Source: Bugula neritina (Eukaryota > Animalia > Bryozoa). From it: DNA of 64,000 nt. The translations under genes and the position numbers were made by a program. Shown piece after piece: positions 1-64,000 of this stretch. The notes under the pieces are model-generated. The model was not told the origin of the DNA. It searched no databases and saw only the letters and a list, made by a program, of their open reading frames with translations. The stretch covers positions 12,967,675 through 13,031,674 of the forward strand of contig OZ037768.1 of assembly GCA_964035545.1 (NCBI GenBank), written 5' to 3'. Each line of letters begins with the position of its first letter. Position 1 is the first letter of the stretch.

Positions 1-853
1 TTTCCGCCGAGGCAAAAGTTGATATTTTCGTGGTGCTCACAACTCCCACGCTCTGCTCTCTTCCCCTCACGACGCCTCGTAGGGCGTTTGACCGCGCCCT
101 GAACGGAACGTGGTAAGTCCTTGCAATACGCGGGGCCTGGCTTAGGACACCGTTTCCGAGGTGTCGTCACTAACCAAGGCGGTTTACGCACCCGTGGACG
201 GTCACGTCTCACAGGTGGTGCTTCCAGCCAATTTGTTACAAATGGAGCTTTCCCAGTACCTCCGCATGGAGCCCCTCCCTTGGGGAGTTTTTGCACTTCC
301 AGGTCGGTTCCTGACCTAGGAAGTGGCGGTGGCGGCTTGCACGCTGACGGCGGTGAGCGCACTTCCCTGAACGGGTGTGGTTTTTCCTGCCTCGCCACTG
401 CTTTGGGTTGCATCCTAGGCGGTTTGTCGACCAGGTCAGCAGTCTCCGTCTGCCCGGGTCTTTCTGCACTTTGCCTTCGCCACCCTACTTCGTCAGTATG
501 GGGGCCGTGCTTACTGACCCGGCAGACTCCGCACTGCCCAACTCTGCGTCGTACATCACGCTCCATGTGAGGCCAATACCACAAGAGTTGTAGTTCGGTG
601 AACACCTGTTGGGCTCCCCCGTGAGCCTGCTGGTGTACCTCTTCTATCAACTCTCGGCGGATGGCAGCAGGACAGAGGGTCCTCTCCTGGTCTGGCTGGT
701 GGTGGTTATCGGCCAAAGATATGGTCAGTAGACCATCCGGCCCGATCCGCAGTGCGTTCCAACGTCGGCAGTACAGCTGCCACTCGGCGCAGCCCTGCTT
801 CCGTTGTCTGTCACTGTGTCGTCGCCCTTCCCGTTTCATTCGATAGACGTCGG

Positions 854-2116
854 CTACACCCCCGGAATATGTTCCTGGAGGTATCCTAGCTCCTTGACGC
901 CATCGGTTGAGACGGGTTCGGCGTGGGGGTCCTGTGCCACCTCTGGGGGCATGTCAGGGTCCCCAAGGTGAGGTGTAGCCTCAGTTTTGTGTAGTGACGT
1001 GACCGTCTCTGGGCGCTGTTCGTCATCTACGCAACCGTCTGATGTTCTATCACGGGTCCCCTGGCTGTGGGGTGAGGCAGTCCTTCGCCCGGAAGGCGGG
1101 TTCTCTAGAGGACTTTTCATCGCGGTTTCCCACGATGGCCTGCTGTTATCTTCTTGAACAGAAGGAGTACAGCTTGGTGGAGAGGTGGGTGGTAGGCTCA
1201 CTGTCTCCGAGGGGGAGTGGAGGCATGGCACCGAGGTCTTTCCTTTCCGTGTCAGCTGTTTAGAGCTGCGGACAGGTGGGACCTTCGGGTGCGCGCTCTC
1301 TACAGCTCCCGGCTTTGAGGTACGGCCACCGTCTACCTGGTGGTGGACGGTGTCCCGGGAGTGGCCGGGCATAGTACAGGCACGTACTATTGGCTCTTCT
1401 CCCGTTAGGGGATGGCCAAACTTATCGACACAGGCGAGCTCCCTGCCGCCCATAATCATCGCAGATTTACCAAAATCAATGCGACATCCGTGTCGTTGTA
1501 AGAATGGCATCCCAAGGATGGCGTCCTCCTGGAGTTGTCCTACTATGAACCTCTCCTGGATGGTCTGGTCACAGACGCTCCCAGGGAGTTCAATGATACC
1601 GTAGAAGGGGATGCACGACCCGTCTGCCAGGGTGCCATGATCGCCTTCATACGGTTCCAACCTGCTTCGGATCTGAGCACTGAGTGTGTCGAAGAATCGA
1701 CGACCCAGGAGGTTGGTGGTACAGCCTGTGTCCAACAGATATCTGGCAGGTTTGCCGGCTATCTGTCCTGGTAGAAACAGGCTGCTCTCGTGAGGATGTA
1801 GTGGTCTCTTGGGTGACCTCATCTCCCTCGCCTTGGCGGAGGGGTTAGGTTCTTGACGACGACTCGGGACCAGCTGCCGAGGGATTTGGGCACCTTTCCT
1901 CGCAGACTCTGCGGTCCGTCGTTTGTCAAACCTGTTGCGGGGTGGCATTGAGAACACCGGCAGCGAGCGGCTTGTACAGCCTGCTTGCCATCCTGGTGGC
2001 CGTTCCGCGAGGTCCCGGACGGGTGTCCGGCGTGGTAGATGCCACTGTGTCCTCTCTTGAGGTTTTAACGGCGGCCCGACGGATGTGGGAGCATCCGCGG
2101 GCCGTCGTAGTTTAAC
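854..2116 (-). CDS. pol: Truncated Pol of A1: aspartic protease joined to post-RNase H sequence
   Basis: LLDTGCTTNLL and DAILGMPFL protease motifs; the end (DGVKELGYLQEHIPGV) aligns to post-RNase H DNVRELKKLQGELPGV of element C, with no RT in between. Confidence 0.8.
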   Translation of the reverse strand, partial: VKLRRPADAPTSVGPPLKPQERTQWHLPRRTPVRDLAERPPGWQAGCTSRSLPVFSMPPRNRFDKRRTAESARKGAQIPRQLVPSRRQEPNPSAKAREMRSPKRPLHPHESSLFLPGQIAGKPARYLLDTGCTTNLLGRRFFDTLSAQIRSRLEPYEGDHGTLADGSCIPFYGIIELPGSVCDQTIQERFIVGQLQEDAILGMPFLQRHGCRIDFGKSAMIMGGRELACVDKFGHPLTGEEPIVRACTMPGHSRDTVHHQVDGGRTSKPGAVESAHPKVPPVRSSKQLTRKGKTSVPCLHSPSETVSLPPTSPPSCTPSVQEDNSRPSWETAMKSPLENPPSGRRTASPHSQGTRDRTSDGCVDDEQRPETVTSLHKTEATPHLGDPDMPPEVAQDPHAEPVSTDGVKELGYLQEHIPGV

Positions 2117-2994
2117 CCTGGTTGAAGTCGGGGACAGTGTTTCTGGAAGTGTCCTGGTCTTCCGCACCCCCAGCAGGAGGGGTGTCCTCTACCAGGCGAC
2201 CGCACCGGTGGCCCGTCAAGCTCACGGGTGGTGCCTAGCTGGCTTTCCAAGGCGGAGACCAGTTCGGCTAGCATGTCAGTCATTTGTGCGACCTGTGATG
2301 CCACCGTCATCTGCGTCACCTTGGCCACCGCTGGAGTTTCCGCGTGAGAAGCGGTAGGAGCAGCAGAGGGCTCCATGTCCACCTGACGAGAAGTCACACG
2401 GCTCCGGTGCAGCTGGCTGGCCAGAAGGTAAGCCTCCCCTTCTGCCAGCGCACCTTCGACCGTGGTGACTCCCCTCGCCAAGAGTTGGTGATGGAGTCCC
2501 AAGTCGTTGATGGACTGCACGAAGGCATCATAGGCATACCTCTCACGGTTTACTTGCGGCAGATCGCGGAACGCAATCTGCGCCAGTCTCATAACCGTGG
2601 TAGCCTGCTCTTGTAGCGGCGTGTGAGGATCACGCCGTAGTCTTTGAAGACGGGCCCGCGCATCCACAGCGGAGATACCAAAACAGGCCCGCAAGGAAGC
2701 AAAGATGCCGTCAATGTCCGGTCCCACTCCATACGGCTTGGCTTTGTCTGACAGCGCCATCCTGAGCTTGAGCAATGCTATTCTAGGTGGCCATTGTGCA
2801 ACCTCCATTACATCTTTGAATTCCTGAACGAATTGCTCCACCGGCTCTTCACCTGAGAAGGTGGGTACCCTCAGCCGGTACTTCTCTTCGTAACATTCCC
2901 TATGTACTCGCACTTCTGGTTCTATAGGTATAGCAATGTTATCTTCCTCACCTTCATTCCTCTGAAGGGGTAGCTCTGTGCCTCTTTCTGTCAT
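2065..2994 (-). CDS. gag: Gag of element A1, with CCHC zinc knuckle
   Basis: 309 aa ORF directly after the PBS; CWGCGRPGHFQKHC; similar to the other Gags in the window. Confidence 0.9.
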   Translation of the reverse strand: MTERGTELPLQRNEGEEDNIAIPIEPEVRVHRECYEEKYRLRVPTFSGEEPVEQFVQEFKDVMEVAQWPPRIALLKLRMALSDKAKPYGVGPDIDGIFASLRACFGISAVDARARLQRLRRDPHTPLQEQATTVMRLAQIAFRDLPQVNRERYAYDAFVQSINDLGLHHQLLARGVTTVEGALAEGEAYLLASQLHRSRVTSRQVDMEPSAAPTASHAETPAVAKVTQMTVASQVAQMTDMLAELVSALESQLGTTRELDGPPVRSPGRGHPSCWGCGRPGHFQKHCPRLQPGLNYDGPRMLPHPSGRR

Positions 2995-3009
2995 CTTGAA
3001 ATGCGCGAA

Positions 3010-3027
3010 ATCCCACCGCTGCCACCA
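3010..3027 (-). promoter_or_regulatory. Primer-binding site complementary to the 3' end of tRNA-Leu
   Basis: TGGTGGCAGCGGTGGGAT, 1 nt from the LTR; identical at 4978-4995, 26073-26090, 33792-33809, 36054-36071 and 62712-62729. Confidence 0.9.
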
Positions 3028-3028
3028 C

Positions 3029-3370
3029 TGTTGTGAGTTTTAGCACAATTGTTAAGCGTGGATTGCCTGCGTATTTAGTTTCAATTTAACTAGCAACTAC
3101 TAACAGAGCTTGCGTACGATAACTTTCATTTAATTCGATAAACATAATTATAACAGTATGTCAAAACCACAATACGTCAATCAATTATAACACGTCTTAC
3201 TACTACGAGCCCCTGCTCTCAACACACATGGTTTTGCTAGCTAACCCGCGAACAGTCACTTGACCGGAACCTTGCCTTCCGGTCCTTCTGATTGGATAGT
3301 AAAACATAGTTATAAGTATTCCCATACAGGAGGGGACGAATCCATTATTATACTACGTAATCCCTTTACA
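3029..3370 (-). repeat. 5' LTR of A1 (342 bp)
   Basis: Near-identical to 30268-30610, 33811-34152 and 63209-63551. Confidence 0.95.
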
Positions 3371-3903
3371 CTATTTATTGTATCTTTATAAACAGAAATA
3401 AAATTATTGTTGTTTGCTGAAGCACTGCTGAGTAAATTGCCTCACAACATTAATTCACTAGTATTTCTACAAGGTCAAATGTGCTTCCTATATTAATGAA
3501 AAACGAAAAATGAGAGAGAAGTTGAACTTGGACAACTCAAACGTAGACATGCAAAATTTGTCAATCAATCTAAAGTTTCCAGTCAAAATAATGATTCTAG
3601 CAAACCACCCAGTAAATAAAAATATTATACACCTCAAGGTATATGAGTAGAGTATTTTATTCATTTAGGCTAGATATACAAAAGAATGTTTGTACTAAAA
3701 AGAAGACGCTGATAGACATAAGGGTCAAGTCAATACAATGGAATTTCTTCCCAAACATAAAGCAGAAGTAAGCTTAATTCTTGCATTATCTGTCATAAAA
3801 TCATCTACAGTCTTTTATTGTCATCAAAATGTTGCACTCTTCTAAGAGAATAAAGTTGGTGTAGCAGTGAATCTCAGTAAGTAAGATGAAAGTGTTGACT
3901 CAA

Positions 3904-3972
3904 CTGCCAGAGCTGGTTGCACCCACAAGACTGCCAGGGCTGGTTGCACCCACAAGACTGCCAAAGCTGGTT
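3904..3972. repeat. 27-bp minisatellite, about 2.5 copies
   Basis: ctgccag(a/g)gctggttgcacccacaaga repeated; again at 34684-34752. Confidence 0.85.
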
Positions 3973-5009
3973 TATAGTCTACTTTTATGTCACCAGCCAA
4001 AAGTGAATCATTGTTTGATAACTTTGATAGAGATGACTTCCATATACAGGTTACTTCTGCTTATAATCAATTATAGTAATTTATTGAGTTAGCTATATAA
4101 CTCATAAATAGCATTATTGTAGCTTCTAGATACAGTTTGAGATTGTATAGAGTTGTAATAGATTCAACATAATTTACTAGTTACTATAGTCGCTGATTCT
4201 TTACCTTGCTTAATAAATAGGTCACAGTAATATGAGAGAAGAACTTTTGTAACTGAGCACATATTGAGGTTTCAATAAATGATCAAAACATATTATACTT
4301 GCTGTGATTGTACAATAAGGTCGAAATGATTTTCTTTTAGGTGAATGGTATGCAAGATATTGATTGTGAGACTGTAAAAAATTTGCCATTGGTCCATACT
4401 AACAATCTAGCTGCAGACGACACCTTATACAGGGAAAGTGAGGCGGGCTTCAAGCTGTATCACCTATGTTGGTAATAACCATACTGAAAGTCCCAGCTAC
4501 AGGTCGAGATGATATAGTTGTATTCAAAATAATTTACTAGATTTTTTTCAAGTTTTCTTAGCATAAAGATATATACAAAATTGGTAAGTTTTCCATGCTC
4601 CCACAACTTTGATGCAATGAGATATAGAACATGTTTCTTGCGATAATATTGAGTATGGATATAGTACTATTGTGGTGGCTCGTGGAGCTACCAACAGCAC
4701 AATACGCAGGGTCGCGTATTGACCAGGAACAATGTACTCAGCCAATTAGCGAAGCTGCTAGTGAGTAGCAGTAGTTAGCTTCGCGCTACTAGTCAGTTGT
4801 GAATAGTGTGATAAATTAAATAGACGTGTAGGTTTCTGGATATTCTGTACCGTTTTTATTATGTATCTTATACTCAAAATATACTCTTATTAACTCGATC
4901 TATCCTGGTGAAGTTCTCTGGCAAGTAAATAGACTCTCTTGATTACACATCAACCCTAATTCTGAAAAATACAACAGTGGTGGCAGCGGTGGGATAGTGT
5001 ACATCAAAG

Positions 5010-5876
5010 ATGGAGACTGAAAATGCTAGATTGCAGCCACCCCCAGTAGAAGGTGAGCGTAGAAATGATGTTATTCCTGTAGATCAGGTGGGAGAAGAGG
5101 CTTATCAATATCGCTTGAAAGCCCCCACCTTTACTGGGTCAAAAGATGTCGAACAGTTTATACAGGAGTTTAGAGAAGTAATGGATATTGCACAATGGCC
5201 ACATAGAGTGGGCCTTATCCAGTTGCGGAGAGCGTTGGCGGAGCAAGCCAAGCCGTACGGAATGGGAACGAACGTAGACGGGATATTGGCTGCGTTGCGG
5301 GGCCGCTTTGGCATCTCCGCAATAGACTTCAGGACCCGGTTACAGAGATTGTGCCGCGCCCCGCAGATCTCGCTGCAAGAGCATGCCGCGACGGTGAAGA
5401 AGCTGGCACAAATTGCATATGGTGACCTACCAGTACAACACCAAGAGCGTTACACCTACGACGCTTTTGTCCAGTCACTAAACGACCTGGGCCTACACCA
5501 CCAACTACGAGCTAAAGGGATCACCACGATAGAGGATGCCCTAAAGGCTGGAGAAGCTTATCTGTTGGCTATCCAAATGCATCGAGCGCAAGGGAACCCA
5601 CCAGCAGTTGAAGTCAATGCTGCCAGAGCTACGGCGGGCCCCGAAGCTCCCCCCTTGGAAGCCGAAGTAGACCGTATGGTAGAGATGTTGGGACAGCTGG
5701 TAACGATTCTTGCCAGCGCTGGCCCCGGTCAGGACCTGCGGTTGCTCCCAGCACCTGCGGGGCCTGGCTGGAGTAGTGCTGGTCAAGACCATAGAGAGCA
5801 AGGACCACCCCAACACCAGGGGGCGTTAAACTATCACGGCCCGCGGACGCCCTTCCTCCCCGCGGGCCAAAACTGA
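5010..5876 (+). CDS. gag: Gag of B1 (zinc knuckle degenerate)
   Basis: 288 aa ORF after the PBS; YRLKAPTFTG..VEQFIQEF shared with the other Gags; no CCHC. Confidence 0.9.
   Translation: METENARLQPPPVEGERRNDVIPVDQVGEEAYQYRLKAPTFTGSKDVEQFIQEFREVMDIAQWPHRVGLIQLRRALAEQAKPYGMGTNVDGILAALRGRFGISAIDFRTRLQRLCRAPQISLQEHAATVKKLAQIAYGDLPVQHQERYTYDAFVQSLNDLGLHHQLRAKGITTIEDALKAGEAYLLAIQMHRAQGNPPAVEVNAARATAGPEAPPLEAEVDRMVEMLGQLVTILASAGPGQDLRLLPAPAGPGWSSAGQDHREQGPPQHQGALNYHGPRTPFLPAGQN
5825..5868 (+). promoter_or_regulatory. Predicted -1 ribosomal frameshift signal (G TTA AAC plus GC-rich hairpin)
   Basis: Heptamer in the gag frame, 6-nt spacer, stem GGCCCGCG/CGCGGGCC; equivalents at 2110-2116, 25152-25158, 32892-32898, 36901-36907 and 61823-61829. 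Confidence 0.75.
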
Positions 5877-8800
5877 AAGAGCAGGGTAAGACACGCCGCC
5901 GCCTGTCCGTACGGACACGACGGCATACTCCCCCCGAGTGGCAGGTACCACGCAGGACTAGCAGGCCTGCACAGCGGCCGAGTACCTTCTCCCTGTCACT
6001 CACCAACCGGTTCCACCGGTTACCTCGGGAAGAGGAGCCCGCCACTGAATTAGAGCCAGAAGGCCCAGTGGAGAGCTCTGAACCTCGCCAGCACCGACCA
6101 CGCCGCCGGAAACCCCATAAACCACGGGTAAAACCCCCGCCGTCCTACCCATTTAGGACAACACATGCGGGGGGGGGTGAAAGTGCAACCACACGGAGAG
6201 AGCTATTTCCTACCCGGAAAGGTGGCGGGTAATGCCGTCACCTTCCTGCTAGACTCCAGTTGTACTACCAACCTTCTCAAACGTAGAGTCTTTGAGGCAC
6301 TGCCCCGCCAAAACAGGGATAGAGTACGACCGTATACAGGAGAACATGGCACCCTAGCAGGAGGGTCGTGTATTTCCTTCTACGGTATTATCGAGCTCCC
6401 TGGGCGTGTCCAAGACAAGGCTGTACAAGAGACCTTTGTTATAAGCCAGCTGGAGGAAGATGCTATCCTCGGAATGCCTTTCTTGAAGCAGCACCAATGC
6501 CGCATATACTTTAGCAAGTCGGCAATGCTGATGGGCGGGCGAGAACTCGCCTGTGTGGATAAGTTTGGGCGTCCTCTGGTGGGCGGTGTTCAGGTAGTTC
6601 GAAACTGCACTGTACCCGGGCGCTCTAGAGCCACTATCCACTGCCGAGTGAACAGCAACCGGATAGCAAGACTCGGGGTCGTTGAAGGCGCGCACGAAAG
6701 GATCCAACTCGCCAGTAGTTTAAACCAACTGACTGAGCGAGGGGAAATCTTAGTGCAGTGTGTCAACCCCTTTACCGAGCCCATCAAGCTCCAAGCTGGG
6801 TCAATGCTGGGCCGGTTCCACTCCGTCCAGGAGGAGGACGTGGGCCCGTCGCTAGGTGATGCGACGGAGGCACCCCCTCGGCACCCTACTCAAAGGCAAG
6901 GGGTGGTCCCAACACACATCTGGGAGTTATATGAAACAGCCTGTGGTGGCTGCGCGAGTAACAAGGAACGCCAAGCTATGGCGAAGTTACTACGCGACTA
7001 CGGTGATGTGTTCAGTAGCGGAGATCATGACGTGGGACTGACTGGAGTTGTCAGACACGAAATACCGCTGACTGCAGGGACAGCCCTTGTCCGGCAACCC
7101 ACACGCAGGCTGGGGCCGGAAAAAGAGAAGGAGGTTAGCCGACAAGTACGGGATCTTCTGGACCGCGGCCTCATAGAGCCCGCCCATAGGGTGTGGAGCT
7201 CGTCGGTCGTACTGGTCCGGAAGAAAGACGGCAGTTGGCGGTTCTGTGTGGATTACCGCAAACTCAATAGCGTAACCATACAGGACGCCTACCCCCTACC
7301 TCGTATTGACGAGTCACAGGATGCCTTAGCCGGCAGCAAGTACTTCAGTACGTTAGACTTGCTGAGTGGCTACTGGCAAGTTCCTCTGAGTCCCGACGCC
7401 CAGGAGAAAGCGGCGTTTATCACACGGGACGGTTTGTGGAAGTGGAAGGTGTTGCCTTTCGGGTTAACCTCCCCCCAGCCACTTTCCAGAGGCTGATGGA
7501 GCAAGTCCTCAGCGGGCTCCATTGGAAGACACTGCTGATCTACCTCGATGATGTTATCGTGATCTCCCCAGACTTCGAGACGCATGTCAGTCATCTGCGG
7601 GACGTCTTCGAGAGACTCCGAGGTGCCGGTCTTAAGCTCAAACCTTCCAAGTGCGCTCTATTGCAGCCGGAGGTCAAGTACCTGGGGCACAGTGTCGGTC
7701 GAAACGGCGTGGCAACGGATCCCGAAAAGGTACGGGCGATAGAAGACTGGGTCACCCCCCAAGACTTGATCGGACTTCGGGCTTTCTTGGGGCTGGTAGG
7801 GTATTACAGGCAATACATACCGGACTTTGCGCGCATAGCCCAGCCGTTAAACCGGCTCACCACAAAGGGAGTGACGTGGCAGTGGACCACAGTCGAACAA
7901 AGAGCGTTCGACCGCCTCAAGGGCTGCCTACTAACGGCGCCCATCTTGGCCTACCCAGACCCCACTCTGGAGTACATCCTCGACACGGACACCAGTGACC
8001 AAAATGTTGGCGCTGTGCTGTCACAAGTGCAGGAAGGCCGAGAGGTAGTAGTAGCCTACTACAGCAAGTCTCTCTCACCCGCTGAACGAAATTACTGCAC
8101 TACCCGCAAGGAGCTGCTGGCAGTAATCAAGTCAGTGAAGCACTTCAGACCATACTTATACGGCAGGGAGTTCCGGCTGCGTACGGATCATGCCTCGCTG
8201 ATCTGGTTGTGCAAGAGAGCAGCGCCCTCCAGTCAGGTCGCCCGGTGGCTCGAAATCCTAGCTGAGTTCTCGTACCGGATCGAACATTGACCGGGCAAAA
8301 GACACAGCAAAGCGGATGGGCTGAGCCGCCGACCTAATGGAGGTTGCAAACAGGGTCTCAACATCGAGAGGAGGGACGGAGGTCCCACGCGATGCGAATT
8401 AGAGACACTGGCTCACCACAGAGCACAGTTTGACTGGGATCAGGGTCAGCTCAGGCAGAAAGTTAACGAGTCCCCGGAGGTTGTACTAAACCTCCGCGCC
8501 AATCCTGTACTGACCGATAATGTCCGGGAGCTGAAGAAGCTCCAAGGAGAGCTGTCTGGGGTAGTAGCGGACATATATCGGACCAAAAAGGAAGGGCGGC
8601 GACCCAGCAAGGAACGCATACGGCAGGGATGCGCTGAGTTCCGGCTATACTGCCAGCGTTGGGACTCGCTGCGGATCAGGCAGGATGGTCTACTGACCAT
8701 TTCTCTAGCTGCCAGCGGCAGACATCCGGAGAGGAAGAGGGTGGTCTGTCTCACTGCCATCCGCCGTGAGTTGATTTGGGAGACTCACAAACACGCTCAC

Positions 8801-10452
8801 GCAGGAGTCAAGAGAGTGATCTTCAAACTACGACTCCGGTGGTATTGGCCACAAATGAAGCGGGACGTCCGACTCAGAGTCAAGCAGTGCGAAATCTGCC
8901 AGGCCAGTAAGCATGGCCGTTTCCCTGGTGAAGCCGGACAGCGGAGGCTATATGCTGGCAGGCCCTGGCAAGTGGTAGCTGTTGACCTGGTCGGACCCAT
9001 GCCCCTGACCCCCAGAGGCAATAGTTGGATATTAGTATTGACAGACCACATTACTATGTGGGCAGACGCTCTGGCTATCCCAGATGCGTCAGCCCCAAAA
9101 GTGGCCAGGGCGCTAGACCAACATGTATTCTGTTATTTCGGGCTTCCCGAACAGATACACTCTGATCAAGGCACGCAGTTTCAGTCCCAACTGATGAGCG
9201 ACCTTTGCCGCCTCTAGAGAGTAAATCAGAGCAGGACGACTCCCTATCACCCCCAAGGTAACGGGGTGGTGGAGCGCAATAACCGGATGCTAGGTGATGC
9301 GCTCCGAAGTCTCCTCCTTGGACGCGGTCAAGAGGAATGGGACACGGTGTTGCCGCAAATCATGCGTGCATACCGTAGCACCCCACACACCAGTACTGGT
9401 GAGACCTCAAACCTCTTGATGCTCGGGAGAGAGACTCGTATCCCTGACCATCTTACCTACCACGTTCCAGAGCAAGACAACTCGGTTCACGAGTATGCCA
9501 GTGAACTAGTGGAACGGATGAAGGTCGCACACGATATACTGCGCGAACAGCAGTGGAAGGTGCGACACGAAGATTCCAAGGAACCACCCCTATACCAGAC
9601 GGGAGATAAGGTGTGAATGGTCAATTACCGTAGGCGTCGCGGACAAGCAGCTAAGCTACAGCCTAAGTTCGTGGGACCCTACGTGATCGTCGAGGCGATG
9701 CCCAACCATACGTACCAGATCGAGCGCTCAGGACAGGTGTCTTTTCAGAATGAGTCTCGCTTGAAGCCGTATTGGGCTAGCCCTGACACAGCGGGAGAAG
9801 CCCCCCCCCCGTTGTTGGAGCCTAGAAGGCAGACAACAACGCGTCGGCGACGGCGGCAGGGACTTGAATATGAAGTCGTCATACCGCGGGAGGAAGACTT
9901 GGTGAGAGATGAGCGATCGCTTTTACCAACAGAAGCGCGCCCGCCACCGCCAAATCTAATTCCATCACTTCCAGAAACCGAGCCGGTTCCGGAAGTGCAA
10001 AACCCCATCGAGGGAGGGGTTCTATCCGGAGAACAAGAAGAAGTGACCACCAACGGTGAAGTAGAGACGCCACCAGAGGCCCCTACTAATAAACCGGCGA
10101 GCGTGTCACCCCCCTAGAACGGGGACAACGTACGAGGAAACCCCCACCATATTTAAAAGACTTCGTATGTGACTGCATTAAAAACGGCACGCATGAAAGT
10201 CTAGGGGAAAACCGTACGAGAAAATGTTAGAGTTGCAAGCCCCACGCAAATATCAACTTTTGCGAGGGCGGAGTAGTGGGAGGAATTAATGCGCATAAAG
10301 CAAATAGTTCCGACCTCGTGTCACAGAAACAATGCCCAGCCTTTTCTTACGCTGACATCGCCAAGGGCAGACGTACCTCACAACTAGCTCCAACCTTACC
10401 ACGAACATTGAGTATGGACACTAATACCGAGTTCACAGGTAAGCCAGTATAA
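5825..10452 (+). pseudogene. pol: Pol of B1 (PR, RT, RNase H, IN), disrupted
   Basis: WRFCVDYRKLN, YLDD, DTDTSD, DLVGP, SDQG, PQGNGVVER, KFVGPY; stops at 8288, 9215 and 9614, plus frameshifts near 6130, 7475 and 10115. Confidence 0.95.
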
Positions 10453-11551
10453 GTCTTGTATTCCTATCTATGGAAACAGGCCCGATGCCAGTAAATGCTG
10501 AGCTAATCCATCAGATTGAATCAGAATTACTGGGGACCACGTTTCACGCGAATGACGACGAGGACACAGTAATGGCCGACGGTCTGTTAGACCTGGAGCT
10601 AGACACTGTTCTTGATCAGTCCACACGTGATTCACTGGTCTCTCGAGTGCTTTCTAAAAGTTGTGACTCTCAGACTAGTAACAGTCGACAGCCATCAGAA
10701 TTATGTTGTAAAGATCCACCGCGATCTAACAACAATTCTACCTTTGTAGACGCACTCGCTCCCGTCTCTCCGGGCATGCCTTCCCTAGAGATGGCGTAGG
10801 ACCCAGAGCCGGCCTCACCAACTTCCACAACTAGACAACTGCCACAACAGCTAGAAGTAACCTCCAGCTGGACAACCCCCGCCACGGAGACGGAGATTAA
10901 GAAACATAGAGGGGATGACAGTAACCGGGAGTGCCGCCTATGTCAACAGCGGTTTACAACACACCGCAGATTGAGAGTCCACTTGCCGCAGCATTTTATT
11001 ACAACGTTCTGCCCCTGCGGGGAGTATAGTTACAACCGTGACTACGTGCTGCGTCACCAATGCACCATGCACTGCTTTCAGGGCCACGTGTACGACGTGG
11101 ATAAATCTTCCTACTCAGCATTCCTCGAAGTTATCCGACCCCTCATCACAAACTCAGCTCGGCTATCTCGCCTGGAGCAAGGCTTTCCCTCCCCCCGACC
11201 CATCATCTCTGAACCAACGGATAAACCTTCGAAATCATCTAACTCCCCACCTCTCAGTTCCGTGCGGCGACCCCAGACACTCCCCCGTGTCGTATTACAG
11301 AGGGTTGACACGCAGACATACACACTTCCTCCCCCACTCCCATCCGCAGAACGGAAAAGACACCGACAGCAGCAGATATTCTCCTCTCTCATCCCCTCCG
11401 GCCCGCAACCTACGAGAGGTCGAGACTAGGGCAAATGAACTCGAACAAGAGGTGTATAGACTAGCCCCCCCCCAGTATTCATGCAGCATCCAGTGAGCTC
11501 CGGTCACTACAGGAGTCCATCAGATGGATGAAACGAGCAGCCCAGGATTAA
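10414..11551 (+). pseudogene. ORF3 of B1: zinc-finger/coiled-coil protein, disrupted
   Basis: ATG at 10414 (MDTNTEFT) then G|GTAAG donor; CRLC-x12-HLPQH and FCPCG-type second finger; C-terminal LREVETRANELEQEVYRLAP; premature TAG at 10797 and downstream frameshifts. Confidence 0.75.
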
Positions 11552-11800
11552 TATGGGTCTCCCCCCTCCAACCTCACATCTCGCTTCTCTACTACCTCTC
11601 CGTGGCGTTCCCTGGCATTGCTGTGGCACGTACTCTATATGTATATAGACTTACTAATTACTTAGTGTTGTTTTATTGTGTATTTTTATACATATATATA
11701 TATGTATCTAGCCAATTTGGATCTTGTATATACATTTTATATCTTGTCTCCCGTTTAGTCCACTGATGTACGTGTTACTTGTGAATTATATTTTTTATAT

Positions 11801-11831
11801 CAGAAAGAGGGCTTTCTGCTGGTGGGGGCGG
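11801..11831 (+). promoter_or_regulatory. Hairpin plus polypurine tract before the 3' LTR
   Basis: CAGAAAG-AGGG-CTTTCTG-CTGGTGGGGGCGG; also at 19258-19288, 30611-30642, 41664-41694, 55172-55203 and 63552-63583. Confidence 0.85.
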
Positions 11832-12446
11832 TGTGGTGGCTCGTGGAGCTACCAACAGCACAATACGCAGGGTCGCGTATTGACCCGGAACAATGTACTC
11901 AGCCAATTAGCGAAGCTGCTAGTGAGTAGCAGTAGTTAGCTTCGCGCTACTAGTCAGTTGTGAATAGTGTGATAAATTAAATAGACGCGTAGATTTCTGG
12001 ATATTCTGTACCGTTTTTATTATGTATCTTATACTCAAAATATACTCTTATTAACTCGATCTATCCTGGTGAAGTTCTCTGGCAAGTAAATAGACTCTCT
12101 TGATTACACATCAACCCTAATTCTGAAAAATACAACACTATCACTAATTATAGGAATTACAAGAGTTTCTCTTTAGCAATATTCCAAAACATCCCATCTA
12201 GCTGGCTAGTGATATTCAAGCTGATACTTTAAGTATAAGACAGAGAGTTGTAACACTCAGCTCTCTGATGACTCTATTCCTCCAGAAAAGGTTTGCTACT
12301 TCCAGACATCTCTTTATGTATATCTACTTTGTTGAACTTATGTTCACATTGATGTTGTAAAAACTTCTACTTGCATTTGTTGTTCTGTTTTCTTCAGTGA
12401 AAGTTCCCAAGACAAGAGGAGCAGCAAATCGTCATGCACACAAAAA

Positions 12447-12992
12447 AGTCGACATAACAGGTTATGACGAAGCCAAGACTTGTGAACATGTTGGCACATT
12501 CTTCTTAAATCATGTGACCAGTAAGAACGTCCCAGCTCCGGTTCACACCAAAACTAAGACTCAGGAGTTTTGAGAGCTACACCTAAAACTATTGAAACTA
12601 CAGAGAAAGACATACACAACATTTTTAAACAGCATGGTTTAAGAATCGCAATTAAGGCAAATAAAAGAGCAGTAACTTCTTTTAGATATTTACCTCAATC
12701 TCACAAACCAAATATACAAACCATACAACAAACCAAACAACATTCTCACATACCTGTATGCAAAAGCAAATCATTCACTATAGATTCTCCAAAACAAATC
12801 AGAATCTATAAACAGACGACTCTCATCCATCTCGTTTAATTCTGCTACATTCAGCAACAATGCAATCACCTATCAAGAATCACTCTTCAAAAGCGAACAC
12901 AATCACAAACTAGAATTTTATAAACCTAGAGCAAGCCCCAAGGAGCCGAATCGTTATTATAAGAGGAAAATAACATGTTTCAACCCCCCCCC
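12447..12992 (+). mobile_element. Penelope-like retroelement RT fragment (decayed)
   Basis: Frameshifted translation gives GYDEAKTCEHVG, IFKQHGLRIAI, FLDIYLNL..YKPYNKPNN, INRRLSSIS, YQESL and KITCFNPP, typical PLE RT/thumb motifs. Confidence 0.8.
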
Positions 12993-15900
12993 ACGCTCCC
13001 CCCTCCCCCTTTCTTTCAGTAGAAACATAGTGAACAACATGAGCAAGATTGTTTGTGATAAGTTCCCTGCATAATGCTGCATAAAAGCCATAATCTATCA
13101 AACAAAGGTCAACAATAATAGCAATGCAGCAACAGAAACATATCTGGTTCATTTTACTTAATCTAGTACACACTGAAAATCTCCAGTTTTTAGCTATTTT
13201 TTATAATTTAGCTGCTAATGAACATGGGTTTTTGCCCAAAACTAGTAAAATATAAATGAATGCACACCTAAATAGTTAAGGTTCTTCTTAATTTTGCTTG
13301 ATTTCCCATGTTTTTTTCTAATTATTCAGCTCCTTTTCATTTTGGAGAGTTTTTTTTTCATAACACTCTGCAAAAAATGTTTCTATATCAAGACTTTGTG
13401 CTGATTCTGAATTTGCAAACTCTAAAATTGTAGATCTACCCATGCTAGAGTTATTGAGTAAAACAAGTATAAATTATGAGCACATAATATTGTAGCCTAC
13501 AATATACGTAGCATCAATTATTAACTATAGCTGTCTATAAACAATAATATTTTGTCGGATATGAAAGTAGATTGCTTCGTTTTTAAATTCTACACGGAAT
13601 ATAAATTTATAGATTGCAAAACACTATATTTTTTCTTATTCAAAATGAAGTTTTCAATAGAAATGCATGTCCGCTATATAATATGATCATGACACATAAT
13701 AACATTTGACAGAAGCATTTGTAATAATTATATAAAAGAAGCTAGTTATGTAAGATAGAAAGTATTTTATGTGAACGAGTCAAAGAATTAAATATTTAAA
13801 AGCAATATCATGGATGCATACATGTTGAAATCTTTTTAGCATCTTTTAACTCAGTCTTCTGTTGATTTGACAGTAATCTTTAAATGTAATATCTGCAATT
13901 AAGGAAGGAGATAATAGCAAAGCTTAGAGTTTTTCCTTTGAAAATATTATAGCTGAGCCAAACAAATTTTAACTTCCAAGTGATAATTAAAATAAATACT
14001 ACAAAGAGTATGCATTTTAACCAAGAACATTGTTTTGAAAATACTGTTTATATAATATATTGTTCAATTTAAGTCTGTTGGTAAATGTCAACGAACACAT
14101 AACAAAACTAGCCACTAAGATTACTTGTTTTATTGGTTTAGTTTGACAAATACAACGTTTTGCCGTTATGTTTTTGGATACAATTTCACTAAATAGATTG
14201 ACATTATACGTTATACACAAATAATATTATACAACTACTTTCTTTGAGGAAGCAACTCCCAAGTTTCCTTACAAATGCTCATATGCTGGTTGCTACCAAC
14301 ACGCTTAGAGGATCCTATATTATGTATCAAGTCAAGATGTGTCAAGCAGAGAGTTTTTAATAATTCAAATGACTTTTGTCAAAGTAACAAGGTAATTAAC
14401 GTTTGACAACTTAAACAACACAGACAAATTAATTCTAATAACTTCTTGTTAGAAAAAGTATGCTAATAGTTTTTAAAACTTTCTGTCACTAATGGCTGTT
14501 TGGCAAGTTTCTATAATAATCATATTTATTCATTACTGGTTTGTGGTAAAATGTATAATCAGTGTGGTTGACTATGCATATCAACATTACATGCACCAGG
14601 GATCTATGTGGAATACTTAATCAACAACAAAGTATGTTTTGGTGTAAACTTTATATGTGTGTATTGAAGGAGAAAAATAACTTTACCCCCAAAAATATTG
14701 GCACAGAATATCACACACTAAATTGCTGCAATATAACATACAAGTGTAATTACACAAAATCGCTTGCGATAGACAAATATAGGTTGTATGTTGGAGCAAG
14801 CAGTATACACTCAACAAGTATTTAGAAATAAACATTAGGTAGGCACGTGAAAATAATTTTAAATTAGGATGCTTTAGTAATTTCACGCTAGTCGGTAGTC
14901 TAATATAGTTTTAAAGCTCCTGACGTTGAAGAATAAAAATCAAAATAACAACATGATGGCTGGAAAAAGCATTGAAGTCTAAAGCATTGAATAAAGCACA
15001 CTTCATTTTAAATAACAAAAGCTAGTTCGAGAGCCAAGAACTTATTCTTTTCCAATGCAACATAATAAATATTTATATATAGCAGTTAATGATAATAATG
15101 TCTTTTATATAGTTTTCTGTAGTTTTTATATAATAGTTTTTCAAATTTCAGAAGGCAGAAGTATTTTCCCTTTCGCTTTTGAGACCAAAGCAAAGTGTTT
15201 ATACACCTTTGATGTTACAATTCTTGTGAATTTCATTTCTTCTATTCTGTCCAAAGTCTCAAAGCCTAAAAAACACATAATACTAGATTTATTAGATTTA
15301 TCCTGCATAATTATTTTTTTTGTGATGCTTTGATAAAATTCAACAACTTAGTATTTCGATCTAAGTAAAAAAGAAATAAAATAAAAAACAAAACTATAAA
15401 ACAGAAATTTTTTTACAGGTTGTCAGTAACTCAAAATTAGCAAAATCATAGATTAAGGACCAAGGTTACTTGCCATAGAGGCTCTCATTTTCTGTTTGTA
15501 GCGCATCATTGGTCAACTGTTTATGTTCCTGCCATGTTACACCATCATCACTTGCAATGACAATGGTTTCCTGTTCATCTTGACTAGCAGCAACATCTAT
15601 TATGACAGGGCTAAAAAGGAAAAACACAGGTGCAATTTTTAGAAAACAGTTATACTTTTTACATGTACTGTGTTTGAATAAAGATGTAATAAATTTTAAT
15701 GAAAACATGAAAAAGTAATAAAAATGGGAAAAAAATTGATTTCTTTCCTACAAAACTAAATGAATGAAAGCTTACCCAATAAAGGTGGCACAAGCAGGTT
15801 CTAGAGAGAGAATGGGGAAGATGAGTGTTTCGCCCTTTGGAAGAGAGGGCATCACTCCTTTCTCAAGGAGACGGCACACAATTCTCGTAGGTCCGGTTGC

Positions 15901-16589
15901 CACACCGGCTGGAATAAAAATCGGACTTTCTCTCGGCATCCTTGGAAAAGTCCTCCTCTGACGTCTACCAGAAAACTGATGCGGAATCTAAAGTGAGAAG
16001 CATATAATATGTCAACACAGTTAATAATTAAGTAGCTAGTAATTCATTTATGTGTGCATGTGTGCGTGTGTGCGTGTGTGCGTGTGGGTGTGTGTTGTTA
16101 TTGCAGTAGCAGTTTTCCTACATATAAAAATGCTTCTACTTCAACTATTAAAACAAACCCAATAAAACTGAAGTAATGTTTGGCAACAGTTTTAACTGCA
16201 ACAATTCTTCCAAGTCAGTTATCATTACCTTTTCAATTTGAGCTTCTCACTACAAATAAAAAAGAAAAAACTGATTTTATATAACAAATTTACAAAATGT
16301 CTTCCGTAAACCGCTTTTGAACTACATACAGCCAAAGAATGAGAAACATGCTCATTGCATTTCTTGTCTACATAATATATAGAAAAAATATGTCAAATTT
16401 GTTCATATATAGTTGGGTACATATACTAAACGTACTTAGTATTTCTAAGGTTTTCATTTTTCAATGAATTGTCAGAGTTTAGATCCTTCTGAGAATGAGG
16501 TGCGCTGTGGGCCTCCTTACAAGTCTTTCTCTTTTTCGGTGTAAAGACACTCTTGCAGTTCAAACCTAAAATGAATAGAATACATTACT

Positions 16590-16676
16590 AGTGTGTGTGC
16601 GTGTGTGCGTGTGTGCGTGCGTGCGTGCGTGTGTGCGTGTGTGCGTGTGTGCGTGTGTGCGTGTGTGCGTGTGTGT

Positions 16677-16770
<94 letters not shown>
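16590..16770. repeat. (GT)n/(GCGT)n microsatellite
   Basis: Directly visible; explains the HT/VC low-complexity ORFs. Confidence 0.97.
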
Positions 16771-16773
<3 letters not shown>

Positions 16774-16833
16774 AGTCTGTGCATGTGCAGGTACGTAAGG
16801 AATTGATACTGTATCAATTATGAATATTGACTG

Positions 16834-16836
<3 letters not shown>

Positions 16837-16924
<88 letters not shown>

Positions 16925-16948
16925 TATATATATGAATATATATATATA
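16837..16948. repeat. (TA)n microsatellite
   Basis: Directly visible. Confidence 0.97.
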
Positions 16949-19524
16949 TTTACATGTTTTAAGAGTAAAAATATTGCTGGTAATTAACTAGGCCTCTAAC
17001 TATGCGTTCGTGAAATAAAATTAGCTGTGGGTTTTACCATTATGCATAGCTATAAATTAATAATAATCAATTCGAAAAATTCCCAACAATTTAATACTGC
17101 AAATAATTGCCAGTATGAAAAACAGTAATTGGTAAGTTTTTATTACCAGCAGAGGCGATGCTACGTAAAGCTCGCCTGACTTTCGATGTACGAGGTTTTG
17201 TCTTAACGCTCTGCATGCCATACACCTACAAGGAAACTATTGCATTGCTATTGTACAATCACACTAAATATACGTTTTCATGGATAGACACTTTAATAGG
17301 CGTTTATAATATACACGCAATAATGATATAATGTACTGCAAACACACTAACTCAATTCTCCTAATGCTGTGACCAACTTACCAAGTGAACAGTGCCTAAC
17401 TACAGAACCAGTAACTATAAAAGGGCTTAAATAAACAGAATAATTGAAAAGTTATTATCCTTTTGGAAGTTACATTGATTTACATAAAGTTACCGTCTTG
17501 TATATCTCAATGCTTAGCGAAACATGACCGATTTCTAGTAAATTACTCCAAATATTTTAAAGCTCTATCTAAGTTCAGTTGGTATCTGTAACTTTCATTG
17601 ATGTTATATTTACCAGATAGCTGACTCAATGAATCAATAATTGACCAAAAACAAAATTGACAAGCATTGGAAAAACGCTTATATCAAAATGAGTAAAAAT
17701 GATGCACTTTTAGCTCGTGACTTAGCAGTAGACTGTGATCCAGATAAACACTAGACAGAGCCAGATTGACTACTGATTTCCTCACATGTGCAATCAGCTT
17801 GTGAGACAAAGTTTAGAAATGGTTTGATCAACTCATTGACTAATGACCCAGAAGATATTGTAGCAATGTTTTGCTGACACAAAATTAAATGTCAGACTAA
17901 GTCACTGTGAACACAAGCATAACACGCGTAATGAAATATGTTTAGTCCAGAAAAACTTACAACATTGAATACTACAATGTTTCGATGCTAATATCAAACT
18001 GTAGATGATTTATTAACAGATAATGTAAGGGCAATTTCTACTTCTGCTTCATGTTTTGACAGAGATTTTACCATATTTACCTGACCACTATGTCTGTCAC
18101 CATACTTCAAGAGAATTTCTGCTGTGAAAGCATGGTTTGTCTGCCTGCACAGGTGCATTGGGGTTAATCCGTCCTAAAATATACCATAGCAGTAGCAACT
18201 CAATCAAATATTCAATATTCAATACTCAAATAATATTTAATACGAAAAGCTTTCAATTTTATGTTTTCCACTTCATGATAAGGGTCATAGTTCATGATAA
18301 TAATCAGTTGGTATAACAGTTGCAGTTGTAACATTAATGGCACAGTCTGTGTTGTCACATAATTCTGGTAACTTGGAGTTATCTTTTTTTATATTTGTAG
18401 TTTCTCAACTTATGAGCTGAGTTAAAATAAAAGTTAACTTCCTCTTTGACAGATTCAGGACTTTGATTTATATCATTTATAAATAGAAACTAATTAACTA
18501 TTAATCACTTATAAAATAGATATCTGCTGAATAAAAAAGTAATGAAAGTTAGAATAAAGAAACTTAGAACAGCAAATGTTGAGATAGTATGCTGCCGCAC
18601 TGGCAGTTGATCACAAAAAGTAACTGTAACATCGCTAACTGTTCGGAATTGTAAGCTTACTTTGGTATAGCAGTTGGGACTAGCACCATTTTCCAACAGC
18701 ATCGATACAATATCACTGAGTCCATCCTTAGCCGCAATATGTAGCGGGGTGTACCCATCTTCCGACTCTGTGCTTACTCCTGCGCCATACTCAATCAGAG
18801 CACAGACGATATCCATGTCACCATGTTCCACAGCATAATGTAGAGGCGTGTAGCCATTCTGTAAACACAATTACCAGTAGCCATTTAGTAGACTTTATGA
18901 CTCATCAGAGATTAGAATAAAGAATATAATTACCAAGATGAAAGCATTATTGTTATGATTTCCAGAATTAGGGTTGATATGCTATCCAGAGAGTCTATTT
19001 ACTTGCTATAGAACTGCACCAGGATAAGTCGAGTGAACGAGTATATATTTTACACACAATAATACATTATAAAAACGATACAAATACATCTGACAATTGA
19101 CACATCTAGTCTATTCAGCACTCTAACTTCGACTGAGTTAGCAGCCGGAAACTATACTTGCTGCTAACTATTAAACACGCTAATTGGCTATCCATTGTTC
19201 CGGGTCAATTACGCGACCCTACATGTTGTGCTGCTAGTAGCTCCACGAGCCACCACACCGCCCCCACCAGCAGAAAGCCCTCTTTCTAATATAAAAAAAC
19301 GTTCATCATTAACCACATACATCAGTAGACCAAAGATACATAATAACAGACAGAGTCATTATAACAGCAAGTTACATACAATTGACCAGCTATAGAGGAG
19401 GAATACCGGCTAGCTGTGGTATTGGACAAGGAGTAGGCCTGTCGAGCAGTCAAGCATTTACACGACATTCTTGGGTCTCCCAAGAGGAAGAAGTTGTGGA
19501 TTATTCCGGGTAGCAGAACTAGAG

Positions 19525-20597
19525 TCAATGTTGGGCACGCCGGTGCTTGGCTTGGCATGTACGTAGTTTCCGTTTAATCCGGCCTACTGATCCCTTTAGT
19601 TGGAAGAGCCCCGTCGTAGTATTGAGCAGATCCGGTGCTAACTGGGTAAATTCTTCTTGTAGTCGGAGGAGGCGTTCCTCTACTGTGGCCAGGCGAGTGG
19701 GGTCTGGGGACGGTGTCCGTCTGCGGCGCAGAGGGGGACTGGGAGACCTGGTTCGTCTCTTCATCGGGATAGGGGAGACCTCTCCTTCTTCTGGATAGGC
19801 AAACTCCTCGGGGGTGTACGCAATCTGAGGGCGGTCAGACACCAATGGGGATTGTTGCCTGGCATAGTCTAATACGCGTTGGAAACCCGAGGTCAGGACG
19901 GCTAACAACATTGCCTTCTTTACTAGGGGCCGTATCAGAGTGAGGAATTCCGGATAGAGCTGGGCATCCACCACGTAATTCTCTCCAGAGAAACAGCTTG
20001 TCGCTCGATGTCTGGTGACGGGGTAGGGGTAGACATCATTGTATCCGCAGGGGCAGAATGTGAGTTGGAGATGGGCGTTGACATGTAGCTTCAAGGAGCG
20101 GTGAGAGGCACATTCTTCGCCACAAATCTGGCATCGCGTCCGTCCTCTGGACCCCCAGGCCGTTTCTATTTCCTCCTCTGTTTTTGGAGACACCCACCGC
20201 CAACGGCGGCGCAGTGGCTCGGGTCGGTCACCATTGGCATACTCCTCAGGATGCGGAGCGGGAAGTGCCCTATCCCGTACCCTGGTTGTAGCGGGTCGAG
20301 TGTAATCTGAAAAAGTTTGAGCAGTGTTAATACAGTACACTGCCGTGTTGTCAGCTTGAATAGCTTGGCAACTTCGCATTCAGTTACCTTGTAGAGATTT
20401 ATGGTAGTGAATAGTCAGATAGAACACGTATTGCAATGAGATTATAAAAATCTCTAAGTCAAACTGAGTTCTTACTACGGTATTTCACTAACCTATCTCC
20501 AGCTCGATTGACTCAGTGAGTCGGAGCTGAGCGATGCAATCTAGTTTCCATATTAAGATATAGTTAACTCACCCCACGATCTGTTGTCGTAAGACAT
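19525..20597 (-). CDS. ORF3 of C: spliced zinc-finger/coiled-coil protein (predicted 268 aa)
   Basis: Exon 1 20597-20573 (MSYDNRSW G|GTGAGT), 266-nt intron, acceptor TTTTTCAG|AT at 20306; CQIC-x12-HVNAH and CPC-x12-H-x4-C; coiled-coil tail; frame open. Confidence 0.75.
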
Positions 20598-20621
20598 ACT
20601 GAATGTGTGAAATGGTTTGAA

Positions 20622-23600
20622 CTACTGCTTAGAAATACGTCTACTCCTGACTGCATCAGCGTATGATAGGATCGAGCAACGTGGTTGGGGTGCGTGATTA
20701 AGACTTTGTGCACCCGGCGGATGAATTTTGTTTCTATTTCCGCCGATACAAAAGTTGATATTTTCGTGGTGTTGACAACTCCCACATTTGCTCGATACTT
20801 TTCTCGTACGGTTTTCCCCTAGACTTTCATACGCGCCGCTTCTAACGCAGTCGCATACGAAGTCCTTCAAGTATGCGGGGGGTTGCCTCGTACGCTGCCC
20901 CCTTTCTAGGGGGGGTGACACGCTCGCCGGTTCGTTAGTAGGGGCCTCTAATGGCGCCTCTACTTCACCGTTAGCGGTCACCTCTTCTTGTTCTCCGGAT
21001 GGAGCCCCTCCCTCCGTGGGGGTGTGCACTTCCGGAACCGGCTCGGTTTCTGGAAGTGATGGAATTAGACTTGGCGGTGGCGGACACGCTTCCGTTGGCA
21101 AAAGCTGTCGCTCCTCTTTCACCAAGTTTTCTTCCCGCGATATGACCACTTCATATTCAGGTCCATGCCGCCGTTGCCCGCGTGTTGTTGTCTGCCTCCT
21201 GGGCTCCAACAACGGGGGGGGGGGCTTCTCCCACCGCGTCGGGGCTAGCCCAATATGGTTTCAAGCGAGACTCATTCTGGATAGACACCTGTCCTGAGCG
21301 CTCAATCTTGTACGTATGATAGGGCATAGCCTCGACGACCACGTAGGGTCCTACGAACTTAGGCTTTAGTTTGTCAGCCTGTCCGCGACGCCTACGGTAA
21401 TTGACCATCCACACTTTATCTCCCGTTTGGTAGAGAGGTGGTTCATCGGAATCTTCGTGCCGCACCTTCCACTGCTGTTCGCGCAGTATATCGTGTGCGG
21501 CCTTCATCCGTTCCACTAGTTCACTGGCAAACTCGTGAACCGAGTTGTCTTGCTCTGGAACGTGGTAGGTAAGATGGTCAGGGACACGAGTCTCTCTCCC
21601 GAGCATCAAGAGGTTTGGGGTCTCACCAGTACGGGTGTGTGGGGTGCTACGGTATGCACGCATGACTTGCGGCAACACCGTATCCCATTCCTCTTGGCCT
21701 CGTCCGAGGAGGAGACTCCGGAGCGCATCACCTAGCATCCGGTTGTTGCGCTCCACCACCCCGTTACCTTGAGGGTGGTAGGGGGTGGTCCGGCTCTGAT
21801 TTACTCCCCAGAGGTGGCAAAGGTCGCTCATCAGTTGAGACTGGAATTGAGCGCCTTGATCAGAGTGTATCTGTTCGGGGAGACCAAAATAACAGAATAC
21901 ATGTTGGTCTAGTGCCCTGGCCACTGTTGGGGCTAGCCAGAGCATCCGCCCACCTAGTAAAGTGGTCGGTTAGTACTAAGATCCAACTATTGCCTCTGGG
22001 GGTCAGGGGCATGGGTCCGACCAGGTCTACAGCGACTGCTCGCCAGGGCCTTCCAGCATATAGCCTCCGCCGTCCCGCTTCACCAGAGGGACGGCTATGC
22101 TTACTGGCCTGGCAGATCTCACACTGTTTGACTCTGAGTCGGACGTCACGCTCCATTTGTGGCCAATACCACCGGAATCGTAATTTGGACATCACTCTCT
22201 TGACCCCTGCGTGGGCCTGTTTGTGAGTATCCCAAATCAACTCACGGCGGATGGCAGTGGGGCAGACTACCCTCTTCCTCTCTGGGTGTCTGCCGCTGGC
22301 GGCTAGAGAGATGGTTAGTAACCCATCCTGCCCGATCCGCAGCGAGTCCCAACGCTGACAGTATAGCCGGAACTCGGCGCATCCCTGTCGTATGCGTTCC
22401 TCGCTGGGTCGTCGCCCTTCGCTTTTGGCCCGATATATGTCTGTCACGACTCCAGGCAGCTCTCCTTGGAGCTTCTTCAGCTCTCGGACATTATCGGCCA
22501 GTACAGGGTTGGCGCGGAGGTTTTGTACAACCTCCGGGGACTCATCAACTTCCTGTCTGAGTTGACCCTGGTCCCAGTCAAACGGTGCTCCGTGGTGAGC
22601 CAGCGTCTCCAACTTGCATCGCGGGGGACCTCCATCCCTCCTCTCGATGTTGAGACACTGTTTGCAACCTCCGTCAGGTCGGCGACTCAACCCATCCACA
22701 TTGCTGTGTCTCTTGCCCGGTCGATGTTCGATCCGGTATGAGAATTCAGCTAGGATTTCGAGCCACCGGGCGACCTGACTAGAGGGCTCTGCTCTCTTGC
22801 ACAACCAGATCAGCGAGGCATGATCCGTACGCAGCCGAAACTTCCTGCCATATAGGTATGGTCTGAAGTGCTTCACTGACTTGATTACTGCCAGCAGCTC
22901 CTTGCGGGTAGTGCAGTAATTTCGTTCAGCGAGTGAGAGACTTGCTGTAGTAGGCTACTACTACCTCTCGGCCTTCCTGCACTTGTGACAGCACAGCGCC
23001 AACATTTTGGTCACTGGCGTCAGTGTCGAGGATGTACTCCAGAGTGGGGTCTGGGTAGGCCAAGATGGGCGCCGTTAGTAGGCAGCCCTTGAGGCGGTCG
23101 AACGCTCCTTGTTCGACTGGGGTCCACTGCCACGTCACTCCCTTTGCGGTGAGCCGGTTTAACGGCTGTGCTATGCCCGCAAAGTCTGGTATGTATTGTC
23201 TGTAATACCCTACCAGCCCCAAAAAAGCCTGGAGTCCGGTCAAGTCTTGGGGGGTGACCCAGTCTTCTATTGCCCGTACCTTCTTGGGATCCGTTGCCAC
23301 GCCGTTTCGACCGACAACGTGCCCCAGGTACTTAACCTCTGGCTGCAATAGAGCGCACTTAGAAGGTTTGAGCTTGAGACCGGCACCTCGGAGTCTCTCA
23401 AAGACTTCCTGCAGACGACTGACATGTGTCTCGAAGTCTGGGGAGATCACGATGACATCATCGAGGTAGATCAGCAGTGTCTTCCAATGGAGCCCGCTGA
23501 GGACTTGCTCCATCAGCCTCCGGAAGATGGCTGGGGCGGAGGTCAACCCGAAAGGCAACACCTTCCACTTCCACAAACCGTCCCGTGTGATAAACGCCGC

Positions 23601-25158
23601 CTTCTCCTGGGCGTCGGGACTCAGAGGGACTTGCCAATAGCCACTCAGCAAGTCTAACGTACTGAAGTACTTTCTGCCGGCTAGGGCGTCCAACGACTCC
23701 TCATTACGAGGTAGAGGGTAGGCGTCCTGTATGGTTACGCTATTGAGTTTGCGGTAATCCACACAGAACCGCCAACTGCCGTCTTTCTTCCGGACCAGTA
23801 CGACCGGCGAGCTCCACGCACTATGGGCGGGCTCTATCAGTCCCCGGTCCAGAAGATCCCGTACTTGTCGGCTAACCTCCTTCTCTTTCTCCGGCCCCAG
23901 CCTGCGCGTGGGCTGCCGGACAGGGACTGTCCCTGCAGTCAGCGATATTTCGTGTCTGACAATTCCAGTCAGTCCCACGTCATGATCTCCGCTGCTGAAC
24001 ACATCACCGTAGTTGCGTAGTAACTTCGCCATAACTTGGCGTTCTTTGTTACTCGCGCAGCCGCTACAGGCTGTGTCATACAACTCCCGGAGATGTGCTG
24101 GGACTGTCCCTCGCCCTTGAGTAGGGCACTGAGGGAGTGCCTCCGTCGCATCACCCAGCGACGGGCCTACGTCTTCCTCCTGAACAGAGTGAAAACGGCC
24201 CAGCATCGACCCAGCCGGAAGCTTGACAGACTCGGTAAAGGGGTTGACGCACTGCACTAAGATCTCCCCTTGCTCAGTCAGCTGATTCAGACTGCTGGCA
24301 AGTTGGATCTTTTCCTCCAGAGATCCGGCTATTGTTCACCCTGCAGTGAATGGTAGCCCGAGAGCGGCCTGGTATGGTACGGTTGCGTACCACTTACACA
24401 CCTCCCACTAAAAGACGGCCGAACTTGTCGACGCAGGCGAGTTCTCGCCCGGACATCATCATCGCAGATTTACTAAAATCGATGTGACATCCGTGCCGTT
24501 TTAGGAATGGCATCCCGAGGATGGCGTCCTCCTTGAGCTGACTGACGATGAACGTCTCTTGGATCGTTTGATCACGGACTCGTCCCGTCAGCTCAATTAT
24601 ACCATAGAAGGGAAGGCACGACCCGTCAGCTAGGGTGCCATACTCCCCCTCGTATGATTCCATCTCGCCCTTGACCCTAGCACTGAGGGTGTCGAAGAGT
24701 TGGCGGCTTAAGAGGTTCGTGGTACAGCCCGAATCAATGAGGAAAGTAACAGCCTTGCCTTCCAGTTTACCGGGTAAGAAATAGCTGTTCCTATGGGGCT
24801 GCACCTGAACTCTCCCTTCAGGCCTTACTCTCGCAGGGAGTACCTCCCTCGCTTTGGGTCGCGAAGGAGGTCTCTTGGGGCGGTGGTAAGTAGGCCTCGG
24901 GGGTGCCGAGGCTAGATTCCCGGCTACCTTTGTGGGCTCCCATCCAGATTCTTGGGCTTGTAGCCCTGTGAACCTGTTGTGAAGGGGCACGGAAAAGGTA
25001 GCGGCGGGGCGGAGCCCCTTGCTGGTCCGTCGTGGCTGTTGCCACGGTTGGTTACCAGTACGCGGTACCCGTCTGGGTGACCTGCGTTTCTTCTTCCCTG
25101 GAGGTTTCATCGTTGGCCCGCAGGAGGTGGGAACATCTGCGGGCCGCGGTAGTTTAAC
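20622..25158 (-). pseudogene. pol: Pol of C (PR, RT, RNase H, IN), disrupted
   Basis: LIDSGCTT, YLDD, DTDASD, DLVGP, SDQG, KFVGPY; stop at 24394 and frameshifts near 22930, 21930 and 21220. Confidence 0.95.
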
Positions 25159-26060
25159 CCCTGATTTAGGAAGGGACAGTATCTGCGGAAATGTCCTTGA
25201 TTTCCGCATTCCCAGCAAAAACTGACTGTTTCTCCCTGTGGCGGCGCCGGTGGCCGTACGGGCTCAGTGGCAGTACCTACTGGGGTTTGGGGTGTCAGTG
25301 TTGCTATCAGTTTGGCCAGCATGTCTGTCAGTTGAGTGACTTTCGATGCCGTCGCCAGCTGAGACACGGCAGCCGCAGCGGGGGTTTCCTCCCCTTGTCC
25401 CACGGCCGTGTCTGCGCGGTCTACCTCCACTTGACGGGAGCTCCCGCGACTTTTATGCATTTGATTAGCTAGGAGGTAAGCTTCCCCCTCAGTCAGAGCA
25501 CCTTCAACGGTGGTGACTCCCCTAGCTAAAAACTGGTGGTGGAGACCCAAATCGTCGACAGATGCTATGAAAGCGTCGAGGGTATACCTCTCGCGGTTGA
25601 CTGGGGGCAAGTCGCTGTATGCGATCTGTGCCAGCTTCATGACCGCGGCGGCGTGCTCCCGCAGCGGGGTGCGGGGATCACGCCGCAACCTCTGCAATCG
25701 GGCCCTGGCATCTGTAGCAGAGAGGCCGAAGCGGGCCCGCAGAGAAGCAAAGATATTATCAATGTCTACGCCCAGCCCATAAGGCTTGGCTTTGTCCATC
25801 AATGCCATTCTAAGCTTCAGCAGGGCCACCCTAGGGAGCCACTGGGCGACGTCCATTACGTCGCTAAACTCTTGGATAAATTGTTCCACCTCCTCTTCGC
25901 CCGTGAAGGTGGGCGCCTTTAACCGGTAGCGGTCTTCAGTTAGTTCTCGCGGAACCCTTCGCTCTTCTACTACATGGTTAACAGGCATTGTCTCTACAGC
26001 ATTGTCTCTACGCTCACCTTCTACTGCCGGTGGTTGCGTTCCAACATTTTCAGTCTCCAT
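25107..26060 (-). CDS. gag: Gag of C, with CCHC knuckle
   Basis: 317 aa; CWECGNQGHFRRYC. Confidence 0.92.
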   Translation of the reverse strand: METENVGTQPPAVEGERRDNAVETMPVNHVVEERRVPRELTEDRYRLKAPTFTGEEEVEQFIQEFSDVMDVAQWLPRVALLKLRMALMDKAKPYGLGVDIDNIFASLRARFGLSATDARARLQRLRRDPRTPLREHAAAVMKLAQIAYSDLPPVNRERYTLDAFIASVDDLGLHHQFLARGVTTVEGALTEGEAYLLANQMHKSRGSSRQVEVDRADTAVGQGEETPAAAAVSQLATASKVTQLTDMLAKLIATLTPQTPVGTATEPVRPPAPPQGETVSFCWECGNQGHFRRYCPFLNQGLNYRGPQMFPPPAGQR

Positions 26061-28434
26061 CTTGGATGCACTATCCCACCGCTGCCACCACTGTTATGAT
26101 TTCCAGAATTAGGGTTGATATGCTATCCAGAGAGTCTATTTACTTGCTATAGAACTGCACCAGGATAAGTCGAGTGAATGAGTATATATTTTACACACAA
26201 TAATACATTATAAAAAAGATACAAATACATCTGACAATTTACACATCTAGTCTATTCAGCACTCTAACTTCGACTGAGTTAGCAGCGGGAAACTATAATT
26301 GCTGCTAACTATTAAACACGCTAATTGGCTATCCATTGTTCCGGGTCAATTACGCGACCCTACATGTTGTGCTGCTGGTAGCTCCACGAGCCACCACATT
26401 ATTACTAACATTATAGTGAGTGTTCCTAGATTCGAGAAAATATGACAATTCCACTTCTAGGTTATGTAGTTCAACAGTAAGCAGAACATTAACATGGCCA
26501 TTTACAATGTAGGTAATTTTTAATCATAAAAAGTAATGAAGCTAACATACATTGATCAAACTGACTCCAAAATGTTCATAATTTTGCTGAGCTATCTCAA
26601 GTTTAGCAGAATAATTCTCACCTTAGCCCTGCTGCCAGGGGAGACACCATATTTCTCCAGCAGAAGTAAGACTATTGCAGCTTGACCATGCTGAGCAGCT
26701 AGGTGCAGAGCTGTATGTCCATCATCATTTTTGAGTTCAGGCTTTGCACCTTTTTTTAGTAACATCCTAGTTACTGCCTGTTGATTGTTTTCAATGCTGA
26801 CATGGAGAGGCGTCAATCCATTCTACAAGCACCAGCATGCACTGTGTCTACATGTAACTCAAAATACTTCAGGAGAAAATTATACATCAGAAGTGAATTT
26901 CAGAAGAACATTTATTACCAGTCCTAATCAACATACACAATTATTTGTTTTTCTCAAGTGGAGGCACTGAATACACTAAATTGTTACCTTAGTCACAGAA
27001 TGGAATAGTTTTGAATGTTTTGGAAATGAACTTATCACATGTTCATTCCCCTCTTTTGCTGCTACATGCAGCAGGGAATAGTTATCTCTAACCTCAGCAT
27101 TCACATCAAATTCATGCTGCAACAGAAGCAGTACACTCTCTACACTACTCACTACTTCAACTCTTGTTGTTACATAATAAACAAACACTATTTGTATAGC
27201 TATACAGGTTCCTTAAAGCAAAGCACCATTTCTGAAATAGTCAAATAGGAACTTCAAGTCTTCTCAATTTAAAACTAAATGTAAAAGTGAAAATCATTGC
27301 AGTGTAGTTCTACAGTTACTCCAAACTCTTTAAGTTTAGAATGTGCTTACTGAAGATGGGTCTTCATTGTCCAGAGAAGAGGGTGTATGTAGTTGACTAC
27401 TACTGATCTCACTGTGATCAATAGATAGTTCCTCACTGTCAACCTCTATTTCAGATTCACTAGCTCGGCAACATACTAAAAGTGACAATACTGTCATGTA
27501 TAAACTCAGATATATTCATTTTACAATCTGATTCAAGGAACACTATGTGACTTGAATACCACTTCAAAATATCAAACACACCATTAGCCGATCTTCTAAT
27601 TTCATGCCTAGATCTTTACTAAATTTACTGTACCCTTTCGCCCAAAACAAAATAGTAGGTCACAAACTAATACTGTGATTTTGGTTCATCTTCATCCAAT
27701 GGGATTATATTCTGAAGATTGATGGGGATTTTACTGTGTGCAAACATTTGAAAGAAAATATTTGAACTTCTGCCAGATTGGCTATAATGATGGCAAGATG
27801 ATATGGTCAATTTTCCAAATAGTGATGCAGGCAGCTTTAATTAGCCAAGCTGAAAAGGATATGACAAACATTCATATGATGCAGTCACTATAAGAGTGTA
27901 CATACATGTAACTCATCAATATATTTATATTGGTACAAAATCAGCTAACCCTAAGTGACAAAGATATAAAATATTGTAGTTAGACAAGTTTGCAAATTAT
28001 TTAGCTTTTCATGTAAAACTTACCCAAATTGGTAATGGAGGCCCGAAAGCTTCTGAATAATTCTAATATCATTTTCGCAGTATAAGCATATTAACACTCA
28101 ACATAATATTAGGACAATAATGTTTTTAATAAAAATGTAGACTAATAATTATGATGTAAACAGTTTTTGTTGTGGGTAGTATTATGATTGTGATGTCATA
28201 CAACAATGGTATCCCAATTTAAATTTAGCAAATATTTAAATTTACTATTACACTAACTTCAATATCTGATTATTAGGACTTATAAGCAGCAATTGCAGGT
28301 TCTCCATATTTTACAAAGTTGTAAATAAATTGTTTTAAAAATAGTTTTTAATATATAAGTTAAGTAGCTGCAGGCCAATTGGCTCTAAGTGAATGCATTT
28401 TGAATAACTTTTTCACTGCAGGTTTTTAAAGTCT

Positions 28435-28450
28435 AATATATATATATATA

Positions 28451-28486
<36 letters not shown>

Positions 28487-28487
28487 A
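28435..28487. repeat. (TA)n microsatellite
   Basis: Directly visible. Confidence 0.9.
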
Positions 28488-29740
28488 CTGTGGCCAAGTT
28501 GAAAATATATGTGGCTCAAGGAAAATTTATTTTAGAGTTTGCTATTATACTGGTTAAGCAATGTAGAGACAAGCAATGGTAGCAATATGAGTAAAATCTA
28601 GGCTTGTTACTTTTGAGTGCAAAAATTTACCAAGCTTTAGCGACATCTTAAAAAAATTAGGTAAAAACAGTTTTTGACTTGCCTCTTCAATATGTATGCT
28701 CCACGAGTGTTGAAACTACAATGGCTGAATAATTATGTCAATACCACTTTTTTATTAAAAAAAAATCACAATTCTAATAAGTCAATAAGTTTTCACAATT
28801 TGACCGGCTTTTTGTACCCCTACGACTGTTGTACTCCCCTTCTCCTATTAAATTTTAATAACCTGTGAGAGAGTTATCTTCTCTCTACTATATTGACTGC
28901 TCTTACGAATCTCAAATAAAATTAAATTCTGTAAACCAAATTCAAACTTATGTCAGACTGCACTGGCTAGTCAAAAAGATACTTTATAATATTTCAGTTG
29001 CCTTTTCAGACTTGCAGGCCATTAATGTACCCCATGTAGTGCGGAGTAACTGTTACTCCTTGCTTTGCTGTTTTTAAATGAAAACCTGAAATATCGCTTT
29101 TCTTCCGTCTTTATATTAATCTTCAAATCTCAGTTCTGACATGAATAAATTTTTCAGTTGTTGGTGCAAGCAGTTAACTGGTCAGATTGGTTGTTGGCAA
29201 ATATTGAGAAACGAGGCTTTTGAAAATATATTAAAATCTTTTTGTTTATTTTTTCCATCTATCTCGGAATTAGTGCCACACTACTGAATCATTGATCAAT
29301 ACAAGATAAAAACATTTCCTAATCAATTTGCTTAAAAATGATGGCTTAACATAAGCTACAACCTCTACACTTCAATTTGAATCATTGAAATAAAACACGT
29401 TTTAACGTGTTAAGTTATGATGAGGATCAGCGTTGAGCAAAATAAAAGGACATAACACCCATTTACCACATAAAATATATCCCAAGATGCATTGGTAGAA
29501 CAGACAGTAAAAGTGCACTACATTAAAACATTATATAACATGCTAAGTAAGAGGTAGAAACAGATAACAGATACTTTCAGTTAGTTACCTAACATCAATA
29601 TTCTAGATTATCATAACACAATGTAAACTAACTATTAAGACAGTACATAAGACAGTACATATAAACAGCAATTGTCAGATTAGTATATACTTATGTAAAC
29701 TAGAGTCTAACTAGAATATTTAATGAACCGCATCAGGGAG

Positions 29741-29894
29741 TTACGTCTCCTTTGCTTTAGACATGTCCTCCAGTCTGTACTGGTTTCTGCTGAAAAAATC
29801 CTTGAAACTTGATGCGTATCGATTCTTCACAACAGCCAAAGTTGTCAACAGATTACCAGAACCAAGTTAAAGAAATGCCACTCAAAAATGGTAC
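29741..29894 (-). pseudogene. TMEM120: TMEM120-like terminal exon, frameshifted copy
   Basis: Paralogue of 54158-54310 with two 1-bp deletions in the transmembrane segment. Confidence 0.55.
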
Positions 29895-30887
29895 CTGAAG
29901 TGTACAATATACACGTATATTACAAATGATCAAATGCTCTGCATTGCATACAACTAGGTTGCAAGATATTTGTCTTTGTTTATCGCATAATAGTCGATAA
30001 ACATCTAATAAGAAATATTAGAGAAAAAGCTCTAGGTTACAATAAGATTGGTGTCTGTCCTGATTGGTGGTTACTAGTGGTGCCACTGCTGTCCATAGCT
30101 ACATGCCGATGTAGTCGAACTCACAATATAATAAACAGTATAGAATGAACCTTTTCGATTAATACCAATAATGATTGCACCACTAAAATCTATCACAGTA
30201 TATAGTTTTACAGTAAGTGATTCCAATAGACAATGGACACCATCTTAGGATAGCTAAGGTTGGCTATTGTTGTGAGTTTTAGCACAATTATCAAGCGTGG
30301 ATTGCCTGCGTATTTAGTTTCAATTTAACTAGCAACTACTAACAGAGCTTGTGTACGATAACCTTTATTTAATTCGATAAACATAATTATAACAGTATGT
30401 CAAAACCACAATACATCAATCAATTATAACACGTCTTACTACTACGAGCCCCTGCTCTCAACACACATGGTTTCTGCTAGCTAACCCGCGAACAGTCACT
30501 TGACCGGAACCTCGCCTTCCGGTCCTTCTGATTGGATAGTAAAACATAGTTATAAGTATTCCCATACAGGAGGGGACGAATCCATTATTATACTACGTAA
30601 TCCCATTACACCGCCCCCACCAGCAGAAAGACCTACTTTCTGATGAAAACAAAAATAGTATAAAAATGCAAAAATAACATAAGTCAAGAAAATCCACAAA
30701 GAGAAAGAAAAGAAATATCAAACGTACGACATATGTGATATACAAGTAAGATAACGAATGGCCAGCGTACAACTGGCCAGCTATAAAGAAAGAGTCTTGG
30801 ATCGTAGGTCATTAGTAGTCGAGCATTTACATGATCACAACAAAGTATCCCGGGAACATGCGGGGTGGAATTGCCAACTGCCAGCTC

Positions 30888-31913
30888 CTATTTTTGCAGG
30901 GACTGGATCCGGTGTCGTGCCTGCCGTGCACGTAGCCTACGCTTTAGGCGTCCTACTGAGCCCTTCAATTCACTAAGACCCATTGTAGTACTGAGTAAGT
31001 CGGGGGCCAACTGGGTGAATTCATCCTGCAGCCGCAGGAGTCTTTCTTCGACGGTTGCTAGTCGGGTAGGCCTGGTTGGGGTTGACGTCGCTTCTTTTGG
31101 AGAGTCTGATGCTTCCATGGGGGTATTGTCTAGCCGCGGTATGATTGCAGCGACCGTTTTCACCATAGGGGACTTCTGACGGGCGGCTGTTAGCAATGTA
31201 TAAAATCCGGAGGATAATGCGGCCCAGGTTAAAGCCTTCTCAACCACTGGTTTGACCGCTTCTAGGTATTGGTCGTAGTTGTCCGCGTCTACTACATAGC
31301 CCTCGCCCGCGAAACAGTCCATCATGTGAGCCAGGACAGGGTATGGGTACACGTCGTGAAATCTACACGGACAGAAACGTAGCAGAAAGTGTGCATTCAC
31401 ATGCAGCCGTAGTCCTTGGTGTGAGGGAAGCTCTTCGTAACACACATGGCAGGTATGTTGTGACCTACTCGGTCCCAAGGCTTCTTCAATTTGCGGCTCC
31501 GTTCGTCGCGACACCCATCTGTGTCTTCGACGCAGCACCGCGGGCAGTCCGTTGTCCGTTTCTGGTCCGTTATCCAAGGAGGAGAGAGAGTGTAGATCCT
31601 GTGACCTGTTGGTCGATCGAGTGTGATCTGCAAGAGTATAACAGTGTAAGAGGGTACACTGAGTACAACCGGCGTATACAGCCTGGTGGGTACTTAACTC
31701 AATTAGACACTCGTGAGACTCAGTTAATGAATAGTTGATGGAAAACACACACTGCTGTAACGGACTGTTCAGTCTTAGAGTCAATGTGAAGTCTCACCAC
31801 TAAAAATTATTACCGAGTCTCCAGCTTACTCTATTATAGTTAAGCTGATTAATACAGTTTAGCCCTCGTACCAAAAACATAACTAACTCACCTCTCAATT
31901 CCTGGCAAGCCAT
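30888..31913 (-). CDS. ORF3 of A2: spliced zinc-finger/coiled-coil protein (predicted 253 aa)
   Basis: Exon 1 31913-31892 (MACQELR G|GTGAGT), 264-nt intron, acceptor CTCTTGCAG|AT at 31627; CHVC-x12-HVNAH and CPC-x12-H-x3-C; PTRLATVEERLLRLQ shared with C. Confidence 0.75.
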
Positions 31914-31942
31914 TGTGAATGAGAGTGGTATGTTTATGATTT

Positions 31943-32898
31943 CTACGTATGTCTACTCAAAGCTGTATTAATGTGATGAAAGAGCGAGTAGCGTGGTTGT
32001 GAAACGTGACTATGACTTATTACCTCCGGCGTATAAATCTTATTTGAATTTCCGCCGAGGCAAAAGTTGATATTTTTGTGGTGCTCACAACTCCCACGCT
32101 CTGCTCTCTTCCCCTCACGACGCCTCGTAGGGCGTTTGACCGCGCCCTGAACGGAACGTGGTAAGTCCTTGCAATACGCGGGGCCTGGCTTAGGACACCG
32201 TTTCCGAGGTGTCGTCACTAACCAAGGCGGTTTACGCACCCGTGGACGGTCACGTCTCACAGGTGGTGCTTCCAGCCAATTTGTGACAAATGGAGCTTTC
32301 CCAGTACCTCCGCATGGAGCCCCTCCCTTGGGGGGTTTTTGCACTTCCAGGTCGGTTCCTGACCTAGGTGGTGGACGGTGTCCCGGGAGTGGCCGGGCAT
32401 AGTACAGGCACGTACTATCGGCTCTTCTCCCGTTAGGGGATTGCCAAACTTATCGACACAGGCGAGGTCCCTGCCGCCCATAATCATCGCAGATTTACCA
32501 AAATCAATGCGACCTCCGTGTCGTTGTAAGAATGGCATCCCAAGGATGGCGTCCTCCTGGAGTTGTCCTACTATGAACCTCTCCTGGATGGTCTGGTCAC
32601 AGACGCTCCCAGGGAGTTCAATGATACCGTAGAAGGGGATGCACGACCCGTCTGCCAGGGTGCCATGATCGCCTTCATACGGTTCCAACTCTGCGGTCCG
32701 TCGTTTGTCAAACCTGTTGCGGGGTGGCATTGAGAACACCGGCGTCGAGCGGCTTGCACAGCCTGCTTGCCATCCTGGTGGCCGTTCCGCGAGGTTTCGG
32801 ACGGGTGTCCGGCGTGGTAGACGCCACTGTGTCCTCTCTTGAGGTTTTAACGGCGGCCCGCCGGATGTGGGAGCATCCGCGGGCTGTCGTAGTTTAAC
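31943..32898 (-). pseudogene. pol: Pol remnant of A2 (partial protease plus integrase C-terminal tail)
   Basis: Equals A1 with two further deletions, junctions at ~32368 and ~32689; the protease DTG active site is lost. Confidence 0.85.
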
Positions 32899-33776
32899 CC
32901 TGGTTGAAGTCGGGGACAGTGTTTCTGGAAGTGTCCTGGTCTTCCGCACCCCCAGCAGGAGGGGCGTCCTCTACCAGGCGACTGCACCGGTGGCCCGTCA
33001 AGCTCACGGGTGGTGACTAGCTGGCTTTCCAAGGTGGAGACCAGTTCGGCTAGCATGTCAGTCATTTGTGCGACCTGTGATGCCACCGTCATCTGCGTCA
33101 CCTTGGCCACCACTGGAATTTCCGCGTGAGAAGCGGTAGGAGCAGCAGAGGGCTCCATGTCCACCTGACGAGAAGTCACACGGCTCCGGTGCAGCTGGCT
33201 GGCCAGAAGGTAAGCCTCCCCTTCTGCCAGCGCACCTTCGACCGTGGTGACTCCCCTCGCCAAGCGTTGGTGATGGAGTTCCAAGTCGTTGATGGACTGC
33301 ACGAAGGCATCATAGGCATACCTCTCACGGTTTACTTGCGGCAGATCGCGGAACGCAATCTGCGCCAGTCTCATAATCGTGGTAGCCTGCTCTTGTAGCG
33401 GCGTGTGAGGATCACGCCGTAGTCTTTGAAGACGGGCCCGCGCATCCACAGCGGAGATACCAAAACGGGCCCGCAAGGAAGCAAAGATGCCGTCAATGTC
33501 TGGTCCCACTCCGTATGGCTTGGCTTTGTCTGACAGCGCCATCCTGAGCTTGAGCAATGCTATTCTAGGTGGCCATTGTGCAACCTCCATTACATCTTTG
33601 AATTCCTGAACGAATTGCTCCACTGGCTCTTCACCTGAGAAGGTGGGTACCCTCAGCCGGTACTTCTCTTCGTAACATTCCCTATGTACTCGCACTTCTG
33701 GTTCTATAGGTATAGCAATGTTATCTTCCTCACCTTCATTCCTCTGAAGGGGTAGCTCTGTGCCTCTTTCTGTCAT
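32847..33776 (-). CDS. gag: Gag of A2
   Basis: 309 aa, near-identical to A1, CCHC present. Confidence 0.9.
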   Translation of the reverse strand: MTERGTELPLQRNEGEEDNIAIPIEPEVRVHRECYEEKYRLRVPTFSGEEPVEQFVQEFKDVMEVAQWPPRIALLKLRMALSDKAKPYGVGPDIDGIFASLRARFGISAVDARARLQRLRRDPHTPLQEQATTIMRLAQIAFRDLPQVNRERYAYDAFVQSINDLELHHQRLARGVTTVEGALAEGEAYLLASQLHRSRVTSRQVDMEPSAAPTASHAEIPVVAKVTQMTVASQVAQMTDMLAELVSTLESQLVTTRELDGPPVQSPGRGRPSCWGCGRPGHFQKHCPRLQPGLNYDSPRMLPHPAGRR

Positions 33777-35082
33777 CTTGAAATGCGCGAAATCCCACCG
33801 CTGCCACCACTGTTGTGAGTTTTAGCACAATTATTAAGCGTGGATTGCCTGCGTATTTAGTTTCAATTTAACTAGCAACTACTAACAGAGCTTGCGTACG
33901 ATAACCTTTATTTAATTCGATAAACATAATTATAACAGTATGTCAAAACCACAATACATCAATCAATTATAACACGTCTTACTACTACGAGCCCCTGCTC
34001 TCAACACACATGGTTTTGCTAGCTAACCCGCGAACAGTCACTTGACCGGAACCTTGCCTTCCGGTCCTTCTGATTGGATAGTAAAACATAGTTATAAGTA
34101 TTCCCATACAGGAGGGGACGAATCCATTATTATACTACGTAATCCCTTTACACTATTTATTGTATCTTTATAAACAGAAATAAAATTATTGTTGTTTGCT
34201 GAAGCACTGCTGAGTAAATTGCCTCACAACATTAATTCACTAGTATTTCTACAAGGTCAAATGTGCTTCCTATATTAATGAAAAACGAAAAATGAGAGAA
34301 GTTGAACTTGGACAACTCAAACGTAGACATGCAAAATTTGTCAATCAATCCAAAGTTTCCAGTCAAAATAATGATTCTAGCAAACCACCCAGTAAATAAA
34401 AATATTATACACCTCAAGGTATATGAGTAGAGTATTTTATTCATTTAGGCTAGATATACAAAAGGATGTTTGTACTAAAAAGAAGACGCTGATAGACATA
34501 AGGGTCAAGTCAATACAATGGAATTTCTTCCCAAACATAAAGCAGAAGTAAGCTTAATTCTTGCATTATCTGTCATAAAATCATCTACAGTCTTTTATTG
34601 TCATCAAAATGTTGCACTCTTCTAAGAGAATAAAGTTGGTGTAGCAGTGAATCTCAGTAAGTAAGATGAAAGTGTTGACTCAACTGCCAGAGCTGGTTGC
34701 ACCCACAAGACTGCCAGGGCTGGTTGCACCCACAAGACTGCCAAAGCTGGTTTATAGTCTACTTTTATGTCACCAGCCAAAAGTGAATCATTGTTTGATA
34801 ACTTTGATAGAGATGACTTTCATATACAGGTTACTTCTGCTTATAATCAATTATAGTAATTTATTGAGTTGGCTATATAACTCATAAATAGCATTATTGT
34901 AGCTTCTAGATACAGTTCGAGATTGTATAGAGTTGTAATAGATTCAACATAATTTACTAGTTACTATAGTCGCTGATTCTTTACCTTGCTTAATAAATAG
35001 GTCACAGTAATATGAGAGAAGAACTTTTGTAACTGAGCACATATTGAGGTTTCAATAAATGATCAAAACATATTATACTTGC

Positions 35083-35645
35083 TGTGATTGTACAATAAGG
35101 TCGAAATGATTTTCTTTTAGGTGAATGGTATGCAAGATATTGATTGTGAGACTGTAAAAAATTTGCCATTGGTTCATACTAACAATTTGAAGGTGACACC
35201 TCATATAGGGAAAGTCAGGTGGAAGTTAAGCTGTATCATCTATGTTGGTAATAACTATACTGGAAGTTTCAGCTACAAGCCGAGGTAATATAGAGCTTTA
35301 TGACAGTCAAAATAATTTACTAGAACTTTTCAAGTTCATTTTAGCATGAAGTGTCTATCCACGAGAACTTATACCCAGTGTGATTTTACAATAGCAATGC
35401 AATAATTTCCTTTTAGGTGTATGGTATGCAAGATAATGATTGTGAGACTGTTGAAGGTTTGCCATTGGTCCATACTAACAATCTAGCTGCAGGCGACACC
35501 TCATACAGGGAAAGTCAGGCGGGCTTCAAGCTGTATCACCTATGTTGGTAATAACCATACTGAAAGTCCCAGCTACAGGTCGAGATGATATAGTTGTATT
35601 CAAAATAATTTACTAGATTTTTTTCAAGTTTTTTTAGCATAAAGA
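35083..35645. repeat. Diverged ~296-bp tandem duplication
   Basis: Units start at ~35083 and ~35379; collapsed to one hybrid unit at ~4303-4570; related sequence on the opposite strand at ~17170-17295 and ~47160-47285. Confidence 0.75.
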
Positions 35646-36085
35646 TATATACAAAATTGGTAAGTTTTCCATGCTCCCACAACTTTGATGCAATGAGATA
35701 TAGAACATGTTTCTTGCGATAATATTGAGTATGGATATAGTACTATTGTGGTGGCTCGTGGAGCTACCAACAGCACAATACGCAGGGTCGCGTATTGACC
35801 CGGAACAATGTACTCAGCCAATTAGCGAAGCTGCTAGTGAGTAGCAGTAGTTAGCTTCGCGCTACTAGTCAGTTGTGAATAGTGTGATAAATTAAATAGA
35901 CGCGTAGATTTCTGGATATTCTGTACCGTTTTTATTATGTATCTTATACTCAAAATATACTCTTATTAACTCGATCTATCCTGGTGAAGTTCTCTGGCAA
36001 GTAAATAGACTCTCTTGATTACACATCAACCCTAATTCTGAAAAATACAACAGTGGTGGCAGCGGTGGGATAGTGTACATCAAAG

Positions 36086-36952
36086 ATGGAGACTGAAAAT
36101 GCTAGATTGCAGCCACCCCCAGTAGAAGGTGAGCGTAGAAATGATGTTATTCCTGTAGATCAGGTGGGAGAAGAGGCTTATCAATATCGCTTGAAAGCCC
36201 TCACCTTTACTGGGTCAAAAGATGTCAAACAGTTTATACAGGAGTTTAGAGAAGTAATGGATATTGCACAATGGCCACATAGAGTGGGCCTTATCCAGTT
36301 GCGGAGAGTGTTGGCGGAGCAAGCCAAGCCGTACGGAATGGGAACGAACGTAGACGGGATATTGGCTGCGTTGCGGGGCCGCTTTGGCATCTCCGCAATA
36401 GACGCCAGGACCCGGTTACAGAGATTGTGCCGCGCCCCGCAGATCTCGCTGCAAGAGCATGCCGCGACGGTGAAGAAGCTGGCACAAATTGCATATGGTG
36501 ACCTACCAGTACAACATCAAGAGCGTTACACCTACGACGCTTTTGTCCAGTCACTGAACGACCTGGGCCTACACCACCAACTACGAGCTAAAGGGATCAC
36601 CACGATAGAGAATGCCCTAAAGGCTGGAGAAGCTTATCTGTTGGCTATCCAAATGCATCGAGCGCAAGGGAACCCACCAGCAGTTGAAGTCAATGCTGCC
36701 AGAGCTACGGCGGGCCCCGAAGCTCCCCCCTTGGAAGCCGAAGTAGACCGTATGGTAGAGATGTTGGGACAGCTGGTAACGATTCTTGCCAGCGCTGGCC
36801 CCGGTCAGGACCTGCGGTTGCTCCCAGCACCTGCGGGGCCGGGCTGGTGTAAAGCTGGTCAAGACCATAGACAGCAAGGACGACCCCAACACCAGGGGGC
36901 GTTAAACTGTCACGGCCCGCGGACGCCCTTCCTCCCCGCGGGCCGAAACTGA
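36086..36952 (+). CDS. gag: Gag of B2
   Basis: 288 aa, near-identical to B1. Confidence 0.9.
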   Translation: METENARLQPPPVEGERRNDVIPVDQVGEEAYQYRLKALTFTGSKDVKQFIQEFREVMDIAQWPHRVGLIQLRRVLAEQAKPYGMGTNVDGILAALRGRFGISAIDARTRLQRLCRAPQISLQEHAATVKKLAQIAYGDLPVQHQERYTYDAFVQSLNDLGLHHQLRAKGITTIENALKAGEAYLLAIQMHRAQGNPPAVEVNAARATAGPEAPPLEAEVDRMVEMLGQLVTILASAGPGQDLRLLPAPAGPGWCKAGQDHRQQGRPQHQGALNCHGPRTPFLPAGRN

Positions 36953-39900
36953 AGGAGCAGGGTGGGACACGCCGCCGCCTGTCCGTACGGACACGACGGT
37001 ATACTCCCCCCGAGTGGCAGGTACCACGCAGGACTAGCAGGCCTGCACAGCGGCCGAGTACCTTCTCCTTGTCACTCACCAACCGGTTCCACCGGTTACC
37101 TCGGGAAGAGGAGCCCGCCACTGAATTAGAGCCAGAAGGCCCAGTGGAGAGCTCTGAACCTCGCCAGCACCGACCACGCCGCCGGAAACCCCATAAACCA
37201 CGGGTAATACCCCGCCGTCCTACCCATTTAGGACAACACATGCGGGGGGGGGTGAAAGTGCAACCACACGGAGAGAGCTATTTCCTACCCGGAAAGGTGG
37301 CGGGTAATGCCGTCACCTTCCTGCTAGACTCTAGTTGTACTACCAACCTTCTCAAACGTAGAGTCTTTGAGGCACTGCCCCGCCAAGACAGGGATAGAGT
37401 ACGACCGTATACAGGAGAACATGGCACCCTAGCAGGAGGGTCGTGTATTTCCTTCTACGGTATTATCGAGCTCCCTGGGCGTGTCCAAGACCAGGCTGTA
37501 CAAGAGACCTTTGTTATAAGCCAGCTGGAGGAAGATGCTATCCTCGGAATGCCTTTCTTGAAGCAGCACCAATGCCGCATAGACTTTAGCAAGTCGGCAA
37601 TGCTGATGGGCGGGCGAGAACTCGCCTGTGTGGATAGGTTTGGGCGTCCTCTGGTGAGCGGTGTTCAGGTAGTTCGAAACTGCACTGTACCCGGGCGCTC
37701 TAGAGCCACTATCCACTGCCGAGTGAACAGCAACCGGATAGCAAGACTCGGGGTCGTTGAAGGCGCGCAAGAAAGGATCCAACTCGCCAGTAGTTTAAAC
37801 CAACTGACTGAGCGAGGGGAAATCTTAGTGCAGTGTGTCAACCCCTTCACCGAGCCCATCAAGCTCCCAGCTGGGTCAATGCTGGGCCGGTTCCACTCCG
37901 TCCAGGAAGAGGACGTGGGCCCGTCGCTAGGTGATGCGACGGAGGCACCCCCTCGGCACCCTACTCAAAGGCAAGGGGTGGTCCCAACACACATCCGGGA
38001 GTTATATGAAACAGCCTGTGGTGGCTGCGCGAGTAACAAGGAACGCCAAGCTATGGCGAAGTTACTACGCGACTACGGTGATGTGTTCAGCAGCGGAGAT
38101 CATGACGTGGGACTGACTGGAGTTGTCAGACACGAAATACCGCTGACTGCAGGGACAGCCCCTGTCCGGCAACCCACACGCAGGCTGGGGCCGGAAAAAG
38201 AGAAGGAGGTTAGCCGACAAGTACGGGATCTTCTGGACCGCGGCCTCATAGAGCCCGCTCATAGTGCGTGGAGCTCGTCGGTCATACTGGTCCGGAAGAA
38301 AGACGGCAGTTGGCGGTTCTGTGTGGATTACCGCAAACTCAATAGCGTAGCCATACAGGACGCCTACCCCCTACCTCGTATTGACGAGTCACTGGATGCC
38401 TTAGCCGGCAGCAAGTACTTCAGTACGTTAGACTTGCTGAGTGGCTACTGGCAAGTTCCTCTGAGTCCCGACGCCCAGGAGAAAGCGGCGTTTATCACAC
38501 GGGACGGTTTGTGGAAGTGGAAGGTGTTGCCTTTCGGGTTAACCTCCTCCCAGCCACTTTCCAGAGGCTGATGGAGCAAGTCCTCAGCGGGCTCCATTGG
38601 AAGACACTGCTGATCTACCTCGATGATGTTATCGTGATCTCCCCAGACTTCGAGACGCATGTCAGTCATCTGCGGGAGGTCTTCGAGAGACTCCGAGGTG
38701 CCGGTCTTAAGCTCAAACCTTCCAAGTGCGCTCTGTTGCAGCCGGAGGTCAAGTACCTGGGGCACGTTTTCGGTCGAAACGGCGTGGCAACGGATCCCGA
38801 AAAGGTACGGGCGATAGAAGACTGGGTCACCCCCCAAGACTTGATCGGACTTCGGGCTTTCTTGGGGCTGGTAGAGTATTACAGGCAATACATACCGGAC
38901 TTTGCGGGCATAGCACAGCCGTTAAACCGGCTCACCACAAAAGGGGTGACGTGGCAATGGATCCCGGTCGAACAAAGAGCGTTCGACCACCTCAAGGGTT
39001 GCCTACTAACGGCGCCCATCTTGGCCTACCCAGACCCCACTCTGGAGTACATCCTCGACACTGACGCCAGTGACCAGAATGTTGGCGCTGTGCTGTCTCA
39101 AGTGCAGGAAGGCCGAGAAGTAGTAGTAGCCTACTACAGCAAGTCTCTCTCACCCGCTGAACGGGACTACTGCACTACCCGCAAGGAGCTGCTGGCAGTA
39201 ATCAAGTCAGTGAAGCACTTCAGACCATACTTATACGGCAGGGAGTTCCGGCTGCGTACGGATCATGCCTCGCTGATCTGGTTGTGCAAGAGAGCAGCGC
39301 CCTCCAGTCAGGTCGCCCGGTGGCTCGAAATCCTAGCTGAGTTCTCGTACCGGATCGAACATTGACCGGGCAAAAGACACAGCAAAGCGGATGGGCTGAG
39401 CCGCCGACCTAATGGAGGTTGCAAACAGGGTCTCAACATCGAGAGGAGGGACGGAGGTCCCCCGCGATGCGAATTAGAGACACTGGCTCACCACAGAGCA
39501 CAGTTTGACTGGGATCAGGGTCAGCTCAGGCAGAAAGTTAACGAGTCCCCGGAGGTTGTACTAAACCTCCGCGCCAATCCTGTACTGACCGGTAATGTCC
39601 GGGAGCTGAAGAAGCTCCAAGGAGAGCTGTCTGGGGTAGTAGCGGACATATATCGGACCAAAAAGGAAGGGCGGCGACCCAGCAAGGAACGCATACGGCA
39701 GGGATGCGCTGAGTTCCGGCTATACTGCCAGCGTTGGGACTCGCTGCGGATCAGGCAGGATGGTCTACTGACCATTTCTCTAGCTGCCAGCGGCAGACAT
39801 CCGGAGAGGAAGAGGGTGGTCTGTCTCACTGCCATCCGCCGTGAGTTGATTTGGGACACTCACAAACAGGCTCACGCAGGAGTCAAGAGAGTGATCTTCA

Positions 39901-41529
39901 AACTACGACTCCGGTGGTATTGGCCACAAATGAAGCGGGACGTCCGACTCAGAGTCAAGCAGTGCGAAATCTGCCAGGCCAGTAAGCATGGCCGTCTCCC
40001 TGGTGAAGCCGGACAGCGGAGGCTATATGCTGGCAGGCCCTGGCAAGTGGTAGCTGTTGACCTGGTCGGACCCATGCCCCTGACCCCCAGAGGCAATAGT
40101 TGGATATTAGTATTGACAGACCACATTACTATGTGGGCAGACGCTCTGGCTATCCCAGATGCGTCAGCCCCAAAAGTGGCCAGGGCGCTAGACCAACATG
40201 TATTCTGTTATTTCGGGCTTCCCGAACAGATACACTCTGATCAAGGCACGCAGTTTCAGTCCCAACTGATGAGCGACCTTTGCCGCCTCTAGAGAGTAAA
40301 TCAGAGCAGGACGACTCCCTATCACCCCCAAGGTAACGGGGTGGTGGAGCGCAATAACCGGATGCTAGGTGATGCGCTCCGAAGTCTCCTCCTTGGACGC
40401 GGTCAAGAGGAATGGGACACGGTGTTGCCGCAAATCATGCGTGCATACCGTAGCACCCCACACACCAGTACTGGTGAGACCTCAAACCTCTTGATGCTCG
40501 GGAGAGAGACTCGTATCCCTGACCATCTTACCTACCACGTTCCAGAGCAAGACAACTCGGTTCACGAGTATGCCAGTGAACTAGTGGAACGGATGAAGGT
40601 CGCACACGATATACTGCGCGAACAGCAGTGGAAGGTGCGACACGAAGATTTCAAGGAACCACCCCTATACCAGACGGGAGATAAGGTGTGAATGGTCAAT
40701 TACCGTAGGCGTCGCGGACAAGCAGCTAAGCTACAGCCTAAGTTCGTGGGACCCTACGTGATCGTCGAGGCGATGCGCAACCATACGTACCAGATCGAGC
40801 GCTCAGGACAGGTGTCTTTTCAGAATGAGTCTCGCTTGAAGCCGTATTGGGCTAGCCCTGACACAGCGGGAGAAGCCCCCCCCCCCCGTTGTTGGAGCCT
40901 AGAAGGCAGACAACAACGCGTCGGCGACGGCGGCAGGGACTTGAATATGAAGTCGTCATACCGCGGGAGGAAGACTTGGTGAGAGATGAGCGATCGCTTT
41001 TACCAACAGAAGCGCGCCCGCCACCGCCAAATCTAATTCCATCACTTCCAGAAACCGAGCCGGTTCCGGAAGTGCAAAACCCCATCGAGGGAGGGGTTCT
41101 ATCCGGAGAACAAGAAGAAGTGACCACCAACGGTGAAGTAGAGACGCCACCAGAGGCCCCTACTAATAAACCGGCGAGCGTGTCACCCCCCTAGAACGGG
41201 GACAACGTACGAGGAAACCCCCACCATATTTAAAAGACTTCGTATGTGACTGCATTAAAAACGGCACGCATGAAAGTCTAGGGGAAAACCGTACGAGAAA
41301 ATGTTGGAGTTGCAAGCCCCACGCAAATATCAACTTTTGCGAGGGCGGAGTAGTGGGAGGAATTAATGCGCATAAAGCAAATAGTTCCGACCTCGTGCCA
41401 CAGAAACGATGCCCAGCCTTTTCTTACGCTGACATCGCCAAGGGCAGACGTACCTCACAACTAGCTCCAACCTTACCACGAACATTGAGTATGGACACTA
41501 ATACCGAGTTCACAGGTAAGCCAGTATAA
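36901..41529 (+). pseudogene. pol: Pol of B2, disrupted
   Basis: Same motifs and the same stops as B1 (39363, 40290, 40689). Confidence 0.95.
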
Positions 41530-42309
41530 GTCTTGTATTCCTATCTATGGAAACAGGCCCGATGCCAGTAAATTCTGAGCTAATCCATCAGATTGAATCA
41601 GAATTACTGGGGACCGTTTAGTCCACTGATGTACGTGTTACTTGTGAATTATATTTTTTATATCAGAAAGAGGGCTTTCTGCTGGTGGGGGCGGTGTGGT
41701 GGCTCGTGGAGCTACCAACAGCACAATACGCAGGGTCGCGTATTGACCCGGAACAATGTACTCAGCCAATTAGCGAAGCTGCTAGTGAGTAGCAGTAGTT
41801 AGCTTCGCGCTACTAGTCAGTTGTGAATAGTGTGATAAATTAAATAGACGCGTAGATTTCTGGATATTCTGTACCGTTTTTATTATGTATCTTATACTCA
41901 AAATATACTCTTATTAACTCGATCTATCCTGGTGAAGTTCTCTGGCAAGTAAATAGACTCTCTTGATTACACATCAACCCTAATTCTGAAAAATACAACA
42001 CTATCACTAATTATAGGAATTACAAGAGTTTCTCTTTAGCAATATTCCAAAACATCCCATCTAGCTGGCTGGTGATATTCAAGCTGATACTTTAAGTATA
42101 AGACAGAGAGTTGTAACACTCAGCTCTCTGATGACTCTATTCTTCCAGAAAAGGTTTGCTACTTCCAGACATCTCTTTATGTATATCTACTTTGTTGAAC
42201 TTATGTTCACATTGATGTTGTAAAAACTTCTACTTGCATTTGTTGTTCTGTTTTCTTCAGTGAAAGTTCCCAAGACAAGAGGAGCAGCAAATCGTCATGC
42301 ACACAAAAA

Positions 42310-42854
42310 AGTCGACATAACAGGTTATGACGAAGCCAAGACTTGTGAACATGTTGGCACATTCTTCTTAAATCATGTGACCAGTAAGAACGTCCCAGCT
42401 CCGGTTCACACCAAAACTAAGAAAAAGGAGTTTTGAGAGCTACACCTAAAACTATTGAAACTACAGAGAAAGACATACACAACATTTTTAAACAGCATGG
42501 TTTAAGAATCACAATTAAGGCAAATAAAAGAGCAGTAACTTCTTTTAGATATTTACCTCAATCTCACAAACCAAATATACAAACCATACAACAAACCAAA
42601 CAACATTCTCTCATACCTGTATGCAAAAGCAAATCATTCACTATAGATTCTCCAAAACAAACCAGAATCTATAAACAGACGACTCTCATCCATCTCGTTT
42701 AATTCTGCTACATTCAGCAACAATGCAATCACCTATCAAGAATCACTCTTCAAAAGCGAACACAATCACAAACTAGAATTTTATAAACCTAGAGCAAGCC
42801 CCAAGGAGCCGAATCGTTATTATAAGAGGAAAGTAACATGTTTCAACCCCCCCC
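42310..42854 (+). mobile_element. Penelope-like RT fragment, second copy
   Basis: Paralogue of 12447-12992. Confidence 0.8.
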
Positions 42855-44988
42855 ACGCTCCCCCCTCCCCCCTTTCTTTCAGTAGAAACATAGTGAACAA
42901 CATGAGCAAGATTGTTTGTGATAAGTTCCCTGCATAATGCTGCATAAAAGCCATAATCTATCAAACAAAGGTCAACAATGATAGCAATGCAGCAACAGAA
43001 ACATATCTGGTTCATTTTACTTAATCTAGTACACACTGAAAATCTCCAGTTTTTAGCTATTTTTTATAATTTAGCTGCTAATGAACATGGGTTTTTGCCC
43101 AAAACTAGTAAAATATAAATGAATGCACACCTAAATAGTTAAGGTTCTTCTTAATTTTGCTTGATTTCCCATGTTTTTTTCTAATTATTCAGCTCCTTTT
43201 CATTTTGGGGAGTTTTTTTTTCATAACACTCTGCAAAAAATGTTTCTATATCAAGGCTTTGTGCTGATTCTGAATTTGCAAACTCTAAAATTGTAGATCT
43301 ACCCATGCTAGAGTTATTGAGTAAAACAAGTATAAATTATGAGCACATAATATTGTAGCCTACAATATACGTAGCATCAATTATTAACTATAGCTGTCCA
43401 TAAACAATAATATTTTGTCAGATATGAAAGTAGATTGCTTCGTTTTTAAATTCTACACGGAATATAAATTTATAGATTGCAAAACACTATATTTTTCTTA
43501 TTCAAACTGAAGTTTTCAATAGAAACGCATGTCCGCTATATAATATGATGATGACACATAATAACATTTGACAGAAGCATACGTAATAATTATATAAAAG
43601 AAGCTAGTTATGTAAGATAGAAAGTATTTTATGTGAACGAGTCAAAGAATTAAATATTTGAAAGCAATATCATGGATGCATACATGTTGAAATCTTTTTA
43701 GCATCTTTTAACTCAGTCTTCTGTTGATTTGACAGTAATCTTTAAATGTAATATCTGCAATTAAGGGAGGAGATAATAGCAAAGCTTAGAGTTTTTCTTT
43801 TGAAAATATTATAGCTGAGCCAAACAAATTTTAACTTCCAAGTGATTATTAAAATAAATAGTACAAAGAGTATGCATTTTAACCAAGAACATTGTTTCGA
43901 AAATACTGTTTATATAATATATTGTTCAATTTAAATCTGTTGGTAAATGTTAACGGACACATAACAAAACTAGCCACTAGGATTACTTGTTTTATTGGTT
44001 TAGTTTGACAAATACAACATTTTGCTGTTATGTTTTTGGATAGAATTTCACTAAATAGATCGACATTATATGCTATACACAAATAATATTATACAACTAC
44101 TTTCTCTGAGGAAGCAACTCCCAAGTTTCTTTACAAATGCTTATATGCTGGTTACTACCAACACACTTAGAGGATCCTATATTATGTATCAAGTCAAGAT
44201 GTGTCAAGCAGAAAGTTTTTAATAATTCAAATGACTTTTGTCAAAGTAACAAAGTAATTAACGTTTGACAACTTAAACAACACAGACAAATTAATACTAA
44301 TAACTTCTCATTAGAAAAAGTATGTTAATAGTTTTTAAAACTTTCTGTCATTAATGGCTGTTTGGCAAGTTTCTATAATAATCATATTTATTCATAACTG
44401 GTTTGTGGTAAAATGTATAATCAGTGTGGTTGACTATGCTTATCAACATTACATGCACCAGGGATTTATGTGGAATACTTAATCAACAACAAAGTATGTT
44501 TTGGTGTACACTTTATATGTGTGTATTGAAGGAGAAAATTAACTTTACCCCCAAATATATTGGCACAGAATATCACACACTAAATTGCTGCTCTATAACA
44601 TACAAGTGTAATTACACAAAATCGCTTGCGATAGACAAATATAGGTTGTATGTTGGAGCAAGCAGTATACACTCAACAAGTATTTAGAAATAAACATTAG
44701 GTAGGCACGTGAAAATAATTTTAAATTAGGATGTTTTAGTAATTTCACGCTAGTCGGTAGTCTAATATAGTTTTAAAGCTCCTGATGTTGAAGAATAAAA
44801 ATCAAAATAACAACATGATGGCTGGAAAAAGCATTGAGGTTTAAAGCATGGAATAAAGCACACTTCATTTTAAATCACAAGAGTAGTTTGAGAGCCAAGA
44901 ACTTATTCTTCCAATACAACATTTTAAAGACCAAATAATGATAATAATGATTTTATATAGTTTTCTGTAGTTTTTATATAATAGTTTT

Positions 44989-50619
<5,631 letters not shown>

Positions 50620-50978
50620 TTTCGCAGTATTAGCATATTAACATTCAACATAATATCAAGACAATAATGTTTTCAATAGAAATGTAGACTAATAATTATG
50701 ATGTAAGCAGTTTTTGTTGTGGGTAGTATTATGATTGTGATGTCATACAACAATGGTATCCCAATTTAAATGTAGCAAATATTTATATTTACTATTACAT
50801 TAACTTCAATATCTTGTTATTAGGACTTATAAGCAACAATTGCGAGTTCTCCATATTTTACAAAGTTGTAAATAAATTGTTTTAAAAATAGTTCTTAATA
50901 TACAAGTTAAGTAGCTGCAGGCCAATTGGCTCTAAGTGAATGCATTTTGAATAACTTTTTCACTGCAGGTTTTTAAAG

Positions 50979-51703
<725 letters not shown>

Positions 51704-54157
51704 TTATAATAACAATTGAGTACTATTTATACTCTATTTTCAGCATGTTTTTTTATTTACTTATATATATGGTTGTGCATGCAGTTCACCATTATACATC
51801 TTGAGTAAATTAGAATAGTTCTAAATGTTTATTAGTAACTGTAATTATGAACGTCCCATTATTAATGGTCTCATAAAAAAATTCAGGTATTTCGACACAA
51901 CGTGCATGTACATAATACAGGAAAATTAAACAGTTTGTGAATATTAGGGGTAAGGGGGGGGGGAGGGAGAGGAGGAGGAGGGCATAACGGGCTGAAATTT
52001 GAGTTTTTCCTCTCATTCCTCTGTTTTTCATGTTACTAGTTCAATAATCTCTAATCTAAATGCTACATCAGTTGTCTATTCTTGGTATCAGTTGGTTGGT
52101 TGCTTCTATTTCTTTCACAACTAGTGTAATGTTCATGACGAAAAAAATGGCCCATTGTACCCCGGTACGGGGTACAATGGGCTACTGGGTGGGACACAAC
52201 AAATATATTGAAACTTTGCTAATTTGGTTACATCTGATTCTTTTTATTATTTAATATTACAAATAAATAAAAGATATTCTTTCAGATCTACAGGAAAAGT
52301 CATGTTTTATCTGTACAGTTTGTGCCACCACAGATAGTAGGGGAGGCAAAATCAAACGCACATAACTCATTACTGTTTAGAACTAAAATTGTTTTTTTTC
52401 TATTTCCACTTCACAGGAACTTTCATCATAAAAAACCTTCAATAACATGTACTAAAAAGTTCCGAGCAGATTTTTTTTGTGAACTGTAGCTAAGGTGCAT
52501 GGCTGAGGTTTGTGACTGGCGTGCAGAAGGAGGAGGGTGGGGGAAATGAGCAAATCACAATTTATTTTTGTCAATTACATGTATATTTCCTCAATGATTT
52601 AATGTATAGTGAATATCATTACTATCCATTAGTAGCAAAAGCAGAGTGTTTGGTATGATGTATAAAATGGCAAATCGCTATAACCTCACCAGATGTATAT
52701 ATTAGGGGAGCTTTACCTTGCAGTTTGGTAGTCTTACCATGATGTCTTTGATATTTTACAAAAATGTCAGAAAAGGCTATATCTATAGATTTTAATATTT
52801 GAACTAATTTTTTGGGCAAACAAACTAATAACAGTGATCATAGTGCAATGATCAGGTGGCCAATTGTGGCCCGATCAGCATGGCCCATTGTGCCCCGTGT
52901 GGCCAAGGTGAAAATAAATGTGGCTCAAGGAAATTTTATTTTAGAGTTTGTTATTATACTGGTTAAGCAATGTAGAGACAAGCTATGGTAACAATATCAG
53001 TAAAATCTAGGCTTGTTACTTTTGAGTATAAAAATTTACCAAGCTTTAGCGACATCTTAAAAAAATTAGGTAAAAACAGTTTTTGACTTGCCTCTTCAAC
53101 ATGTATGCTCCACGAGTGTTGAAACTACAATGGTTGAATTATTATGTCAATACCACTTTTTTTATTAAAAAAAAATCACAATTCTAATAAGTCAATAAGT
53201 TCTCACAATTTGACTGGCATTTTGTACCCCTACGACTGTTGTACCCCCCTCTCCCTACTATTAAATTTTAATAACCCGTGAGAGAGAGTTATCTTCTCTC
53301 TACTATATTGACTGCTCTTACGAATCTGGAATTAAATGAAATTCTGTAAACCAACTTCAAACTTATGTCAGACTGCACTGGCTAGTCAGAAAGATACTTT
53401 ATAATATTTCAGTTGCCTTATTAGAATTGGAAGCCATTAATGTACCCCATGTAGTGTGGAGTAACTGTTACTCTTTGCTTTGCTGTTTTTAAATGAAAAC
53501 CTGAAATATCGCTTTTCTTCCGTCTTTATATTAATCTTCAAATCTCAGTTCTGATATGAATAAATTTTTCAGTTGCTGGTGCAAGCAGTTAACTGGTCAG
53601 ATTGGTTGTTGGCAAATATTGAGAAACGAGGCTTTTGAAAATATATTAAAATCTTTTTGTTTATTTTTTTCATCTATCTCGGAATTAGTGCCACACTACT
53701 GAATCATTGATCAATACAAAATAAAAACATTTCCTAATCAATTTGCTTTAAAAATGATGGCTTAACATAAGCTACAACCTCTACATTTCAATTTTGAATC
53801 ATTGAAATAAAACACGTTTTAACGTGTTAAGTTATGATGAGGATCAACGTTGAGCAAAATAAAAGGACATAACACCCATTTACCACATAAAATATATCCC
53901 AAGATGCATTGGTAGAACAGACAGTAAAAGTGCACTACATTAAAACATTATATAACATGCTAAGTAAGAGGTAGAAACAGATAACAGATACTTTCAGTTA
54001 GTTACCTAACATCAATATTCTAGATTATCATAACACAATGTAAACTAACTATTAAGACAGTACATATGACAGTACATATAAACAGTAATTGTCAGATTAG
54101 TATATACTTATGTAAACTAGAGTCTAACTAGAATATTTAATGAACCGTATCAGGGAG

Positions 54158-54310
54158 TTACGTCTCTTTTGCTTTAGACATGTCCAGTCTGTACTGGTTT
54201 CTGCTGAAAAAGTCCTTGAAACTTGATGCGTATCGATTCTTCACAACAGCCAAAATTGTCAACAGATTACCAGAACCAAGTATAAAGAAAATGCCACTCA
54301 AAAATGGTAC
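54158..54310 (-). CDS. TMEM120: TMEM120-like terminal coding exon (orphan)
   Basis: After a CTTCAG acceptor: VPFLSGIFFILGSGNLLTILAVVKNRY, matching from memory the last TM helix of TMEM120 (WQ|V..L...F.IL..GN.LT.L.VV). Confidence 0.6.
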   Translation of the reverse strand, partial: VPFLSGIFFILGSGNLLTILAVVKNRYASSFKDFFSRNQYRLDMSKAKET

Positions 54311-54858
54311 CTGAAGTATACAATATACACGTATCTTACAAATGATCAAATGCTCTGCATTGCAGACAACTAGGTTGCAAGATATTTGTCTTTGTTTATT
54401 GCATAATAATCGATGAACATCTAATAAGCAATATTAGAGAAAAAGCTCTAGGTTACAATAAGATTGGTACTGAAAGACATGTTGAAAAGTCTTGCCATAT
54501 GGATCAGATTTCCACAAATATTTTGCACAGTCAGCAAAGTATGGCTGTTTTGTTCTGATGTCAATTGATTGAGTTCACTTTTTGAGTTGCAGTTTAAATT
54601 TTCAAGACAAAAAATTATTATTGACAATAGTGACTGAGATTTCAAAATGAAACAATTTTATGGTAAAAGCAGCAAAGCGATTAGCAAATACAGTTAATAG
54701 CTCAAGTTTCCCTCCCAATATAATATTGTGTATGACAGGTAAATCCTTCAGTGGGTTTCCACTTCACACGCTTTGAAATGTAAAATTCTGCTCTATACAA
54801 AAGGAGCTTTGCTTTGTTGTATACTCAAAAAAATTGTAGCCTGAAAACAGAAGCTAGC

Positions 54859-55132
54859 TGTAGTAATTTTGTGCAATTACTGTGCGTGAGTTCCTAGCTT
54901 GTAATTATAGTCTATTTATCCACATCAATAAAGTATTTAAATAAGATTCAACGAGGTTTATTTACTACTAATTATAATAAGAGGTATGAAAAGTACGCAG
55001 ATTAAAAACACTACATCTTTACTCCTTTAGTACGCTCTCTCTACTACTTTCCACATCGCTGGGGGTTATCACATGACGCACTCTTATTGGCTAAAGGGGC
55101 TTGGGGGACGCGCGTATTACGTACTCACTACA
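54859..55132. mobile_element. Solo LTR (274 bp)
   Basis: TGTAGT..ACTACA termini, 4-bp TSD TAGC on both sides. Confidence 0.85.
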
Positions 55133-55171
55133 TAGCTTCTCATTTGCATTAAAATTTATTTTTCTCCAACT

Positions 55172-55566
55172 CAGAAAGTAGGGCTTTCTGCTGAGGGGGG
55201 CGGTGTAGTGAGTCATGCAAAGTATAAATACGAGAATCGCCCTCTCTCCATTCTGGGAATACTAAGGCCTCTATGTAGTAACCAATCAGCAGCACCGGAA
55301 GATATGCTTCCGACTCACGTGACAGTTCCCGGGCAATTGACATTGATCACGTTGTTGTAAGCGTTGTTGTAAGCGAGGGCTTGAAGTAGAAACATGTGTT
55401 AGTGGTTGACTTATGTATAGGATAATTTGATGTAATGTTTGCTTTGTATTATATTGTGGATAATAAACATAATTACTCGACAGCTACCCTAGTAATTGCT
55501 AGCAGAATAGCCAATTAAGTACACAAGTAGATAACCCACAAACTAGTAATTCCAAGAATTACTACA
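55172..55566 (+). mobile_element. Orphan PPT plus 3' LTR (55204-55566) of another family member
   Basis: Conserved hairpin-PPT, then TGTAGT..ACTACA (363 bp); no PBS after it and no internal body before it. Confidence 0.8.
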
Positions 55567-56306
55567 ATACCAACATCCACACTCATCACCGTCGAATTCC
55601 CAAAAGGAGGAAAGGGAAGACTGCTTCATCTTGACTTTTGTATTTACTTTTTAACTTCATGCAGGAATCTTTAATATTACTTCTTCTTCTTATCATTTTA
55701 TACAGTTTTATTATTAGGACGCAGCCACAGGCGAGAAAAGAGAAGAGCTACTCTGCCTGCATCGGTACGTGGTTGCCAGGAGAGGAGAGGGAAGAACTAC
55801 TCTGCTTAACAGTATTCCTCCTAAAAATAATGTTACATTGATACGTTGTCGCTAGGACGAAAAAAGGAAAGAACTCCTCTGTCAGTTGTCTCTTGCACTT
55901 CGTCATAGTGGGGGCACTATCTGCCATGACAATCATCAGCATTGCTGTTATGTCGCCACAGGAATCCAGTCAAGCAGCCAGCATCTAGTCGACAAGAATG
56001 TGATGAATGATGTGACTGCGCTACGGTGGTGCCAGGAGAAAGAATTATGCCCCGCCATTAAAGTCTCACCTGCAACAGAATGCCAGCAACTGTTGAAGGG
56101 GTTTACACCTGTCAGTACGACGCCTCGACTGAGTCTCGCAATCTACTAACCACTGATTAATAATAAATCATGTGGCCGACCGCCCCACTCAACTCATCAG
56201 TGAATCACCTGACTTGGGAAACCAACTTTATCGTTATGATAAAGCGAGACTGATTTAAAGCTACCAGCTTGAATTCTACTTAAATAATAGAATTATACTA
56301 GTAGAC

Positions 56307-59300
56307 TTACCATAAGACAGCCCTGACTTTAGTCTGCTGCCCACTTAGGCTACGTAGTACGCCAGCCTGCCAAGTACGTGCGTGCACGTTGGCAGTTGAA
56401 TTAGAAAAGAACGCTCTTCGCAGTGAAAGTGATTGTATAATACCCTTTTCACTAGCGAGCTGGCTTCGCTCTTTTCTTACCCCCGGTGGTGTTTTATATT
56501 TACACCACTGGGTAGGCAACTCACAATTGCGTCTCCTTATATCTCGGAAATGCAACTCTCAATTGCTCGTCCCCCCAGATTTCTTTTATGATAGCTGATG
56601 GATGTTTTTCCACTGCATCACACAAGAAATCTTTTAAATAAGATGGAGGCGCCCTAGTGCGTTGCCTACGCTCCAACTGCACTGGGGAATTTGCTACGAC
56701 TGGTGACTCTTCCACCACGGGTGGTGTCGCCAGTACGGGGGGGGTCCACCAGTACGGGTGGTCCTCCCCCAGCTGCCTCTTCCTCATGATTTTGAGGAAT
56801 TTCTATCTCATCCGGGACGATGGGCCTGTCGACCGGCTCCACAGGTGGTGGGACCGGCTCTGACAGGCCTTCAGGTGTGTCGGCCTCCTCCTCCTGGGGT
56901 GGAGAAGGCTGGGGCTGGTCGGCCGACGCATCAGCCGCCCCGTCCTGGTCTGGCAGTATCTCCTCAATCTCTCGATACGTCATGGCTCGCCCCCTCATAG
57001 GAGGGCGTCTAGCGGGCTCTAAGAGAGGAGGTGCTTGACCTGCCGCATCAGGACTTGCCCAGTGAGGTTTTAGCCGTGCCTCGTTCTGGATCGACACTTG
57101 TCCAGACCGTTCCACTTTATAGGTGTGATTTGGCAGTACCTCAATTACGCAGTAGGGACCTACAAACTTAGGCTGCAACTTGGCTGCCTGTCCGCGCCTG
57201 CGGCGATGACTGGTCATCCAGACCCAGTCCCCCACCTTGTATAAAGGTGGGTCGTCAGAGTGACCACTCCTGACCTGCCACTGCTGCTCACGTAGCACCT
57301 CGTGAGCCGTCCCCATGAGTTTTACGAGCTTGTCCACGTAGTCGTGGACATTGCTCTCGGGAGTCGGAACATGATAGATTATGTGCTCAGGAACCCTGGT
57401 TTCTCTCCCCAGCATAAGAAACTTAGGGGTCTCCAGTGTACTGGAGTGAGGGGTACTACGGTACGCTCGTATGATCTGCGGCAACACCAAGTCCCACTCT
57501 TCCTGGCTCCTACCGATAAGCAGGCTTCTCGGAGAGTCCCCTAGCATTCGGTTGTTCCGCTCCACAACCCCGTTCCCTTGCGGGTGATACGGGGTCGTCC
57601 GACTCTGGTTTACCCCCCACACTTTACAGAGATCGCTCATAAGTTGCGACTGAAACTGGGCACCTTGGTCAGAGTGTATCTGCTCCGGCAAGCCGAAATA
57701 GCAGAACACCTGCTGGTCCAAGGCTCTGGCCACCGAGGGGGCCGACGCATCTGGAATAGCCAGTGCATCAGCCCACCGCGTGAAATGGTCAGTTAATACC
57801 AGTATCCGGTCATTACCTCTCGCTGTTGTGGGCATGGGACCTACCAGATCGACAACAACTACCTGCCACGGACGACCGGCATGGAGGCGACGCCTCCCTG
57901 CGGTCTCAGTGGGGCGGCCATGCTTGCTAGCTTGGCACACCTCGCACTTCCGCACCCGGAGTCGGACATCCCGGGTCATACCGGGCCAAAACCACTGGAG
58001 TTGAAGACACTTAGTCACCCGGCTAGCTCCTGCGTGAGCTTGCTTATGGGTGTCCCAGATCAACTCCCGCCTCAGAGCTGACGGGCAGACTATCCTCTCT
58101 CGTTCACTGCGATTGGTGCCGGCTGCCAACGTGATCGTTAGCAGCCCATCGCTGTTGAACCTGAGGGAGTCCCAGCGGTCACAGAAGTACTTAAACTCAG
58201 CACTCTTCACTCGCTGTTCGGCCTCACTCGGCCGCCGTCCCTCCTTCTTGGCCCGGACTAGGTCAGCTACCACTCCTGGTAGCGTAGCCTGGAGCCGACA
58301 TAGCTCCCTGACGTTCTTGAGCAACGTGGAGTTTGCATGAAGGTTGTTCACAGCTTTGTTAGGAGATTCGGACAGGAGTTGCCCTTCTTCCCAGCTGTAC
58401 ACACCCGCTTTCCCCAACTGCGCTTCAACGTCCGAGCGAGGGGGTCCACCGTCCCTGCGCTCAATATTTTGGCACTGCTTACACCCATCTGCTTGGTGGC
58501 GGCTGAGTCCGTCGGCATTACCGTGTTTCTTACCGGGTCAATGTTCGATACGATAAGAAAACTCTGCCAGGATCTCTAGCCAGCGCGCTACTTGGCTTGA
58601 TGGTTCTGCCCGTCGACACAGCCATATCAAAGACGCATGATCCGTCCGAAGCCGGAATGTACGCCCATATAGATAGGGTCTAAAGTGTTTGACCGCCTTG
58701 ACTACTGCCAAGAGTTCCCTCCTGGTTGTACAGTAGTTCTTCTCAGGCGCCGACAGGGCCTTGCTATAGTAAGCCACCACCACCTCGCGACCATCTTTGA
58801 CCTGCGATAGCACAGCCCCCACATTATGGTTACTGGCATCAGTATCCAAAAAGTACTTCTTCGCAGGGTCAGGATACGCCAAGATGGGTGCTTCCACCAG
58901 GTGATCCTTTAGGTGGTCAAATGCCTTCTGCTCGGCCTGCGTCCACTGCCATCGCACCCCATTTGCTGTCAGCCAATTTAACGGCTGCGCAATTCCGGCA
59001 AAATCTGGTATGTACTGACAATAGTACCCTATCAGCCCCAGGAATGCCCGCAATTCAGGGAGGTCGACAGGGACGGCCCAGTCCCTCACAGCCCGTCCCT
59101 TCTCGGGGTCGGTGGCGACCCCGTCTCGACCAACTACATGTCCCAGGTACTTAACCTCGCGCGGCAGTAATGCACACTTCGAGGGCTTGAGCTTCAGGCC
59201 CGCAGCTCGAAGTCTGTCGAACACCTCTCTGAGTCGACTGACATGTGTGTCGAATTCGGGGGAGATGACGATGACATCATCGAGATAGATGAGCAAGGTC

Positions 59301-61829
59301 TTCCAGTGCAGCCCACTCAGGACCTGCTCCATGAGTCGCTGGAAGGGGGCCGGTGCGGACGTAAGTCCGAATGGCAACACCTTCCATTTCCAGAGCCCAT
59401 CCCGCGTTATAAACGCGGCCTTGTCCTGTGCTTCAGGACTCAGGGGCACCTGCCAATACCCGCTTAGCAAGTCCAACACAGGATAGTTAAGGGCATCCTC
59501 ACTAAGAATATCATAAATTTCTCTCAAAATGTAGTTCAGGTTCTTGAATAATATTGCTCTGCGGGTGGCATGCGTGTTGCCTACTTGCATTTGTTTAGCC
59601 CAAGATTAAACTACAGCCAATGAGCAGCAACCTTCATTAGGGCTGCGTTATCTATCAACATTCCATTATGGGTGCTACGTAAACAAAGTACAAAGCAAGC
59701 TATTCATAATAGCCTGCCAGCTAGCAAGCCTATAATTAGCATGTACGCGCCAATATCTTCTCATCCCTAAGTGCTCATTGAAGCGTGAAGCATTGCACGC
59801 TGCTAGTTTCTTATGAAAAAATATGGCATTTTCAGTGTATAAATCACCAATTTATGGGCAATCTAGCAGAGTTATTGGAAAATGAAAAAAACTTGCACTG
59901 GAGAAATATCTCAGGATTCTAGCAGTGCAATTTTTATTCAGATATCATGTTTTGCTGCAGAGATATTTTACTGGTACTGAAAAGTCAGCTTTTCTGGCAA
60001 AATTGGCCAAAATTGGGCAGTTTTTTGTCTATAACTTTGCAAAAAAAATGAAAATTGAAATTTCCAAAAAAGGTGCACTGGGGAAAAACAAGATCTACAA
60101 CATAGTTTTTAAATTTTGACTCTAGCACAATTAGGTGAGATTTTATTTTACTGGTACTGAATTCTTATATGATTACAATGCAAACCTCAGCAAGGCAGTT
60201 GCAGCTAAAAGGTTGCCCTTAACTATCCTGTGAACGTGCTGAAGAACTTGCTACCAGCTAAGGCATCGAGCGACTCATCGATCCTCGGGAGAGGGTAAGC
60301 ATCCTGGATGGTCACGCTGTTTAGCCTGCGGTAGTCAACGCAAAACCTCCAGCTACCATCCTTTTTCCGAACCAGGACGACTGGAGAATTCCAGGCCTCA
60401 TGGCCTGGCTCAATCAGGTCCCGGTTCAGAAGGTCTTGCACCTGACGGCTCACTTCTCTCTCCTTCTCAGGACCTAACCGGCGGGTCGGCTGCCGAATGG
60501 GCGCCGTCCCCGCCGCCAAGGGTTTCTCATGACAGACAGTCTTTGTCAGACCCATGTCATGGTCGCCGCAACTAAACACATCCTTGTACTCAGAGAGTAG
60601 CAGCGCCATCACCAGGCGTTCTCGCTTGCTCTCACAGCCATCACAGGCATCCTCGTACAACTCTGCTACGTGTTCAGGCACCGGCCCCCTGCCATCTCTA
60701 GTGGGTACTCACCGGGCGTCGTCCGCTGTTTTCAGCGCGGGCCCTACATCCTCCTCCTGTACGGAGTTGAACTTCCCTACTAGAGACCCAGCCGGTAATT
60801 CTAACGGCTCCGTGAAAGGGTTTACGCACTGGACCAGGAACTTCCCCCGCTCATCCAGCCTATTTAGACTGTTAGCGAGCTGGACGCCCCCCAGTGCACC
60901 TTCCACCACTCCGAGCTCCAAGATTTCCCTACAGTTCACTTTGCAGCGAACTGTATTCCGGGAGCGCCCAGGTACAGTACAGCGCTGTACCACCTGCACT
61001 CCCCCCACCAAGGGGCCGCCAAATCGGTCGACACAGGCCAGCTCACGCCTGGCCATCACTACTGCCGACTTGCTAAAGTCGATGTAGCACCTGTGTCGCT
61101 TCAGAAATGGCATGCCCAAAATGACGTCCTCCTTGAGTTGACTGACGATGAAGGTCTCACTGATCGTCTGATCACGGACTCTACCAGTCAACTGGATTAC
61201 CCCATAGAAAGGAATACACGACCCGTCCGCCAACATGCCGTGTTCCCCTTCATATGGTTCTAGGCTAGCCCTGTCCCTGGCACTGAGAGTGTCGAATAGA
61301 CGCCGACTCAGTAGATTTGTGGTGCACCCAGTATCCAACAGGAATGTGACAGCTTTGCCAGCAAGTTTGCCAGGGAGGAAATAGCTGCTTCCATATGGCT
61401 GAGCGCTCACTGAGCGGTTCGTCTCTTGAGGCGACACCTCATGTGCATGGAGTTGGGGATGCACCTGTGCTTTTTGGTTGCGAGGGGTCGTCGACGTTGC
61501 ACGGGCAGGCAGGGTACGTCTCGGTCTTGCTCACACACGGGCGGCCGAGTAAATTCTCGGACTGATGCTACTGTGGGCAACCGAGGAAAATCCCTGTTTT
61601 GCTCCCACTCGTCATTCACTCCCTCATCAAGCAAACCTTCAAAGCGGTTTTTGAGTGCCCAAGCCGGAGGTTTTGGTGGGCCTTGCGGCCTACTCACTCT
61701 TCTTGGGGCTTGCCACTCTGGCGAAAGCGGCCTCATCACCCGGTGGGGTGTGGGCCTTAGCCTCTGCCTTGGGGGGTTAAACTGGGGCCCACGGTCGGCA
61801 GAAGTTGCCGTGGGTCACCTCTGTTTAAC
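56307..61829 (-). pseudogene. pol: Pol of D, frameshifted and interrupted by a MITE
   Basis: LLDTGCTT, WRFCVDYRRLN, YLDD, DTDASN, DLVGP, SDQG, KFVGPY. Confidence 0.93.
59477..60232. mobile_element. Non-autonomous DNA transposon (CACTA/EnSpm-like MITE, 756 bp)
   Basis: Perfect 19-bp TIR CACAGGATAGTTAAGGGCA; 2-bp TSD AA; splits the RT motif FST|LDLLSGYWQ. Confidence 0.9.
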
Positions 61830-62675
61830 CGCCTCCCACTGCCGCGGGGGGCAACTTCGTATGAAGTGCCCACCACTACCACAGCCCCAGCATACGGGGC
61901 CGCGCCTGTCGTCGACAGCTACCGACGACCTCCTGGGTCTCTCGGCTGCCGACTGCTGGCGCAGTTGCCTGATCTCTGCTAGCAGTTCACGAATCAAGCT
62001 CGTGGTCAAGCTAGTAGATTTGTCTGCTGCTGCCGCTGCAACCTGTACAGCTGTCTTCGCCGGCGACAATGACACGTCGTCTGCCCCGACCTGCTGTATC
62101 GTGGCACCAGGTCGACTCGCACTATCGGCTTGGAAATAGGCATTCCCAAGCCTTAGAGCTCTCTCCATAGTCTCAACTTCGGCCACCAGCAGATGCTGTT
62201 TACGACCGAGATTGTTAATAGACTGGAGGAATGCATCCAGTGCTAGGCTCTGTCGACTGTCGGCAGGCAAGTCGCTGTAAGCGACTTGTGCCAGTCGTTC
62301 GACTGCGGTAGCATGCTCTCGCAGGTTGGTTTTAGGATTTCTCCTAAGACTCTGCAGTTGCACGCGAGCATCTCGAGCGGTTAATCCAAACCGAGCTCGT
62401 AGTGCTTCAAATATGTCACCGACATTCTGGCTTATCCCATAGGGTTTAGCCGGCCCTGTCAGACATAACCGCAGCTGGATCAGAGCAACCCTGTTCGGCC
62501 ATCCACAGATATCCGCCACATCACTAAACTCAGTGATGAATTGCTCCACATCTTCTTCCCCTGAGAAGATGGGAGCCCGCAAGTGGTACCTGTCCATAGG
62601 CAGCGCTAAGCCGCCTATGTGATCCTCCTCTATTGCGGCTGGCTCCTGTCTGGGCGCGTCGACTTCCTCGGCCAT
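61815..62675 (-). CDS. gag: Gag of D, with CCHC knuckle
   Basis: 286 aa; CWGCGSGGHFIRSC. Confidence 0.9.
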   Translation of the reverse strand: MAEEVDAPRQEPAAIEEDHIGGLALPMDRYHLRAPIFSGEEDVEQFITEFSDVADICGWPNRVALIQLRLCLTGPAKPYGISQNVGDIFEALRARFGLTARDARVQLQSLRRNPKTNLREHATAVERLAQVAYSDLPADSRQSLALDAFLQSINNLGRKQHLLVAEVETMERALRLGNAYFQADSASRPGATIQQVGADDVSLSPAKTAVQVAAAAADKSTSLTTSLIRELLAEIRQLRQQSAAERPRRSSVAVDDRRGPVCWGCGSGGHFIRSCPPRQWEAVKQR

Positions 62676-63208
62676 CCTACTCCCTGGCTAGGAGCATTTG
62701 TATTAAGTGGAATCCCACCGCTGCCACCACTGTAGTGAATTTTGCTCTTAACTATATTATATGTGGGTCAACTTAAACAAAGCCACTACACCAGGTTGTT
62801 TACGCTAAGATAACTTCATTATTTACACGAATACAAGAAGGTTATTTACTGCTATTATGAATAGAAAACGATTACATAATTAATGAGCTTTAATACACAA
62901 CTACTCTGAATGAAGTCCCAAGCTGCTCTGCCGGCTAGCTACTCAGCGCACTGCAACTACGAGTAGCTAGCTCCACCTGCTATCAATTAGTGTGTCTGTC
63001 CTGATTGATGGTTACTAGTGGTGCCACTGCTGTCCATAGCTACATGCCGATGTAGTCGAACTCACAATATAATAAACAGTATAGAGTGAACCTTTTCGAT
63101 TAATACCAATAATGATTGCACCACTAAAATCTATCACAGTATATAGTTTTACAGTAAGTGATTCCAATAGACAATGGACACCATCTTAGGATAGCTAAGG
63201 TTGGCTAT

Positions 63209-64000
63209 TGTTGTGAGTTTTAGCACAATTATCAAGCGTGGATTGCCTGCGTATTTAGTTTCAATTTAACTAGCAACTACTAACAGAGCTTGCGTACGAT
63301 AACCTTTATTTAATTCGATAAACATAATTATAACAGTATGTCAAAACCACAATACATCAATCAATTATAACACGTCTTACTACTACGAGCCCCTGCTCTC
63401 AACACACATGGTTTCTGCTAGCTAACCCGCGAACAGTCACTTGACCGGAACCTTGCCTTCCGGTCCTTCTGATTGGATAGTAAAACATAGTTATAAGTAT
63501 TCCCATACAGGAGGGGACGAATCCATTATTATGCTACGTAATCCCATTACACCGCCCCCACCAGCAGAAAGACCTACTTTCTGATAAAAACAAAAATAGT
63601 ATAATAATGCAAAAATAACATAAGTCAAGAAAATCCACAAAGAGAAAGAAAAGAAATATCAAACGTACGACATATGTGATATACAAGTAAGATAACGAAT
63701 GGCCAGCGTACAACTGGCCAGCTATAAAGAGAGAGTCCTGGATCGTAGGTCATTAGTAGTCGAGCATTTACACGATCACAACAAAGTATCCTGGGAACAT
63801 GCGGGGTGGAATTGGCAACTGCCAGCTCCTATTTTTGCGGGGACTGGATCCGGTGTCGTGCCTGCCGTGCACGTAGCCTACGCTTTAGGCGTCCTACTGA
63901 GCCCTTCAATTCACTAAGACCCATTGTAGTACTGAGTAAGTCGGGTGCCAACTGGGTGAATTCATCCTGCAGCCGCAGGAGTTTTTCTTCGACGGTTGCT
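63209..64000 (-). mobile_element. Family A copy A3, 3' end (3' LTR 63209-63551, PPT, ORF3 C-terminus ~63829-64000)
   Basis: Same flank and CTAT as A2; near-identical to 30268-31059. Confidence 0.95.

Follow-up and report, generated by a model that had tools for sequence, protein, structure and literature searches.

The common view is that LTR retrotransposons of animals can do with gag and pol, and with env where they infect. In the literature covered here, CERV, encoded by the Ty3/Gypsy element Cer1 of C. elegans and required for export of unspliced Cer1 RNA, is the one accessory protein other than Env for which a regulatory function has been demonstrated (PMC10309623). In the parts of that report that were covered, CERV is described as the product of a spliced ORF in the env position that shares its N-terminus with Gag, contains a Cys-rich region and a coiled coil, and lies in frame in the polyprotein; the 517-aa protein is encoded by 5 exons, has a G-protein-like domain and a C4-type loop, and reportedly lacks homologues outside nematodes (PMC10309623). 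A selected nuclear accessory protein, sORF1, is described for the 412/MDG1 group of Drosophila, an env-less group of Metaviridae (PMC11952523), and chromoviruses carry a chromodomain at the C-terminus of integrase (PMC2774666). Additional ORFs of plant elements (PMC7264820) and multi-domain Burro elements (PMC6431247) are further known neighbours and, in the portions covered, do not correspond to the protein described below. The covered portions of PMC8220671 and PMC2774666 likewise present other extra ORFs or domains and not this one, and a survey of polychaete LTR elements mentions none of ORF, zinc, envelope and PBS (PMC8556966).

The window analysed here, a stretch of 64,000 nucleotides from Bugula neritina, contains Ty3/Gypsy elements with a third ORF (ORF3), an accessory regulatory-type ORF of an LTR retrotransposon built on a zinc-finger domain that is absent from Pfam. 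The initial annotation had recognised no described family in it, and no description of the protein was found in the literature, the scope of which was mostly non-subscription articles; supplements, Repbase, Dfam and GyDB lay outside that scope and may describe such elements. ORF3 is a second candidate accessory regulator next to CERV, apparently unrelated to it and much more widespread (345 representatives, reaching bryozoans). Three points set out below go beyond the earlier annotation: the route through the gag donor, the form fused to Pol and the precedent of CERV.

ORF3 in the Gypsy elements of the window

The window is composed of AT-rich, animal-type DNA with microsatellites and of several GC-rich elements, which belong to Ty3/Gypsy (Metaviridae) by their LTRs with TG..CA ends, target duplication, primer-binding site (PBS), PPT and gag-PR-RT-RH-IN order. 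Element C, with the layout LTR-gag-pol-ORF3-LTR (18951..26398, minus strand, 7.4 kb), has a 4-bp target duplication and LTRs that are 98% identical, and Pfam detects PR, RT, RNase H, IN zinc, rve and SH3 in Gypsy order, preceded by gag, though its pol is broken by frameshifts. Its PBS is of the tRNA-Leu type (26073..26090, minus strand), no tRNA gene was found within the window, and a matching 5′ motif is described as complementary to Leu-tRNA in cestode elements, in the part of that report covered (PMC4558846). A PPT-like tract common to elements A, B and C lies at 19258..19290 (minus strand) in element C. Element A (30268-34153, minus strand, 3.9 kb) lacks RT, RH and the IN core and has further copies at both ends of the window, while element B is present as B1 (4672-12137, plus strand, 7.5 kb) and as a second copy, B2 (35748-42000, plus strand), and element D occupies about 56500-62990 on the minus strand. 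Since C, A and B all have 4-bp target duplications and LTR pairs that are 98-100% identical, their insertions are young, the frameshifted pol of C notwithstanding.

According to the initial annotation, three families have homologous sense ORFs located between integrase and the PPT, and such an ORF was indeed found in the env position, between the integrase tail and the PPT, of C, A and B, although the B copy is broken and that of B2 is deleted. In element C, ORF3 is an open frame of 284 aa from stop to stop (19525-20379, minus strand), of which 19525..20306 forms the main exon; upstream of it lie a predicted intron of 266 nt (20307..20572), which is non-coding, folds into hairpins and is conserved between C and A, and an ATG mini-exon (20573..20597) that follows the pol stop and ends in a phase-1 consensus donor. 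Element A has the same arrangement on the minus strand (30888..31913), with a mini-exon at 31892-31913, a predicted intron at 31628-31891 and an open main exon at 30888-31627, and its open frame (30888-31793) encodes 301 aa. The ORF3 of B1 (10414..11551, plus strand) has a donor after 10438, where the pol frame ends, and its own ATG at 10470, and is broken twice, first by a stop (10797-10799) and then by a change of frame at around 11385-11400. Coordinates 20597, 31913 and 10414, originally read as ORF3 starts, mark ATG mini-exons ending in consensus donors. Only the start of ORF3 is retained in B2 (41488..41615, plus strand), the remainder being deleted up to the 3′ UTR, and the 3′ end of ORF3 in a third A copy (63829..64000, minus strand) is cut by the end of the window. 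In element D, neither ORF3 profile gave a match and no gag donor was found, but its 3′ LTR was not found either, so that D is no clean negative.

Pairwise identity to the ORF3 of C is 51% for A and 33% for B, the encoded proteins are about 230-365 aa long in the window's families, and profile E-values within the window, down to 1e-102, are beyond chance. The view that the three families have different LTRs or Gags needs to be corrected for B and C, whose LTRs are 78% and whose pol genes are 88% identical (DNA), whereas the ORF3 of C is A-like. ORF3 type is therefore not tied to LTR type.

The Env-encoding ORF3 of errantiviruses and retroviruses shares its position and, as predicted here, its env-like splice design with the ORF3 of the window, but the latter encodes zinc fingers and a basic tail. 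In agreement with the initial annotation, it is not Env: no membrane segment and no Env Pfam family was detected, nor a signal peptide as judged by eye. The highest 19-residue hydropathy is 1.51 in C, 0.99 in A and 0.55 in B, with no membrane-length hydrophobic stretch, and a value of 1.6 is reached by 10 of the 105 relatives of at least 200 aa.

Architecture and relatives of the ORF3 protein

The previously noted motifs are all present, namely W-x4-TE-x-[EQ]I, the C-x2-C-x12-H-x3-H finger, a second, FCPC-x12-H finger, the VD..Y block, a Pro/Ser/Arg linker and a long C-terminal helix. The second finger varies in its last His-to-Cys spacing, which is x4 in C, x3 in A and x5 in B, and among distant relatives a fourth ligand falls within 3-5 residues in only 36 of 63 motifs. 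The AlphaFold model of the whole C frame comprises an ordered core and a helix of 55 residues, with a disordered linker between them; the core alone (residues 48-180, 54 sequences) was modelled as one domain of ~130 aa with a pLDDT of 90.4 and a pTM of 0.83. This compact two-zinc-finger domain (19840..20238, minus strand) has conserved C/H/W/F columns and comprises a C2H2 finger (finger 1, about 20071-20133) and a CxC-x12-H-x4-C finger (about 19993-20055), with helices flanking the pair. It is followed by the Pro/Ser/Arg linker (19696..19839, pLDDT <60), which contains basic clusters and S/T-P sites and whose DNA is unconserved between C and A (z -0.2), and by a long amphipathic helix with a basic end that is a predicted coiled coil (19531..19695, model residues 229-283, pLDDT >90).

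A linker of constant length, five residues, connects the two fingers in every one of the 156 motifs counted, and no TGEKP-type linker was seen; with one C2H2 finger and one CxC finger, the protein differs from Krüppel-type C2H2 arrays. Most members have S/T at position -1 of finger 1, R/K at +2, R at +5 and a hydrophobic residue at +6, while position +3 is R in B-type and distant members and A/S in the A/C type. This conservation across very distant elements suggests a conserved target rather than family-specific reading of DNA. The N-terminus of B-type proteins is acidic (net -7 to -11 over the first 60 aa in the 3 checked), a property that A/C-type proteins lack, and a MADxLLxL motif is conserved in 28 of 67 B-type proteins. 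Reading this motif as an NES was not adopted, as its last position is L in 20 of the 28 and the A/C types do not have it; no clear NES was found in the ORF3 of C or A.

Searches of Pfam returned no family above cut-off for either the ORFs of the window or 54 aligned members, for which the best match was to a generic coiled coil (E 0.0009); of 40 distant relatives, a single protein, with two domains, narrowly exceeds the cut-off of the generic zf-C2H2_4. At E <= 0.001, Foldseek gave no match for the whole model (PDB, BFVD) or for the core (PDB), and the C-terminal helix had only generic coiled-coil structure matches. With VIA, the best Z for the core was 3.7, and the finger pair matched Kaiso (Z 3.6, rmsd 2.9 over 57) and SALL4 (Z 3.4). 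For a distant member, the nearest entries of the ESM Atlas were finger pairs of STOP1/WIP/IDD and ASCIZ (ATMIN), all below the Atlas bar, the others being unnamed clusters and generic C2H2 rows. These weak structural look-alikes share a C2H2 finger directly followed by a CxC-type finger, but they match only the finger pair of ~55 residues, score under the bar of the respective tool and leave the N-terminal Trp-helix and the C-terminal helices unmatched. No whole-domain match to the ORF3 core was found in the PDB, an absence that is no proof of a new fold.

Word searches yielded 58 matches among 1696 candidates for the C type and 67 among 243 for the B type, all unnamed, with many of the B-type matches being 355-366 aa long with an acidic N-terminus. 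A profile of 35 sequences, run over 1.84 billion representatives (50% clustering), found 345 at E <= 0.001 and 162 at E <= 1e-10; the full double-finger spacing is matched by 61 of the 133 new proteins listed, and, as judged by eye, a Pro/Ser/Arg linker with a long helix after it forms the C-terminal part of most profile matches. Named members occurred in 4 of the 20 distant clusters looked up and are all bryozoan, from Watersipora subatra (XP_067944745.1, XP_067940963/4.1) and Bugula neritina (KAF6040922.1, KAF6040923.1). The genomic context of the database relatives is that given by their protein sequences alone. Scans of metagenome contigs gave 60 pattern matches with the A2 alignment, 0 of them confirmed, and 0 with the PPT motif, and scans of viral contigs gave 3 matches with the A2 alignment and 6 with RT, 0 confirmed in either case.

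One relative, P0293 (1634 aa), contains in a single frame RT, RH, IN, a GPY/F-type SH3 tail, ~480 low-complexity residues, the finger domain (profile E 1e-18), an Arg/Pro-rich linker and a helix, and is 66% identical to element C in RT and 61% in the IN core. Three more proteins, P0292, P0252 and P0165, have an IN-tail motif in frame ahead of the domain, and two longer relatives of P0252 emerged from a search. In an unrooted tree (midpoint root, modest support) of 67 domains from 66 proteins picked from motif carriers, the window's families lie far from the Pol-fused group and the bryozoan genes fall in three places. Because members linked to Gypsy Pol occur on two widely separated branches, the domain does not derive from a single recent capture of a host gene, one of the outcomes that the initial annotation had named as refuting it. 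The Pol-fused form and its placement in the tree indicate that the module is an old part of this Pol lineage. Being present at the end of Pol in some elements and as a gene of its own, predicted to be spliced, in others, it illustrates how accessory genes can separate from a polyprotein or join one.

Selection, splice sites and possible roles of ORF3

ORF3 is under purifying selection, as evidenced by a synonymous excess among copy differences. Between run X2 and the ORF3 of C, 26 of 33 in-frame differences are synonymous, against 0.35 expected for transitions (p 2.7e-7); the 33 are those falling in the ORF3 frame among the best-supported 40 of 95 differences, a subset that mixes fixed and copy-level changes. 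Between C and A, pN/pS is 0.38 for ORF3 and 0.37 for gag, and the C-terminal helix is 81% identical with a pN/pS of 0.14, only pN/pS being quoted as dS is saturated between families. The earlier claim of a selected protein is thereby borne out. In being a selected accessory gene of env-less Metaviridae, ORF3 resembles 412 sORF1, which differs in that it lies upstream of gag and that its ~110 aa, in which a helix-turn-helix is predicted, are encoded by a short transcript that is not spliced, according to the covered part of its description (PMC11952523).

On the sense strand of B1, C and A, AG/GTRAG or G/GTRAGT occurs only at a gag donor and at the post-integrase donor; the antisense strands carry 2-3 such sites each, so that the count alone is not low, but the sense positions recur. 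In element C, the first 14 gag codons plus one base (26018..26060, minus strand) end in a phase-1 consensus donor, which has an equivalent position in A and B. All six sense donors, like the acceptors of C (20307) and A (31628), are in phase 1; the ORF3 acceptor of B is uncertain. A corresponding junction is seen in P0029, in which 14 Gag-like N-terminal residues (10/14 identical to A Gag) lead directly into the acceptor-proximal ORF3 peptide; it is 1 of 275 proteins screened and known at the protein level only. RNA run X1 (small share, 0.06) gave one 219-nt contig inside ORF3, with 30 differences and no splice joint, and is neutral on expression and splicing. The sites themselves make it likely that ORF3 arises by splicing, with the gag codon-14 donor, the post-integrase mini-exon donor or both in use. 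The pol stop precedes the mini-exon in C and A, while in B2 the frame of the pol tail continues into the post-IN donor and the stop of pol falls within a 41-nt candidate intron. Most full-length B-type relatives start at a conserved Met just downstream, and some, to go by their protein sequence, do not have the AG of the 41-nt intron; B's route of ORF3 expression is therefore uncertain.

The intron of C and A (~265 nt) is conserved beyond shuffles (z 9.5), with gaps that are not in threes and 18 of 70 four-fold sites identical (26%), and B has no matching intron (z -0.5). It folds below shuffles (z -3.1, -2.5), which is not special because windows across element C average -2.5. Independent folds of the C and A introns share 17 exact pairs, and 44 of 79 pairs lie within 2 columns, a comparison of two sequences that cannot show covariation.

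The idea, raised in the initial annotation, that ORF3 encodes a nuclear regulator is plausible. Our preferred reading, held tentatively and at somewhat less than even confidence, is that the product is a spliced, Rev/CERV-like nuclear regulator of the element's genomic RNA. It is favoured because its layout is shared with CERV, which is required for export of unspliced Cer1 RNA: ORF3, too, is a non-env ORF that lies between pol and 3′ LTR, with in-phase consensus donors and the Gag-ORF3 junction of P0029, the one RNA run having no joint. The proteins themselves differ in architecture, that of the window consisting of a C2H2 and CxC finger domain, a linker and one helix. Of the H, M (C4 loop, ring-forming) and G-protein-like domains of CERV, no G-protein fold was detected in the fold searches, and the model has neither room nor secondary structure for a G domain.

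In such a mechanism, a spliced subgenomic RNA would join the gag codon-14 and/or mini-exon donor to the ORF3 acceptor, a step for which the recurrent sites argue fairly strongly. Its product is predicted to form a single zinc-bound domain, oligomerise through the coiled coil and enter the nucleus via its basic clusters. More speculatively, the protein may bind an RNA element kept only in unspliced RNA, for which the conserved post-integrase intron is a candidate, and might then switch the element from ORF3 production to export of gag-pol RNA, so that unspliced genomic RNA would escape splicing or retention. The Rev/CERV-like role also fits the tracking of ORF3 with its adjacent intron and not with the LTR, although ORF3 and intron are neighbours and linkage alone explains their co-variation. 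Further points in its favour are the basic face of finger 1 kept across distant elements, the missing TGEKP-type linker and the linker rich in Arg and S/T-P; those against it are that C and A have no clear NES and that the nearest structural look-alikes are DNA-binding finger pairs. In addition, env-bearing Gypsy elements splice with no known Rev, which counts against a Rev-like reading. A wider version of the proposal, which we regard as doubtful, is that these elements represent an unrecognised, widespread clade of 'complex' animal Gypsy, in which a new zinc-finger domain, as Pol tail or as spliced, Gag-led third gene, would control the export of the genome by binding a structured response element within the post-integrase intron, and that bryozoans domesticated the domain more than once. 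Export of intron-containing RNA by env-less elements, or steering of integrase, is made testable by a protein of ~250 aa and a 265-nt candidate cis element.

A dimeric zinc-finger transactivator or anti-silencing factor that binds element DNA and keeps the element transcribed is a real, if minority, possibility, with role precedents in foamy Tas and plant VANC. It would account for the resemblance of the finger pair to DNA-binding tandem fingers and for the acidic N-terminus and MADxLLxL of the B type, which are like an activation domain, and the post-IN ATG mini-exon could have an internal promoter. The A/C-type proteins, though, have no acidic N-terminus, and the structural matches are all weak. 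An LTR-specific transactivator is somewhat disfavoured because ORF3 type ignores LTR type and the recognition positions of finger 1 are nearly fixed across elements with differing LTRs.

It is unlikely, to our judgement, that the module is an integrase tether, that is, a chromatin-reading, target-choosing appendage, ancestrally Pol-fused and acting by splicing or in trans in the window's families. P0293, with module and Pol in one frame, the in-frame IN-tail motifs of its three companions and the reading of the B2 pol tail into the post-IN donor all speak for it, and the conserved basic finger face could grip nucleosomes. The extra module after integrase in P0293 recalls chromoviruses, but the zinc-finger domain is far from IN, across the ~480 low-complexity residues, and in the window it is a separate ORF with its own candidate splice sites; no chromodomain was found in Pfam scans of the IN tail, ORF3 or P0293. 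A tether is further opposed by the stop between pol and module in C and A, by a dedicated gag donor that would be superfluous, and by the B-type relatives, with their own conserved Met and, in some, no AG of the 41-nt intron. The last exon of CERV also lies within a long polyprotein ORF, yet CERV is a separate spliced protein.

Distinctly less probable still is a host-defence antagonist or other protein-binding adaptor, one that sequesters, say, a factor of the piRNA pathway or of heterochromatin, or else a nucleic-acid chaperone associated with the virion. Binding of proteins is frequent among CxC-type fingers, and the fast divergence between sister families (ORF3 33% against RT 87% identity) and the apparent module swapping fit an arms race, but amino-acid changes are not in excess within the family. 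That ORF3 is a passenger in decay, derived from one capture of a host gene, is very improbable and largely refuted, for although annotated bryozoan genes have the domain and the B copy is broken, purifying selection is comparable to that on gag, 125 close matches come from many subfamilies, Pol-linked members occur in two distant branches and the bryozoan genes in three places of the unrooted, modestly supported tree.

Further observations on the elements and relatives

The two Bugula genes have adjacent locus tags, as might be the case in a host gene family. Two copies of the domain each are present in P0276, P0169 and P0277, and the bryozoan proteins P0207, P0277 and P0278 have a further N-terminal motif in common.

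A segmental duplication of ~30 kb relates 4303-18951 to 35379-48955 and 26397-30052 to 48949-54468; element C is present in one duplication copy only, with an empty site near 48950, and element D in the other. The target duplications are ATAA (C), ATAG (A) and CTAT (B, which is ATAG on the other strand), all in AT-rich DNA, and a site preference is possible, to go by these three insertions. The A copies at 30268-34153 and 1-3371 have lost most of pol through different deletions and have an open gag, the former also keeping an open ORF3, and it is possible that they are a non-autonomous derivative. Element C looks mosaic, with a B-like LTR and pol and an A-like pol tail, intron and ORF3 (6346-10262 vs 20749-24641; 20636-20785 vs 31948-32097), which suggests that recombination may have swapped its 3′ module. 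A PPT-like tract and an A-related LTR lie at 55170-55520 (plus strand), in opposite orientation to element D, which has two other strong donors after integrase (56311, 56071).

Rfam gave 0 matches across 18900-34200. The gag-pol region of C (20281-26398) folds more stably than shuffles (z mostly -1 to -6), and the ORF3 exon (19483-20280) has a z of about 0. A GTTAAAC heptamer followed by GC-rich sequence occurs at all four gag ends (25107-25135, 32847-32875 and ~61815-61830 on the minus strand, ~5822-5832 on the plus strand) and is likely a -1 ribosomal frameshift site; just downstream in C, the folding z is -6.1.
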